Shown here: positions 1 to 64,000 of the stretch, piece after piece | Layout of the letters: the number at the start of each line of letters is the position of its first letter | Numbering within the stretch: position 1 is the first letter of the stretch | NCBI GenBank assembly: GCA_020536535.1 | Contig: JAHLWZ010000351.1 | Coordinates: 1 to 64,000, forward strand | Source: Pelomyxa schiedti | Lineage: Eukaryota; Protista; Evosea | Length of the DNA stretch: 64,000 nt | Direction of reading: 5' to 3' | Made by a program: the position numbers and the translations under genes | The notes under the pieces: generated by a model | Database searches by the model: none | What the model was told of the DNA's origin: nothing | What the model saw: the letters and a program-made list of their open reading frames with translations, nothing else

Positions 1-816
1 CTCCAACCTGCACATGAAACAAAAACCCAGGTGGGGAAGCTTCTGTGCCAGGTAAATACTGCTTCTTGATTTGTGTCCTAATTACCAAATAACACGCGAG
101 GGAACAGGCCTCTCGATGACTGGAGAGGATCACCAAGGCATGATCAGTAGTGAACTTGATGCCTTAGCACCTAAACCTAGGTTCTCGTAACTAGACTGTC
201 TAGGTCAGAAAAGGGAATCACAGGGCTGCACAAGAAGCCTGTCAACTTCATGTAATTCAATGCCACACAAAATACTCGGAATTCACGGGTCCACCAAAAA
301 AAAATAAACTTTCTTTCCGCTTCCTATTAGTAAAATCATATGTGACTCCCTGTCGGGGCACCAACTCTGCCCTTACTCCCGCTCCGGTTATTCTCCTTTG
401 TGACCAAGGCTCAGCAGGTTTTTTTTCACCCCTTTTCTCCTTTCACGAAACGTTGCAAAAGCCGGGTGAATGGCATCGACGGGGACACCGGTGGAACAGG
501 TATTGGGCCGACGATCCGTGAGGGGCTTTGATGCAACCAGGACACTGACAAGCGAAGTTTTGGACCAATTGGTGGCGGCCGCGGTGAACGCACCTACTGC
601 CAGAAACCAGCAGCACTTTAGACTACTTATGGGTGTGCATTCAGAAAAAACCGCAATATAGCTTCCCTGTGCAAACTTTATTATCGTAATCACTTATACA
701 TATAGTAAACTAAAGGCATACATTCCTGATGTACCATAACCGTAACTTTGTTTTCTACATTAACCAGCAATTAGAAACGGATGCAGCTGTACTCAAGGCA
801 GTTTCTAAGGGGACTA
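1..816. repeat. Copy 1 of a diverged direct duplication (matches 2229-3065); may extend left of the window
   Basis: Position 1 (ctccaacctgcacatgaaac) matches 2229, and the match runs to ...tctaaggggacta at 816 and 3065. Scattered substitutions and small indels separate the copies, e.g. a (cta)n tract only in copy 2. Confidence 0.95.
470..816 (+). CDS. Nitroreductase family protein, copy 1; 5' part only, cut by the assembly gap
   Basis: MASTGTPVEQVLGRRSVRGF...APTARNQQ carries the nitroreductase RRSxR and APS/TxxNxQ FMN-binding motifs. Confidence 0.8.
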
Positions 817-916
817 NNNNNNNNNNNNNNNNNNNNNNNNNNNNNNNNNNNNNNNNNNNNNNNNNNNNNNNNNNNNNNNNNNNNNNNNNNNNNNNNNNNN
901 NNNNNNNNNNNNNNNN
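817..916. other. Assembly gap of exactly 100 N
   Basis: Run of 100 N. A round number usually marks a gap of unknown size. Confidence 0.98.
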
Positions 917-2150
917 GGACGTCGTCCTCGCCCCTGATCAATACTGACGGGACCCCCGCATCTCCCTCTACTCCCGCGAGGTCTTCTCCAGATATTACTA
1001 CGACCACCACCTCGTCGGCTTCTTCTGCTTCGGCTTCTGCTTCGGCTTCGGCCTACGCCTCGGCTTCCGCGACGCCGCCGATCCCGCCGTGCCAGATCAT
1101 CAGGAAGGCGCCGAGCCGCAGCAACCTCATGAAGGCGCAGTCCGCGTTCGCCAAGGCCATCACGCGCACCATCATGAACGTCGACGACCCGACGGCCGCG
1201 TTCGCGTGCGTCAGCGACGAGGACATGCGCGACGTCCGCGCGGGCTACGTCGCCATCATGGGGCGCGACGACACCTGCGAGAGCCTGCGCGGCGTGTTCT
1301 GCGAGCTGGCCCGCATGATCGCCCACGGCCACGGCGGCGGCGGGGGGGGCGCGGAGGGGGGGGCCTGCGGGGCCGCCGACGAGGGCGCCACCGCGGCCGC
1401 GGTCGTGGCCCCGGCCGAGACGGTGCGGGCGGCCGCGGCGTCGTGCGGGGGCGGCGCCAGCGCCATGGTGGCGAGCATGCGGAGCCGCAGGGTGTGCAAG
1501 GTCGTGGCGTGCGGGCAGGACGCGACGGCCTTCTTGGTCGGGAGGCAGCCCAAGCTGTGCGACCTGCAGGCGTGCGACGACGCCGACGACAAGGTCTCGC
1601 GCGTCCACTTCATATTGTTCGTGCTGCCGGCTTCTAGGGAGGTCGTAGTCGTCGACCCTGGGTGCATGAACGGGTTCGAGGTCGTGTCGAGGTCTAACTT
1701 GTCTGCTCCTTTGTGTAGAAGCTCCCCCACTCAGAGAAATGTACTCAAGTGCGTTCGTTCCCCCATTTCTTTTTCCGCCTCTTGCTCTATCAAATGGTTC
1801 CAGACACTAGATACTAACACATGGCACAACACACTACCTGCAGGTTCGCGTTCCAGGAAGATTTCAGTTTGCGCCTTTCAGATAGCACTACGTGTATGGG
1901 GAGCAATGACATTGTTGAATTTCGTTGGACCACAAACTGTGTGAATTGCACTGTTGAAAAACGCAAGACCACATTGCGAAAGGGGCACCCAGCTTGTGGT
2001 CATGGTTTGCTCTTGTGTGAAAACTGCATAGGTGCACTATCCCATTGCCCTGTGTGTGACTCTGTGTGGAAGGACCGAACTGAAACAACATCCACCAGCA
2101 CCTCTACCACAGTACCAACTGTAGAATTTCTCCACGATGAATCCTTGTAA
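917..2150 (+). CDS. FHA domain plus C-terminal RING finger protein (putative E3 ligase); 5' end lost in the gap
   Basis: FHA signature residues in VGRQP..., VSRVHF and MNGFE. Terminal CVNC...CGHGLLLCENC...CPVC is a C3HC4-type RING. Ser/Ala/Thr-rich N-terminal part. Confidence 0.75.
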
Positions 2151-2228
2151 CAAAAGTAAAGAAAAAAAAGAGTGTTTCTACTATTGATTTCTAGTTGACC
2201 ATTGATTCTTGGTGACTACTAGCGCAGT

Positions 2229-3065
2229 CTCCAACCTGCACATGAAACAAAAACCCAGGTGGGGAAGCTTCTGTGCCAGGTAAATACTGCTTCTTGATTT
2301 GTGTCCTAATTACCAAATAACACGCGAGGGAACAGGCCTCTCGATGACTTGAGAGGATCACCAAGGCATGATCAGTAGTGAACTTTATGCCTCAGCACCT
2401 AAACCCACGAAACCTAGGTTCTCGTAACTAGACTACTACTACTACTTTTAAGCCAGAAAAGGGAATCACAGGGCCGCACAAGAAGCCTGTCAACTTCATG
2501 TAATTCCATGTCACACAAAATACTCGGAATTCACGGGTCTACTAAAAAAAATAAACTCTTTGTTTCCGCTTGCTATTAGTAAAATCATATGTTACTCCCT
2601 GTCGGGGCACCAACTCTGCCCTTAGTCCCGCTCCGGTTATTCTCTGTTGTGACCAAGGCTCAGCAGGTTTTTTTTGCCATCCCTTTTCTCCTTTCACGAA
2701 ACGTTGCAAAAGACGTGAATGGCATCGACGGGGACACCGGTGGAACAGGTATTGGGCCGACGATCCGTGAGGAGCTTTGATGCAACCAGGACACTGACAA
2801 GCGAAGTTTTGGACCAATTGGTGGCGGCCGCGGTGAACGCACCTACTGCCATAAACCAGCAGCACTTTAGACTACTTATGGGTGTGTATTCAGAAAAAAC
2901 CGCAATATAGCTTCCCTGTGCAAACTTTATTATCGTAATCACTGATACATATAGTAAACTAAAGGCATACATTCCTGATGTACCATAACCGTAACTTTGT
3001 TTTCTACATTAACCAGCAATTAGAAACGGATGCAGCTGTACTCAAGGCAGTTTCTAAGGGGACTA
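2229..3065. repeat. Copy 2 of the direct duplication (intergenic DNA plus 5' nitroreductase)
   Basis: Direct alignment with 1-816. Confidence 0.95.
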
Positions 3066-3524
3066 TGGAACAAGTCTTCGGACCTGGAAAAATGGACGCG
3101 GCAGCATTCAAGAAGATGGTTAGCTATCCTGGTGATGACTTGGTATTCTATGATGCCCCTGCTGTTCTCTTTATTTTCTATCCTCCAACATCCGTATCGG
3201 CTAAAGTACGTTCTCTCGGACTCGTTTCAGTTTTCCTCTACCTCTTACACCAACCCACCAATGAAAAAGGCCCCCGCAGCCACAGCAATGGACATTGGGT
3301 TCGTTGCACAAAATGTGATATGTGTAGCAACACTGCTTGGACTTGGGACCGTGCCCATTGGTATGATTTCACGTGCAGGGACTGTTGTAAACAACATCCT
3401 TGGGGTTTCATCCGACCAACAGCTGGCTCTCGCTGTTGCTGTGGGATACCCAACCCCACAAGGTGCAATCCCTGCTCCTCTGGGTGTCAAAAAGCCACTT
3501 TCGGCCCTACTGGCCAAAGTTTAG
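2719..3524 (+). CDS. Nitroreductase family flavoprotein, complete and spliced
   Basis: RRSVRSF, APTAINQQ, FYDAPAVLFI, AMDIGFVAQNVICVATLLGLGTVPIG and AVAVGYP are typical nitroreductase motifs. Intron 3206-3269 restores the frame; the first intron is not resolved. Confidence 0.9.
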
Positions 3525-3766
3525 GCCCCTGGAAGAACATTGAAGTTGGGATTTTCCTGGAATCTAAGAACAGCGATAAAACCCGGAACCCCAGTAAGGA
3601 AAGCTTCCCTCCGTAGGGGCAACTGTACGCTGGTGCCAAAACGAATGTAGTTGATCATGGAAAAACCCAGCACTCGCAAAGAAAAAAACCGGGACACCGC
3701 ACAGACAAAAAGAAAAAAAAAGGCGAAACGCGGAAGGAACAAAACAAAAACAAAAACCCAACAACA

Positions 3767-6700
3767 ATGTCACACCACCACTGCTCAGCCCTGCCCACCT
3801 CCGAAGCCCCGAGCGCCGACGCCTGCCTAGCCAGGCTCCCCAAGCCCCTGAAAGTCCCTTTCGAGCCCGTCGCCATCATCGGCATTGGCTGCAAGTATCC
3901 CCAGATCCTCGACCCCGACGACGCCTGGAAGGTGTTCTCGCAGGGCCTCGACGTGCTCACGCGCTGGGAGTCGCCGGACCCCACGCTGACCGGCTCCCGC
4001 GGCTTCGTCGACGACGCCGTGGCCTACGACTACAAGTTCTGGAACGTGGTGTACCCGCGGCTCCAGGACCCGCAGATGTTCCTGCTCCACGAGGTCGTCT
4101 ACAACGCCCTCGAGAACGCCGGCTACTGCCCCACGATGGTCGGCAACCTCCCCGGCCGCGTCGGCGTCTACGGCAACATGGGCCCGTCGTTCTACTCGAT
4201 CACCTGCTCGGCCGGGACCATGGGCCCCGAGGAGAACACGACGCAGACGGCCAAGATGAGCATGATCGGCAGCTCCTTCTCGACCTTCAAGAGCCTCGTG
4301 TCCCTCGCCTCCTTCATCCACGCCCACGGGCCCATCCTCGACATCGCCAGCGCGTGCTCGTCCTCCGCCTCCGCCGTCTGGATCGCGACGCAGCAGCTGC
4401 AGCTCGGCGTCATCGACTTGGCCGTCACGGGCTACGTGACGCTGGCGTGGCCTCGCGAGCCGGTCCTGGGCTACAGCAACACGAGGAAGGGGCTCTACAG
4501 CGTCGACGGGTACATCCGCCCGTTCGACCGCAGGCACTCTGGGTTCGTGCCGTCTGAGGGGGCCGGGTCCTTCGTCCTTAAGAGGCTCGCAGACGCTGTT
4601 GCGGACAACGACGTCGTCATGAGCGTAATTGTGGGAGCCGGGCAGTCTTCCGACCCGTTCATGCTGCCGTCCCAGGAGGCCATCAGCGCCCCAATTGTGT
4701 GTGAGTGTATTAGGGATGCTATGCAGTGTGCTGGAATCAAGAGCGGTGATGAGATATCTTACATCGAGTGCCACGGCGCAGCTACTACAGTGGGTGACTT
4801 CGCCGAAATCACAGCTTTGAACGCGGCGTTGCAGGTCCCTGGAAAGTCCTCGTTCTGTGCAATTGGGTCTGTAAAGGCTAACCTTGGCCACATTGGAGGA
4901 GGGGCCGGAATTCCTTCGCTTATGAAGGGTACACAAATCCTTATGCACAACTTCATCCCACCACTCGCTAACTTTGAGGAGCCTGAGGAGGCCACCGCTC
5001 ATTTCCTAAGCCAACCCGGCTGCCCTGTTTACATTCCCAAGGTTGGCCACACCCCTGCTACCCCTGTCAAGTACGTTGGTGTTCAGGCCTCATGCCCTGG
5101 AGGAGGCACACACTTGATGCTGGCGAAGGCGCCACCATCAAAGTTCCCGTTCGTTGAAGCTGATGAACCCCGCCGCACTTTCCTTCTTTGCACGTCAACA
5201 AAGACCGCAACTTCCAACACTGTCTTGTCAGACAATACCGCTAAGCTGGTTCCCTCCAAAGTTGTTGAACAGGGTTTGGAATTTGCCTTCAATGCCGAGT
5301 ACATATTACAGGCAAGAAGAGAGCGCTACCCGTTCAGAAGTGCGGTAGTCATGTCCGTTCTCCCAGGTTGTTGTTCTTGTTTTTTCTTTTCTATCCTAAT
5401 GCTTTTTGCCACCATACAGGTGAGGCTCCTCTGGCTGAGCGTATCCAGTGCACCCCAGCAGTCAAAGGAAACTTGTCCATCCAGGAGAATGTTGATGTGG
5501 GCTTTATCTTCTCAGGGTTCGGAGGCTGCGGGCAGCAATGCGCCAAGGAGTTGTATGTTCAGTTCCCAGTTTTCAAAGCTGCCTTCGACAGATGTGCCGC
5601 CTGCCTAAAGGAAATCTCTGGGGGATCGTTTGTACTTACTCCTGACCAGATCGATCTCAGCCTCGAGCCCGTCTCTCTAGCTGCCATGTCGTTTGTTACC
5701 ATGCAAATATGTGTTTCCGAGCTTCTTATTTCTTGGGGTATTGTGCCAACAGCCGGAGTCGTATGTCATAGTCTTGGTGAGTATCCTGCTGCTGTTGCTA
5801 ACGGTGTTCTCACACCGGAGGAGTGCCTGAAAATTACCAAATTCCGCTTTGAAGTTCTTGCCAAGCTTCCTAAGATAAACACACTGGTTGTATCTATGAT
5901 TGCAGTAAAGCGTGTCTCTGATATGGTGGCTGCCCTAAACAAGGCCGATCCGGCTGACCCAGCTGAAATTACTGTAATCAACAGTTCTACTGTTTGCATC
6001 GTGAGTGGCCCAGACGCCAAAATTGAAGCGTTGACTACACAGCTTCAGACAACCACATGCAAAATACACAAGTTCTCACCTGTTACTTCACATTCTGCCA
6101 AAGTTGCCCCAATACTTGATGAATTCCGAGCATACCTCACCTCGCTTAACCTCGGTGCTACCGCTCGTCCAGCCAAGTACAAGTGTATAAGTGGTCTCAC
6201 AGCAGACTGGGGAACCGGTGCTGAATTCTCCTCAGTTGATCATTACTGCAATGTCCTTGCAAACAAAGTCAATTTCCACCAGGCAGCACAGAAACTCATG
6301 AACACTTGGATCAAGAAAACAGCCTCAGTTGATCCCAAGAAGACCCGCAAGCTCATCCTCCTAGAAATTGGCGCCAGCCTTGTTTCCCACGTCCAAGATA
6401 TTGCAGCCCTTGAGTGCGGCGCCGTCGCAAGAGCAGCCCCCGCGGCCTCCGTCGTTCCCATTTCACTCTTCCTTCACCACCAAAACAAAACCAGTAACGC
6501 TGCCCAGCAAATACTCACCGCTCTGGGCACAGCATGGACCCACGGAATGGAAATCAACTGGCAGAACTACCACACAACCAACGGTGTATGCACAAGACAC
6601 GCTGTACAGCTCTGCCGCTATCCATGGGAACGCCAACCCGTTACATGGGTTCCACCAAAGGGTGCAAACATCACTCGCGACGAGTACTTTGAGAAGCTCC

Positions 6701-7011
6701 TTCAGTATCCTGATGCACCTGTTGCAACTGCAGCAAAGAAGGCAAGAATCCTTCCCACAATTCCCGGGAATGCACTTGGTGCAAAGGAAATGGGATTCCT
6801 GGCTGACAAATGGGAGGCTTTTGCAGGTGATGTGATTGATGCAGATGCCAACTTCTTCGACTTTGGCGCTACTAGCATGGCCGCTATGAGAATGGTAGAG
6901 TCCATTAATAAGGTGTTGGGTCTTCAGCTTCAGGCCTCTGCCTGGCTCCGCGAGCCAACATTTATCGCCCTCGTGCAAGCTTACTCCAACCTCAAGACCC
7001 ACAAATCCTAA
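3767..7011 (+). CDS. Type I polyketide/fatty-acid synthase-like single module KS-AT-ACP (about 1063 aa)
   Basis: KS triad in ASACSSS, ECHGAAT and KANLGHIG. AT motifs CHSLGEY and SHS. Linker RYPWERQ. ACP motif FFDFGATSM. A 53-nt GT-AG intron (5367-5419) joins the 613-aa and 547-aa ORFs in frame. Confidence 0.9.
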
Positions 7012-7139
7012 GCCACTTTACCATCCCTTCTCACTGTGTTTTTCTAACTGGAAACCACTGATTCCAATCCAGTTGGTCCAAAGGAGAAAATAAATTTATT
7101 TGAGTTTTATGTTCTTCCAAATTTCTTTGGTTGATGGTA

Positions 7140-9328
7140 CTATGTGTGGTCTGTGTGTGGAGGTGTTGAAGGTTGGAATGGGGTTATTGGTTGGTTTTGG
7201 GTTGATGATGGAAGTGCAGAAATGCTGCACAGGTCCTCATCTGTTCTTATCACTAGCTCCAATTTGGAGTCGGACACTAACACCGCGGCTGCCATGTTTG
7301 TGAATCCACAATAGAATGATGACGAGAACACCGTGATCGTACTGGCTCGATTAGATAGTTCTATCCCCAACTAGCCAAAGATCAGAAGGAAGAAAGTGTA
7401 CCGTAATTTAAAAAACCTTTGGGTACTGATGTGCTCGTATTACATGAGTACAGCCACTTTGTTCCTTGAAAATTCTAAGTGCCTCTCTTCCAAATACACA
7501 GGTCCCTTCACCTCGGTCATTGTACCCAAAACCTTTTGGAAACCTTCTATCGTAGGCTGCGGATTTAGTGAGTATTCAGATGAAAAGAGTAGTGGTAAAA
7601 ACCTATGACTTGCTCTTGTTCGAGTGTGGCAGGATCAGACCATAGCAGATCGAAAATGAAATAGGGGACATCATGGGAAATGTCTATGGGTCTTCGGATC
7701 TGTCTTACAAAGAAGCTTTATTTGGCTTGTTCTAGAAAAAGGGAGGATCATGCCTGCATAATAGTAGCAAGTACGTTCGTGTCATAGAGAGTGAGGTCCC
7801 GAGGAATCCCTCCATGTACACAAAAAATGGTGTTGTCTATTACAGACGCCAATGGAAGATGACAGAAGCATTCATTTAAAGCCTGCCACACTTCATCACC
7901 TATAGTTGTTTGCAAAATGATACTTTGGTTCTTGGCACATAACGAGACCTTGTTCACCAAAACGGTCCCTGCATTGGCACCGTAGGGACCCGGCTCCATA
8001 ACCATTTATATCCCCATTTATGTCTGGGCTTTCGTGATTCCCGCGGAGAAGGAACACCTTCAAAATTTAGCTTGGAAGTTTATGAAAATGAACTCTAAAC
8101 CTTCTTTGGGGCTAACACTTTGAGAGAGAAAAGTAGGGCCAAAGTTTCTATGCTGTGGGGGCCCCTATCAACTAGAAAATGTGATTAATACGCTAGATTC
8201 ACCTCCAAACCATAATCGCCCAGAAGCAGTAATTTGGAGGCCACTATCTCATAAAAATCTAAAAATCCGAATGCCTTGGTAAAAGCAACAAGGTCCTTTC
8301 ACAACTTTCTCAGAACTCAATGGCAAGGTTTTTTTCTTACCTTATAATTCCCATGAAGATCTCCAAGAACGAATACGGGTGCAGATAGTATTAGAAGAGA
8401 ACTTTCATTGGCCAAGATGTCTTTAACTGATTTTATCAAACACATCATTTGTTCAGTATTTATGGCTGGACATGTCCAGCTTCAAATGTCAGGCTATAAA
8501 AGACTAGGAGCAAAAGCATACTAGAAACAAGACAGGGAAGGATGTTCAAGGAAGCCGTATTTCAGCATTGAAAGAACTAGACCCGCTATGTTCATTCCGG
8601 TGGTTTCGGCGGATCTTGTGCTTGAGACTAAGAGAATGTATGTTGTGTAAATACAGAGTGGGAAGAAACGCGGAAAATGAAAGCTTACGCCAATTTAAAT
8701 GTATAGTCGACATAACTGAGTTTGACAATCCTGAGGGAAGAGGCAAGGTTTTCACAGAACCATGTGTAAGCTAAATATTGACATCAGAGGCTATAAACAC
8801 CAAAATACAAGCAAATAGCACAGCACCCAAGGACACACACACACAAAAAACCAAACCCACCCACAACAACAAAACCAAATAAAATAGTAACGAACGCACC
8901 TGGGCCACACACGGACTGATGTCGTAGTGACAAACACCGCCCCGGCTAATCTCCCCGCCCCTCGACGACGAAGCGGGCGCCTCCCCCATGGCCGCGTCGC
9001 CGCGGGCCTCGCACTCCCGGTCCCCCGGCTCCTGCTCGCTCGAGCCCCCGCTCCCGCTCCCGCTCGCGCACCCGCCGCAGCTGCCGTGCCTCGCTCTCCG
9101 CTCCAGGTCGTCGCGGCAGCAGCACGTGTGGATGACGACAGGGGCCGAGGCCCCAGAGGGGTCCGCGGCGCTGCTGCTCGCGGCGGTCCCGCTCGCAGGG
9201 GGGCCTGGCGGGGGCGGGGGGCTGGACGGGCGCGGGTCGCCCAGCAGGGAGGACAGGGGCACCCCCGCGTTGGACTCCCCGAGGCTGCCGGACGACCCGA
9301 GGGAAAGGCTGCTGTTCGGCGACGACAT
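7140..9328 (-). CDS. PPP-family Ser/Thr protein phosphatase with a low-complexity N-terminal extension; multi-exon
   Basis: Minus-strand motifs in the expected order: GDLHG (~8360), VDRG (~8170), LRGNHE (~8040), HGG (~7820), LLWSDP (~7640), RAHQ (~7430), TVFSSSFYC. The GC-rich first exon 8900-9328 ends at a GT donor; its link to the catalytic exons is inferred. Confidence 0.85.
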
Positions 9329-9556
9329 CGCTGGAATTACGCCGAGGCAAATTGGATTTTCTCCGGAAACACGAAACAGGAACAAACAGTTCTTTGCCCT
9401 TCTAAAGCACTACACAGAGTGAAATGGGGATGCTACCAGCAGGGTGTATCCCAAGAGGAGAGATACTCCATCACAGAAGACTCAGAGATCAAAACGAAAA
9501 CAAAAAAAAAGCGCAAACGCCGAAAAGAAACGCGAGAAAAAGACAAAAGTGAAGTG
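9329..9556. promoter_or_regulatory. Probable bidirectional promoter between the phosphatase and UPF2
   Basis: The inferred divergent start codons are about 230 bp apart. No specific motif identified. Confidence 0.4.
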
Positions 9557-12500
9557 ATGCAGCCACCAAGTATGCAACCACAACGTACAAGCAAGCCGCT
9601 GCAGATCGTGATAAAGAAGACTACGAGACCACTGTACGCACCTCCGCACTCGAGTGCTGCTGCGACCACTACAACTACAACAACTACTATCGTGCCTCGC
9701 AATCAACTGACACTTCGCCAGCAAGAGCAGGTTTGTTATGTCGTTTTGTGGTTTTGCCATCTGACTGTTTTGGTTTCCCCCCCCCCCCCCCCACCAGTTG
9801 GAAGCGCAAAGACGCCTGGAGGAGGAACGTATTGCACGTGAGCGCCAGGAGGAGGAAAAGCGAAAACAGTTGGAAGAAGAGCGGCGCATTCAGGAGGAGG
9901 AGAGGCGTAGGCAAGAAGAAGAAAGGAAACGGCTGGAGGAAGAAGAGAGAAAGAGAAAGGAGGAAGAACGCCGCATACAGGAGGAAGAGGATGCGAAGCG
10001 CCGTGCTGAAGAGGAGCAAGCCAGAAAACTAGCCGAAGAAGTGAAGCACAAAGCAGTTTGTCATTCTCTTTGTGTTGAGTGTACTTGATTCATCTCCGAA
10101 CCACAGGAACTCCTTCAAAAGGAAGAAGACTATCAGAAGCAGAAAATGCTAAAAAAAAGGATACGCGCCTGTAATCTAGCTGTATCCATGGGACTCACTC
10201 CACGCCCTGAAGAACAGAAACTTCGAACTTTCGATTCAACAGTCAAGGTGGATATGTTTCCTCTTATGCCATCCGTGCTATTCTTAACGGAACACAGCGT
10301 AACACAGCATACATAAAGAAGCTCCGGTCTATAACTGAAGACCAACGTGACTCCCTCCTTGCTGAAGTGAAAAGCCTTAACCTCACAAAATATGTCAGTG
10401 AGGCCGTCATTGCCATCACTGAAGGAAAATTTGCCAAGCAGGGTGACTTCAGCACCACCATTAAGGTTCTTCACCAATCGATTCGTACTGAAGAGAACCT
10501 TCCTTAGTCTCATACGTACAGATTTGTTCAGTTTGCCACAGTCGTTACGCTGAGTTCACTCCCCTTTTGATTCAAGCTCTGACAAAACATTTTCAAGAGA
10601 ATTCTTATAAGCCTGTAGTTCCTCCACAGCCCCCTGATCCACAGAAGCAAATGCGGCAAAGGTAACTTTCAATATATTGAATATTTCCTTTTTTTTTCAC
10701 CTTTTTTTTTGTAAAATAGGATTGCTCTTCGTTTGTTGTGTGAATTGTACATAAATGGTTTCTTCATTGATCCAAGTCCAATTGTTTCCATTCTGCGAGA
10801 GCTCGTAATCCTCCTTCGTTGTTTCACCAAGTTATCAAGTAATCTCAAACAAGGTGAAGGGTGATGAGCCAACTCCTACCACTGAGGGATTTTTCAATCT
10901 CCCTATCATTGTGGGATTTGTGAGAAGCGTTGGTGAAGACATTTTGGGAATCGTGCCGAAATTGAGACGTCAGACTTTTGAGCAACTAAAAGAAGCTGTG
11001 GTAAGATGGCTTTAGAATGTCTCCTTAACTCACTGAATTGTGTGGGGATCAAAAGGGGCAAGAGACAGCCATTGGTGTAATAACCAAAGTGAAGAAGTTC
11101 TTTAGTATTCCAAATCCAGACGAGGACCCTATCTGGGCAATTTTGTCCCTACCCAATCCTTCCGAGGCTTTGACCACAAAAACTGACATGATAACAACCC
11201 CTGAACAGCAGAAATTGTTTTTCACTCTGATGGAGGGATACTTCTTCAAAGTTTCTGACTATCTTCTGGCCCAACACAAAGTAACGTGCTTTATCTTGGC
11301 AAATTCGTTTAACGGCAATTTTTTGGCCAGCAACTTCAAGAAAAAGAGAAAGAAAATCACACCATTATGGAAACAAGAGGTGAACTCTCAGCAGCTCAAG
11401 TTGCTATCTACGACCAGCTTCGAAAGAACTATGAAAAACTTTTGTCGAACACAACCATGTCTGATCCACATCTGTGCCCTCGATATTAATGTCTCTCAAG
11501 GCTTTCAGATATGCTCGATCTGGCGATGCCCCAATTGGAAAGTGGAAATGTAACTCGAGTTGCTGACTCTGCTGACAAAAGCGCAAAAAAGGTACTCCAG
11601 GCACAATCGTCACCCACCAAACATTTAATCTACACCCAGGACGACTTGTCTGAACAACCCCTTTGGGATGATGAGGATACCCGCTCATTCTATGAATCTC
11701 TTCCAAAAGTTTCTGCATGGCTGGCCACAACTCCACCAGAAGAACCACCAAAAGACGAAAAACCTGCAACTAAATCAAGCAGCACAACCTCCACTACCTC
11801 CACAACATCTGCAACGCCAGCAGTAAGCAACCCTCCTCAGACTACAGTTCCAGCTTCTTCAGAATCCGAGACACCAAAAGAAAAGCCCAAAGTAAAGAAG
11901 GGGTAAGTCTGATCTGATGTTACCCACTAAATTACTTACTTACAATCTTAGGGAAGAAACAAAAACCGACGACAAAGCTGCTGGGTTTCCTTTGGCGCAG
12001 CTAAGCCCGTGTGACAAATGGCTGATTCAACTACCAATGTGTATCAGCCGCGATTTAATTGACAAAGCGTCAGAAGACTTTTTCACGCACTACAACACCA
12101 AGCTCAACAGGAAAAAGCTCCTTGGCACTCTTTTTCACGTCCCTCGCACCCAATTAGAACTTCTTCCATACTACTCCCGGTTAACTGCAACACTCAGTCA
12201 AGAGATCAAGGAAATTGGCCCCAAGTTATGCAGTATGGCATGTGATAAAAAATGTTACACCTCTTGCTGATTCTCTCCCTTTTGCAAGTTGGAAGAGGAA
12301 TTTAAAGAACTGGTCTCAAGAAAGGATCAAATAAACATAGAAACAAAGATTCGGGTATTTCATTTTATTTCTGTTTCTGTTTCATTCTTTTTTAACAACC
12401 AAAAAAACCACAACAAACAGAACATCCGATTTCTGGGTGAACTCACCAAGTTTAAAGTTTGTCCTCGAGAGCTTATATTTGCTTGCTTCCAAGCGTGTTT

Positions 12501-14794
12501 GAATGACTTTTCACATCACAACATCGATGTTGCGTGCAATCTGCTTGAGACTTGTGGGAGATTCTTGTATAGGAGCCCAGAGACACATGTTCGCACGAAA
12601 AACATGGTATCTATCTTTCTTTTCCTTAAAACACCTTCGTAACACTCACAACAAAAAAGTTAGAAGTTATGATGCGTTTGAAGAATGTTAAAAACCTGGA
12701 TAGCAGAATGAACACAATGGTTTGCAAAGCAGAGCACTGTAGAATGCTTAATGTTTCTATAGATAGAGAATGCTTTTTATACGAGTGTTCCACCAGAGCG
12801 ATCGCTGCATACTTCAAAGAACAGGACACCAATGCAGGTAGTCCCTCTCTGTTAATAAATACTCTCTCACAGCTCTTGTAGAACTACATTCGTTTCCTCA
12901 TTTTTGATTGCTTGTCCGTCAAGACTGTAAAGCATGTCTTGAAACAAATGAGAAAACTGCACTGGGATGAACAAGAAGTATTGAAAACTCAAATCTTTTT
13001 TCCTGTACCACTCCCACGAAACTTAGGATTATATGGTGAAATGCCTCCTCAATGTGCACAAGGGAAAATTTGTGAGCATCCCTCTTCTTGCAAGTCTAAT
13101 CTCCGGGATAGCCGTGCACCACGACACTCTTGGTGTCAAAGTTGTAGATAGCCTCTGTGAGGAAATTAGGGTTGGCTTAGAGGTAAGGGTCTTCTTTTCT
13201 TTTTTAGTATTGTATTTCCTTGAGTAAATCCAAAAAAAAAAAAAAAAAAAAGCGCAACGACTATTCAGCACAGCAACGCAGAATAATGCATGTGAAGCTT
13301 CTCTCGGAACTGTACAACTACACAATGTTCGAACACCAACTCATTTTTGAAACGTTGTACCTCTTCCTCACTTTTGGTCATGACAGTATGTGTCCCTTTT
13401 TTTTAACCCAGTCCCACTCACATTGTCTAGATTCATCAATAGCCTCTGGTGAAGATTTGGTGCTGGATTCCCCACGTGATTATTTTAGGATTCGATTGGT
13501 AAGTAACACCGTTCGTAATATCTGTATAATTAACAGTGGGGAAAAGATATGCACTGTATTGTTGACCTGCGGGCAGTACTTCAGCAAGGGGTCCATTAAG
13601 TTCAAGTTGGACAAATTCCTTGCGTTTTTCCAGGTTCCCTTATTGCTTAAATCATTCCTCACGATCTCACGCAAATTATAGCGGTATCTGCTCTCAAAGA
13701 TTTCCTTACCCATGGACGTTGAATTTATGGTCATGGATATGCTGGAAGCACTCAGACCCCAGATGATGAGAGTAACTACTGTCGAGGAAGCTGAAAAACT
13801 CATACAACAAGTCGACGCGGAATACCAGCAACACTTGGCAAAACGTGCTGGAGCCGTCAATTCAAACGGGACACAACAAATGACCACAGTAAAGCCCGTG
13901 AACGTTCAAATCACTCGAGGGAAAGCTGCAACCACCGAAACACCCACCAGTCCCTCTGAAGAGGATACCAATAGCGAGGCAAATACCCAAGTTCAGGCGG
14001 AGGACAACGAATTTGACCGTGATCAAGAATCCCCTGATTCACCCCAGAGTCAAGAAACCCCAGCTCCAGTTTTGCGGCAGACACGCAGGCCACCCACTTC
14101 TCCAGCAGATGAAGACTTTGAAAGAGTTCGTTCCAAAAGCAAACTCCCAAGCACTGACGATGTTGTAATTCCCCTCCCCAAACAGGAGCTCAGTCGAGTG
14201 ATGAAAGAGAGTTATGCTTCTGGTCACCGACGCACAGAAACATTGAAAGTGGAAATTCCTTATCAAGTTGAAGTAGCAGCGGCGAACAGCTCACATAATA
14301 CATCCCAATACCAATTCAAAGTGTTGATGAAGAAAGGAAATAAACAAAAGGTTGTCTTCCCCTTTTTTACACCATTTTTATTGACTGCTTTTGAAATCTC
14401 AGACTAAGAATTTGCTTATACCTGCGACATGCAAGCTGGCAAAGGCAACCAAAAACCACACGTCTTCGGAGAAGACTCAACAAGCAGCACTTAAACGTGT
14501 GGTGATGAAATCATTGGAGGTTGACAAGTTGCTATTTTAGGTTTTTTTTACCTTTCAACAGGAAGATACTGTCCGAGATCAAGTTCCCCCAGCGATAGGT
14601 ACTCTCAACCCCGACAACCTCATATTATAAGTTAACTTTTTGGGTTTTAAGGTCGAGGTACATCAAAACCGGCAGCCGAGAGAAGAAGGCAACCTCAATC
14701 TTTGGAAGTGCAGCTTCAAAACTCATTTGGGTGTGCAAAAAACTGTCAAACACAGCCGGGGTCACTCACCTTTCTCCAGGAGGACTTAGTATGA
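9557..14794 (+). CDS. UPF2: Regulator of nonsense transcripts 2 (NMD factor with three MIF4G domains); multi-exon
   Basis: E/R-rich N-terminal coiled coil, then RNTAYIKKL and LNLTKYVSE (MIF4G-1). NIETKIRNIRFLGELTKF and HHNIDVACNLLETCGRFLYRSPETH are UPF2-specific. DYFRIRLV, an acidic tail and the C-terminal FKVLMKKGNKQK segment follow. Start and end codons inferred. Confidence 0.92.
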
Positions 14795-15287
14795 AGAATC
14801 CCAAAAGAAGCTATCACACATAAAAATCACCTGGATCCACAAATATTCCATCCTTCCATTGGGTACCTAGAGACACCAAAACCGGCCAATCCCTGGCCCC
14901 ACATGCAGGGAACCAGGCCAGGCTTGTTCGTACACAACACACTCCATTCCCCATAATGACAGGCGACCCTCGGTACAGAGTCTGAGGCACACCCCACATC
15001 CAAAAAATCTGTTGCCAACAGTAACGTAACCAAGAGGTCTTTTGTTCCTGTCCACAACACCACTCTCAATCACCGAACCAATTCGGTTACATTGCCATAA
15101 ATAGCCAGCTTGGCATCCCATAAGCGGAACAGTTTCTTTGGGCATAAAAAGCTAGGGCTGAGAAGAGACCCCCCGAGTGCCAACAGGAAGTCCTCTATCA
15201 CTCAGACATGAGTACTTTGGGTTACACTAGGGCTGAAGTTCTTTCTTATGCCAGCAACTTCAAATATCACAGCCAAAAAAAAAGGTC

Positions 15288-17536
15288 TCAGTGGCTCATC
15301 ATCCACCACAAGGAAGTCAGCCACCTGGTTTCCTTGGCGTTGGTGTCAGGCACCATGTCAGCCATTGTGAGTCCCTCTACGACCCTGAGTGTGGCTTGAA
15401 TGTGAAGGGGTGAGGACATCGCCAGCGCCATGAGATGTTTCTTGATAAACACTGCATTCATTTCTGGGTACACACGCAGAAGCATCTTCCAAGAACTCAG
15501 TGGGAGAATGGTGTCTGATTCCAGGGGTATCGGTACCTTGGGAATCTTTTGCCTCATGTTAGTGCGGTTTATTGGAAATGTATGTTTGACTTTGGGCTTT
15601 GGGCTCATACCTCATCCAGTGTGATATTGAATTTGCGGATTAACCACTCGGCACAATTGGTCTTTTGTCTCCAGAGAAGTGCCGACAACAAGGGCCTGCC
15701 ACACCCTTTTACTTGTTCATCATTCAACTGAAAGTGGTTGAGAAGCCACCTGACAACTTTTCCAGATGCAACACCACCGGTTGCCAGACCCTCAGCAACG
15801 TCTTGTGGTGTGAAATTGCCATGTGACAGAACCTGTGTGACCTGTGAACTATCTGCACTTAAAACAACTTGCCCGACAGCATGAAACCTCAGACCAGGGT
15901 GAAATGATAAATTGAATGTGTCCAACTTGAGAAATGCCGTCTTGAAACAGCAGTAATTCAGGTCTTTTTCCACTGCTTCATGTACTGCATTTTTGCTGAT
16001 ATTGCAGAGTGCAACATTGGAAAGGAACCACTGCGCACCTTGGGGAGAATTGATGCACGGGAGCATGGAATTTGCCTCGCTGGGGTCCGCATTCAAACTA
16101 GCCATCACATGGAATGTCTTTTCTAACCAATCGGCAATAGCAGTATTGCCGTGATCAAGGGCGTTCTCAAGGCATCTGTAGAGTTGTTGCGTTGTGGGCG
16201 GAGCACCTCGTGGTAGCAGGGCTCTCACAACTGACACGCTGTCTTTGTCATTTCCACATGCTGCTATGAGTGTGCTTTCGTCAACACTCGTACTGGCTGC
16301 GCTGAAGAATGTGGAGAGCCACAGAAGGAATTCTGTGCTCTCCGAATTTCTCAAGGCATGCAATAGGTCACCCACAGTTGGTGTGAGATTAAAACTTTTC
16401 ATGACCCATTTGAAGGCCTTCTCCTTGCGGACGCAGTTGTACAGCTCATATTTCTCTGTCACTGAGAAAGAATCTTTGATCCACTGGCACCCTTCTTCAA
16501 TTTGGCTCTCATCGTGTGAGGAACCCCTAATGAATGCTGACAAAATTCTACCTCCAACAGAAGGATCCCTGTTTTGTCCATAGAACCACTCAGTGCACCG
16601 CTTCACAACTTCCAAGCTTGGTGTGTCAAAGAAATTTCCCATGCCCCACCGGGAAGTTTTCGTTGCAGTTATGCAGGCGTTCACAACGTCAGTTGAGGAT
16701 CCCAACCACTCCACAACATCAATATGCCCCCGAGTCACCGCACCGTGAAATGGTTCAACAAGCTCCCATCCCTCGCGGCCCACGCCGAATGTTGACATCA
16801 CCCACTTCACAGACTCCAGGTTCCCTCCTCGGCATGCATCGCACAGCAAGCTTTTTGCCGCCACTCCACTTGCGTCCTTGATTTCATCCATCAGATCAGG
16901 GTCATTAACAGGCCATGACAGCGGAACACCCCGCCAACATGTCGGCGTATCAGATGCATTCTCACTTCCGGTTTGAACAAGTTCTTGTGCCATGGCAACA
17001 TGTCCACCTGAAAGCAAGTTGCAATTAAGATATGTTTGTATCATGTGATTCACAATTGTGAATACTATATAAATGCTCCCCCAAGTAGAGCCAAAATCTA
17101 AAAAAAGCAAAATACCATAACAGAGCCCCCTGAGCACAGTGAGGCAATCTTTCTTCATTCTTTGCGGGGTTGTTGTCCCACCGGTGGCCTCGCGCTCATG
17201 CATCAGGATCCATTTTAGGCACCTCACGCTCGCCGCTCTCCCCGCGCACTTCAACGCGACGTAGCGCGACGCACACAGGTGCTGCATGTCCTCGTCCTCG
17301 TCGTAGTTCGTCAACACGCGCAGTGACGCTCGGCAGGCGCGCGGGACCAGGGGGAAGAGGGCATCCGCGACCTGGAAGGTTCTCACGTGGTCGATTATGG
17401 GAGCGGCAGAGGCCGGCCACTCAGGTCCCAGAACGTAAGGCACTACGACGTGGTCCCAAACGATGCGCGAAATGAGGAGCAAATGCGATACCCGGGAGTC
17501 GTTAGGAAATCGTTCCGGTGGCAACAGATTGCACAT
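15288..17536 (-). CDS. Divergent ankyrin-like helical-repeat protein
   Basis: Long ORF with repeated ankyrin-like cores (ACRGGNLESVKWVM, AVTRGHIDVVEWL, ALDHGNTAIADWL). In-frame 108-nt intron at 17008-17115. The C-terminal 15288-15608 segment is in another frame, joined by an intron or a frameshift. Confidence 0.65.
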
Positions 17537-18707
17537 TTTCGAAAGAAACGACCTCTCAAAAACTTTCCCAGAAACACAAAGACGAACGAAAACCACCGCA
17601 CCGGGTTATAAAATTGGTGCGCCCCTGGATACTTCGTAGACTCAACTTCAGTGTCAATTCGTACGACGATTGCAATTCGCGTGCAACGTCCGCGGGAATG
17701 AAATGAGAGGGAGGCGCCCAGTGACGTTGTATTTTTTCATTATTCCCCCACTAAACGGATGACGCGTGTTGGTATGCATGTATATTGTGCTTCCACACAA
17801 ACCTTCACACAATTCCACCGCATTGTCAACCAGGGTAAAGTTGTTTCCGCACCACAGTATCTATGGACTAACAACCGCAGAATTCATGGCACAACAATTA
17901 TCTGAGGAGTTTTTGTACACTTGTCCCGCGGGTCAGAAATTCAGAAATATTGCCAGCCCTATCCACAAAAATTTTGAGGCAGTGGCCCCAGCCAATGCGG
18001 AACCTCGGAATAGCAGTATTCGGGGCAGTTCATTGGGATCCCACAAGGACTGGACTGTAAAACAAGTAAGAGCAATCCCACACTCCAAATAGATAGCACA
18101 ATGTTCAACTCACATAGAAAGAATACGCCGGACCAGGCCCCACACCGAGAAACAAGTTCAGGTTGATTTAGCCCCATCAAGCCTTCTCGAAATTTTTTCC
18201 TTTCGACCCATCATACATCTTCAGGTGCAAATCTTGGGTTTAACAGATGGCGTGATATGACAAAACTCTGTGCAGTGGGTCTTGTCATGAAAGGACCCAT
18301 TATCCCAGGTCAATTTGCCGCAAGTGGGAAAATCATACACACGGCGTATGCCCCAAGAGGAGAAAAAAACAAAAATAAGATTCCTCGACGTAAAAACATC
18401 GCAGGGAAAAAAAGGTCAATGACCCCAAAGGCAACCCCCAAGCCTGGACCCTCACCCCCGAGCCCCCCAAAAGCACGAAACCCCAGGGTGAGTCCCAACC
18501 TGCTGATGTGGTTCCAAGAACGAGTCTTTTCCGCACCAGAGTCTCCTCAACACCCCAAAAGAAGTCAAAGAAAACCCGTCCGACGTGTCTCTTTTTGTGG
18601 GAAGACAAAATGGTGTGGAACGAAAAAATAATAAAGGGAAAAAAATGGATGTTTTTTCTTCTCCCAAATGGTACTACACGTGTCTTTCTTCATAGCATTT
18701 ATTACCC

Positions 18708-21700
18708 TCAACTGTCTGTTGGGGATGCATAGAGAGAGCTGTTTGTCATTCCACCTGTATTCTCGTATATTGGGTTGGTTGTGGTGCTTGATGCCGTGCC
18801 ATCCAACAATGAGTTGGGGATGTACCAGTTGGCTCCGTATCTGATGTGCTGTAATTTGAGGGGTATCAGTGTGATGCATACAGTCAACTCAAAAAAAAAA
18901 AAAACCTTGTATAGGAAGAAGCCAGCAACTGCTGCAGCGGCACAACCAATTGTTACTCCAATGATGGTCCCTGTGGCTATAAGAGAGTTTGTTGTAACTT
19001 GGGCATTGCATTTGGATGAATCCCAAACATCCCCTCCACAGTTGCCACAGGCATCATTTGTCTTGTTGTCATAACTTCCATCACATCCTATGCAAGAGGA
19101 GTTTCCATTGCAAATACCACACGCATCATATTCCTCCATTGAATTTGGAACTCCTGGCAACTGCGGTTTAGTACTGGAGGGAAAAGTACATTCCAAACTC
19201 TCTTACCATCACATCCCATGCAGGTAGAATTGTTGCCGCCGCAAATTCCGCAGGCATCCCACTGTTTCCCACTCCATAGTTTTGTGTCACAACCGATACA
19301 GGCGATGCCATCTCCACCACACACGCCGCATTGGTCATATGTCATTCCAGACCAGGCAGTCCCATCACATCCAACGCACATATTATCTCCTCCGCAGACA
19401 TTGCACCTGTTGCGGAGGGACCACAGGAGGAATTAGTCCAAAGGAATCGGAAAAGCTTTCACATACAAGTCATATTCAGCGCCGGACCAAGCAATGAAAT
19501 CACAGCCGAAGCAGAGATTGGTCTCGTTTGCCGTTAGGGGACAGTTTCCACACAAATCATACTGAAGATTCCCAGGTTTTCCGTCACAACCTAGGCATTG
19601 ATTTGTGCCACCACATATTCCACATTTATCAACTATCTTGAAGTGACTTGTAAGTGAGAAATCATACAGTTATTTCGGACATACAAGCATTGAAAATGGT
19701 ACGAAGTCACAACCGAGACATGTGTTGTTTCCAAGGCACACGCCACATTGATCATACTGGCTTCCAGACCATGGTACATTATCACAGCCTAGACATTCGT
19801 TGTCTCCACCACATACAAAACAGCTTAATCAGAAATTTAGACACAGAACAAGTGGGAAAAGGGATTATCAGGCATATACCGGTCGTATTTCTTGTTTGAG
19901 AATGGAACATAATCACAACCATAGCATGTATTGTTACCGCCACAGACTCCGCATTTATCATAGGGAAGATTTCCAGGTAGTCCATCACAGCCAATGCATT
20001 GATTTGAACCACCACAGATTCCACATTTATCCTCAACCTGTTCAAATGCTTAATCTAGTCGAAGGTATGGAATGGAAGCCGTACCACCCCTGAAAATGGT
20101 ACATAATCACAACCCAAACAGGTATTGTTCCCTGCGCAAACGCCACAGAAATCATAAGTCTGATAGGAGAATGGTACGTCGTCACATCCTACACACTCAT
20201 TGGTCCCTCCACATACTCCGCACCTGAAACTCTAATTCAGACAAGGCTGAGGAGAAAAAACGATACTTATCAATAGCCTTGCCAGAAAAAGGAATGTAAT
20301 CACATCCCAGGCAATCGTTCATGTATGTAGGGTCATCAGTGCAGTTTCCACACTCATCGTAAGCAAGGTTTCCTGGAAGTCCATCACATCCAATGCACTC
20401 GTTGGAGCCCCCACATATGCTGCATTTATCAACCACCTAGCTTTTTGTAAGGTACAAAAAAATACTGAAATTCGTTGACACACCAAGCCAGAGAAGGGCA
20501 CATTATCACAACCAAGGCAACTGTTGTTTCCAGCGCAGACACCACACTGGTCATAAGTCAGTGCGCTTGGTTTTCCATCACAGCCGAAGCACGAATTATG
20601 TCCACCACATTCACCACATTGGTCAACGGTTACATTTGAAAAAGGCTTTCCATCACACTGCACACAAGAATCATTTCCTGAGCAGATGCCACACTAACGG
20701 AGGAAATGAGAAGAAAAAGAAGATAGTCACCTACAAACCTGATCATAAACTTTCCCACTGAAGCAAACACCATCACAGCCAAAGGCTCGGTCCTCTCCAC
20801 CACATATTCCACAGTCATCCAGAACTTTTCACCTTTAGTTTTAACATAAAGAGAAAACAGGATACCCTTCCCACTGAACGGAACTTTGTCACAGCCCCAG
20901 CAGGCATTCGTCCCATCACAGACTCCGCACTGGATTTAATTTAGAAAAAGATTATAGATCAAAGAAAGAACCTCACCTCATCGTACTGTCTTCCAGAGTT
21001 TAGTATACCATCACATCCCATGCAGGATCTATTGAACTTTCAGATGGGAAAACTGAAAAAAAGAAAGAGCAGTACGAGCCATTGCCTCCACAGACTCCAC
21101 AGACATCAAATTGAATAGGATCCCAGATGACTCCATTGCACCCAAAGCATGCCCTATTTCCACCACAGATTCCACAAACGTCGTAAGTCTTTCCACTGTA
21201 AAGAACGCCATCACAGCCCACACAAGCATCAGTGCCAAGGCAAACATCACATTTGTCCACTTGTGCTCCACTCCACGGTTTTCCGTCACAGCCGATGCAC
21301 GCAAGCTCGGATGGATTATTCGTGCAGTCACCACATCTAACATAGGACACAATTTCAGTGGAGGTGAAAGAGAGAAAAAGGAGAGAAACGTGTCATAAAA
21401 CCAGCCAGAATTTGCTACGCCATCACATCCAACACAATCTTTTCAGGGTAAATAAGAGTAACCAGAATTAGTTAGAATTATGCACCATTTGCGCCTTGAC
21501 AAACACCGCATTTGTCAACTGTTGCTAGTGACCAAGGGATCCCTGCAAGAATATGAATGGGAGCATATACAGTAAGAAAAAGATGTACCATCACATCCAA
21601 CACAAGAGAGACCAGTTCCACCACACAGTCCACACTGGTCATACTGACGACCTGAGTATGCAACATGATCGCACCCAAAGCAAGAGTTCTGCACATACAG

Positions 21701-24700
21701 GTTGTTAATCTCGCCGCCAGTCATAATGGAAGTTACTTACATTTCCGTGGCAAACAGAACAGTTATCGTACACGGCCCCACTAAACGCCACGTTGTCACA
21801 CCCCACACAGTCGTTCATTTCAACATCGCCTGGTTGAACGCATTGACCGCATCGGTCATACACATATGGCCCATAAGGAATTCCCATGCAATCCTCGCAT
21901 GCGTTTGTACCCTGGCATACAGCTATGACATTTGATTGTTGTTTATTTTTGAGCGAGTGAGTTCACCATGGGGCGACAAATAAAGAAGCATACAGCAGTT
22001 GTCAAATGTAGCGTGGGACCACTTGATGCCATTGCACCCCAAGCATTCCAGGCCCGAACCACCACAAACACCGCACTGGTCATATGTCAACGGGGGGACA
22101 GTAGCACGCCCATCGCAGCCAATGCACCTTGATGTGTAGGTTTGGGTGTAAGAGTCAATAAGTTGCCAGGCTATACATTTACACTAGTACTACACAAACA
22201 GCCACAGCAAATAAAGGCACTTTTCCCACAAACGTACTTGTTTGTTCCGTTGCACACTCCGCACTTGTCCCAGCTTGCCTTCCCATAAGGCGTTCCGAAG
22301 CAATCAATGCACGACGTGCCGTTTCCCCCGCACACACCGCACTGGTCGTACTAGCAGACAAAGTTAGTGGTGAAGATCAGGATCAAGAAGAAGATCGATC
22401 GTGCAGGAAACACATACGGCGGCAGGGGGCACTGTGTAAAGGTAGTCACATCCCATGCACGCGTTGGTTCCACCACATACTCCGCAGTTGTCATTATGCT
22501 TGTTGCCATACGGAACCTGCTGGCAATCCAAACCTGATTGGTGAATGTGAGTGTTCTATGTGGAAGCCAACTGTGTGTGGCATCTACTTACTACTAGTAC
22601 TAGTAGTAAGTAGGACTGGGTGGCTACATACAGGCGTTTGTGCCGTTGCAGACTCCGCACAGGTCGTACCTGTTGTGTGACTGGTTGGTGATGGGAATAC
22701 AGAATGATGAATGGGGGATCACATTGCCATGACTGGGGTTCCAAAGCATCCGTAGCACGTGGAATTGTCGCCGCCGCACACTCCACATGCATCCACTTTG
22801 GCGTGGCCATTCAGGTTTCCGTAGCAATCCAGGCACGATGTCCCTGAGCCTCCACATATTCCGCATATATCCACCACTCTGATGTTCAAAAAAGGAGGAG
22901 TTGCAGTTAACTCTTAACTGTCAGAAGCTTATTTACTCACGTTATTCCGTAAGGAACACCCTTGCAATCCAAACATTGATTCGAATCCGCCAGTGTAACG
23001 CATATCTGACACTTGTCCATAATTTTCCCAGAGTTCACAACATGGTCGCAACCTTCGATTCCTCAGAATTATTCTATGATACATTATTTGCTTACCGTAA
23101 CAGGGGAATACACTATCCACTACAATGGTTGCAACACCCCATCCAAGGACATTCAAGTAAATCGTTGTATTATGTACGGCAGTTCTATGGCAATGTAAGT
23201 ACTAAGGTCATGTTTTCTAAGGCTACGTTGCAAGTAATTTCACATTGAAGATGTAGGTATTGTAGGGCGTTACACTTGTGTAAGTGGATGGAGAGATTGA
23301 CTGGACATAGCCGTATGTATCTGTAGCAACCACCATCTGAAGAGTGTTACTAATAAAACCTGGTGTAAGTAACTTACAGTTAGTGTTGAAGCAAGCACAC
23401 TAAGACCCTGCAAGATATAGGGGACAACATTGGAGCTATCTGATGCGATCAAAAACACATTCCCGTAGCTACATCAAAACGTTAGAAAAGCTGATTCCCT
23501 TGAGGACTGAATTACCCAAATGAAGTGATCAAAGAATTATACTGACTCATCACTGAGGTAGTATAGGAACCTCCATCGTTGATAATTCCAAACACAGGGT
23601 ATATGTTTGCGCCCTTGATGTGTGTAGTGAGAGTCGCCACAGAAGGATAGTCTTCGCCTTATGTACATGTAAGTGCACCCGAAAAAAAAACCTGAAGTAC
23701 CTGTGCCATAATACTGGCATTGATTAACTGTATTGCCAGCTGCATCTAAAATTACACCTACAGGATAGCACGGCGGAGTCATGCAATCATCCACGCAATC
23801 ATAGTTATTTGCTGGTAAATAGGCGAGAGATGTCTGTCCACTAGCAGCTTGACATTGATATTTGTTCTCTTGTGCATAATGGAAGTTGGCATCCGTTATT
23901 GTGAAAAACATCTAATAGGCAAAGGTAAGTTTTACAAGTGAGCACACTGACGGACCTTCAGGGAATTTGTTCTCCAGCCATACTTCCCCTGCATGTTGCA
24001 AGTTGCCTGCGCAAGCGGAACAAGTTGTGACTCGGGTCCATCATAGCCCCATCCAATCACAGTTTCCTGAGCGCTTATTAGTTCAAGCCGAAGAGGATGG
24101 AATGTGCTTACTGCCACTTTCGCCTGCAAGGCATTGTAACTATTCTGCAGGGGTGCTAGGGCCCAGAAGTCATTATCTACTGCTGCCATAGAACCCCAAT
24201 CCCCTGAGTACAGGACCGGCTTGTCTCCAAACGTGTTGTAGGCAAAATTGGCCTGAGGCCTAGAACTCCGGACTTGTGATATGATCCGCGGAATAAGCAT
24301 GGCAACCATTTGTACATCTGGTGTCATACTGCCCGTGATATCCTGTTTCCTGGTGATTTGAAATGCCATCTTTTGGGAAAGAACCTGACTGATCCAAAGA
24401 TCAAGAGACTGCAGCTCAGAAGGTGGTACATAAACACTGATTGGAACCGTAAGAGCTTGATTAGGCACAAGAAAAACTTCTGTTATTGCTGGATTGATCT
24501 ATGTGGCGTTGGGATTACGGTCATAAGGCATAGTAACAGGAACGAACAGGTGAGCCCGTTGTGTTCCACACAATCTGACTTTGTTGGTACCACCAAGTTC
24601 CATTTGAACAAGACCCAGAAGAAGGCCCTGAATTCCACATCAGGAAACAAAACAGACGCAGAAAAACCAATCCAGCACAGAGTCAGATAGACATACACAC

Positions 24701-24890
24701 CTGATGCAGTTCCAGCCATGCACTTTCCAGTTCCAGTGCACCACCCACACCCAGTCGTGGCCACGCAGGAAGTGCACACTCCGTATGTGCACGCTCCCAG
24801 CACCCCCACGGCTGCTCCCATAATTACAACTACAACCATCGCCGTAACCGCCATCGTAACCGACAAGGGTATCGCCCTCTGTGTAGGCAT
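18708..24890 (-). CDS. Integrin-beta-like type I membrane protein: signal peptide, PSI, beta-I/VWA domain, long Cys-rich stalk, TM, NPxY tail
   Basis: Signal peptide MPTQRAIPLSVTMAVTAMVVVV. PSI-like CTSCVATTGCGWC. Beta-I motifs DITGSM, FGDKP, DGPES, YGWR and TDANFHY. Many GCDG...DxCGxC repeats. TM IIGVTIGCAAAAVAGFFLY and cytoplasmic NPIY at 18765-18776. Confidence 0.85.
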
Positions 24891-25165
24891 GCCCTGTGCT
24901 TGTTCTGGAATCAAATCGAGTCGTTGGTTTTTTTGTTTGTTTTCCTTTTATTTTTTTTTTTTGTGTGCATGTACACAACGTTAGTTCCACAACGGGGATG
25001 AGCGGAAAAGCGTTAACTAAGTTCGGTACGATTCCATTCTTTTTCTTCCATCCGCATCTGGAATGCAAATCCAGATCGACGTTTCTGTACCTCTCGTGAA
25101 AACGGACGTGCACTACACACAAAAAAACCTGGTGTGAAGAACAAAAAAAAAACGAAACAAACCAC
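24891..25165. promoter_or_regulatory. Probable 275-bp bidirectional promoter shared by the two surface-receptor genes
   Basis: Divergent ATGs at 24890 (-) and 25166 (+), each giving a signal-peptide-like N-terminus. Confidence 0.5.
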
Positions 25166-28100
25166 ATGGCAAAGGGTAGGGGCACAAAGTTATACTATTC
25201 AACGTAGTGGTTAACATTAGTAAAACAAGAAGCGTTTCGACTTGTATTTGTGGTTCTGTGTGCAACATGCACTGTTGGCCTTCTGCCGTCTATATTCCTT
25301 GAGGCTGAGTATTGGACGTCGGCAGGTTCGTGGTCAAGAACTACTTCCACATCGGAGTGGGACTCTTGCGGCCAGTATATCTACACAACGACAAACGGCG
25401 GAACGGCGGTGACATACACTTTTTCCGTTTCACAGTAAGTGGGAGAATTTTCTGTTATGACACGTTGGTAAGCTTCACACCTCTCAAGAGCTGGAACATA
25501 CAATTTGTGGATACTTTCGAGAATTCCAAACAATCCGAAGGGTGCCTCACTCTGGGTTCAGTTTGATTCGGTGAGTAAATGAGTCCTTTCCTCCAGTTTT
25601 TGACTGTTCTCTTTTCAAGCAACCCAAAGTTGACTGGGACTTGTATATTTTTGGGAACTCTTGGAGGCAAGTCACAAATGTAACTCTATCGACTGGGAGC
25701 CATACTCTTGCCATCACAATGAGGTAAATGGGTTACAAAGAATACCATTCTTAACTTGGTTCAGAAAGTACTCTGCTCAGCTTCAAATGGATAAGATTCT
25801 GATCACGGATATGTCCACTCCCAAGATGGGTTACTCAAACAAAGGAAAGACAGCAGCTAATATTCCCTCTGGCTCTTATTGTATTGTCCCCTCATTTCTT
25901 CATCCCAAGCCCTAATATGTATTTCAGGTCAGCAAGTATATTTAGAAGTATGTCGACTCGAAATTGTTGCCCCCTATTATCTATCTGAACAACCACACAG
26001 GCGGAATTTGGGACAAACCCCGGATCACCTGTCACATTAGCAGGGCTTTCAACTGCCTCCATGTCCGGGGCACTGTACAAAAACGCAGCAACAACCACCA
26101 CTTGCAGCACTTCGTCCAATTACGTACAGGTAATTTTTGCTCCACTTGTGACATCACTAACGAATATTTAGTTCACAGTGACTTGGGGTGAGTCTGTGTA
26201 CAGGCCTGTTTGGTTCAGGGTCATGGCCCCTACGTCGTCGTACAATCAGTTCACAATTTATGTGTGTAGGCAACACCATTTTGCAAGTCTACACTGAGTC
26301 TCACCACAGAGCACAAATTGCGGAACGAATTATGGCACTCTGACTGTCTCCAAACCTTCACAAGAGTTTCAATGGGTCAACGTGCGTCCCCTCCTCTCCC
26401 AATTTCTGTATTGACGACGTGCAATGACTTTCTCGTCCAGTTTGGATCCCTTATCAACCTGCCCAACTCGTTCCTGGTGACGTTCGTCACAGGGTACACC
26501 TACCTCGACAAAATCTACATCGGTTGGGGAATTCCGCTCACCAACGGCTCCATCGCCAACCTCCCATCATCAAGTATGGATATTCCTCGAAAGACCATCA
26601 CACAACGCAACTTTTTTTTGACGAAACGACAGGTTCTTCTTGTAGCACGTACAATGGACTGTGCTCTCCCGTAACCACATGCAGCGCAGGGCCAACGTGC
26701 TCTGCTTGTCCCGTGGGCTATCAAGGCTGTGGCAACATCAACACCTGCAATCCGCCTTATGGGTGCGTCCGCACGGTGCCGTTCGGCTGCTACTTTGACA
26801 GAAGCGTGTCACAATTTGGCTATACCGACGTTGCTTCGTTCCCGACTGGCGCGAGCACGGTTGAATTATGGGCGTCGGCTGCGCCCTTCCTGGCGACTGG
26901 GGATTCATCTGTTATCTACTATCAGAGCTCCAGTGGGTCTTGGGTGTACCAAATTCGATACAATCCAAGTCTGGGTCTATATTTGTGTGTTATTTATTTC
27001 CCCATTCCAAGATCCATTTCCCTTTGGTTTTTTCAGTTTTTACTGTTTTACTGAGATTTTTTGCTTGGTTGTGTTACTGTTGTTGATGAATTCAAGGTAC
27101 AATGGTGGAACTGCAATTAAGCCATCAACTCCAATCATTCTTCCTTTGGATATCTGGACACATATTGCCGTGCGTTGCTCCATCTCACCATTGTATTGCG
27201 CCTGATGTGCGTTTTTTGGGCAGATAACCTATGACCTCTCCACAGCAAAGTTTTATGCGAATGGAGCTTTGGTCGCCACTGTTAGCACAAGTTCTGGTGC
27301 TCCGTCCTCTCCTGGTGTGATATCCTTGGGGAAGCCAGTTGGTGTGCCTTCATTCGTGTTTCCTCGAAAAACTTGATTTCTTACCTATACATCAAGCCAC
27401 ATGGTCAACAGACTTGACTCTACCTGCTTTTGGAATTGATGAACTGCGTATCTGGTCTGCAGTGCTCCCTCAAGCAACAATCCAACAAAATATGAATCAT
27501 ACACTCACAACAAGTCAGCCTAATCTAATGCGTATGTGATTACTCCTCCCAAGCTACATATAGAACTCTAACCCAACAAACAATAAAAAAAAAGATGTTT
27601 GGAGTTTTGGTGCCGATAATAGTAACCCTTGTCAACCAATAACCACTGAAACTTTTGGAACTGCAGCAATTACAACTTCACTCACAGAGTGTATGCAAGT
27701 TGAAGTTTACCTTTTTTTGATCTGAAAACAGGGTATTCTCTGCGAAATCTCTATATATCCACTGGCGGGCCAAATTGGAACATGCAAACCAGTTGGTTAA
27801 TTGGCCAACCATGCAGCGGGGCAAATCCTGTATGGTTTGGAATTGACTGCGATACATCAGGGAGTGGCCGCATTTCGACAATGTAAGTAGTATCTGTGGA
27901 ACAAGCGGGAATCTATGAATCTACCCACAATCCCAATAGAAACCTCGCCTACAACAATTTGGTTGGATCCTTACCTGCCAGCTTCTTTGCACCTTTTTCC
28001 AAGCTTTCTATTTTGTATAAAATATCATACCTCTCCCTTCATCTAATTAACTTTAAAACAGAATGCTGGATGATAATTCATTGACTGGACCCATCCCAAT

Positions 28101-31100
28101 GGATATTGGCTTTCTCACAAGTGCTGTTACAATGTACGTACGGGGTTCAGTTCCAAACTTTTCTGATGACATTTGTAGATTAATGCACAGCAACCAATTT
28201 ACCTCGATCCCAACGCAGATTTCACAAATGACATCTTTGCAAAAATTGTACTTTCTTCTGTCTTTTCTATCTTTTCTCATTACTCACTGTTTTAGGTACT
28301 TGCAATACAATCAGCTGTCGGGAACTATTCCAGATGTCTTTTCGACAATGACAGCACTGGTTTTTCTGTATATGTACAACAATTCTTTGACAGGAACAAT
28401 TCCAACTTCATTGAGCACCATCACATCCCTGAAATACCTGTAAGTTTTTGTTTTTTACATCCCCCTGGTTTTGCTAAAGCAACAATCACAGAGATTTGAG
28501 CTACAACCATCTTTCTGGTCAATTTCCACAGGCAATTATCAATAGCCAAATATCTTCCATGTAAATACTATGCCTTCATTTCACTTCGCAATAATCAAAT
28601 ATCCATAAGAAATGTTGCAGGAAACTACTTTTCTGGTCAGTTGCCCAACAGAGCCACAACTGTCAATTCCCAAATGATTTTAATGTACAGTTTCCACTTG
28701 GCTGTTATGTATATTAACAATGGATACCACCACAGGAACTTCACAGACAATGTGTTTACTTGTGAAGTGCCACCCTTCTTCACATTGTCTTCCACAACAT
28801 TCCCTGTCGATGTTCACGGCAGTCTCTTCTTTTGTCCCATAACCAATGTTGTGCAGACCATTCAAGGGATTGCTTGCCGTATGTTCTCCCATGATGATCT
28901 TTTCGTTCTGAGCATAACTTTCAGAACCTGTTACAATGATATCTATTACACCCAACAGTTGGGACTTGTCAGTTGGTTTTGGATCCAAGCCCACTGCCAC
29001 AATCAATGCAACAGGCCTGAACGGGTGCACAGGAATACAAATATTTGTCCCTGGTGTTGGGCTAGTTGCACCAAAAAGTCAAACAACAAACACGCTGGTG
29101 TTTTCAATTCCCTCTCACACTTATGGGATTGTTCCCATCCGGCTCGTGTGGACCGGCACCTACGGCAACAACTCTGTGGTGTCAGCCAACTCACTCAACT
29201 TCAAGTACTATTATCCTTGCCCAGCCTCGTGTGTGTCTCCATATGGGTCCTGTGCTGGACTGAGCGGCCTTTGTGTTTGTAATGGAACACATGGAGGTTA
29301 TACTTTGCCAACAGTGACGTAACACTCACAGAACATAGGGTCTGACTGCCATGGTTGGTCATGCCCCGCAAACTGCAACGGGCGAGGGACATGCAACACA
29401 ACAACTGGAGTTTGTATTTGCACCCCGCCTTATTTTGGCACCTCGTGCAGTGCAGCTCAAATTGCCTGCCCAAACAACTGTTCCAAGTAAATTTCCGTCC
29501 AAAACAGTATCTTTAGAGTTGTAATACTTCCCCTTGAAGGCACGGGCAGTGCAATATTTTCACAGGGGTATGCTCTTGTTATCTTGGTTACTGGGGAAAC
29601 AACTGTGCGAACAAAACATGTCCCCCAAACAACCTTCCCTACTGCACTCCACCACACGGCTGGTGCAATGGCACTTCTGGGAAATGTGTTTGCGCATCTG
29701 GTTGGCTTGGAGCTTCTTGCTCAACACCTGCGAAATCATGCCCTGCCAACTGCACCAATCCAAACTATGGACAGTGCAACCCATCCACTGGTATGCTTCA
29801 AATTAGAAATTAGTTTGTCTCTTTACTTATCAATTCAAAACAAATCAAACAGGGGAATGCACGTGCTTCACATATCAAGGGCTTATCCACGGTGGGCTCA
29901 ACTGTAGTCAAATCATTTGCTCTCCTTCCTGCTTGAATGGTGGCACATGCAACACATCTTCCAGCAAGTGCATTTGCAAACCTAACTACTATGGGACTGA
30001 TTGCTCCGTGCCCAACTTTCCTTGTCCAAAGAATTGCACCAGTTCCAGCAGTGGCGAGTGTAATTCTCAAACAGGCAATTGCTCTTGCCGCTCAGGCCTG
30101 ACGGTAATCACATACAAAGTATTCCCGTCCCTTCAAATTAACTCACCTCGTTCACAGGGCTCAGATTGCTCCATTCACATTTGTCCTGGCACTCCTCAGT
30201 GCAACTCCCCAAATGGAACCTGCAACACAACTGATGGAACGTGCATATGTAGCAGCTTTCCAAGCAAAGGATACTACTTCAATGGGTATATGTGTCAGTA
30301 CAAATACTATTACTGCCCGGGCAGCCCTGAATGCAGCGGTAGCACTCATGGCAGTTGCAATCCTCAAACTGGAAACTGCATGTGTAACTACCCTTGGACT
30401 GCTTCTCTAAATTGTTCGAGTGCTGTCTGTCCCAATAGCTGCTGGGGGCACGGTTCGACTTCAAAAATCCCTTTCTGTATGTCTTGAGCGGTTTACAGTT
30501 TGCAGGTACATGCAATTCTGCCAACGGAAAGTGCATCTGTTGGGAACAGTACAACACCACAGTTGACTGCGAGTTGCTCTACAGTGTGTATTGAACTTTT
30601 TCGTCCCAATAATTCTCACCTCCCTTCACTGCACTTCACTTCACTTTACGATGGTCCAGTTCCATGTTCCCAACCGTGCAACCATGGTTACTGTAATACA
30701 CAGACTGGAATCTGTGTTTGCACATCACCATGGACCAGCACAACATTGGAGCAGTGCAACACTCTGTCTTGTCCTGGAGACTGTAATGGAGGAGTTACTG
30801 GGACTTGCGTGAATGGCACCTGCATCTGTCATACAGGCATTCCAAACCCTGATGTAATCACATTTCCATTCTTAACCTCGAAACAGGATGGACTGGTACT
30901 CAGTGCACCATTCAGAACTTGACATGTGCTGGAGATTGCAGTCCCCCTTATGGACGGTTTGTTGCTCCCTGCACCAGCACCTCCGAGTGCGTCGTTGACT
31001 TATACTCAGGTGTGACACAACAACAGGACTCTGTGGGTGTTACGGTTCTAGCTATGGTTCCAATTGCCAATACAGTATGACACTCACGTCCCATTTATAT

Positions 31101-34100
31101 GAAGCTTCTCACGGAATTGCTAGAATACTGTCTCAGTAACTGTAGTACCCATGGCACCTGTAATATTACGACTGGTGTGTGCAATTGCTCTTCTGGGTGG
31201 CAACCACCGGATTGTTTTGCAAACTTGTGCTCTGATCTGAATTTCTGCACCTCAAGCTACAACGGAAATTGCAACACTACGAGCGGTGTTTGTGTGTGCA
31301 ACAGTGAGTTCTATGGCTTGGAGTGTCAGTACAAGTCGTGTCCTGCAAACTGCTCATTCCATGGCGTGTGCAATAATGCAACGTTTGTTTCGACGTTAAA
31401 GTGGTTGGGTTGTAACACTCACTCAAACATTAGGGGATTGTGCTCCTGCTATTCAGACTACCTTGGCGCCGTATTATTATCCCCTCTTGAGTTCTTCCAT
31501 TTTCTCAGTTTATTCAGATATGTGACGAGTTCTCTGCTGTTTGCCCACCATCTCGTTCTAACGGGTGTTTTGGAAACGGTGTGTGCAACCACACAACAGG
31601 GATGTGCACGTGCTATCCTGGTTTCTTTGGTGCTGAATGCAATTACAGTGTGCAAAAGTTTTAATAAAAACCTCCTCAGTAACCTCGGCACAGCATACTG
31701 CCCAAACAACTGCTCTGGCCACGGAGCGTGCAACTACACAAGTGGTGTTTGCTCTTGTGCTCAGAATTACTCGGATCCCAGCAATCCAGCTTGCAGTGCT
31801 GTTTACTATGCCTGCCCGTATGTTCTTTCATGGCGGCTGGGGGTTGAATTAATCTTCGGGCAGGGATAACCTTTGCTCGGGGAATGGTTATTGCAAGCAC
31901 TCCACTGGTCAGTGCGAATGCTACTCCGGTTTCCACGGGAACGTATGTCAGTACAAGAAGTGCCCTGCAAACTGTTTGGAGCATGGATCGTGTAACGCGG
32001 TATGCCAACCATGAAATCATCTCTGCTGTTCTGTTCTGATTTTGGGGGCAGACAACCGGGGAATGTGTGTGCCAGCCACATTGGCTTGGAGTTTCTTGCT
32101 TGGAAGCCAACTGTAAGTTATCTCGTTCTGAGACTTCTTGTTTATCAACTCTTCCGGCAGATTCGTGCCCCGGCAATTGCTTTGGGACTCATGGATATTG
32201 TGATAAACTGACTGGTCAATGCACATGTTACCAACCCTTTTTGGCTCCTAACTGCCAGTATGGTACGTTCCCACAACCGTGCAATGTATTATTCTAAAGA
32301 AAACGATGAAAGCAACCTGCCTTTTCAACTGTTCCTATCCACATGGTGTCTGCAACAAGTGAGTCGTCCATGATGGATTTTTTATTTCCTTCCATAAGAA
32401 TCCTTATGAATTACTCTTATAGTTTGACTGGCGTGTGTGCATGCAACAGTTCATTTGCTGGAAAGGGTTGCCAGATCGCTAACTTCACGTGCCACCCAAG
32501 TTGCATCAATGGAAATTGCTATTCACTGTATGAGTTTTTGCCAATCAACCCAGAAAGCACCAACAAAATCCCTTCTTTTATTAGGACTGGACAATGCATA
32601 TGCAATGCAATGTATTATGGTCAGGCATGCCAGTACAAGCAATGCCCTGGGAAAACTCCTTGTTCTGGAAACGGTGTATGCAACAACACCACTGGTGTTT
32701 GTGACTGCTCCACCAACTTCACAGGAGTTTCATGTGACATCCCAAACTGTATGCGCCAATAACACAAGACCCATTGCCGCCTCTCAAATTCGTTTGCACA
32801 TAGACAAGTGCCCCAATAACTGCAGTGGTACACATGGACACTGTGACCCGAACAAAGGTCAATGCATCTGTTATTCTCCCTGGACTCTTCCAGACTGTCT
32901 TGAAGGTAAGAACTGGAGAAATATATAACTATCATCCACTCATTCGTTCTGGTTTAGGAAGTTGTCAGTTAAACTGTTCTTACCCGCACGGCGTTTGCAA
33001 CACGTTTGTTTTCCTCGCTTACGTTACTTATTATGTGGTTACACCTTCATTTGTATATTTAAACAGTTCGACGGCTGTTTGCACTTGTGCTCAGAATTAT
33101 ATTGGCAAAAGCTGTCAGATTGCCAACTTCACTTGCCACCCAGCGTGTCTGAATGGGACATGCAATACTCTGTGTGTAAAATACGCTGTTGTTCGTGGTT
33201 TTCATTGACCCCTTTGTGGCATAGGGTCGGAAAGTGCATATGCAATGGCGGGTATTGGGGAGATATTTGCCAATATAAAACCTGTCCCACAAATTGCCAG
33301 ATTCATGGAGTCTGCAACAACGTATTAAATACATTTTATGAGCATTTCTTCCTGCCAACTTGATACTCCAGTTCACTGGAATATGCCATTGCAGCCAGAA
33401 TTGGACTGGTGCTAATTGCATGGAGGCAAACTGTATGTGATATCTCGAAAATCAATGAGGCAACGCTCAAATGATGTCCATCTCTTCAGATTCTTGCCCG
33501 AAGAACTGCTATGGGTCCCGTGGGCATTGTGACGCGACATCTGGCAAATGTTCTTGCTATTCTCCATGGACTCTTCCCGCATGTGAATTTGGTACTTTTT
33601 CCTTTCCTTCCATCCATTCATTTCAACTCACGAGTGCCCACACATACATAAGCTACCTGCACACTCAATTGCTCATATCCAAATGGGGTCTGTAACATGT
33701 ATGCATTTATTATGATTTCGAGTATCTCCTTCTCTTACGCACAAACTCTTAAAGACACACTGGAGTTTGCAAGTGTGAACCAGATTGGACAGGAAAAGGC
33801 TGTCAGATACTGAATCTGACATGCTCCCCTCCGTGTATAAATGGTGCTTGTGATTCAGGGTATGGATGGAATCTTTTTGCGTGACCAATTTTCTCTGACT
33901 TCATGCAGAACTGGAAAGTGTGTATGTCAAGCCGGGTACTTTGGGGACACCTGCTTGTACAAACAAGTGTGTTCGAGTTTTTTTTTACTGTTGGAATCTC
34001 CAACTCAACAGCTCACAGTGCGGAGGTAAAACCCCATGTTCCAGCCATGGTATATGCAATAATCTCACTGGAACTTGTTCGTGTGATCCCCACTACGACG

Positions 34101-35106
34101 GGAACTACTGTGAAATTCCTGATTGTTTGTCAACGATTATCATCTCTCCATTGTCAGTTAATTTCTTTCAGTTCCTTGTCCTAATAACTGCACGAGTGCT
34201 TCCCGTGGATCCTGCAATACTCAAACAGTTAGTATAAACTGTGATTATCCCAACATAACACACTTAACAGGGACAGTGCCTATGCCGCTATCCCTACTAC
34301 GGAACAAACTGTTCGCTGAGTAAGGCTTCATTTCCTTTCCTTTTCCTGGCCGTTCCTAAAACTTTTCCAGTGAAATGTCCCAACAACTGCAGAGGGCATG
34401 GAATCTGCAATTCTACAAACGGTGTTTGTATCTGCAACTCTCCGTACCTGCCCCCGGATTGCTATTTCAGTTTGTATCCCGTTCTCCACCTTCCATTTTC
34501 CCATAACCACACACATTAAAATCAACCAGTGTCTTGCCCGCTTAATTGTTCTGGTCATGGAACCTGCAATCCATTCACCGGCAAATGCACGTGCAAACCC
34601 TCTACCGAGTGGACAGGGCTCAACTGTTCCATCAGTAACAAACTCCCCTCCTTTTCTCTCCCCTTATCTTAATGCATCTTGCATCTTCTATGACATTCAT
34701 CATTACCATCCACACCCAACCCAACTGAGCACACTTTCGCACGCCAACACAACTTTCCCGCAGTCTGTTATCTACTATCTGATATCTACTAATATCCTCA
34801 CCCACTCATTCACTCACAGGAGAGTGCCCCAACAGCTGCAGCAACGCAGGGAAGTGCAACCAAGCGACGGGCAAATGCAATTGCCACACGGGGGCCAAGG
34901 GCTCCGACTGCTCGGGCGAGAACTGGTGGATCATCGTCGTGTGCGCCGGAGGCGGCACGGCCCTCGTGGTCGGCGGCGCCACGGCCGGCTTCGTGGCGGT
35001 GCGCCAGATGCGGATCAACAACGCGCGGTCCAGGCGCGCCAAGAACTCCGCGAGCTACGTGGACATGGACCCCTTGTCTGCTAGCGGTGGGGCGGGCACT
35101 CATTGA
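25166..35106 (+). CDS. Giant single-pass surface protein: CBM-like, LamG/ConA-like, plant-type LRR, IPT/TIG, more than 25 tenascin-type EGF repeats, TM, short tail
   Basis: A 45-nt intron (25176-25220) gives MAKVKQEAFRLVFVVLCATCTVG. LamG motifs WTHIAV..YANG and IDELRIW. LRRs LAYNNLVGSLP and LQYNQLSGTIP. IPT-like ISITP...FKYY. Repeated CPxNCSxHGxCNxxTGxCxC. TM WWIIVVCAGGGTALVVGGATAGFVAV; stop at 35106. Confidence 0.85.
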
Positions 35107-35961
35107 TCGACATATACAACAAAAAAAACCTTTTTTTTTTTTATTTTTGCCATTGTTTGCTCCTCGGCTCGTAAGAAGAAAAAGCACGTTGGGAGCTTGC
35201 TACAAGCCGCTCTCGGCCTCGTAAAGAAAAACAACACTTTTGCGCTCGAAGAAAGAAAAACCAGGGGATGATAATGAAGTCTTTTTTTTTTAATTTTTTA
35301 TGCACTCCTATTAGATAGTGGAGAAGTTGGGGGGGACCAGCCATGCACCGCCAACACATCACTAAAAGAATTGGAACGCATTATAAAAGGGATCGCGCCA
35401 ACCATTTGTTTGCGATTGGGCCGGCGCCCCGGTTGCCGGTTGGGCGTACACCACGTCCACCGGTCCTAGGATCACGCGGCCCAGCCGTTTGGTGATTGCG
35501 ATTTATTATGTTTCTTTTTTCTTGTTTCTTTTTTCCTTCTTCAGATCTGAGTCACACACTCCCAATTACGTAAAAATTTTCCTTTTTTTCTTTCTCGTCG
35601 TTCTGGGTTTCCAAGAGGTTTTTCCTTTTGTGAGTGTGGACTATGGGCCAGAGTACTGTTTCTGCCTCTCGATTATGGGGTTCCGTCTCTCGTCGCAACA
35701 CTCTGGATGCTCTTGAACATCATCCGCTGTCGCTGATCCCAGAAAGAGGCCGGAGATTGAACTTGTGCTCGATGTGTGCAGTTGGGGCGTACCTCCGAAA
35801 ACAAGTGTCCGACCAACAACAACAAGTTGGTCTTCCAGGGAAGATGGCCCGCGGATGCCCTGGCGCTTGGGAACCCATAGACGTTCATAAATGTTACCAG
35901 AAGTGATGACAAAATTCTGTGGGTGGGTGTTCCACGGAGGAAGAAGGTTAAAAAAAGATTG

Positions 35962-38900
35962 TTAGCTTTGCAGAATTCGTATTATTTTACTGATTGGGGG
36001 TCTCCCTTCAGACTCAAACACCCAACACTCACGCATCACTTCAAGTGCCCAGGGTGGGCATTCCCAGGCTTGGCCAGTGCAGTGCCATTCAGCCGTTTCT
36101 GGTGAATGTAGTAATTCATATGCCTGTTTGGAAAGTAGGTCAGCTCTTGCTTGCCGGATGGATTCTTGTTCATTCCCAGGTGTAGTGGTGCTTGAACCCG
36201 TTGATGCTGATGTTGCCGGCTGCTCAGGAGTTGGTGCTGGTGGTTGTGGTTGCACGTGGCCGGCGGCTATGGCCGATTTTACGGCATCGCGCTTCATTTC
36301 GTAGCGTTCTGTGTGTGCAATGAGCTTGCAGTAGGTTCCGGACCTCCGCAGGTGATCGTAGGGTTCTGTGAACGGGTCTACAATGCCGCGGCAGAGGGTA
36401 CCGAAATTCCACACGTCGGTGCCTAAGTCACTTTGTGGTTGCATTCTACAGGTTTCTGGCGCCCACAGTTGAATTGGTAGGTCGCGCAGGAGGCATTCTT
36501 GCATTCCTGCACTGACTTGGATATCGGCGAGTCCAAAATCCGCAATCTGAGGGCCAGTGAGATAAATGTATGTAAAAGTGGTGGCCAGATTAACCTTGGC
36601 CCATGGTCCGGCTTCTTGGTTGAGTGAACATATAAATACATTTCCTGTGTAAACAGCGTGTTAGGGCACGTTGTCAAGAGAAAAGAGAAGGAAGAAACCA
36701 GGGTGCAAGTCGCTGTGCTTCAAAGGGGGCTTTTGGCTGTGCAGGTGGAAAAGACCTTTGGCTGCATCCAAAAGAATCTTTTTCCTAAGTGACATTGGTA
36801 ACACTACTTCCATCATTTCGCGTTTCATTGACAATATTTCTGAATCGCTGTATGGCAGTGGTGAAGATGGTATTGTGGCTCTCTTTACCATCTCTTCAAT
36901 TTTATGTGAAATCCTTCTGAGAACTTTGCCGTACAAGTGGCTGAGATCTGGTCTGGTGAGTGATGTCACTCCAAGAAACAGATGCAAGCCTTCTGGAATG
37001 GTGGGGCGAACAAACTCCATATACATGGATATTGGAAGGAGGCTGACACCATAAAACCGAACAATGTTTTCGTTCTTCTTAAGACTGCTCATGACTCTAG
37101 CCTCGTGGAGAAATTCGCCAAGATCGGAGCTGTTCCCAGAAGAAATGTGCGGAATCTTGACAGCAATCATTTTACCCTTATACACAGCTCTCATTACTTT
37201 CCCGAAAGAGCCGGAGACGGATGAAATCTCTTTTCTCTTGCCAGAAGATGCGGAAAGAACAGAGTCAGCTGTCAAAGAGAAAGTTGGAGGGAAGGTGGAA
37301 GCTGGTGATTCACTTTGAATGGATACTGGGGAAATTGAGGCAATTGGCGCATCATCCAGGCCACAGGTGATCTTCTCTGAAGTCAGATTTTCTGTCTCTT
37401 TGAAATTCGTGAACAATGTAACCTCTTTTGGGTCTATAATTGGAAGGCTCTCCATGGCAATGTCTGGTGCTGCCGCAGAGACAGTGCCTGTATGCCCAAA
37501 TTTGCAGTGTAAAGAGCCGCTAGAACATATGGCATCAACACACTCCCGTAAACTGAACAGATGTGTGGAATAATCCGTTGGGTTAAAAATGGATTCCATT
37601 ATGGGATTCAGGGATGTTGTTGTTGAGTGTGAATGGTGAAGTAAATTGGTTCCCGTCATCAAGCAGCCGGGGCATGCGACCCATTCAACAGCTGCTTTCT
37701 TCATGGCAGAATTGCACATAGATAAAAAGCAATTGATTACACACACGATTTGAGTGATGAGCGGAACTGAAGAAGATGCTGGGGTCAGAAGAGTAGCAGT
37801 AGATTTCAGCATGTTGTTGGAGGTCTGTGCAGTCGCCACATCCAAGCCTCTTGGCAACTCAGATATCCAAACTTGAACAACAAGACATTTACTTTCCTTG
37901 TCTAGGGTGATAAGAGCCACGTGTTTCGCAGTTCCACACAGCAGACTGGCTGAGAGGTGTGACTTGCTCGCCTTAACTTCTTCGAGTTGCGGAATTCCCA
38001 TTATGCGAATCTGTAACCTAAAGTATGATCAAAAAAAAACCTTAGAATCTCTTTGTTTAGAAACCTTGGAAAGAAGACAACCGGAATGAACTCAAACTTA
38101 TATACTCTGCCTGCGATAGAAACAGGGGTAAAGCTCAGTACCGGAGCGGCAATAGGAGCCGCAGGGAGTCTTAAAGGTATTAAAACCCTCTGATTGTTCA
38201 ATTTGTATGCTACTTCAAAACTGAGAAGCAACTGGAGCAAAGTCTCGTGCATTGATTTATCACCAAACAACTTTTCATTGAATACATTATGAAGATCAGT
38301 CATCTTCAAAACGGCGTTGTCCTCCCAGGATGAAGAATCACAGTTGTTAACCACAGTTTTCACAATTTCCAGTATAAACTCGTGTCGCAGGACGACAATA
38401 TCTGAGAGTGATTGGGTGATCCCTGTATGAATAAGATGACCACTTCTAAAGTGTATAATCATCCCGCTATCGGCAAGGAAGTTGGCACAACTCAGAAGTT
38501 CCATTTCAAAGTTCTCCTTTTCATGCTGTGAGCAGGTAGAGCTTGCGCCACCACTTCCAATTCCATTAGCTGAGGCAATAGAGCTAAATTCACTCCATTG
38601 CAATATGTTGGTGTGACCACGAATTTCTCCAAGACTGTTGTAAAGTGCAACCCACTTTGGCGGAACATGGATGGGCTTGATAATCCCCTCAATGTGTTGC
38701 GCCAACATGTCAATGCACTTAGCGGATGGCTGAACAAGGGGTTGATCAATCAGGCCGCCAGTGCCTTTGGATGTCATGGCAAAAATAGCAGAGAACTTGA
38801 AAGATGGAAATTTTTCAAACATAAGGCGACCGATATTTAGAAGTGCTTCAAAGGCGGATTTCCTGTCCTCTCCATATGATTCCAAGTGCGTGCCCATCAA

Positions 38901-41900
38901 TATGACCTTTTCGTCATGTTGTTGTGAGGAGCGAACCTCTCGGATTTGCCTGACCCAGGACTCAACTTGCGCGACAACATCAGTTGTCGAAAGAGATTCA
39001 GTGAGTTTGGTGATCAGAGCAGAGCCCGTAATGCTTTGAAATGTGGGATGAGTTACAGATGGAGATGCAGATGTCCCAATGGGGCCAACGTGAGAAAGAT
39101 TGATGACAATAAGGAGCACCGAGTCAGAACCTGCACATGCAGAAAGGGAGAGGTGGTCAAGACTAGTTATAAGCTTAGGAGGGTAGTAATTCTACTTCTG
39201 TTGGGGATTTTTTTTTTTTTTTTGAAAAAAAGTGTAAGTGAAGGATGAAGAAACTTGGAAAAATCATACAAAAAAAGCTGAGGAATTACTTCAAAACTGT
39301 AACTTGTGCCTAACTTCAGAGTTAAGAAAAGTTGCTTGGTATCGACAGCACACTTAAATCCCAGACAGTCCAATCTGAAGCCCCAGTACTGCTTCCTGAC
39401 TTCTTGGATTTCTTTCTTAGTTTGTTGGAAGCACGTGTGAGGGCAGATGTGATTTCCAAATGCCCTGAATCATCAGCACCCAGGACAAGTACTTTGTGCT
39501 TGCGCCATTGAATTGGAGGAGAAAGGTCACCAAATTGGAGGAAGCGTTTCACATCGCACCACGAGGCACATTTCACACTTGATGTTGTTGGAAGATTGAT
39601 TGTGGGAGGAGGAAATGAAACCTTGCTGGGAGTGAGGAAAGTGGGTTCCCAGAGAAATTTACAGACTCCATTTTGTGCAAGGAAGAAGGCAAGTATTCCA
39701 GATAATTTCCTCTTAGATCCAAACTACGGCACCTCAACTCACCAATCAATTTGTGAGGCAAATCACGCAATCCAAGATTGGCCCAATTTACATCCGAGTT
39801 AGACAGAAGATTTGATAGGCAGAGCAATTCTATCGCGTCCCAATTTCTCCATTTCATCCAACAGCGTGAAAACCCCAGCAATGCTTTGTAGCACGTCCCA
39901 TGGGATGAAGACTTCAACAATTTGAGGAGGTGTCGTGCTTCTTGATGCACAAACCAGTCGGCTGAAATTGCCCGTTTTCGGATGAGCAACTCTATGACTT
40001 GATCAGGCGAAGCATAATTGCTGAGAAAGGCCTGGGCAATGAAGTGCCGTGTCTCCCAAGACGGGAATAAGCTTGATGTCGCCGCTGTTGACTTCTGTGG
40101 CACAACTGAATGTGTCTCTGCAACAGTTTCTTTATGAGCATGGGAGGTTGCCATCGTAGCAACAAAATGTACTCGATGTTTCAATGCATAATTGAGCACT
40201 ATGCACAGTTCCTGTGTCGGTGATGTTTTTTGCGCTAGTGGCGGATTTTGAATAGATCCATCTGGGTGCAAACACAATTGAACGGCTTGGCGGATAGAAG
40301 CGTGCATATTACGAGCGCTATTGACACTAAGATCGATTTCCAATTTGGCAAGGACGGCTTCGCAGGAACCTTTATTTCTTGCAACCATTTCTTTAACTTC
40401 TCTGGTTGCTGTATGGAGGCAACAGTTAGTAGGGGTATATGGCTGAAAAACTTAGATGACCCACAATTTAACTGAAGAAATGTAAGTGTTGAATTCGTTT
40501 CCAACAGAGTCTTGAAGTACACAGACCCCGCAGGATCAGAATTTTCATCTGTCCTAAGAAGTGAGATATTGATAGTATGGATGTGGCTATTGTATAAAAT
40601 ATGTGCATGCAAACCAAGATATAAGCTGCCCAATGTGTCGTTGGTCTGCAGCCCATTGGCCAAGCACTCAAGTGAACGAAGAGTTGAAATATTTCCTATC
40701 CCACAGAACAATGTTAGACTAGAACTGTTTCAATGGTCATGGTACCAGAGAGATTGAGTTCGAATAAAGTATTGTTATGTGCCAACATGTCGGCCATAGC
40801 TAAGAGCCCTTTATCCTCGATTCCATTCTCTTTGTAAAAATAAATAAGTGAATCAACATCGAAGAAACCACTTGAAAGATTCAGCTTGGAAATGCTCGTG
40901 TTGATTAGAAGTGCCTCAGATAGACTGCAAGCACCTTGATCTTTGATATCATTCCCTTTTTTTTATAAGTGCTTTCGTTTTAGACCCTTAGTTCTACAAT
41001 ACAAATCCAAGACACATAGTATGTCGTTCACTTTTAAAAGTTCTGCAATGAAACTGGCTCCCTTGAAATCACACACATTGCCTATAAATGTATAGTTAAA
41101 AGGAGAAACTCTGTGCCCTCTGTTTTCTTACAAGATAGATTTAACTCGGTAACAGTGAAATTCTCCATCAAGGCTTCTGTTATATGCTTCATACCAAAAG
41201 AGTTGATATTGTTATCTGGTGTAATTGGTGGGTAAAGTGTAAGTCAAGTGTACTCTTACTTTGTAGTTTGATGGATTGGAGTTTTGACTTAGAAATCACA
41301 GATGCTATCTCAATACAAAAATCAGCAGGTGGCAAACTCCTGTTAGCTAAAAAAAAAAGTGTAAAAGTAAGGAGGAAAGAGAAAGATTCGTACAGGATCC
41401 CTCTTTAAGAGAAGAGAGGTCCAACTTCTTCAAGCGAGGCAGTGAGACCAACACTTGTGAAATTTCCTTGAACCCTTCCATTCCAAGATGGCTCCCTGAA
41501 TAGTGAAATTATGAGAAAAAACAAACCTACATACACGGATGAACTCACACCAACAATGCTCAAGTTGACAAGCTGAGAACCACAAAGGCCAGTGGATACC
41601 ATTCCAGCATGCGGTGACAACATGTAAACATCTATACAGTGATTCATATGAGTTCCCAACAAGTAGTACACAGAGTTGGGGGAAAAAAACACAAACCCAA
41701 ACGTACCAACAAAAAATAAGCCAAAAAGTGGGTGTGGCAGAGTTGAATTAGTACGAAGAGCACATCGTAGGTTCTCAGCCATTCCAGAGTTGAGGTTGTA
41801 ACCTTTCAAACTCGTTTAGAAAAAAAAAAAAAAAGGAAAAAAGAAAAAGAGAATCATAGGCAAAGCAAGCACCTTTCAGTGTTACTTCACGTGTATCACC

Positions 41901-41957
41901 CACGTTGATCTTGCTGACGAATTTGTTGAAGTCGTCGCCATGTCGACCGGTTGTCAT
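35962..41957 (-). CDS. Roco-family protein: LRRs, Roc, COR and TKL-type kinase; multi-exon
   Basis: N-terminal ribonuclease-inhibitor-like and typical LRRs (LDLRGNYLEYLP). Roc G3/G4 in VWDL and MGTHLE. COR motifs FLADSGMIIHF and VLIPLRLP. Kinase motifs GSFGKV, AVK, HSDLHPGN, DFG and APE. Start codon inferred. Confidence 0.85.
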
Positions 41958-42348
41958 TCTCTTCACGAGGATTAACGACCAAACGTGTCTCCTCGCGGGC
42001 GATCAGGAGTTTTTCGTGTTTAGGAGAAACAGGTAAAAAAAACCCTTTGTTTTTTTGCGAGGCCACTTTGGCAGTGTTGGCGGGAACCCGGGAAAACGGG
42101 AAGAGAATTTGGGCGGGTCCCGCTCCCGGGAAATGAGTGGGTCTTCCCGATCTGCTAGGGAAATCTCTTATTTTCTTTTCTGTTTACAAAGTCCTGAGGA
42201 ACAACGACGGCGAGGCAAAGGACAGAGTTGAGGAACCAGCTGACGCCCTCTCTTCCCGGGACTACCCGGGAAGCAAAAAAAAGTGTTTCCCGGCCAACAC
42301 TGCACTTTAGTGACGAGATACTACAAACCACACAGTAGGGAAGATACC

Positions 42349-45300
42349 TCAAGGAGCAGATGAGGCCACCAAGAGAGTGATTCTGTGAGCCAACTTGCAT
42401 ACGATGCCAATCGGAAGTGTCGGGAACAAATCCATAATGTCCCTTGCTTCCAGTTCAACAAATGCCCATCCCGGTGGCACCATGGTTTCACCAACACTAT
42501 TGTTGGAAGTTGCCGAGGGTGGTACTGCTGTTCCTTGTTGATGTGATTCAGGTGTGGATGTTGTGGCCGTGGCGGAAGTAGCTTTTGGAGCTGGTGATGC
42601 CGACTCCCCTGGATTGTGACTGCGGGGGACTAGTGCCTCTATTTGTTCTTTGAACCATTTCTCTACTTGTTGCGGTGTCCATTCAATAACAGCGGTACCT
42701 TGTTGTTGCGTTCCGCAGTCAGTTTTGTCGGCGGCCACTGGTGACGATTCCGCGGACACGGGGGGTGCGGTCGTGGTGGTGGCGGTTGCTGTTGCTGTGG
42801 GCGTGGATGCGGATGCGGAACCAATCACGTGGTGGCGAATGAAGTGGCGAAGTGCTTTGCGTGGGAGGAGCTCCCTGATTCCAAGTTGACTCAGGACTGC
42901 TTTGTCATCGGGGAGGTGGTTGAGGGCTTCACCATCCATCATATTCTTCATGAATAGTTTGCAAATTTCTTGTTCCTTGGCATCTGAACCTGTGATAGGA
43001 AAACCGAAAATGAAGGGCAATGAGGAGGGTGGTTGTTGGATGAGGGAAAGGGAAAGAGTTGGTATGTGTGAGGGACTTCATTTTGGTTTGCGATTTTAGT
43101 GTGTACGTATTGATTTGGTAACCTGGATTGCTTTCATGGGACCAGGAAAAGAGATTAATCTCAGGAATGACCAGCCCCGCCACCTCGGCGGTTGTCAGCC
43201 CCGCGAAATTCTTCTTGGCGAACAACGAGTTGATAGTTTCGTGATCTCTTCTTGCGGAATCGAGTTCCCTCTGAATGTCAGCCCTCTCGAGGCAGAGCCA
43301 CGTGAGAAACTCTCTGTGTGCACGTGACTGCACTACTGACTGGCGGAGCTTCTCTTCTGATTCCAACAGCGCATTCTTCAGGAGTTTCAGCTCTTCAACT
43401 GCGGCACCATGCAATTTCTTTGTTTCCTCTACCTGGGTCTTCGCACATTCTACTGATTTTCCCCCTTCAGATACATTTCGCAAACTTTTCAAGGCTGAAG
43501 AGAGGGAGTGAATGAATGAAGGAAACTGCTCTTCAGCCAGCTTCGATACAATCCCCAAGGCCTGATTCAGTAAGATGATGTTGTTCGACGGGCAATGAAG
43601 ATCTTTCTTTTCCTTTTCCTTGTGAGTGTCCATATATTAGATGAGAGGAAGTAGTACCATTCCAGAATAAATGCTATCACATTGAGGAACCGACATCACG
43701 TTCTCATCTATGCACGAAATTGCAGTCGTGGTTTTTTTTGCTGTGCTTAGAAGGAACCCTTCCAGGGAATCACAGGAACTGGAAGTTGAAGTGCAACAAA
43801 TTGCCGGTTTTGAGGATGCATTTGGAACGATTTGTGCAATTGCGCAAAGAGGTGGTGTCACTTCAGCTGCAGCAAGAACAGAAGCCCCATTAGAATTGAC
43901 GATTTCATGAAGGTTTTCGTTCAGTTGCTCCCAGGTCACCCTGCTGATTGCCTGAAGCACCATTTCTTTGGGGTTTTGTTCTTGTGTTGATAGTAGCTCA
44001 CGGGTGGCAGTGGGGATGTCACGTACTTCTGGCTGTTTCAATGCCCGTTCAATGTGTCCATTAGGATCCTGTGACGCAGTCTTGCTCGTCGAAGCAGTTC
44101 CATCGTTGGGGGCTCCGTTGTTGCAATTTGGATCAGTTCCTTTTCGAAAGCACTCTGATTTCAAAATGGATATTTTCGTTGAAAGGCGCCTGAGATCTCC
44201 AATTGCAGTCAACCCAAGGGATTTCAAATCACCGTGTGTGAGGTGTACAAACGCCCATCCAGGCATCAAGAACCGTGATTTGGATGTTCCAGGGAGGGTA
44301 GTTTCCTTCAGGAGTTGGCCAAACCCTTCCTTTGCCAACCACTCCCCAACTTGATCTTCCGTCCACGACAATGCTGTGTGGTTGTTGTTGCAGTTCCAGA
44401 GCGGCGGGATGATTCCAAACACTTTGACGCTCTCAACGACGTGGAAAATGGCCTTTCTGTGCAACAAATTTGTGAGGCCGAGATCCACCATGTCCTCGTT
44501 CGTGAGTTGTTCAAGTGCCTCCCCGTTCACGTTGTTACTCAAAAGTTTCTGACGCAGTTCATCCTCCCTCTCTTTGCCCTCTGCGACGTCATTGCCGCTA
44601 TTGGCACAACTCGGTTGGTGGTATGATGGCATGAAGAGGTGCAGCTCAGGGATGAGAAGGTTCGCAACCTCCTCTGCCGACAATGCCTGGAGTGTCTGGG
44701 TTGATGCAACCTGGGTCAGTTTGTTCAGTTGGGTTTGAGCCATTCCCAGACCTCTTTTGATAGCATCTTTCTCTTTGTCCAACCACCAGATGATCTGTGC
44801 ACAGGATCTTGCAGATCCCATGGCTCGCTTCAATTCTTGTGTGGCCTGATTGTCAAAGTCTTTCATTTGATTTTCGAGGGTGGTGACTTTGGTTTGGGTG
44901 TCTGTGAGCTTGGTGGCGGCAATAATGGTCCCAGCGGAATCTCTCTGAGCAGTTTCCTTGGCACCTTGGCAGTGCTTTTTGGCCACCTCCAACCACGCAC
45001 CGAGGATTTGAAATGCAAAAGAGAGTGCAGAGAACCTCTTGGAGGGTCTTTTCATCACCTGATCTCTCACTTCACAAATGGAATTCTGTGGGTTTTGTGA
45101 GAAATGCACCAGGATAAGAAAGGCCAAACCAGTTTTGAAAGTATCCTTGGGGTTTGCTGCTGTCGTCTCAGGTGGTCTGTGATTGATTGATGTATTTCTG
45201 CGTTGACTGCATCCTTGACAGTGGTTGGAATTTCTCCACTCTGTACCAGGCACAAGCAACAAGTTGACTTTCTCGGCAGTGGTGTTTCTCCATCGCCAAA

Positions 45301-46470
45301 TAATGGTGGGTCTGTCGTTATGCCACCCAGCAGTCCAGCATTAACTGCTGTGGTTGATATGCTCAGAAGTGCCTTCACCAACGGTGACGTGTTGCCTTCA
45401 AGTGAACTCTGGAACTTTTGTGGGGGGGCAGCACCACAACAAACCAGCAGGTCCACGACACTTTTCTGGCTCCGTGATCCAGCAATGGCGAGTGGCGTGG
45501 AACCATTGGATCTTGCCTTGTTCACGTCCGCGTTTCCCTTGGTGACGAGGAACTCAACAACGTTGATGTGGCCATTCTGACTGGCAACGTACAGCGGTGT
45601 GGCACCAATGTCGGATCTTGCCTTGTTCACGTCCGCGTTTCCCTTGGTGACGAGCAACTCAACAACGTTGATGTGGCCATTCTGACTGGCCACGAACAGC
45701 GGTGTGGAACCTGTGTCGGATCTTGCCTTGTTCACGTCTGTGTTTCCCTTGGTGACGAGCAACTCAACAACGTTGATGTGGCCATTCTGACTGGCAACGT
45801 ACAGCGGCGTGGAACCTGTGTAGGATCTTGCCTTGTTCACGTCTGCGTTTCCCTTGGTGACGAGCAACTCAACAACATTGATGTGGCCTTTCTCACTGGC
45901 AACGTACAGCGGCGTGGCACCAATGTCGGATCTTGCCTTGTTCACGTCCGCGTTTCCCTTGGTGACGAGGAACTCAACAACGTTGATGTGGCCATTCTGA
46001 CTGGCAACGTACAGTGGCGTGGTACCATCGTCGGATTTTGCCTTGTTCACGTCTGCGTTTCCCTTGGTGACGAGGAACTCAACAACGTTGATGTGGCCAT
46101 TCTCACTGGCAACGAACAGCGGTGTGGAACCTGTGTCGGATCTTGCCTTGTTCACGTCTGCGTTTCCCTTGGTGACGAGCAACTCAACAACATTGATGTG
46201 GTTGTTTTCGCTAGCCCTGAACAGCGCGGTGAGACCCGCCTGTTTCCCATCACACATTTTGGTTTGCGCATACGCATCGACCACATCCGACATGGACGCG
46301 GTGCCGAGGTCACCACACCGCGCATTGGTTGGTGTGGTCGTCGTGGTGCCAGGTCGCGACACCCGTGCCCCTGTGGTGTCGAGGGACTGCAAGATCTCCC
46401 CAACTGTCTTGGCGTCGCCTCTCGTAGACGCGTCCCACAGCAACTTGGCTGCAGCCGAAGCATCGCCCAT
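42349..46470 (-). CDS. Ankyrin-repeat, coiled-coil and multi-SAM-domain protein
   Basis: 7-8 ankyrin repeats, then two copies of a coiled coil plus SAM-SAM module (WTEDQVGEWL, GEALEQL, PGWAFV). An inferred 39-nt intron (43619-43657) links the ORFs in frame. Confidence 0.75.
45495..46237 (-). repeat. Coding tandem array of seven near-identical 105-bp units (35-aa ankyrin repeats)
   Basis: The motif ggtgacgag recurs at 45541, 45646, 45751, 45856, 45961, 46066 and 46171, an exact 105-bp period. Confidence 0.97.
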
Positions 46471-46520
46471 TTTACGTTAAAGGATCGAAAAAAAGGTTCG
46501 TATCTTGGAAAAATATTCCC

Positions 46521-48118
46521 TCACCACTGCATCCTTGCGTAAGCCATTGTCCTCTCCCTGAAGTTGTACGAGTAGCACACGTGGGCAGTCCTGGGCTCAG
46601 TTACGCTCTGCACGATGGCCGGGTACTCATAGGTCCCAACACAGTCGGTCTCGATGTCCACCACGTGCTCCCACGTGGCACCCCAATCTCCGCTGTGCGC
46701 CAGTGTCAGAGGGCACCGTCGGTACGTGCTGTTGTTCATCATCAGCAGGAATCCAAGGTCCGATCCTGATCCGTACATGCGGACCCCATCGATCCCTATT
46801 ATGGGGTGGGATTTGGTTGGTAAGGTGAACGTGGGCTCGAGAAACCATACCGGCTCCAGGATTTGAAAGGTTGGTGGGGCTGGCATATCGGGGCCAAGTA
46901 ATCCCATAATCGGAACTCGAAGACTGTGCGAGGTAATTACAACTGCTCCGCATCAGTGCCAACATCTGTTAAACTGGAATGTGAGATTCTTTTTTTTTTT
47001 TTTTGATTTTTGAAGGTATTGGTTTTTATTCATATCCTTTTAAGGTTATGGATTGGTACCTGCCCAGGAGTATCAAGTTCAAATAGAGTAGGCTGAATTA
47101 CACCTCTGCAGTAGTGGTCATTCTCACTAAACATGGCAATGTCATTGCTTCTCTGCCAGTTTACTAATATGCATTAGTATACGAAAGTAAGACATAATTT
47201 TCGCACCCCACTGCTGATCAGTGGTTTCCATGTGTGACTGCCACACACCTGCAATTTTGTATCAGGGCTAATGTTAAAGAACTTGAGTCTTAAATAACAG
47301 CGTTTTGTTGTACCTATGAGATTATCTATTTCTCCGGATTCAGTGGATGAAGGGCATAATACTTTATTGTTGCTCAGAGTGATGCACTTATTTTTGATTC
47401 CAGCTAGGAATCTAGTGAAACAATTAATGAAAATAAAAAGTCTCTTGAAATGCACCCGTCAGCCAAGTAGGTTATGTTTGACCAGGTGATTCCACCGTCC
47501 ACTGAGGATACATATGCCCCTGACCATGTTGCGGGATCACATTTATCTGTGGGTGTAAATGGGTGAGTCTTAAAGAAAAGAGTCGTACTTGGATTGGGAT
47601 TGATCAATGAATCGCTTCCATAGTGGAAATCAAGAAAAAGTGTTCCATCATCATTTAGAAAGAGGGACGGATTCCTGCTATCCTTAGAATGACATCGAGT
47701 GCATTTGTGCTCACATGTTACAAACTCCGGGTATTTTTACAGCCTCTTCAACATCGGACCACACTCCTGATGAAGGATCTCTCCTTGATGTATATATTGC
47801 AACATCCTCTGCATCTTCGGAGGACTTGAAAGAAAAGGGTTAAGGAAAGGGCAAAAATGGTATGCATAACGATACCCCAGCATGAAAGACCACAACAATA
47901 GTCCCATCATGAAGCTCTTGCAAAGAACAAGCATGGCTTATATTACTTTAACACCAAAAAACAAAAAAAAAACTCGGGAATCACACATACCAGTATGGGA
48001 AAGTACCCATTGGTAGTATGAGCTCGTAGTTGACTGAGGGAATCGCGATTCCGTGTGCAAACAAAAGACACCATCCCACAATCACCACAACCGACTTCCA
48101 CCCTCCACTGCTCATCAT
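46521..48118 (-). CDS. Secreted BNR/Asp-box beta-propeller, exo-alpha-sialidase-like (BNR_2 type)
   Basis: Signal peptide MMSSGGWKSVVVIVGWCLLFAHG. Family-like segments CHACSLQELHDG, RNPSLF, RCPLTLAHS and YEYPAIVQ. Asp boxes SVDGGITW and SGDWGATW. Confidence 0.75.
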
Positions 48119-48455
48119 GATGACCTTTGGCCGTTCAAACGTCCCAGGCGCACCCAAAAATTCTTGCGTATGAAAAAGGATCGCTGATGGCGAAACCTCG
48201 TGGAAGTTGATCGATTGATGAGTGGGTGTGGGGGTGTGAAGTGCAACACGTGCGGCCTGGTGTTGTGTGGACTGAGTGAGGTGATGTTCTACACCACTGA
48301 CGGTAATTCTTGGCATCTGATATCTCATCCCAGTGCCCCCATCGCGTTCTCTGCTGCCTCGTGCGTAACATTTTTTTTGGTTTTTCCCCTTTTGCTGTAG
48401 TTGGTATTAGCTTGTTATTTTTGTGATTTGGAGTAATTGGGGTGTGAAAAGGAAT

Positions 48456-51400
48456 ATGGGGACGAATGGAGGTGATGTGAACAGGCCGGGAATGGCTCAG
48501 ACTGTGACGTTTGTTGAGAATCCAAATAAACGCAAGAGGAAGCAATCTCCACTCAAGATACTATGCAAGGGGTGCAGTCGTGATGTGGGCAATTTCATCT
48601 ACCTCGGGCCTGAGGCTGTGCCGCTAGTGGCTTGCTTTGACTCTGAGTCATGCAGCCTTATTCATCCCGACGGCTATCGTGAGTTGGCATCTAAATCAAA
48701 ATGGGGCATGATCATGAAATCAGCCAGATTTCCTAAGATTGTCAGTGTTGACATGACTTCTCTATCTGCTCTAGTCACTGGTACTCTGCGTTCCACTGGT
48801 GCCATTGACCACCAAGAATTGCCATTGGTGCGTGAAACTTTTGAGAATGAAAGTGGGGAGGGAGCATTTAATCCCTGCTCGTACACTGTCACTCGCCCGC
48901 GCCTGTATCAGATGGAATTAGCTCTGCAAGCTCTCCGAGGAAACTCCATCATATATCTCCCAACAGGTACTTCTTTCCCCAGGACTTTTGCAATAGCATC
49001 ATGACTTTTCCGCAGGTACTGGAAAAACGTTAATTGCGGTTATTGTCATGAGACACATGCTTACATTGAACCCTGATAAGAGGTTGGCTTTCATTGTTGA
49101 CCGAATACCTCTAGTCTACCAGCAAGTACTGGCTCTTCACAATTCTCCTTTGATTCTAAGGCATATTTAGGAAGAATATTTTTGCCGAGAATCTTCGATC
49201 AAGTCGACAACGTTGACACTTTCAAGTGCAACACCTCAAAAAGTTCAGAATAGCACTAAGTTCATTTTCTCTACAGCCCAGATTTTTTTAAACATGCTGC
49301 AGTATGACTGCCACAAAATACTGTGTTATTTTAATTCTTTGTAGCTCGGACACCATCAGATTATCCGATTTTTCCCTGATTATTTTCGATGAGGCCCATC
49401 ATGCCAAGGGAAATCATCCGTACACACGCATACTTGATAGATTTGGACCCGTACCATTGCACCTACGTCCGCTTATTTTAGGGCTCACAGCATCTCCTGT
49501 TGAAGACCGCACACTTGAAGGGACAATTGAGTCACTTCTGAGTCTGAAAAAAGTCTTCTTTGCAGACAGGATAGTCACTGCACAAGTGTTCCGATCAAAT
49601 CTTGATGACCTCACAAAGCACACAGATTGTTCTTTTTTCTATACATTACCAAGTGAGGTTGGTTGCAAGAAGTTCAGTTCCTGTGTGCTGATATTCCGAA
49701 AAGGATGAAAACAGGTTGCACATAGAACTCGAGAGAGCAATGAATTATGTGGTAAGCAGTAACTTTGAGCTGCAAAGATACAAACCCGACAACCTCCTGT
49801 CATTTATCGAGATCAGGCGACTAGATGCTGTTCTGGACAAAGTGGTTACCGATCCCCAGTGGATAGCTTCAAATATATCTGCTGACCTCCTGGTTCAATT
49901 ACAGTTTATGAAACAGTTGTGCACCGCAGCTGAAGTCAATAGTGTGCTTGGGCCAGCAAGAGCCATTAAATTTTTACAGCTCAATACTGACGAAACATTC
50001 CGAGGCCTTGTCGCTAGTGCATTCTCAAGGGTAATTACAACTGGTCACTCTGCCAAACTCACAGCTCTTGTACGTGCCGTTGAGGAAACGATAAAGCAAA
50101 AGGGGTTCATTGATGTAAGAGTCTTGGTATTTGTGAATACCAGAAAAACAGCTAGATGGTTGTTCAGCATTCTGGAATCAGAGATACCCTCACTTGCACC
50201 ATTGCGTGCTAGCTTGTGTGTGGGCCATGGAGGTGTCGATGGAATGGAATGGTTTGGCGAACAAGAACAAGTTCTACAGAAATTTAGACTTGGCACATGC
50301 AAGCTACTAGTTGCCACTTCTGTTGTGGAGGTTCCTTCCCACTTTTCCTGTTGTGAGTTCTCTAACCTAATAAGGAAGGACTTGATGTCCCTGCTTGTTC
50401 TCTTGTCATACGCTTCGATCCTTCCCGGAGTTTCATTTCCTTTGTCCAAAGTAGGGGAAGAGCACGATGTTCCAAGAGCCAGTTTATCGTTATTTGTGAT
50501 GCACGTGTAGAGGCTCACCGAAGTATTGAGATTTTCCAAAGTGGGTGTATCACTTCCAGATTCTACCCCACTTGTAACGCAACACAGGAAACCTGGATAA
50601 TGCATCAGAAATACTGTGCCCAGACGATTGCACTATAAGGGAGCTCTGTTCTCGATTTGTAAATCCTAGCTTCAGCACCCCTACTTCTACTACTGTGGTA
50701 ACAGCACAGTCATCCCCGCAACGACCTATTTCACATTTAGAAGCCATCACATCCACCGACCTCTCTCACAGTACTAGGAATACCTCCTCCCTCAGCATTG
50801 GCTTTTGTTTGCAATCCAAGAGTAATGATGAAGCAGATATTTGTGCACACTTTTCTGCTGTTGGAGCAGTAGTTGCACGAAAGGAGAACCTACCTCCTCT
50901 TCTATTATTGGACGTTGGTAACCAATCCCCGTTTGGAGTTTACCAGCAACTCATCAGGTTTATGGCAGTTTCCTTGCCTTTTTCTTCTAACCTCTGAACT
51001 CTGCAGGAATCCTTCACTCATGCATCTGCACAATCAGGCTATTTGGATGCGAAGACCTCACTTCAGGGTTCACACACGCTCCACTGAGGGAGTACAGTTA
51101 CCAATAATGTCAATAGATTTTGGAGTTTTTGACAAACTCAGTGCTGTATTCTCACCTATCACATCGTGGGAAGTCAATGGAATTTCCTCTTTTGCAGGTG
51201 TGGAGATGTTGGTCACACTGAATACTACCTCCACCAGTCAGACCACTTTACATTTTACGCCTCTTGGTTTGAATGATTGTGTGATCTTTTCACACCAACT
51301 CGATTCAGAAGCGGGCTTCTTGTTTGTTCATCTACCCCTTCGTCACTGCCCCTTAATGGTAGATTCCGAAGGAAGACGCTCAGCAGGAAATGAACTCCCC

Positions 51401-54400
51401 AATAGAATCTTACAAACACTAAACTTTTCATCCTGCCTCCGTCTTCAGTTTCATTTTAGCAATGACGGAAGGGAAGAAGAGGCTTTGCGTTCATTTTGGG
51501 AAGACGTTGGAATATCTGTCTTTGACTGTATGGTGAAAGTTGGTCCTGAAATGGAGAACCCCACACGAAGCTACTCAATGCAGCTCTTCTTTGATCAAGC
51601 TGGTACTTTTACAGAAGAACTTTCTGTAGCATCCAGGAGTTCTTCGACCAATGAAAACACCGTTTTGGTACCTGTCATAGTTTTTACTCCTACTCGGGCA
51701 GTACTTCTTCCTCACCAGAAAGTTGCATCAAACCGGATTGTTAGACAGTATGGTGCATGCAACTTCATGATAGCGCACTTCAGAGACGAGAATCTTGATA
51801 GGTTGCCTCCTCAAGAACCTCTTCTTCAACAGAGAGTATCTGACATCTTGACTGCTGGTATGGAAATTTCTGGAAAACGATTTACGTTCTTGGGTTGCAG
51901 TGCATCCCAACTGCGAGCCAATTCCTGTTGGATGTGCTGCCTTGATAGTGACTCCGTCCGCGAGAAAATGGGCGACTTTTCCAGTATTAAGTGTGTTGGA
52001 AAATATCTGTCACGGATTGGATTGTCTTTCACATCGACAACTGATGTGGGTTGCTTTGAACATAGTGTCATACCTGACATTGAACATGGAGGGTTTACAT
52101 TCAGCGACGGAATTGGAAAAGCAAGCTTACATGTAATGCAATCCATTTTTAGATTACAGCATCTGGAAGAAATTCCAAGTGCAATACAAGTTCGCTACAG
52201 TGGCTGCAAAGGTGTTCTAGCTCTGGATCCCACCATACCTGCAGATGGACCCCAAATTGCCATACGACCCAGTATGATAAAATTCTCCTCCCCTTTAAAG
52301 ATGTTGGAGCTAGTCGGAGTTGCCCAGAGCCTCCCACTATACTTGAACCGCCAAATCATCATGCTGCTCTCCAGTTTGGGGGTGCCTGACTTTTCCTTCA
52401 CTGCCATTCTCGAAAAAAACATGCAATTAATGGATGACATCCTGACAAATGAAGAAGTGGCCAAGATGGTTCTCCAGCGTCACACAGATCTCAGGGTCGG
52501 TGCTCTATCTGCAGCTGGAATTCTTTTTCTCGAGGAACCTTACCTTTTCCGACTGATTCATGCCATTTACCGGACCGAATCAAAGGAGTTAAGGAGGAGA
52601 GCACGCTTACACGTGGAGAAAGGGGCTACGTTAATGGGAACTTTGGACGAAACACGTACTCTGCAAGAAAGACAAGTCTTTGTATCATATCGTGGAAACA
52701 CCAGACAAACTGGGACTGTCCTTGTTTGGAAAAATCCTTGCCTCCATCCTGGCGATGTGCAGGTTTTTACTGCCATAGATGTACCCTCACTGCATCATAT
52801 GCATGATTGCATTTGTTTTCCATCCTGTGGTAGCCGTCCCCATCCTAATGAGTTATCTGGCAGCGACTTGGATGGAGATTTGTATTGCGTGTGTTGGGAC
52901 GAATCTTTATTCCCTCCAACCACTCACCCTCCCATGGAATCCGAGCCTCCGGCTCCCCGTGAGAAAAATCGGCCAATAACCACAAAGGATCTTCACAAAT
53001 TCTTTGTGAAGTACCTTGCCAACGAGCAGCTAGGCGTCATCAGCCACGCTCACCTCGTTCTTGCAGACCGCTGTGACTTGGGAGCACTGGATCCTCGTTG
53101 TATTAGCATTGCCAAGATGCATTCCATCGAAGTGGATTTCCCGAAAACTGGCTTGCATGTGGAGCTGCCCAAAGAGCTCAGACCCACTTCTTATCCAAGT
53201 TACATGGAAAAAAGTGATCGGAAATCGTATGTGAGCTCCAAGGTACTGCAAGTGCTCTACGACAGGTGTGAGGGAATGGTGGAAACCCAGAGCGGTATCG
53301 GCACCAATAGCATTGTACAACCAGACAGTAAAATGCTAGTCTCTGAATTTCTGGTTCACGTACAGTGGGCAAAAGGGCTCTACAAAGAGTATTGCTCACA
53401 ACTCCATTCCACCTTGAGGTTATATGGTTGTGGAACGGAAGCTGAAATAGCTACTGCTTGTCTGGACAAGCAGTACTCCCCTCTGTTTAGCTTCCAACAA
53501 GCAAAAGGAAAATTTCAGAACCTCCAAAAATATTTTGCTGGTCTTTTTAACAGCTCTACGTGCAGCGATTCCCCAGATGTCCGTGCAGCCAAAGCTAGTG
53601 CCTGGTATTATGTTGCTTATAGTAGCAAGAAGTCAATCCTATCATTTGCGTGGTCAATAGAATCTGTGCTCACCGAACTTATTCGTTTCAAGCTTCACCA
53701 AAGTGGGCAGCCATACATTCCTAACAACAGTAAAACCCTGGCCTTTGCTCAATCTGTTTTTGAATCCCTGTGGCATCCCTCAGAACAATTCACATCCTAC
53801 CTTGACCGGGAAGCTGTAGTACACAGTGTAAAAATTGCAGTTGCTTCCGTGCTACCTTCGGCCGAGGTTCATTTGTATGGTTCTTCCTCTTACTTCTTAT
53901 TTCGGGAGGACTCTGACATCGATATATCGATCTCCACTTCAACTTGCGGCAGCGTGGAAATTCTTACGAAGATTCTGCCTCATGTAACCTTTTTTTCCCC
54001 AAGTGCGCATATAAATCAGGCCATTCCTCTGATACGAGCCGAGCTTCATGGATTTGGAGTTGATATAACAATTAACTCTTCTGGTGTTGATAAGTGTCAT
54101 CTCCTGCGCAATTATATTGCGTCATATCCACCACTCTTTCTTATTTTGCACTTGATCTCAAATTGGGCACATAATGCAGGGTTGATAACACATCACAAAG
54201 ACTCTCCTTTTACCACTTTTGGACTATGTTGGGCAGTAATACATTTTACCCCCTGTTTGACCTCAGTCCTGCCAAGTTGCTCAGAAATACAATGCAAAGG
54301 CCCCCAATCTGACCTGGAGGAATGGTGGAAAACTGTGTCCCGTGAACTTCAGTGCTCTTGGAGGGAAAATGCACACCTAATCACTTCATCAGTGAACCAG

Positions 54401-56408
54401 TTTCTATCCAACTGCGCCGAGAGCAAAGTTTTGGAGGTGGGGCTTCCAGATCCGATCGAGAAAGGAAAGTTCATTGTAGGTCCCTTGAGTGGTCAGAACC
54501 TATCATTAGTCAGGAAATGCGCTTCGTCTGCTTATCATACCATTCTATGGTGTTGGAATGCAACAATCTTACTAGAGTTAAAGCATACAAATGCAGTAGT
54601 CAGGGTCCCTGTGTCCACTATTTCTTCTTTTGAAAGCATCTCAGATCTCATCTCTTGCCTGACAAGCTTCGAGAAAGTGAATGTTTGTACCCCAAATGTA
54701 ATCATAACCACCTGAAACTCCTCCGCCGCTTAAAGGTCAAGCAACTCTCCATTGATTCATCTGTTACTGTTCTGGGAATTGAAGGTGAACCACGAGCAGT
54801 TCGTGCCTGCGTGAACCGCCTCCATCAGTTGGCCTCGACGTGTAGACTTCGTGGACAACTCATATTTATTCAAGGATCAACCGTTTTTCTGTTCCAGGGA
54901 TCTCTTTTCGACTCTGACAAATTGGGTTTTACAAAGTACATGGGCCGAAAGCAGGTCTTTTCTTCCTTTTTTCCTGAGTCACTTCTTACCCTACTCCAAA
55001 GCCAAAACATCGTGGACTCAATGCCCATGAAGTTCGACTTCTTGCACCCGTTGGTGGAAATGACTGGGAACAAGTTTCATATGGAAAACTTCGTAAAACG
55101 GCGTTGCTTCAATTCGAAGCTCTTAAGCAAAGTTCTCTGCACCACAGGTATATGACTTTTGGTTGAGTCAAGATTGCTTTTTAAACTTACTGAAGTCATG
55201 TGGACTTCTTCGTGCGCTTTGGGAGAGGCTATGTCATGCACCTGGAGACATTGGACTCAACTGAAGAAATCAATATTTCGGCACTTGAAACAAGTGTCTC
55301 AAAGGAGCACAACCGTAAGCGGTACAAGGAATACACTGATAGACAATCAAAGAATGCATCTTCCAATGGTAATCCACCTTTTGATCTAAAAAAAGCCGAC
55401 TAATTTTGCCAGCAACTACAGAAATCAGGTTAACTAAGAAAGTCCGTGTCGGCAAACCAGTGGCAGGAGATTCATCAGCAGCACCCAAAACAACTGGCAC
55501 AAAGAAACACAAAAAAAAGGGTCCTTGCAGTGCATTTGTTACTGTATTTGAAGGCACACTTGACGATATTCTTCCTTTCCTAAGGTTTCGCTATTCATCC
55601 ACATTTCGTCTGTGTAGTAAATACCCCCGTTTTAGTGCTCACGGATTCAACTCCGAGCCACCCAGTAAAACCTATACAACGACAATGAGACTTTCCCAAG
55701 GGCACAGAGAGGTATGTATAACTTACGCCATGGTTTAATCACCGTTCACACTCTGCACCTTCATTCAGTATGTTGGGCACCTGGATTCTAATTTCAATTG
55801 CGTGGAACTCTTCCTCTCTAGAGTGCAGTGGCTTTCTGCCTTTCATTTCTTGTCTCATCCAGGGTACTAACAGCTGCTCTCTTTGACCCTATAACCCTTC
55901 TCTTCTCTTCTTGTCTATACTTTCAGTGGCATTCAGCCTCCGTGCTCTCGATTTTCACTGGTCTCAACAGAACGTGTTCCTGAAGAGGATCCACTTTTTG
56001 TGAATCTTTCAAGTGCCCCAATCTGCGTTCAACAGCAGGGACATATTGTTGTTTGCTCAAAGCTTGCTTCAGTGGTTACCCACATTAGAATATTTGATAC
56101 CTGCAAAATATTCTGCTGCCAAAAGAATGGCTTCAAAATATACATGTACTTCACCACCGTTCATTCCGAGAGCGTACCTGATACCACAGGCAGATTCCTT
56201 TTTTCGGTGGGTGCAAATTTCCCTCCATTTCTTATTCACTGATTGTTTTCCAAGGAAACCTGGAATGAAATTGAATTTCACATCCCACTTCGTGACACAC
56301 TTTGTGCAACCGTACTTGGAGACCCCTATTTGCAGGAATTATGTTGCCGCACCCTTTGGGAACTCACAAAGCAACTCAACAGTGCTCTGTCTCCTGATAC
56401 AAAAATGA
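48456..56408 (+). CDS. Fusion of a Dicer/RIG-I-type DExH helicase, a eukaryotic RNA-dependent RNA polymerase and a Pol-beta-type nucleotidyltransferase (TUTase/PAP-like), plus an unassigned C-terminus; 3' end uncertain
   Basis: Helicase motifs: TGTGKT, DEAH (49388), TASP, VFV and QSRGRAR (50447). RdRP motifs: QVRYSGCKG, KNPCLHPGD and DLDGD (52865). NTase motifs: YGS...DSDID (53879-53923) and VDITIN. In-frame GT-AG introns link the helicase to the exon starting at 51007. Confidence 0.9.
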
Positions 56409-56595
56409 CTGAGGGATAGATAAACACTGATGTTGCTTGGCCAAAAAAAAAGTTTATTTTCCCATACTTCCATTTTGTTTGTGGTTTTTGGTTTCTGGGC
56501 AAATTCAAGGAGAGGGCACAACTACAATGATGAAGCACTGAGAATTACTGGTGCCGGGTGGTAGCACGGTAGGGCTTTACTTGGTTCTCCCGCAC

Positions 56596-57823
56596 TTAGT
56601 ATCTGTAGCCTGGGAATTTCTGCCTGGGGGAACGAGCACTTTGTTGGGAATAAGTGTACACAGGCTGAAGAAGCTTTCCAGAGCTTGGAGAAACTCGCTG
56701 GAGTGGATGTAGACGCCCAAGTTGCGAGGAGGATTTGGGACGTCGAGGCAGAGGTTGTTGTGGCAATTGATCATAGTTGTAGGCAGGTTGATAAGAAGTG
56801 GTGGGCATGTATTTGAATACAACAGGCATGGCAGTAGGAATTTGAACAGGTACAACCATTGCATTTTGCCTTGCGGGCCTTGAATTTGGCATCTTGGGGT
56901 ATGTGAGTGAAGGAAAAAAAAACCCCAAGGGAGAGCATACAGTTGTGAAGGCAGGTTGTTCAGAAAACACCTCATCCCCAAATCTCGGACGGGAGGAATA
57001 GCTCCTATTATACAAGAGCACAGATGAGGTGGAAGATCGTTTGTAAGAATATTAATAGAGAAGGGTTTATAAATGAGTCGTGAAGTAGTAGTGACAGAAG
57101 GTAATGGAATCACAGAGTGGATAAAGGGGCATGATGCATGCAATTTCACCACCTGGTCCACAACCAAGAACGCGAGTGCGAGAAGTGATTTAGGTGTTAT
57201 TTGACAACGGGTATCTTACACAAGAGTGGGACGACGGGCTTGTGTCCTGACAGTGCGGCGAGGCTAGTATGGCAATATTGCGCTCGTGAGTTCAACAGAA
57301 TGAGGACCGCAGTCGTACATACAGGAATGGAAGACGCATAAGGATCACTGATAACGCGGGGTGCAACATATAACACCCTTTCTTCACGTATTGGTCTTCG
57401 TTGAAGCGGAGGTAGCTGTTGTGGTGCCTTCCTTCTAATTTGGATTGACGGCTGCCTTCCAGTAGATTGTATATTGAACACATTTGTGGGTATTTGTTGC
57501 TGCGGTTGTAGTGGGTGAGACCTATCGCCAAGTGGTTATGCCAGTGAAGAGCAATAACAATAAAAAGTAGGTGCAGCACGATAAATCGCGAGACACATGA
57601 AACCCAAGGCATATACAACGAAGCACCACAAAACAGCAAGTAATGATGGCAGAATCGGATACTTCTTTATCAATACAGTGCGTCGCCTTGGAATTGGTAC
57701 GGGCTGTTGAACTTGAGTAACTGGCATCCTTGGCTCCACGTTGGTCTGAATAGGTTGAACAGTATATCCCCTTGCAGCATTCTGAAGCCTTTTCCGGGCT
57801 GAATTTGCTCGCATACCAGCCAC
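56596..57823 (-). CDS. Hypothetical Pro/Gln/Arg-rich low-complexity protein; probably multi-exon
   Basis: Three successive minus-strand ORFs with similar P/Q/R-rich composition, separated by intron-like spacers. No domain recognised. Confidence 0.4.
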
Positions 57824-58399
57824 ATGTCGGTTGCGTGAGCTGTTCGGTTGCCGCCCCTATTATCGCGAGAAGGATTTGTGAGCGTTAATCTTTCCAAGCT
57901 CGAGCCTCCTCAACATGTGCTCGTAAACAAACCATTTGCCTCGAGTTACCACCACGAGCAACAGGTGTCTTTCCTTCTTTAATGATCGTATCTGCAAAAA
58001 GTCAATAACTCGCCGTAAGACGGGAAAAAAACTGCACGTAAGAATCGCCGTAACACGACTACAACAACAACAAAGAGAAATACCGAGAGATTGGCTCAAT
58101 CTGGCCTCGGCACTCGCATTTACGGCTGCGCTGTCGCCGGACATTGTGACACTACGCGTGTGGTGACTTGGTTTTCTTTTTTTGAAGTTTTCTTTTAACG
58201 AATTTTCGGTAACGCAGTTGCGGATCTGGGCAGATCCCCCTCAGTCCAAGGCACGCAGGGTCTGAGAAGCTCATAGGGTGTCGTTTCAAACGACAGTGCC
58301 GAGCAGAAAAAGTGTTCTTTCTTTGCAAGGTTGATTTTGTATTTACTAGGTTGGGGACTGGTAGTGATGTGATTGGAAGTACACAGACCAAAGCTAGCT

Positions 58400-60993
58400 T
58401 CATGTTAACCTGGGTCTTTTGCTGGATGGTGGTGTGGGTTGTGCAGCGGTGGTGCTAGTTGTGATGCTTGTGCTTGTGCTAGTTGTAGTTGTGTTGGACG
58501 TAGTGGGTTTTTGGTGTGACCCGGTGGCTGTTGCTGCTAGGCCTCCAAACATGAACTTGTCAAGGAATGAGCTTATGTCTAGTTTGTCCTTGGTGGTGAG
58601 GGGGCGACGGGGGAGTGATATCCGCTTGGGTGTTGTGAATAGGGAGGTGTAGGATGGGGGTGGCGGAGAGTGGTTGGCGGTTGGACTCTGGGAAGTGGCG
58701 GATGTGTTGTTTTCATTCCTTTCATTGCATTCTCTACTGGGTGAAGAGGGTGGTTGTTGAGAGGGTACAGTGGTTGTGTTTGGGGTGGAAGAACTTGGAG
58801 TACTACTAGTTTCAGAAAATGTAGCCGAAGAATTTTGGGAATTCGTTGTTGCCCCTCCACAAGGTTGCTGAGGTGGCTCCGGCTCACTATGTCCATCTGG
58901 ATCGTCCCCATAACTACCTTGACACTCACTAGAATCGGCAGAAGAAGGAGGTGAACCTAATAGAGTCAGACACAAGGAAGCCTAGAGGTACCTTACTTGT
59001 AAAGAATTTGCTTCTTACTATAACACGGCCATCCAATGGTGGTGCAAATCCATTTGGATGTGACCCTTTTTTGGACAAGTTATTTACAGTGTCTTTTGTG
59101 AGATAAATCAGTTATGAACTACCAGAGTATTCCTCTGTATCACTTCTGTCGCCATCGTAATCTTCATCTTCATCGACGTTTTCGTCTGTGTCGTCAGAAG
59201 CAAGAGTTGGTGGTACAATTTTGGCTCCTGAAGAGTCATCCGTTTTTACTACACAAAGTTGGTGGACGGAAACCCAAGTCAAGTTATACAGAAGAACTGT
59301 AACAAGGATGTTGACGTAGGAGCAGCTTTGTATTGCATGGGTAGAAGTGCGATACTTCCTGGTCTAGGTCTCAACGGTGATTCATTTTTTTTTGATTGGA
59401 AGGTGTGACTATCAACAGATCGCTCATTAGAAATTAGAGGTTTCAGCAGAACAAGTTCCGCTTGGGTTGTTGTAGAAGTAAAGGACTGGCGAGTAACAGG
59501 ATCTACATCGCCATTGGCAATGGAAACTGCTAAATCAGCAGGTAATGGGCTGTGGAGAGTTAAGTCAGAGAATCAAATAGATCTACTACCATCCTACGTT
59601 TTGTGCCAGCCACGTTCGGTCTTGCTCGTCTAGGGTGTCAGGCACGGGAGTAAGAGGTTTGACGCACTTTGATATAGGGTCGTAAATGTACTGATGGTCA
59701 AAGGTGAGTTCCGCATGTCTGTGAATAATGTCTTAATATAGGTGCACTAGTTGTACAATTAAAATACTTGAACTCCTCAATGTAATTGGCAGATAGCTTC
59801 TCTTTGTACTGAGTGATTACCTGCAAAAAAGTTGAATGAAAGAACGTGAAGAGCCAGTGTAACCTGCAGTACGTTCTGGTATTGGCTCATTTTGCTCACT
59901 GCAGTTTTTAGCCCAACACCGGGAATTGAGGGGAGATAGTCACACCCACTTAAAATGCAAGCTTGACGCAACATCTAATGAATTGAAAATGAGTGTCAGC
60001 TGGAATATGTGTAAAATTAAACCGTCTTTGTCAAGTTTTGAAATTGTGGATGGGCCAAAACATCTTCAAGCTTTACAAGGGTTCCTGTGCCTGTTGCTTT
60101 ATCCAGCTTGAAAATAACCTTCACATACTTAATTTCCAAAAGAAAGAATGAAATAATACACAAGGGCAGAAATATGGAATCATGTCAGAATCTTCAGTGA
60201 GTACAGCATCCACAAGGCCATTGCGAGCTAGATAGGCCATTTGTGCATCAGCTTCATGTGGGGCAACAATGCATTCAACCCCAAACTGAGACAATTGTCT
60301 CAGTGCCTGGCCAACAAATATCACATGATGAGAAAGGAAATACAAAATAACAAAGAGAATGGATACAAACGAGAATGAGAAGGTGTGCCATGTGTGGTGT
60401 CACATCCACTGCTTTCTGAAAGTAGTTTGTGGCAGTTTTCATGTCTCCTTTCTGAACATTTTGCTGGGCCGATATGAGGTTTTTCTCGCGATTTCTGGTT
60501 CAGTGTTACAATTTTTCATAAGTGCAGTTGGCATACTCTTTTCTTTTTTCCTCTTGGTGACGTTTGGCAGGAAGAGGAGCACCGTCAAAAACGAGAACGG
60601 GTTTTACACCAGCATGCAATAACAGATGCACCATATTCAAACAGTACTGTATGTACCTAAATTCCTCGTCTTACAAAACAAAAAATACTGTAGCCAAAAC
60701 TCAACAAGCACAAGCATAGAGAAAAATGCTGGAAAAAAAAAAAAAAAACCCACGACATACTTGTTGGTGGGTTGGTGCTGACACAACTCGAGGGAACACG
60801 AAAAAGAGCCCTTGTGTAACCAACTATACGCATCCACCGCCACCTTGCGGCCCTTAAATTCAACTAGACTTACGGTCCTGCTGCACCCAGCACCAAGCAC
60901 CAACGGCAAAAGTCCGGAGATCCCCGTGGTTGCTGGTTGTGCCCCTGCTTTTGTTTCAGTTTTGTGCAAATTAGATCTAAAACTATCGTTCAT
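58400..60993 (-). CDS. EXO1: Exonuclease 1 (XPG/FEN1 family); start codon unresolved
   Basis: XPG-N GISGLLP and VAVDAYSWLHKG (WLHKG is EXO1-typical). XPG-I APHEADAQMAYL..TEDSD. H3TH motif ILSGCDYLPSIPGVGLKTA. S/T/P-rich C-terminal tail. Confidence 0.9.
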
Positions 60994-61264
60994 ACAGGTT
61001 TTGTGTTTCTCAGGTATTTAAGACTGAGGGGAAAGTATTGGTTGTGTTGAGGAGTGGAGAGCGATTGGAGATTGGTGATTGCGGACATGGGAGGTCTCCC
61101 GAAGGTCTGTTCTTCTCAATACCACTGTCAAGTATTCACAGTTGATTTTTCGTTTTTTCGCGGAGTTTGTTTGTGTAGCGCATTCTCAAAAGTTTCTTTT
61201 TTTCCTTTCCCATTTTTGTTGCTTGCTCTTGAGCCTCGTCACGTGGAGCAACACAAACGCACAA

Positions 61265-61471
61265 TTAAAAGAAAACACGCACAAAATAAACACCCAGTGA
61301 GATGGACTTGTTGCTGTCTCCGTCCTCTTCCGCGAGTTTGTCTTTGTCTTCTGCGTCTATCAGCACTTCATTGTCCATGTCGGAAAGTATTAGCTCCTCG
61401 GTGTCTGCATCTTCGTCGTCGTTGTCATCTTCGTCTACGATTAGCGCGTTTGGCGAGTTTTGGTGCGGCAC
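61265..61471 (-). other. Acidic coding-like segment; possible upstream exon of EXO1 or a separate small gene
   Basis: DEDDNDDEDADTEELILSDMDNEV... ends at a phase-1 GT donor (61293). Confidence 0.3.
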
Positions 61472-61590
61472 TGATATTTGGGGACCGATTTACGAATCCA
61501 ACGTCACGACATGTGTCATCTCAGTGTATGTGGCATAATTGCAACACAACAATACGAATACACATACAAACAAAAAATATCAGGGTTATT

Positions 61591-64000
61591 ATGGCACTTC
61601 GAATTGTGTACTTCCCGTTACTGTGCGGACGTTTCGTCCAGGCTATAAGACGGAAAAACATTGGAGCGCGCAAGAGGTGTGCCTGTCTGCATCACTTCAT
61701 CTCTAACCGGTTACAGGTCAATCAAATACCGTATTCAACTGGGGTGTTGTGGCGTCATCTCCTGTGTTTCTGTGATTGAGTTGATTGTATTCAACGCACT
61801 GTTTTGGCCAATGCAACCGAACTCCTATCTTACCTACAATTGCATTGTGGGAGGCTGCATGTATATGCTTGCAGTTGCAATCATGGTTCTTGAGCGTAGA
61901 GCCTTTATGCCTCATAATTGGATCTTACGCTCATGGTGGACCCTGGAATTCTTTGTCAGTCCATTTCCTTTATGCTTCCTTTTAACAATAAAAAGGAATA
62001 CTCTATGGAATTGCCTTTTGAAGTTGCAGTTGTCTCTAGCTGGTCATTGGCCGACTGTGCTTGGTTGATTACAATTCTTTGTCAATTAGTGCTGTGTTCC
62101 CTCCTTCTCTTGCCCCAAGAGGCCTTGTACAGTCAACCACCAAGTGATGACATTTTTGCAGCCATTCACGCAACAACACCACCCCCACAATCAGAATCTC
62201 CAGCTCCTTTGACAATTCCACGGGCCAGCTCAAGCAAAAAGCCTGTTAGTGAAAAAACACCACTTCTCCCTGGAGATACTGAAATGGATTCAGTTTCCCG
62301 TATTCCAACAGCAACTTCGAAAGGTTACTCTGATTTAGAAGGTTAATTTTGTCACACTTTTCGGTGGTGCTAAATTTCACAGCCTCCCACCACAAAGACC
62401 CCGACTCTGTCAATCCATTTGCTTACGTCACTTTTGGTTTTGTGCACAAAATTTTAAATTCAGATGGTGTTAATAAACCCCAGTATGTAATACAATACCC
62501 GTTAGGAACCTCTAATGTATCACCAAGTGAGCGTCTACAAATAAGCACTCTTACTGATCTTGCGCATTCGGACACTTCTAAGCTCCTCTTAAAACAATTT
62601 AGCAAGCTCTGGGAGGAGGAAATGACCAGGCCGAAACCACACATAGCCCATGTGTTTTTTAAAATGTTCAAAAAGACGTTCATCATTGGTGGCCTGTGCA
62701 AGCTTTGCCAAGTTCTTCTGCAATTTATGATCCCACTGTTTATGTACTGGCTGCTGAATTACATGGAAGAAGAAAATACAAGCGCTCTCCCAGCTGTTGC
62801 ATGTGCTGCTGCCATGTTTATATCTGGCGTGTCTGGCCTTCTACTTAGCAACCAGTATCTGTACAAGATGTATAGAATTGGCCAAAATGTGAGAACTTGT
62901 GTTACCACTGCCGTGTACAGCAAGTGTTTTGAGCTCGGCCAAGCGACTTTATCTCAAGTTCATAGCCTTCTCATTCAACATACAATCATAGAACATTAGG
63001 TTTCAATTGGCGTTATATGCAACTACATGTCAACGGATGCAGTTGCTCTTTGTGAAGGTACATTCAAATATTCGACAGAACACGTTTTACTCACTTTGTG
63101 TAGTGTTGCCCAATGTTCATCTCGTTTGGGTTCATCCTTTGGAGATAGCGATTGGCTTTGGTCTATTGCTGTGGATTATAGGATGGGCTTGCATATTTGG
63201 AGTTTCCTTCATTCTGGTATCTGTTCCTGGCAGCTTGGTCATTCTTGGCGTCCTGCAGAGGCACAAGAAAGATATGATTAATCACAAAGATACACGTGGT
63301 AGACTACTCAATGAGGTGTTACATGATATAAAGGTTCCCAAGAAGAAGGGAGTAAGTAAAAACTTACGTAAACAATACTAGACAGTAAAGCTGATGGTGT
63401 GGGAAGCTTATTTGCATGGAAAGTTAGATGCTGCCAGGAAACGCGAAGTCGACTCACTGTTGAAAAGTCTGTACGCGGTATGTTGCCTGGATTAAGACCC
63501 ACCCTCTCTCTAATTATTCCCAGAGGTCATGTCTCCAGGCCACAGCATGGTGCACAAATCCTTTGGTTGGATTATTCACATTTTTGATTTATGTTGCTGT
63601 ATGGCTTCACTATTTTTTTTTACACCCTCCAATATGAATAAGGTGTACCCTGATGATCCTTTGACTCCCGTGTCAGTTTTCGTTACACTTGGTCAGTTCT
63701 ACTTTACGGAGGAATACTTACTTACTTGAAAATAGCGGTGTTTGGAATGGTTGCTCTTCCAATTATAAAGCTTCCTCGAGTGCTATCTGAAGTGGTAAGA
63801 TATAGTTTAAACGGAATCAGGAATGTTACCTCCAGAATCACCTTGATTAGGTGCAATGCGGTCTCGCTCTTGGCCGCTTGACAAGGTTTCTTCTTTCAAC
63901 TCCGATGCAACCAGACAATCGTCTGGAACTTGCTATTGAAGACTCCTCTGCAGCTTCGGTGAGTTCCCCCTCCCTGGATGATAGTAACCAATTTATGGCA
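61591..64000 (+). CDS. ABC transporter C family (MRP-like): TMD0 and first TMD; runs off the window
   Basis: WILRSWW, DSVNPFAYVTFGFV, IGQNVRTCVTTAVYSK, NYMSTD, HLVW..P and DTRGRLLNEVL..IK..KL..WE are typical ABCC TMD1 motifs. The NBD is not reached and the start is uncertain. Confidence 0.88.

Follow-up and report, generated by a model that had tools for sequence, protein, structure and literature searches.

A long-stalked integrin beta-type receptor gene in the anaerobic amoeba Pelomyxa schiedti

Does the minus strand of Pelomyxa schiedti contig JAHLWZ010000351.1 encode an integrin beta receptor on an unusual stalk, and is the gene real? We analysed a window of 64,000 nucleotides of this contig and found the locus to hold a genuine gene, which is expressed and encodes an adhesion receptor of the integrin-beta type in this anaerobic amoeba. 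The core of the original prediction, a type I receptor resembling integrin beta, with a stalk of non-EGF repeats, a transmembrane (TM) helix and an NPxY tail, was confirmed, and the beta-I motifs (DITGS, FGDKP, DGPE, GWR and TDANFHY), the TM helix, NPIY and SSLY all lie on the minus strand where it had placed them (Table 1). The gene runs from an ATG at 24890 to a stop codon at 18708-18710 and comprises 33 exons and 32 GT-AG introns of 41-110 nt (mean 54), the coding sequence of 4464 nt (1487 aa) being free of internal stops. The first splice DP recovered six of seven RNA joints, with one 3 nt off (in frame); it also retained in-frame introns and mis-spliced four places, which were corrected through enumeration and homology. 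Several introns are short and in frame, such as that at 24384-24343 immediately ahead of DITGS, and both in-frame introns of the query taken from the window are missing from the homologue KAH3744682.1 (P0001).

At least the 3' half of the gene is transcribed and spliced, as RNA contigs carry joints that confirm seven GT-AG introns, and an eighth is backed by a loose contig end. The joint 18848>18906 (CT..AC on the plus strand), which is not present in the DNA contigs, connects the TM exon to the NPIY exon and places the predicted TM/NPxY end in the transcript. RNA contigs cover about half of the compared stretch at low depth, with none over 23100-24699; the head exons were spliced on homology alone, and the RNA comparison stops short of 24700-24890. 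Two other joints, 21437>22630 and 22661>22943, were rejected as splicing, having non-canonical ends and short sides of 21 and 32 nt; both come from a single high-depth contig, probably a paralogue transcript or a repeat chimera. Besides, three more runs of a single sample, from which the window may itself derive, have DNA contigs that jointly contain the stretch (unbroken in two of the three), the sole difference being an intronic 21-nt insertion with A>C at 22360-22362 in two runs. A pseudogene (a paralogue in decay) or a wrongly assembled repeat is highly improbable here: the 33 exons carry no stop, all module cysteines but one are retained, spliced RNA exists and the stretch is found again in more contigs of that sample, with its repeats diverged as DNA, against which stand the partial, low-depth RNA coverage, the two odd joints and the lack of a full-length annotated protein of this gene in the protein collections searched.

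Table 1. Features of the integrin beta-type gene (positions in the window)
Feature	Position	Strand	Basis
Whole gene	18708..24890	-	Curated model: splice DP, manual fixes, RNA joints, gap-free tiling on KAH3744682.1 (P0001)
Exon 1: signal peptide (hydrophobic residues ~12-33) and first PSI part (C..C..C.....CGWC.....C)	24701..24890	-	Pfam PSI and homologue alignment
Exon 2: PSI end and hybrid domain start	24548..24627	-	64% identity to P0001 across exon
Exons 3-10: probable hybrid domain with inserted beta-I domain	23096..24498	-	Profile matches, exons 3-8
MIDAS motif DITGS, DxTxS variant of DxSxS	24328..24342	-	Aligns with DFSNS (beta-4), DITGS (P0001), DVTGS (M. balamuthi)
FGDKP motif	24217..24231	-	Sequence reading
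YDGPE, SyMBS/MIDAS loop	24031..24045	-	Aligns with LDAPE of beta-4
GWR motif	23971..23979	-	Sequence reading
TDANFHY, strand with last MIDAS Asp	23876..23896	-	Alignment and coordinates
EDYPS, integrin-beta hallmark DYPS	23641..23655	-	Profile and alignment
DSSNVV (integrin-beta DSSNV)	23423..23440	-	Alignment and coordinates
Stalk: 37 tandem modules, 24-30 aa each, aa 455-1407	19008..23102	-	Module count on curated model
Transmembrane helix, GxxxGxxxG	18909..18983	-	Direct reading; near-identical in P0001
In-frame 57-nt intron between TM exon and tail exon	18849..18905	-	RNA contig joint
Exon 33: 46-aa cytoplasmic tail and stop codon	18708..18848	-	72% identity to P0001 tail, E 2e-24
GANWYIPN, conserved tail motif	18813..18836	-	Tail comparison
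NPIY	18765..18776	-	Sequence reading
SSLY	18729..18740	-	Sequence reading

Through an exhaustive homologue search across 1.84 billion proteins, the closest relatives were found in P. schiedti itself. P0001 (E 6.7e-30; 1368 aa, carrying the NCBI name 'exocyst complex subunit 4') has the same architecture from end to end, and KAH3759353.1 (P0002) shares it in a protein model that continues into a phosphodiesterase; their heads are 54% and 43% identical to that of the window gene. Exons 1-10 tile P0001 colinearly at 54% identity overall, with small alignment gaps within some exons. The integrin beta (ITGB) of Mastigamoeba balamuthi (EukProt EP00727_P004613, P0006, 1302 aa) has a PSI domain, a DVTGS MIDAS and ~30 modules, its head is 34% identical and it shares the TM end ..AGFFLYK and GANWYIPN with the window gene.

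For the head, Pfam on single exons gave scores under the cut-off throughout, the best being 15.5 bits for Integrin_beta (exon 7) and 21.1 bits for PSI (exon 1, cut-off 23.1), which also aligns with the N-termini of P0001, P0002 and P0006. On a non-amoebozoan Integrin_beta profile exons 3-8 are colinear over positions 4-253 and score 33.9, 25.3, 13.9, 13.0, 4.3 and 0.2 bits (sum ~90; best control 6.8). Single head pieces run with phmmer against PDB gave nothing useful and a 181-aa head piece had no matches in a word-index protein search. A family profile of amoebozoan heads and the window exons recovered integrin betas in all 60 PDB matches listed (best E 1.3e-28), the 60th being an integrin beta-2-like protein. 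P0001 aligned to beta-2 residues 77-424, which we take to include both hybrid halves, and exons 3, 9 and 10 of the window tile parts of these halves. With Pfam Integrin_beta, P0001 reaches 76 bits and P0002 82 bits, a generic VWA match being listed for neither; the match takes in the full model in P0001 and P0006 and half of it in P0002. The head thus matches integrin beta and not a generic VWA domain, as predicted. A generic VWA or Sib-type domain with convergent integrin-like motifs would fit the sub-threshold scores of single exons (e.g. VWA_4, 11.7 bits on exon 4) and the vWA_SIBA-E matches of the closest homologues (39-54 bits), but Integrin_beta scores higher on each homologue, PSI and hybrid flanks are apparently both there, and the colinear profile score and the PDB matches listed, all integrin betas or integrin-beta-like, leave this reading largely refuted and its probability minimal.

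Most metal-site residues of an integrin beta head are retained, with variants, when MIDAS, ADMIDAS and SyMBS are assigned after beta-3. The MIDAS retains D-T-S, E217 and D249 and the SyMBS retains D168 and D-G-P-E. The first MIDAS Ser is changed to Thr, the SyMBS Asn two residues upstream of the retained D-x-P-E of the YDGPE loop is changed to Gly, and one of the two ADMIDAS Asp is altered (TPD after DITGS, with PD in place of DD); these changes weigh against the integrin beta assignment. Such a head would bind an extracellular ligand via a divalent cation. With metazoan integrin beta (e.g. beta-2, PDB 5e6r_B) the gene product shares DYPS, DSSNV, one TM helix, the NPxY tail and apparently the PSI-hybrid-beta-I order, but has neither the four I-EGF and beta-tail domains nor the HDRK/RE clasp.

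The stalk was predicted to hold roughly 30-35 units; the unit consensus given, GCDGxxxSGxxxDxCGxCGGxxxC, was correct, and the stalk in fact has 37, each 24-30 aa long. The four-cysteine module has the consensus CxGC-D-x-x-P-x-S-G-x-x-Y-D-x-CGxCGG-x3-9, the stalk contains 149 Cys, and the one module Cys not retained lies in AFGC (ALGC in P0001). Intact CGxC..CxxC units number 26 in 4.4 kb, versus 4 loose look-alikes in the remaining 57.8 kb and a mean of 0.02 in the shuffled stalk region, an excess well past what chance would give. A four-module super-repeat of ~400 nt occurs in three copies at ~19525-20440. P0001 and P0002 have ~33 and ~29 modules, and the window gene has one additional four-module block (GCDG[LK]PGN three times versus twice). 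The modules are only 60-76% alike as DNA and too diverged for TRF, which did not detect the tandem array; as further contigs also hold the stretch, faulty assembly does not account for the array.

The stalk pieces gave no EGF or Integrin_B_tail match in Pfam, which agrees with the predicted replacement of the I-EGF stalk; the novelty of this replacement was overstated, as CGxCGG..CxGC is the published amoebozoan stalk motif. Pfam ADAMTS_CR_3 (PF19236) matched the stalk at 28.2 bits over just its last 27 columns, and across the stalk pieces only columns 81-115 or 89-115 matched, the element in common with the ADAMTS cysteine-rich domain being CGVCGGDNSxC; the full 115-column domain is not matched. 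One module superposes on ADAMTS13 (PDB 3ghm) over 24 residues at 0.6 A and 42% identity (Foldseek E 2.1, not significant), and to our knowledge no ADAMTS carries this element as a tandem array. An AF2 model of 3.4 modules had a pLDDT of 86.7 and no significant whole-model match (Foldseek vs PDB; VIA-align wide). The disulfide-stapled modules would form an extended rod reaching well past the four-I-EGF leg of animal integrins, and the array may place the ligand-binding head at a much greater distance from the membrane than an animal stalk would; such reach bears on how a naked amoeba gets to substrate or prey.

These features make the product very probably an amoebozoan 'Type I' integrin beta subunit of an archamoeba. 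For Type I integrin betas, NPxY tails and stalks built on DxCGxCGGx3-6CxGC were described in a survey that did not include Pelomyxa (Kang et al., bioRxiv 10.1101/2020.04.29.069435; published 2021); the likeness extends to the vWA/beta-I head with MIDAS/SyMBS and a probable PSI domain, the TM helix and the absence of LLxxxHDRKE. The difference lies in the stalk, for which 3-7 motifs per ITGB are stated (Kang et al., 10.1101/2020.04.29.069435), versus 37 in the window gene and ~29-33 in its archamoebal homologues, so that archamoebal stalks have ~30-40 modules. As the literature of 2020-21 already contains amoebal integrin betas and their stalk motif, the window gene adds no new kind and leaves the known picture unchanged in kind. 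It adds a genomic instance, well supported and with splicing seen in RNA, to the case for integrin-beta receptors with NPxY tails predating animals.

The cytoplasmic tail begins K-HIRYGANWYIPN and is without the animal alpha-clasp HDR(R/K)E and the membrane-proximal LLxxxHDRKE motif. Its Trp stands 18 residues ahead of the NPIY Tyr, a longer spacing than the 8 residues of integrin beta-3; the missing clasp and this spacing weigh against the integrin beta reading. NPIY is retained in the Pelomyxa paralogues; as the M. balamuthi homologue has no NPxY yet keeps GANWYIPN, NPIY is possibly not the key site. A talin-type FERM adaptor could couple the tail to actin at NPIY and/or the membrane-proximal GANWYIPN, with adhesion to substrate or particles as the outcome. 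In Dictyostelium, talin transmits force via the NPxY receptor SibA (PMC12686525). SibA-E share the VWA-type head, TM and NPxY tail with the window gene, and their adhesion is talin-coupled (PMC12686525); the window gene has in addition a probable PSI domain, metal sites and the Cys stalk, whereas Sib proteins have neither a cysteine-rich region nor the three motifs for cation binding (Kang et al., 10.1101/2020.04.29.069435). The chances of talin-coupled adhesion are about even, and talin signalling and prey capture are putative functions of this receptor. A long-stalked Type I integrin beta, acting as an adhesion receptor coupled through a talin-type adaptor, is overall the likely best explanation of the locus.

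The neighbourhood bears on a possible pairing with an alpha subunit, as the gene lying head-to-head with the integrin gene encodes a giant protein and no alpha subunit. A less likely alternative is an integrin-beta homologue that forms no working alpha/beta heterodimer and acts solo like Dictyostelium Sib or with the divergent giant (the gene pair as a functional unit). The head-to-head pairing in the window recurs at the two P. schiedti loci, the DNA of the paired genes is colinear with L001, a 'tenascin ORF' lies on the M. balamuthi ITGB scaffold (Kang et al., 10.1101/2020.04.29.069435), the tail is without the alpha-clasp motif and both subunits occur in few amoebozoans (PMC12686525), all of which favour it. 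However, M. balamuthi does have ITGA genes, along with a near-complete adhesome (Kang et al., 10.1101/2020.04.29.069435), and the linkage may reflect block duplication alone, at least inside Pelomyxa. More speculatively, and rather doubtfully, the integrin beta and the LRR/teneurin-EGF giant would be a co-regulated, co-duplicated receptor pair kept from Pelomyxa to Mastigamoeba, with the giant instead of an alpha subunit as extracellular partner and the CGxCGG rod as a spacer of a structure not yet described, adjusted in length through block duplication. For the long-stalked Type I integrin beta, GANWYIPN and the pairing with a giant surface protein are leads on pre-metazoan integrin coupling on both sides of the membrane.

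At all three loci examined, the giant and the integrin gene are arranged head-to-head. In the window its LRR and EGF_TEN/EGF_2 pieces are on the plus strand at 28-35 kb, and both P. schiedti copies additionally carry LamG3, with gaps of ~450 bp between integrin gene and giant.

The head exons of the minus-strand receptor gene were compared with known proteins singly, as a joined 181-aa piece and within a family profile. Pfam was weak on single exons, these being too short: exon 1 scored 21.1 bits against PSI (cut-off 23.1) and exon 7 scored 15.5 bits against Integrin_beta (profile positions 181-211). A word-index protein search with the head piece gave no match, and an exhaustive protein search with a stop-free 181-aa head piece returned the Pelomyxa schiedti protein KAH3744682.1 (P0001) as best match (E 6.7e-30, 59% identity), with 181 query residues aligned to 148 of P0001, which thus is without approximately the residues of two called in-frame introns (14 and 15-17 aa). 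The ten head exons tile P0001, a second P. schiedti protein, KAH3759353.1 (P0002), and the integrin beta (ITGB) of Mastigamoeba balamuthi (P0006) colinearly at 54%, 43% and 34% identity. Integrin_beta scored 76, 82 and 52 bits on these three proteins, above vWA_SIBA-E in each, and Pfam listed no generic VWA match on them. Against the PDB, the matches listed for the P0001 head were integrin beta chains only, and it aligned to beta-2 residues 77-424.

A family profile made from amoebozoan heads and the window exons, without animal sequence, was also searched against the PDB, and all 60 matches listed were integrin-beta chains (best E 1.3e-28), the last being an integrin beta-2-like protein. For a direct test we used a profile of non-amoebozoan Integrin_beta domains only, comprising panda beta-4 and source-unnamed proteins matching the beta-4 domain; exons 3-8 matched it in order (see table), and 1563 control pieces, taken from elsewhere in the window, reached 6.8 bits at most. 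Compared with beta-4, the window has DITGS for DxSxS at the MIDAS position, TPD for DD at the ADMIDAS position and YDGPE for N-x-D-x-P-E in the SyMBS/MIDAS loop, and it reads FGDKP and TDANFHY at metal-site positions of the alignment. The colinear exon-profile matches, the integrin betas of the PDB and the higher scores of Integrin_beta over vWA_SIBA-E on the homologues support the original prediction that the gene is, by identity, an integrin beta. The inferred function is adhesion that depends on cations, with an adaptor of the talin type providing the link to actin.

The gene model was obtained by three-frame reading and a splice dynamic programme, followed by enumeration of alternative introns and homology corrections. 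The resulting model comprises 33 exons separated by 32 introns, all of them canonical GT-AG and 41-110 nt long (mean 54); its CDS of 4464 nt encodes 1487 aa with 0 internal stops. Several introns are in frame, such as 24384-24343 ahead of DITGS and 18905-18849 past the transmembrane (TM) helix, and are therefore invisible to ORF reading. In one single-cell RNA-seq run, which belongs to the same study, the Logan contigs contained seven joints, CT..AC on the plus strand and so GT..AG on the gene strand, and one of these places the predicted TM and NPIY exons together in RNA, contrary to the original refuting case of a cDNA without the TM/NPxY exon. None of the seven was found in the contigs of three further runs of one sample, which are long and unspliced and whose run kind is unrecorded; these jointly cover the compared stretch, two of the three spanning all of it as one piece. 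Over this stretch two of the three contig sets differ from the window, and only by a 21-nt insertion with A>C at 22360-22362, both of which lie within intron 14 and have no coding effect. As the head at 23100-24699 has no RNA contig cover, the RNA comparison having ended at 24699, its splicing was taken from homology. One high-depth RNA contig at 21437-22943 shows two non-canonical 'joints' that skip 1192 and 281 nt; their short sides measure 21-32 nt, and the contig's loose ends are long. We discounted these as splicing of the integrin gene because they are non-canonical and short-sided, and the contig is probably a paralogue transcript or a repeat chimera.

Features of the integrin beta gene and its neighbour; exon scores refer to the non-amoebozoan Integrin_beta profile
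Feature	Position	Strand	Score	Remark
Integrin beta gene	24890-18708	minus		single intron-dense eukaryotic gene
Exon 3	profile positions 4-38		0.2 bits
Exon 4	profile positions 39-109		33.9 bits
Exon 5	profile positions 113-146		13.9 bits
Exon 6	profile positions 151-178		4.3 bits
Exon 7	profile positions 186-223		25.3 bits
Exon 8	profile positions 227-253		13.0 bits
TM helix	aa 1416-1440			GxxxGxxxG
RNA-supported intron	18849-18905	minus		RNA contig joint; TM exon fused to NPIY tail exon
RNA-supported intron	19407-19466	minus		RNA contig joint
RNA-supported intron	19824-19879	minus		RNA contig joint
RNA-supported intron	20038-20084	minus		RNA contig joint
RNA-supported intron	20224-20266	minus		RNA contig joint
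RNA-supported intron	20694-20738	minus		RNA contig joint
RNA-supported intron	20825-20865	minus		RNA contig joint
Intron	20437-20483	minus		loose RNA contig end at 20481 runs on into next exon
Giant gene	window 25300-35100; other P. schiedti loci L001:738-9533, L002:1480-9557	plus (window)		head-to-head with integrin beta

The tandem-repeat stalk was confirmed, and its count was revised from roughly 30-35 units to 37. Residues 455-1407 form 37 modules of 24-30 aa, each with four Cys in the order CxGC, D-x-x-P-x-S-G-x-x-Y-D-x and CGxCGG-x3-9, one module reading AFGC. Intact units number 26 against a shuffle mean of 0.02, far above chance; as DNA the units share 60-76% identity and, judged from sequence, they are old. 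A super-repeat at 19525-20440 (minus) consists of three copies, ~70% identical as DNA, of a block of ~400 nt and four modules, introns included. P0001 has two copies of this block as compared to three in the window gene, and the extra block would account for 37 modules versus ~33 in P0001; block duplication thus seems to be how the stalk changes length. On the stalk Pfam matched ADAMTS_CR_3 over its last 27-35 columns only. An AlphaFold model of 3.4 modules, from an alignment of 68 in-register segments, had a mean pLDDT of 86.7, with one short helix and otherwise isolated beta-bridges only. All that Foldseek found in the PDB was a local resemblance below significance (E 2.1), in which one module aligned with the cysteine-rich domain of ADAMTS13 over 24 columns at 0.6 A; VIA-align found none of 48,161 chains at Z >= 2, and the ESM Atlas returned unnamed metagenomic clusters at TM 0.70-0.75. 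Any figure for the stalk length would be an estimate only.

The cytoplasmic tail of 46 aa and the P0001 tail share 72% identity. Among the five amoebozoan ITGB tails compared (window, P0001, P0002, P0006 and P0010), the membrane-proximal G(A/T)NW(Y/F)(I/L)P, at 18813-18836 (minus) in the window, is kept in all five and is better conserved than NPxY, which the window gene shares with both Pelomyxa proteins and one metagenomic relative and which is missing from M. balamuthi. The distal SSLY of the window tail holds no NxxY motif. Talin binding is plausible from the tail sequence, and the case of Dictyostelium SibA shows that talin force can pass through an NPxY receptor in Amoebozoa (PMC12686525).

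Kang et al. (bioRxiv 10.1101/2020.04.29.069435) defined the amoebozoan Type I ITGB, with the stalk pattern DxCGxCGGx3-6CxGC occurring '3 to 7 times', NPxY present and LLxxxHDRKE absent, and mentioned stalk expansion in breviates. The family, its stalk motif and its tail are therefore already published, and public proteins already bear ~29-33 modules; the window gene adds to this family and is not a novel type. The literature searched held no paper linking Pelomyxa with integrins. At NCBI both P0001 and P0002 are named 'exocyst complex subunit 4'. The P0002 model does not end at its NPVY tail: a second TM segment and a PDEase_I domain follow, which could reflect either two gene models merged in error or a genuine fusion.

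Immediately downstream of the integrin gene lies a 663-aa intron-free ORF (15605-17596, minus), unusual for an intron-dense genome, whose exact protein is not on record. On the other side of the integrin gene, the plus-strand neighbour contains LRR and teneurin-type EGF pieces, and its DNA aligns colinearly with that of the LamG3-LRR-EGF_TEN giant adjoining P0001 head-to-head; the P0002 locus has the same giant partner, and LamG3 was additionally called in these two P. schiedti copies. The head-to-head pairing was found at all three loci examined, with a gap of ~450 bp at the P0001 and P0002 loci, and the two genes may be a co-regulated pair. The pairing perhaps also exists in Mastigamoeba; the M. 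balamuthi genome has an ITGB and two ITGA genes, and its ITGB scaffold bears a 'tenascin ORF' (Kang et al., bioRxiv 10.1101/2020.04.29.069435).

What the first reader, a model, noticed from the sequence alone, without database searches (positions are those of the whole stretch)
24483..35106. Head-to-head partner of the integrin beta is a LamG-LRR-IPT-EGF giant, not an integrin alpha
Seen: the start codons are 275 bp apart and divergent. Both products are secreted single-pass proteins with long Cys-rich stalks of broadly similar residue count. Both have small-residue-rich TM helices (GVTIGCAAAAVAG and GGGTALVVGGATAG, GxxxG-like). The partner shows no FG-GAP repeats or GFFKR motif and has a short tail with a single Tyr (SYVDM). 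Established: integrin betas work as alpha/beta heterodimers, and GxxxG motifs drive TM pairing. Inference: a co-regulated non-canonical heterodimer in which a lectin/LRR receptor replaces the alpha subunit.
Basis: inference. Interest (0 to 1): 0.75.

Follow-up and report, generated by a model that had tools for sequence, protein, structure and literature searches.

The report
Integrin beta and lectin-receptor gene pair
In the anaerobic amoeba Pelomyxa schiedti every integrin-beta gene I could find sits next to a gene for a giant lectin/LRR/EGF surface protein, and the two have been copied together as a unit; this points to a shared job, but nothing shows that the neighbour replaces the missing alpha chain.

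Summary
The window is from Pelomyxa schiedti (GCA_020536535.1). An integrin-beta gene (minus strand, ATG 24890) and a gene of about 2,100-2,200 residues (plus strand, ATG 25166) diverge from a 275-bp spacer. The second gene reads: signal peptide, two unassigned beta-rich modules, LamG, LRR, an IPT-like domain, about 36 EGF modules, one TM helix and a short tail.

The pairing is not a one-off. The three other beta paralogues I could fetch each have a LamG-LRR-EGF neighbour of 2,037-2,075 residues. Two are head-to-head (443 and 467 bp). One is in tandem 3.5 kb downstream. Beta and partner trees agree, and flanking genes differ, so the pair was duplicated as a cassette long ago.

An earlier agent of this scan (s1-396606) had already noted such pairing on other DNA of this genome. 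Its claim of length matching is not borne out by my four pairs.

A preprint notes, in passing, a "tenascin" ORF beside ITGB in Mastigamoeba, which also has canonical alpha genes.

The "alpha-replacing heterodimer" reading stays untested. No FG-GAP or GFFKR was found. The partner's TM stays conserved where its beta's TM and tail were swapped. RNA data were too thin to measure co-expression. I could not check whether P. schiedti has an alpha gene.

The parts
18708..24890 (-). Integrin-beta gene (about 30 exons, roughly 1,400-1,590 aa depending on the local model): signal peptide, PSI, betaI head, CGxCGG-repeat stalk, TM, NPIY tail
   Evidence: Head exon matches P. schiedti P0001 (E 2e-30, 59% id) and P0004. 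Both pass the Pfam Integrin_beta threshold. Local homology-guided model.
23516..24498 (-). betaI (VWA) head exons with MIDAS-position motif D-I-T-G-S (LDLWISQ|DITGSM across a small in-frame intron)
   Evidence: and alignment A1. The same D-x-T-x-S variant is tabulated for Mastigamoeba ITGB.
19199..22910 (-). Beta stalk: about 30-35 modules of the CGxCGG...CxGC type, about 950 aa
18909..18983 (-). Beta TM helix LIATGTIIGVTIGCAAAAVAGFFLY; followed by GFFLYK/HIRYGANWYIPN and NPIY (18765-18776)
   Evidence: TM and juxtamembrane segment conserved in L001, L003 and both Mastigamoeba betas.
24891..25165 (.). 275-bp spacer between the two start codons; presumed bidirectional promoter
   Evidence: No k-mer of 8 or more is shared by all three head-to-head spacers.
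25166..35106 (+). Partner gene (about 45-50 exons, about 2,100-2,200 aa): single-pass LamG-LRR-IPT-like-EGF receptor
   Evidence: Paralogues annotated at 2,075, 2,037 and 2,063 aa.
25176..25220 (+). 45-nt first intron that removes the in-frame TAG at 25205; exon 1 is 25166-25175
   Evidence: The paralogues also have a short first exon.
25221..26572 (+). Signal peptide, then two beta-rich modules that each open with an (L)EAEY/AE(F/Y) motif; no Pfam family assigned. The carbohydrate-binding look is my reading only.
   Evidence: no Pfam hit. 55-58% identical to the L001 partner.
26635..27512 (+). Cys-rich linker plus Laminin_G_3 (concanavalin-A-like) domain
   Evidence: Weak Pfam hit on a window exon. 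Laminin_G_3 on the full-length paralogues: unmarked on L001 and L002, weak on L003.
27597..28877 (+). LRRNT-like cap, about 8 plant-type LRRs (one per exon) and a C-terminal Cys cap
   Evidence: Pfam LRR_1, LRR_4, LRR_8. LRRNT_2 on the L003 exon, below its cut-off. Exon-per-repeat layout.
28927..29240 (+). IPT/TIG-like Ig-fold domain
   Evidence: AF2 model pLDDT 67. Best Foldseek matches are EBF1/3, plexin A1/A2 and MET IPT domains, E about 1e-2. No Pfam or PDB sequence hit.
29241..34920 (+). About 36 tenascin/teneurin-type EGF modules
   Evidence: Pfam EGF_2, EGF_TEN, DUF7949. 215 Cys / 6 in the local model.
34921..35016 (+). Conserved juxtamembrane and TM segment NWWIIVVCAGGGTALVVGGATAGFVAVRQMRI
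   Evidence: 62% identical to both the L001 and L002 partners, against 32-56% for the other segments versus L002.
35017..35103 (+). Short basic tail with a single Tyr in SYVDM (35053-35067). It fits YxxPhi and YxxM patterns; shared with L001 (SSYVDMD), not L002.
24550..24597 (+). GT-AG intron of a plus-strand RNA contig lying inside beta's 5' exons
   Evidence: One single-cell RNA contig, depth 4.3 (joint 24547/24596)
25452..25501 (-). GT-AG intron (read on the minus strand) of an RNA contig lying inside the partner's 5' region
   Evidence: One single-cell RNA contig, depth 7 (joint 25451/25502)

Best explanation
Shown: the locus is one copy of an old two-gene cassette. One gene is an integrin beta. 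The other is a LamG/LRR/IPT-like/EGF single-pass receptor. The cassette has been duplicated as a unit at least three times in Pelomyxa schiedti and has stayed linked while everything around it changed.

Inferred, step 1: in three copies the genes share a short divergent spacer, so they are probably switched on together.

Inferred, step 2: the two products work in the same surface process, either adhesion to substrate or capture of prey. The partner would supply ligand recognition through its lectin-like head held on a long EGF stalk. Its cytoplasmic tail is short and has no domain the tools could assign. Beta would supply the link to the cytoskeleton through its NPxY tail.

Inferred, step 3: they most likely meet in cis through their ectodomains, as receptor and co-receptor. 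This is a looser relation than an obligate alpha/beta heterodimer.
For: Linkage at four loci.
- Window: 275 bp, head-to-head.
- L001: beta P0001 beside a 2,075-aa LamG/LRR/EGF_TEN gene, head-to-head, 467 bp.
- L002: beta P0004 beside a 2,037-aa one, head-to-head, 443 bp.
- L003: beta-like P0029 with a 2,063-aa one 3.5 kb downstream on the same strand, with a CXC-domain gene between.

Age and mode of duplication.
- Flanking genes differ at every locus.
- Protein identities are only 28-49% for both genes.
- Both trees give ((window, L001), L002) with L003 outside. Support is 100/98 and 99/99 for beta and 87/82 for the partner.

Constraint on the partner.
- Exon layout is conserved, with one LRR per exon.
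- All domains are conserved, and the juxtamembrane/TM segment is the best-conserved part against L002.

Complementary tails: beta has NPIY and NSSLY, while the partner has a 34-residue basic tail.

Literature.
- A 'tenascin' ORF is adjacent to ITGB on a Mastigamoeba balamuthi scaffold.
- In Variosea, 'Type II' ITGBs carry LamG3 and EGF-like domains in the same chain as the beta head. This is a Rosetta-stone-type hint; homology to the partner's domains was not tested.
- Dictyostelium tgrB1/tgrC1 is a head-to-head, shared-promoter pair of single-pass IPT/TIG proteins that bind each other (PMC13648343).

RNA: contigs from the same single-cell libraries lie on the 5' parts of both genes.
Against: - There is no direct evidence of co-expression or of binding.
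- The four pairs descend from one ancestral pair, so they are not four independent observations. Linkage could persist by inertia.
- The RNA contigs are few, of low depth and partly unspliced, and the run tables warn that DNA may be present in those libraries.
- No motif is shared by the three divergent spacers.
- No conserved RGD, LDV or KGD occurs in the partners.
- The size of the partner family in the genome is unknown. Members without a beta neighbour may exist.
- The Mastigamoeba 'tenascin' ORF was not shown to be an orthologue of the partner.
Confidence: 0.4

Rival explanations
1. One reading: the partner is the obligate heterodimeric mate of beta. It takes the place of integrin alpha, with head-head contact and TM-TM packing through small-residue motifs.
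For: - The pairing is conserved and co-duplicated.
- Both are type-I proteins with very long modular stalks of comparable size.
- Both TM helices are rich in Gly/Ala small-xxx-small patterns.
- The partner TM is strongly conserved.
- Many amoebozoans are reported to have beta without alpha.
- I found no alpha gene in the window or in any fetched locus.
Against: - The partner has no FG-GAP propeller, no Ig-type legs and no GFFKR.
- Mastigamoeba is reported to have two canonical ITGA genes as well as a tenascin-like ORF next to ITGB.
- At L002 the beta chain has an unrelated TM and a PDE tail, yet its partner keeps the family's TM motif.
- Both membrane-proximal segments are basic, so no charge clasp is possible.
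- Partner length is nearly constant (2,037-2,075 aa annotated) while the beta stalk from the end of the head to the TM varies from about 790 to 1,300 aa.
- The L003 pair is no longer divergent.
Confidence: 0.12
2. Receptor and membrane-bound ligand acting in trans, as in Dictyostelium TgrB1/TgrC1. Beta on one membrane would bind the LamG/EGF partner on another cell or another part of the same giant cell. Each duplicated pair would be a separate matching set for cell-cell contact or self-recognition.
For: - Head-to-head, shared-spacer pairs that duplicate as units are the hallmark of the Tgr system in another amoebozoan (PMC13648343).
- LamG and EGF modules are typical integrin-ligand modules (discussion in 10.1101/2020.04.29.069435).
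- Heads of paralogous pairs have diverged strongly and in parallel.
Against: - No conserved RGD, LDV or KGD motif.
- Only five single-base differences between the assembly and its DNA run across 6 kb. By position against my exon model, two lie in or beside the spacer and three in partner introns, so there is no sign of the hyper-polymorphism of recognition loci.
- I know of no report of aggregation or kin discrimination in Pelomyxa.
- The partner has one IPT-like domain, not the IPT array of Tgr proteins.
Confidence: 0.18
3. Linkage without functional coupling. Two unrelated adhesion or recognition receptors happened to be neighbours in an ancestor, were copied together by segmental duplication, and have simply not yet been separated. 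Each works on its own, with beta pairing with an alpha encoded elsewhere or acting alone.
For: - All pairs derive from one ancestral adjacency.
- The genome is compact, with many short spacers (39-296 bp between neighbours in L002), so a divergent neighbour is ordinary in itself.
- One pair has already been rearranged.
- No spacer motif is shared.
- There is no expression or interaction evidence.
Against: - The duplications are old (28-49% identity) and all other synteny is gone, yet the two genes stay within 3.5 kb in four of four cases and keep the divergent layout in three.
- A similar adjacency is reported for Mastigamoeba.
- LamG/EGF fused to beta in Variosea points to a functional tie.
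Confidence: 0.25

Closest known systems
Amoebozoan integrin beta (ITGB 'Type I' of Kang et al., bioRxiv 10.1101/2020.04.29.069435), e.g. Mastigamoeba balamuthi ITGB
   Same: PSI plus betaI head with a D-x-T-x-S MIDAS variant, the long CGxCGGxxxxCxGC stalk, one TM helix and an NPxY tail. The TM and juxtamembrane segment GFF(L/I)YK(R/H)..GANW(Y/F)IPN is shared with both Mastigamoeba proteins.
   Different: That work treats the neighbouring 'tenascin' ORF only as a check against contamination. It does not describe a conserved, co-duplicated gene pair. Pelomyxa appears in its list of data sets but not in its integrin tables.
Integrin alpha subunit
   Same: Type-I single-pass protein with a long ectodomain, a small-residue-rich TM helix and a short basic tail. 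It is encoded where one might look for beta's mate.
   Different: No FG-GAP beta-propeller, no thigh/calf Ig legs and no GFFKR. The head is made of unassigned beta-rich modules, LamG, LRR and an IPT-like domain, and the stalk is EGF.
Dictyostelium tgrB1/tgrC1 head-to-head receptor-ligand pair
   Same: An amoebozoan pair of single-pass adhesion genes transcribed divergently from a shared promoter, duplicated as pairs, whose products bind each other (PMC13648343). The partner here also has an IPT/TIG-like domain.
   Different: Tgr proteins are two paralogous IPT/TIG-array proteins. Here the two genes are unrelated families (integrin beta versus LamG-LRR-EGF), and no polymorphism or binding is shown.
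Animal LamG/EGF or LRR/EGF/LamG adhesion proteins (Crumbs, neurexin, Slit) and tenascin/teneurin EGF arrays
   Same: The same domain vocabulary: Laminin_G, LRR and EGF_TEN-type EGF repeats. As in Crumbs and neurexin, there is a single TM helix with a short tail.
   Different: The domain order differs: unassigned modules, LamG, LRR, IPT-like, then about 36 EGF. There are no FN3, fibrinogen globe, YD-shell or PDZ-binding end. The resemblance is at domain level only, and orthology was not tested.
Variosean 'Type II' ITGB with LamG3 and EGF-like domains in the beta chain (Kang et al. preprint)
   Same: An integrin-beta head is combined with LamG3 and EGF modules.
   Different: There the modules are in one polypeptide. 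Here they are on a separate neighbouring gene. Whether the LamG domains are homologous was not tested.

Membership tests
Integrin beta (the minus-strand gene) | betaI/VWA domain recognised by Pfam Integrin_beta (PF00362) | tested here: met
   The window head exon alone gives no Pfam hit. It matches P0001 at E 2e-30 and P0004 at E 1.7e-10, which score 76 and 82 bits against a cut-off of 24.8. This is membership by homology.
Integrin beta (the minus-strand gene) | MIDAS DxSxS motif at the start of the betaI domain | tested here: inconclusive
   The window has D-I-T-G-S, with Thr in place of the first Ser, as do P0001 and the Mastigamoeba proteins. P0004 has the canonical D-S-S-A-S and P0029 the degenerate D-Q-S-Y-F. 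Metal binding was not tested.
Integrin beta (the minus-strand gene) | Single TM helix followed by an NPxY tail motif | tested here: met
   TM at 18909-18983 and NPIY at 18765-18776.
Integrin beta (the minus-strand gene) | Forms a heterodimer with an alpha subunit | not testable with these tools
   No way here to scan the P. schiedti genome for FG-GAP genes or to predict complexes.
Integrin alpha (candidate identity of the partner) | N-terminal seven-bladed FG-GAP beta-propeller | tested here: not met
   No FG-GAP hit in any window exon piece, nor among the listed precomputed Pfam hits of the three full-length paralogues (those lists are truncated with '+N more'). The fold of the first ~300 residues was not determined.
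Integrin alpha (candidate identity of the partner) | Membrane-proximal GFFKR motif | tested here: not met
   The partner has GF(V/L/M)A(V/I)RQ(M/F)RI. A GFFLYK(R/H) string occurs instead in the beta chains.
Integrin alpha (candidate identity of the partner) | Ig-like thigh/calf legs | tested here: not met
   The stalk is about 36 EGF modules.
Tenascin / teneurin | EGF_TEN-type EGF array | tested here: met
   EGF_TEN and EGF_Teneurin hits on window exons (below the whole-family cut-off) and on the paralogues.
Tenascin / teneurin | FN3 repeats plus fibrinogen globe (tenascin), or NHL/YD-shell/Tox-GHH (teneurin) | tested here: not met
   None among the Pfam hits. The partner is type I with an N-terminal head, unlike the type II teneurins.
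Tgr-type head-to-head receptor-ligand pair | Divergent gene pair with a shared spacer, duplicated as pairs | tested here: met
Tgr-type head-to-head receptor-ligand pair | Both members are IPT/TIG-array proteins that bind each other and are highly polymorphic | tested here: not met
   The two members are unrelated families. The partner has one IPT-like domain only. There are few differences between assembly and DNA run. Binding is not testable here.

The most novel reading that the evidence does not exclude
Archamoebae use a new kind of integrin complex. The beta chain pairs obligately with the LamG/LRR/IPT-like/EGF protein encoded beside it, either instead of or besides a propeller-type alpha. 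This would answer what 'alpha-less' integrin betas of protists work with.
Probability: 0.12. Interest if true: 0.85.

Novelty: new variant of a known kind. Interest (0 to 1): 0.55.

Why it matters
Integrin betas are now known in many protists. Several lineages seem to have beta without alpha, or alpha without beta, and nobody knows what such lone chains pair with. A companion gene that has stayed glued to beta through at least three ancient duplications, and perhaps since before Pelomyxa and Mastigamoeba split, is a concrete and testable candidate for a functional partner. It also offers a second amoebozoan example, after tgrB1/tgrC1, of surface-receptor genes evolving as head-to-head cassettes. 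If the link turns out to be only positional, the case still corrects the public annotation: these betas are named 'exocyst complex subunit 4'.

Tried and rejected
- Word-index protein searches with single exons gave nothing: beta head and the IPT/EGF alignment A2. The length filter excludes full-length spliced proteins, so these blanks say little.
- Looking up beta-like hits P0005, P0007 and P0026 for genomic context failed because no gene positions are on record. Mastigamoeba synteny therefore could not be checked directly.
- P0039, P0017 and P0023 turned out to be irrelevant. The first is an intron-free assembly of another organism. The others look like prokaryotic VWA proteins with PEP-CTERM or phage-like neighbours.
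- The metagenome scan with the beta-head alignment found only two contigs of about 1.9 kb from a Pelomyxa-like organism, plus stalk-motif matches. None was long enough for synteny.
- Two tries to fetch the window's own annotated gene models through neighbouring ORFs failed.
- RNA: only single-cell RNA contigs exist, they cover about 6-7% of the 6-kb stretch and are partly unspliced, so no co-expression estimate was possible.
- A 10-mer (ACGTCCGTTT) is shared by the window and L001 spacers. I expect about 0.2 such matches by chance and it is absent from L002, so I rejected it as evidence.
- P0050 (FG-GAP_2 plus CGxCGG repeats, from a metagenome) was considered as a seed for an alpha search. It has only one FG-GAP stretch, so I dropped it.
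- My first codon-bias gene models were poor. They were replaced by models trained on this gene's own exons and by homology-guided ones.


Full report
**What the window is.** The region has many short ORFs broken by 40-110-nt GT-AG introns. The beta head exon matches two proteins of Pelomyxa schiedti, assembly GCA_020536535.1. DNA runs of one study hold 96-97% of the stretch. Earlier notes of this scan name the same organism. The genome comes from single-cell genomics (PMC8887013).

**The beta gene.** On the minus strand an ATG at 24890 opens a signal peptide and a PSI-like Cys pattern. The following exons encode a betaI head, and a stalk of about 30-35 CGxCGG...CxGC modules follows. The gene ends with the TM helix LIATGTIIGVTIGCAAAAVAGFFLY and a tail with NPIY and NSSLY, with the stop at 18708-18710.
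- The head exon finds P0001 (E 2e-30, 59% identity) and P0004 among 1.84 billion representatives. Both pass the Pfam Integrin_beta threshold.
- The MIDAS position reads D-I-T-G-S, the same D-x-T-x-S variant tabulated for Mastigamoeba ITGB.
- Integrin betas of this build are already described for Amoebozoa (10.1101/2020.04.29.069435).

**The partner gene.** On the plus strand the ATG at 25166 is followed by an in-frame TAG at 25205. A 45-nt GT-AG intron (25176-25220) removes it and yields the signal peptide MAKVKQEAFRLVFVVLCATCTVG. The paralogues have the same mini first exon. Local gene models give this order:
- two beta-rich modules that open with (L)EAEY, with no Pfam assignment;
- a Cys-rich linker and LamG;
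- an LRRNT-like cap and about eight plant-type LRRs, one per exon;
- a Cys cap;
- an Ig-like domain;
- about 36 EGF modules (215 Cys / 6);
- the segment NWWIIVVCAGGGTALVVGGATAGFVAVRQMRI;
- a short basic tail with one Tyr, in SYVDM.

Domain evidence is uneven. Pfam finds LRR and EGF families on window exons, and Laminin_G_3 only weakly. The full-length paralogues carry precomputed Laminin_G_3, LRR and EGF_TEN hits. The IPT call rests on an AF2 model (pLDDT 67). Its best Foldseek matches are consistently IPT/TIG domains of EBF, plexin and MET, at weak E values. No FG-GAP and no GFFKR were found. My models are approximate: the true length is about 2,100-2,200 aa, and the different models gave 2,010 to 2,589.

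**Is the pairing more than chance?** A divergent neighbour means little in this compact genome, where spacers of 39-296 bp are common. The decisive point is repetition. I found three further P. schiedti beta-family genes and fetched their surroundings.
- P0001 (1,368 aa) has a 2,075-aa LamG/LRR/EGF_TEN gene head-to-head at 467 bp.
- P0004 (2,194 aa) has a 2,037-aa one head-to-head at 443 bp.
- The divergent P0029 (1,307 aa) has a 2,063-aa one 3.5 kb downstream on the same strand, with an unrelated CXC-domain gene between them.

Nothing else is shared between the loci. Head identities for beta are 49% (window-L001), 39-47% (to L002) and 28-33% (to L003). For the partner's first 900 residues they are 49%, 32% and 29-33%. 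Maximum-likelihood trees give ((window, L001), L002) with L003 outside for both genes. Support is 100/98 and 99/99 for beta and 87/82 for the partner, though with four taxa the agreement alone has a one-in-three chance. The simplest history is one ancestral pair copied as a unit at least three times, long ago. The four pairs are therefore not independent observations. What counts is that linkage survived while all other synteny decayed.

**Other species.** I could not test this directly.
- Mastigamoeba proteins P0007 and P0026 have no genomic record in the collection.
- Exon-sized queries found nothing.
- The metagenome scan gave only two short Pelomyxa-like beta contigs.
- The preprint of Kang et al. 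states that a 'tenascin' ORF lies next to ITGB on M. balamuthi scaffold CBKX010020318.1 and a PA14 ORF on CBKX010020319.1. It used them only to rule out contamination.
- The same work reports two canonical ITGA genes in M. balamuthi and 'Type II' ITGBs of Variosea that carry LamG3 and EGF-like domains within the beta chain. Read as a domain-fusion hint, this favours a functional tie between a beta head and LamG/EGF modules. I did not test whether the domains are homologous.

**Does the partner replace alpha?** The evidence leans against the strict form of this idea.
- The partner fails every defining feature of alpha except a small-residue-rich TM helix.
- If the Mastigamoeba tenascin-like ORF is its orthologue, companion and alpha coexist there.
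- At L002 the beta chain has an unrelated TM (IGVIIAISLIVVLLILSTGFLAIV) and a cytoplasmic 3',5'-cyclic-nucleotide phosphodiesterase domain (E 1e-63) in place of the NPxY tail. Its partner still keeps NWWIIVVCACGG...VGG...RQFRI. So the partner's striking TM conservation (62% against 32-56% for the other segments versus L002) is not explained by packing against the family's beta TM.
- Both membrane-proximal segments are basic.
- Annotated partner lengths are nearly constant, while the beta stalk from the end of the head to the TM ranges from about 790 to 1,300 aa.

**Expression.** Only two single-cell RNA libraries hold parts of the stretch. Their contigs lie on the 5' parts of both genes in the same libraries. 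They are shallow (depth 2-7) and partly unspliced, and the tool warns that DNA may be present.
- One contig has a plus-strand GT-AG intron (24550-24597) inside beta's 5' exons.
- Another has a minus-strand GT-AG intron (25452-25501) inside the partner's 5' region.

This suggests that transcription from each side runs into the other gene, as long leaders or as antisense RNAs. It is not a measure of co-expression.

**Reading.**
- Shown: an old, co-duplicated integrin-beta / LamG-LRR-EGF receptor cassette, intact at this locus.
- Inferred: shared control through the common spacer, and cooperation of the two products at the cell surface. I favour a cis receptor/co-receptor relation at 0.4. The partner would recognise ligands, perhaps glycans, and beta would couple to talin-type adaptors.

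Noticed in passing
L002:10001-19296 (protein P0004, residues 1940-2170): One P. schiedti integrin-beta paralogue (2,194 aa) has a different TM helix and carries a cytoplasmic 3',5'-cyclic-nucleotide phosphodiesterase domain (PDEase_I, E 1e-63) instead of the NPxY tail. That makes it a receptor-type PDE on an integrin-beta ectodomain. About 570 residues between the stalk and the TM are unassigned.
   Followed up: partly
L001, L002, L003 (proteins P0001, P0004, P0029): The public annotation names all three P. schiedti integrin-beta proteins 'exocyst complex subunit 4', which is a mis-annotation. The window's own beta did not appear among annotated proteins of 1,207-3,840 aa, so its public model may be missing or split.
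   Followed up: partly
window 24460-24741 and 25419-25635: Two low-depth single-cell RNA contigs are spliced in the sense opposite to the gene they lie on (introns 24550-24597 on plus, 25452-25501 on minus). Divergent transcription may overlap by more than 1 kb, or there may be antisense RNAs at both 5' ends.
   Followed up: partly
window 18906-18923 and P0001, P0007, P0026: The beta chains, not the partner, carry a GFF(L/I)YK(R/H) string at the inner membrane border, reminiscent of the GFFKR motif of animal alpha chains. It is followed by a conserved GANW(Y/F)IPN shared between Pelomyxa and Mastigamoeba.
   Followed up: no
window 15608-17596 (-) and L003:809-9708: The 663-codon ORF just downstream of the window's beta has a weak ankyrin match and is homologous (23-26% identity, E 1e-27 to 1e-43) to four tandem genes just upstream of the L003 beta. 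This is a second family that recurs next to beta genes, but it may simply be a large family.
   Followed up: partly
window 35962-40388 (-): Downstream of the partner lies a ROCO-type gene (COR-A domain plus Tyr/Ser-Thr kinase exons). Further on there are SAM-domain and ankyrin-repeat genes (43640-46470).
   Followed up: no
L005:8942-10063, L006, L007:7716-8870: Short (373-384 aa) Integrin_beta/VWA-type proteins occur in what look like prokaryotic contexts: one with a PEP-CTERM sorting signal beside exosortase genes, the other in a dense co-directional, phage-like gene block.
   Followed up: no
L008, L009 (metagenome contigs Ga0307352_102520, Ga0307336_102952): Two environmental contigs of about 1.9 kb encode an intron-containing beta head 57-58% identical to P0001, so a close Pelomyxa relative is present in those samples.
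   Followed up: no

What the first reader, a model, noticed from the sequence alone, without database searches (positions are those of the whole stretch)
48456..54715. Helicase, RdRP and TUTase/PAP-like nucleotidyltransferase in one gene: a possible single-chain RNAi amplification complex
Seen: a DExH helicase with Dicer/RIG-I-type motifs splices in frame (introns ending 50373, 50587 and 51006) into one uninterrupted exon of about 3.7 kb. That exon holds both the RdRP catalytic DLDGD (52865-52879) and an intact Pol-beta NTase signature (GS, DxD at 53915-53923, third Asp at ~54062), followed by a PAP-associated-like helical region. The RdRP-NTase fusion therefore does not depend on splicing guesses. 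Established: Dictyostelium RrpA-C carry a Dicer-like helicase. Characterised RdRP complexes keep these activities on separate proteins (S. pombe Rdp1/Hrr1/Cid12, Tetrahymena Rdr1/Rdn, C. elegans EGO-1/DRH-3/CDE-1). Inference: one chain could bind or unwind RNA, tail its 3' end and copy it. I know of no characterised protein with all three domains, but cannot search to confirm.
Basis: partly seen in the sequence, partly recalled or inferred. Interest (0 to 1): 0.88.

Follow-up and report, generated by a model that had tools for sequence, protein, structure and literature searches.

The report
Five-module RNA-copying enzyme of an amoeba
The gene is real and encodes a helicase, an RNA-dependent RNA polymerase and an RNA-tailing enzyme in one chain, but it is longer than reported, ends in a fourth functional module resembling the trypanosome guide-RNA 5'-triphosphate binder RESC2, and belongs to an old, widespread family rather than being unique.

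Summary
The window is from Pelomyxa schiedti. The gene is annotated as KAH3763783.1, 'RNA-dependent RNA polymerase 1', 2394 aa.

**What holds up.**
- an intact Dicer/RIG-I-type DExH helicase;
- an RdRP with DLDGD;
- a Cid1/TUT4/GLD-2-type terminal nucleotidyltransferase (TENT) with GS, DxD and a third Asp.

RdRP and TENT share one reading frame in a 3.7-kb exon.

**Corrections.**
- The stop at 54715 lies inside a 53-nt intron. The gene runs to 56419.
- The last ~450 residues form a triphosphate-tunnel (TTM) barrel. By profile and by predicted fold it is closest to trypanosome RESC2/RESC1, then to Cet1/Pct1 RNA triphosphatases.
- The architecture is not unique. It occurs in Archamoebae, dictyostelids, chytrids, an oomycete and liverworts. 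Lancelet and bivalve RdRPs keep a degenerate form.

**Literature.** Helicase-RdRP fusions are described. I found the TENT only in one figure legend, and the TTM/RESC-like module nowhere.

**Likely function (inferred).** A single-chain small-RNA amplification enzyme that also holds the 5'-triphosphate end of RNA.

**Verdict.** It is an ordinary member of a known family, but that family's domain content is under-described.

The parts
48456..56419 (+). Whole gene. The public model has 17 exons and gives 2394 aa. It is more likely 16 exons and 2409 aa. Introns are 43-63 nt, GT..AG.
   Evidence: P0121 (KAH3763783.1, Pelomyxa schiedti) maps exactly onto the window.
48891..50649 (+). Dicer/RIG-I-type DExH helicase core, spread over exons 1-7. 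GTGKT is split by intron 1 at 48966/49016. DEAH is at 49388-49399 and QSRGRA at 50447-50464.
   Evidence: Pfam ResIII 6e-21 and Helicase_C 1e-15. PDB phmmer: ancestral Dicer helicase 3e-50, DCL1 1e-45, RIG-I and LGP2 about 1e-33 to 1e-37. Motifs.
51007..54682 (+). One 3676-nt exon that holds both the RdRP and the TENT domains.
   Evidence: Exon map. The open frame runs 50873-54715.
51683..53266 (+). Eukaryotic RdRP domain, with the catalytic DLDGD at 52865-52879.
   Evidence: PF05183 E = 5e-160. PDB: Arabidopsis RDR2 5e-100, QDE-1 1e-19. Motif position.
53295..53339 (+). 45 nt annotated as an in-frame intron, but probably coding (GIGTNSIVQPDSKML).
   Evidence: All 10 aligned homologues have residues here, and the xPDSxL motif aligns.
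53696..54661 (+). Cid1/TUT/GLD-2-type terminal nucleotidyltransferase (palm plus central helical domain). GS is at 53879-53884, DxD at 53915-53923 and the third Asp at 54062-54064.
   Evidence: PF22600 at 31.5 bits, above cut-off. Family profile against PDB: TUT4 9e-30. AF2 pLDDT 80, Foldseek TbTUT4 7e-10. Motif table.
54683..54735 (+).
   Evidence: Exon map. The Marchantia homologue aligns downstream at 54757-54948.
54638..54846 (+). Short alpha-beta-beta-alpha module with weak KH-like similarity. The assignment is uncertain.
   Evidence: Profile against PDB gives KH domains at E about 0.05. Pfam KH_PARP14_8 (2e-4) and KH_1 (1.6e-3) match in 1 of 13 members each. Secondary structure.
54859..56392 (+). 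Triphosphate-tunnel (TTM) beta-barrel domain, RESC1/2-like, in exons 10-17, with a Lys-rich disordered insert. Q2007 (54895-54897) sits where most family members have the single Glu of 'FEGS'. E2345-x-E2347 is at 56267-56275.
   Evidence: Family profile against PDB: RESC2 1.6e-7. AF2 pLDDT 78. Foldseek: RESC2 1.4e-11, RESC1 3e-11, Pct1/Cet1 about 1e-4, then CYTH/TTM enzymes. Motif table.

Best explanation
The gene encodes a roughly 2400-residue RdRP of the Dictyostelium Rrp type, with four recognisable functional modules on one chain:
- a Dicer/RIG-I-like DExH helicase;
- a cellular RdRP;
- a Cid1-family terminal nucleotidyltransferase (TENT);
- a RESC1/2-like triphosphate-tunnel barrel.

A weak KH-like linker lies between the last two.

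**Shown.** The reading frame, the domain identities, the catalytic motifs, and conservation of the architecture across four eukaryotic supergroups.

**Inferred mechanism.**
- The helicase engages or remodels the RNA template or duplex.
- The RdRP copies the template. By analogy with other cellular RdRPs, the products carry 5'-triphosphates.
- The TENT adds untemplated nucleotides to a 3' end of template or product, the role that Cid12, Rdn and CDE-1 play as separate proteins elsewhere.
- The tunnel domain holds the 5'-triphosphate end of an RNA, as RESC2 does for guide RNA, rather than hydrolysing it. The family has at most one of the two motif-a glutamates that Cet1p needs, and Pelomyxa has Gln at that position.

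Together this would be a self-contained small-RNA amplification enzyme.
For: - **Gene and organism.** Identity and exon map.
- **Domains.** Pfam. Solved-structure sequence searches.
- **Models.** Structure predictions and fold searches.
- **Conservation of the architecture.** Seen in Mastigamoeba, Cavostelium (a transcript ORF), Heterostelium, Acytostelium, Synstelium, Physocladia, Phlyctochytrium, Plasmopara, Riccia and Marchantia.
- **TENT residues.** GS, DxD and the third Asp are kept in nearly all non-animal members.
- **Tunnel residues.** The basic residues (His, Arg, Lys) and the last-strand ExE are invariant or nearly so.
- **Published context.** RESC2 binds 5'-triphosphate and lacks two of the three Cet1p metal glutamates (PMC10201420). 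D. discoideum Rrp genes act in siRNA spreading and DIRS-1 control (PMC3661229, PMC7192593).
Against: - There are no expression, small-RNA or biochemical data for Pelomyxa.
- I did not check whether Pelomyxa has Argonaute or Dicer.
- In Pelomyxa the TENT helix 'ISNWAHNAGL' has Asn and His where most of the family has K/R and an almost invariant Arg. By analogy with Cid1-type enzymes (from memory, not tested) these contact the NTP triphosphate, so activity could be weakened.
- My assignment of the 'FEGS' strand to Cet1 motif a was read from the alignment and the predicted strand order. It was not confirmed by a residue-level superposition.
- I could not retrieve the D. discoideum RrpA-C sequences themselves. 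Their possession of the two extra modules is inferred from other dictyostelids.
Confidence: 0.65

Rival explanations
1. The TENT module of the Pelomyxa protein is a structural relic with no tailing activity, as appears to be the case in animal relatives. The protein would then work as a helicase-RdRP only.
For: Branchiostoma and bivalve RdRPs keep the fold but have lost GS, DxD and the third Asp, so the module can persist without catalysis. Pelomyxa deviates from the family at two basic positions (N and H in 'SNWAHN').
Against: Pelomyxa keeps GS, DxD and the third Asp exactly. It also keeps the family-invariant Pro, Gly and Lys.
Confidence: 0.2
2. The C-terminal tunnel is an active RNA 5'-triphosphatase. 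It would trim RdRP products from ppp to pp (or p) for loading into downstream factors, rather than simply binding the end.
For: After RESC1/2, the fold matches Cet1/Pct1 RNA triphosphatases. An ExE pair in the last strand is conserved, and most family members carry a Glu in 'FEGS'.
Against: No member shows an ExE in the first strand. Pelomyxa has Gln there, Mastigamoeba Ala and dictyostelids K/R/D. In Cet1p, loss of any one of the three metal glutamates inactivates the enzyme, and RESC1/2 are inactive for that reason (PMC10201420).
Confidence: 0.2
3. The long protein is an artefact that fuses neighbouring genes in the assembly or annotation.
For: The downstream exons rest on prediction only. 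The public model contains at least one doubtful intron.
Against: RdRP and TENT share one open frame. The same order of modules recurs in more than 25 clusters from unrelated genome projects and in a Cavostelium transcript assembly. The spliced C-terminal exons fold into a confident barrel.
Confidence: 0.02
4. The enzyme's main role is not endogenous RNAi amplification. Instead it senses or handles foreign 5'-triphosphate RNA (for example viral RNA), combining a RIG-I-like helicase with a 5'-ppp-binding tunnel.
For: The helicase is as close to RIG-I, LGP2 and MDA5 as to Dicer. RESC2-type tunnels select RNAs by their 5'-triphosphate.
Against: No RIG-I C-terminal domain or signalling domain was found by Pfam. 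Dictyostelid relatives are genetically tied to siRNA production (PMC3661229). This reading overlaps with the main explanation rather than excluding it.
Confidence: 0.1

Closest known systems
Dictyostelid helicase-RdRPs (D. discoideum RrpA/RrpB/RrpC type; here Heterostelium album XP_020433409 and Acytostelium and Synstelium homologues)
   Same: Same order of modules: helicase, RdRP, TENT, tunnel domain. Both are Amoebozoa. The D. discoideum genes are needed for siRNA spreading and DIRS-1 control (PMC3661229, PMC7192593).
   Different: Only about 20-40% identity. The published descriptions list two domains only, helicase and RdRP. I could not retrieve the D. discoideum sequences themselves.
S. 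pombe RDRC (Rdp1-Hrr1-Cid12), Tetrahymena Rdr1-Rdn complexes, C. elegans EGO-1/DRH-3/CDE-1
   Same: The same three activities are brought together: RdRP, SF2 helicase, and a Cid1-family nucleotidyltransferase.
   Different: Those are separate polypeptides (established knowledge). Here they form one chain, and a triphosphate-tunnel module is added.
Oomycete, Hydra and Nematostella helicase-RDRs (Bollmann et al. 2016, PMC4791657)
   Same: N-terminal DEAD/Helicase_C plus RdRP. The Plasmopara homologue P0181 also carries the TENT and tunnel modules.
   Different: That paper reports no nucleotidyltransferase or C-terminal domain.
Trypanosoma brucei RESC2/RESC1 (GRBC2/1) guide-RNA binding proteins
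   Same: Best sequence-profile and fold match of the C-terminal domain. Both have a Cet1-like tunnel barrel with incomplete metal-binding glutamates.
   Different: RESC1/2 are stand-alone mitochondrial proteins that form a domain-swapped heterodimer. They were reported to lack sequence homologues outside kinetoplastids. Here the barrel is the tail of an RdRP.
Cid1 / TUT4 / TUT7 / GLD-2 / URT1 terminal nucleotidyltransferases
   Same: The palm domain with GS, DxD and a third Asp, plus the following helical domain.
   Different: The family has an invariant Lys where TUT4/TUT7 have Asn in 'HNT' (alignment). The nucleotide preference cannot be read from the sequence.

Membership tests
Eukaryotic cellular RdRP (PF05183) | Full-length match to the family profile. 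| tested here: met
   E = 5e-160, profile positions 1-581 of 582.
Eukaryotic cellular RdRP (PF05183) | Catalytic DxDGD loop. | tested here: met
   DLDGD at residues 1363-1367, window 52865-52879.
Helicase-RdRP fusion of the Dictyostelium Rrp type | Dicer/RIG-I-like SF2 helicase N-terminal to the RdRP on one chain, with intact ATPase motifs. | tested here: met
   Pfam. PDB hits to Dicer, RIG-I and LGP2. GTGKT, DEAH, TAS and QSRGRA present. In-frame splicing.
Cid1-family terminal nucleotidyltransferase (TENT / non-canonical PAP) | Pol-beta palm with hG[GS], DxD and a third carboxylate. | tested here: met
   GS 1686-87, D1698, D1700, D1747. PF22600 scores above cut-off.
Cid1-family terminal nucleotidyltransferase (TENT / non-canonical PAP) | Central or PAP-associated helical domain following the palm. 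| tested here: met
   The profile aligns to TUT4/TUT7 through position 259 of 338. The Foldseek alignment covers 326-351 columns of whole TUTase/GLD-2 modules.
Cid1-family terminal nucleotidyltransferase (TENT / non-canonical PAP) | Basic residues of the helix after the palm that hold the NTP triphosphate. | tested here: inconclusive
   The family has K/R-W-[AG]-R. Pelomyxa has N-W-A-H.
Cid1-family terminal nucleotidyltransferase (TENT / non-canonical PAP) | Template-independent 3' nucleotide addition. | not testable with these tools
   Needs an enzyme assay.
Triphosphate tunnel metalloenzymes, Cet1-like RNA triphosphatases | Closed beta-barrel tunnel fold. | tested here: met
   AF2 pLDDT 78, pTM 0.73. 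Foldseek hits to Pct1, Cet1, T. cruzi Cet1, YgiF and ThTPase. This is a predicted fold, not a solved one.
Triphosphate tunnel metalloenzymes, Cet1-like RNA triphosphatases | Three metal-binding glutamates (Cet1p E305, E307, E496). | tested here: not met
   The first strand reads 'FLFQGS' in Pelomyxa and 'FEGS' at best elsewhere. Only the last-strand ExE is kept. The requirement is stated in PMC10201420. The strand assignment was made by alignment, not by superposition.
RESC1/RESC2 (GRBC) 5'-triphosphate RNA binders | Sequence and fold relatedness. | tested here: met
   Profile E = 1.6e-7 over 200 residues with bias 0.0. Foldseek E = 1.4e-11 and 3e-11, the top six hits.
RESC1/RESC2 (GRBC) 5'-triphosphate RNA binders | Selective binding of 5'-triphosphate RNA, and a domain-swapped dimer. 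| not testable with these tools
   Needs binding assays and an experimental structure.

The most novel reading that the evidence does not exclude
An ancient eukaryotic RdRP lineage carries a complete RNA-end toolkit on one chain: helicase, polymerase, 3'-tailing enzyme and a 5'-triphosphate-holding tunnel. The kinetoplastid guide-RNA binders RESC1/RESC2, thought to have no relatives outside kinetoplastids, would be homologues of this RdRP tail, possibly derived from it. That would link the RNA-editing machinery to the RNAi amplification machinery.
Probability: 0.35. Interest if true: 0.8.

Novelty: new member of a known kind. Interest (0 to 1): 0.6.

Why it matters
- **What the locus is.** It is an ordinary, already annotated member of the helicase-RdRP family.
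- **What was overlooked.** Checking it shows that the family carries two further conserved modules that the papers I could search do not discuss. One is a catalytically intact Cid1-type tailing enzyme. The other is a RESC2/Cet1-like triphosphate tunnel.
- **What can be tested.** Point mutants of the TENT aspartates and the tunnel basic residues could be made in the rrp genes of Dictyostelium, a tractable model. This assumes the D. discoideum proteins carry both modules, which I inferred from other dictyostelids and did not check directly.
- **Trypanosome link.** It gives the trypanosome RESC1/2 proteins their first relatives detectable by sequence outside kinetoplastids.
- **Evolutionary hint.** Plant RDR1/6 and animal RdRPs may descend from a larger ancestral enzyme by loss or decay of these modules. 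This rests on an unrooted quick tree only.

Tried and rejected
- **Word-index search with the NTase part** found nothing. The exhaustive HMMER search was needed instead.
- **Third word-index search**, with the Heterostelium NTase region and meant to reach D. discoideum RrpA-C, returned only three proteins. The D. discoideum sequences were therefore never examined.
- **Pfam on the C-terminal 465 residues** gave no family for Pelomyxa and only scattered weak KH hits among relatives.
- **Papers not held.** Two papers I wanted were unavailable: the Burroughs/Aravind RNAi review and Martens 2002. An earlier description of these fusions cannot be excluded.
- **Literature searches.** Searches for RdRP with nucleotidyltransferase fusion, PAP_NTPase or triphosphate tunnel found one figure legend and nothing else.
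- **Gene-fusion artefact.** Considered and rejected (see rivals).
- **Horizontal transfer.** Considered because liverwort proteins are the best NTase hits. The RdRP tree leaves Pelomyxa unresolved among the TENT-bearing rows and gives no support for it.
- **Nucleotide preference of the TENT.** I tried to read it from the motif after 'DP'. The profile alignment to TUTases stops before that region, so no call was made.
Full report
**Origin and gene model**

The C-terminal part of the long open frame is 100% identical to residues 1543-1955 of a 2394-aa protein. That protein is KAH3763783.1, 'RNA-dependent RNA polymerase 1' of Pelomyxa schiedti, an anaerobic archamoeba.

Mapping the protein back gives 17 exons from 48456 to 56419, with GT..AG introns of 43-63 nt.

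The public model splits the big exon with a 45-nt in-frame intron at 53295-53339. In an alignment with ten homologues, every one has residues there, and a conserved xPDSxL motif aligns with the 'intron'. That gives a protein of 2409 aa.

**The 3' end is wrong in the finding**

The stop at 54713-54715 lies inside a 53-nt intron (54683-54735). Two observations support this:
- The Marchantia homologue aligns again downstream of it, in another frame.
- The annotated exons 10-17 continue the protein by about 450 residues.

**The three domains reported**

*Helicase.*
- ResIII/DEAD and Helicase_C pass Pfam.
- GTGKT, DEAH, TAS and QSRGRA are intact.
- The nearest solved proteins are Dicer helicases (3e-50, 1e-45, 2e-38), then LGP2, RIG-I and MDA5.

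*RdRP.*
- PF05183 matches at 5e-160, with DLDGD at 52865-52879.
- Arabidopsis RDR2 is the nearest solved structure, at 5e-100.

*NTase.*
- The single sequence passes PF22600 only narrowly: 31.5 bits against a cut-off of 27.
- A profile of 24 relatives hits TUT4, TUT7, GLD-2, TbTUT4, URT1, CutA, Trf4, Tailor and Cid1, at E from 9e-30 to 1e-15.
- An AlphaFold model (pLDDT 80, pTM 0.74) aligns over about 330-350 columns with whole TUTase/GLD-2 catalytic modules.
- One caveat applies. In the helix after the palm, the family has K/R-W-[AG]-R, whereas Pelomyxa has N-W-A-H.

**A fourth functional module**

The last ~450 residues are conserved in relatives. His, Gln, Lys, Tyr and Gly are invariant, Arg is nearly so, and the last strand carries an ExE. 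Pfam finds nothing there.

- A profile of 13 relatives hits T. brucei RESC2 (8cdp_B, 8fn4) at E = 1.6e-7 over 200 residues, with no compositional bias.
- The AlphaFold model (pLDDT 78, pTM 0.73) is a beta-barrel. Its six best PDB matches are RESC2 and RESC1 (1.4e-11 to 1.5e-7).
- After those come the RNA triphosphatases Pct1, Cet1 and T. cruzi Cet1 (about 1e-4), and then CYTH/TTM enzymes.

According to Dolce et al. 2023 (PMC10201420):
- RESC1/2 are Cet1-like tunnels.
- RESC2 binds 5'-triphosphate ends.
- Both lack two of the three metal glutamates.

In the RdRP family, the strand I take to be motif a reads 'FEGS' at best. It is 'FQGS' in Pelomyxa. So at most two of the three glutamates are present. 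I therefore favour binding over hydrolysis. This is an inference from alignment, not from a superposition.

A short module before the barrel has only weak KH-like similarity.

**Distribution**

The exhaustive search with the NTase part found 57 proteins. Most of the long ones have the same order of modules. Named members are:
- Mastigamoeba balamuthi;
- Cavostelium apophysatum, as a Trinity transcript ORF of 2433 aa, meaning one mRNA;
- Heterostelium album, three Acytostelium paralogues and Synstelium;
- the chytrids Physocladia and Phlyctochytrium, and Sanchytrium;
- the oomycete Plasmopara halstedii;
- the liverworts Riccia sorocarpa and Marchantia paleacea.

Local HMMs built from my alignments show the tunnel domain in the dictyostelids as well (1e-36 to 1e-40). 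They also detect it in lancelet and bivalve RdRPs (1e-25 to 1e-34). In those animals the NTase fold is still detectable, but GS, DxD and the third Asp are lost.

A quick, unrooted RdRP-domain tree puts all rows with an intact TENT on one side of a well-supported branch (SH-aLRT 96). Animal RdRPs and plant RDR1/RDR6 lie on the other side. Pelomyxa is unresolved among the TENT-bearing rows. This is compatible with an old architecture followed by loss, but the root is unknown.

**Literature**

- The helicase-RdRP fusion is described for Dictyostelium, oomycetes, Hydra and Nematostella, with no NTase mentioned (PMC4791657).
- One preprint legend notes a PAP_NTPase domain in two amoebozoan RdRPs (10.1101/2023.10.19.562841).
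- No paper in the searchable library pairs RdRP with a triphosphate tunnel.
- A 2026 review of RESC does not mention RdRPs.
- The animal RdRP survey does not mention either extra domain.
- Two papers I wanted were not held, so earlier mention elsewhere is possible.

**Mechanism**

*Shown:* one chain with an intact helicase, an RdRP, TENT catalytic motifs and a RESC-like tunnel, conserved across supergroups.

*Inferred:* the enzyme copies RNA. It tails a 3' end as Cid12, Rdn and CDE-1 do in multi-protein complexes. It grips a 5'-triphosphate end through the tunnel. That end is most simply the one its own polymerase creates. This makes it a self-contained amplifier of small-RNA precursors.

The rivals are a dead TENT in Pelomyxa, an active triphosphatase, an annotation artefact, and a foreign-RNA sensing role. 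They are listed with their tests.

**Verdict**

The locus is a new member of a known kind. The more interesting outcome is that the family's TENT and RESC2-like modules appear to be essentially undescribed.

Noticed in passing
window 53295-53339: The public annotation removes 45 nt as an in-frame intron. Homologues all have residues there and share an xPDSxL motif with the removed peptide, so it is probably coding.
   Followed up: yes
window 54683-54735: Retention of this 53-nt intron would end the protein at the stop at 54713-54715. That would give an isoform with helicase, RdRP and TENT but no tunnel domain. No transcript data are available to say whether this happens.
   Followed up: no
P0004, P0005 (Branchiostoma), P0006, P0007, P0009 (bivalves): Animal RdRPs of 1760-1948 aa keep the C-terminal tunnel domain and a recognisable NTase fold. 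The NTase catalytic GS, DxD and third Asp are replaced, making it a pseudo-enzyme module.
   Followed up: partly
P0123 (Mastigamoeba balamuthi) residues 2029-2189 and 2194-2643: The first third of the C-terminal module (profile positions 2-164 of 492) is present twice in tandem in the Mastigamoeba homologue.
   Followed up: no
alignment A1, column of P0121 K1757: The TENT family in these RdRPs has an invariant Lys where TUT4/TUT7 have the Asn of 'HNT'. This may bear on nucleotide choice.
   Followed up: no
window 48522-48548 and about 55480-55520: Two Lys/Arg-rich stretches look like nuclear localisation signals: NKRKRKQSP near the N-terminus, and TKKHKKKG in the disordered insert of the tunnel domain. 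This is an inference only.
   Followed up: no
window 3767-7008 (+): Two overlapping open frames carry polyketide or fatty-acid synthase domains (KS, AT, ACP). They probably belong to one PKS-like gene.
   Followed up: no
window 36664-39119 (-) and 43640-46470 (-): The first is a Roco-type gene (COR-A plus protein kinase). The second is a gene with a SAM domain and seven or more ankyrin repeats, directly upstream of the RdRP gene on the other strand.
   Followed up: no
P0119 (ENA metagenome, 1530 aa): A helicase-RdRP that ends about 90 residues after the RdRP domain, with no TENT or tunnel. It groups with the animal RdRPs in the quick tree. It could be a truncated model or a real shorter form.
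   Followed up: no
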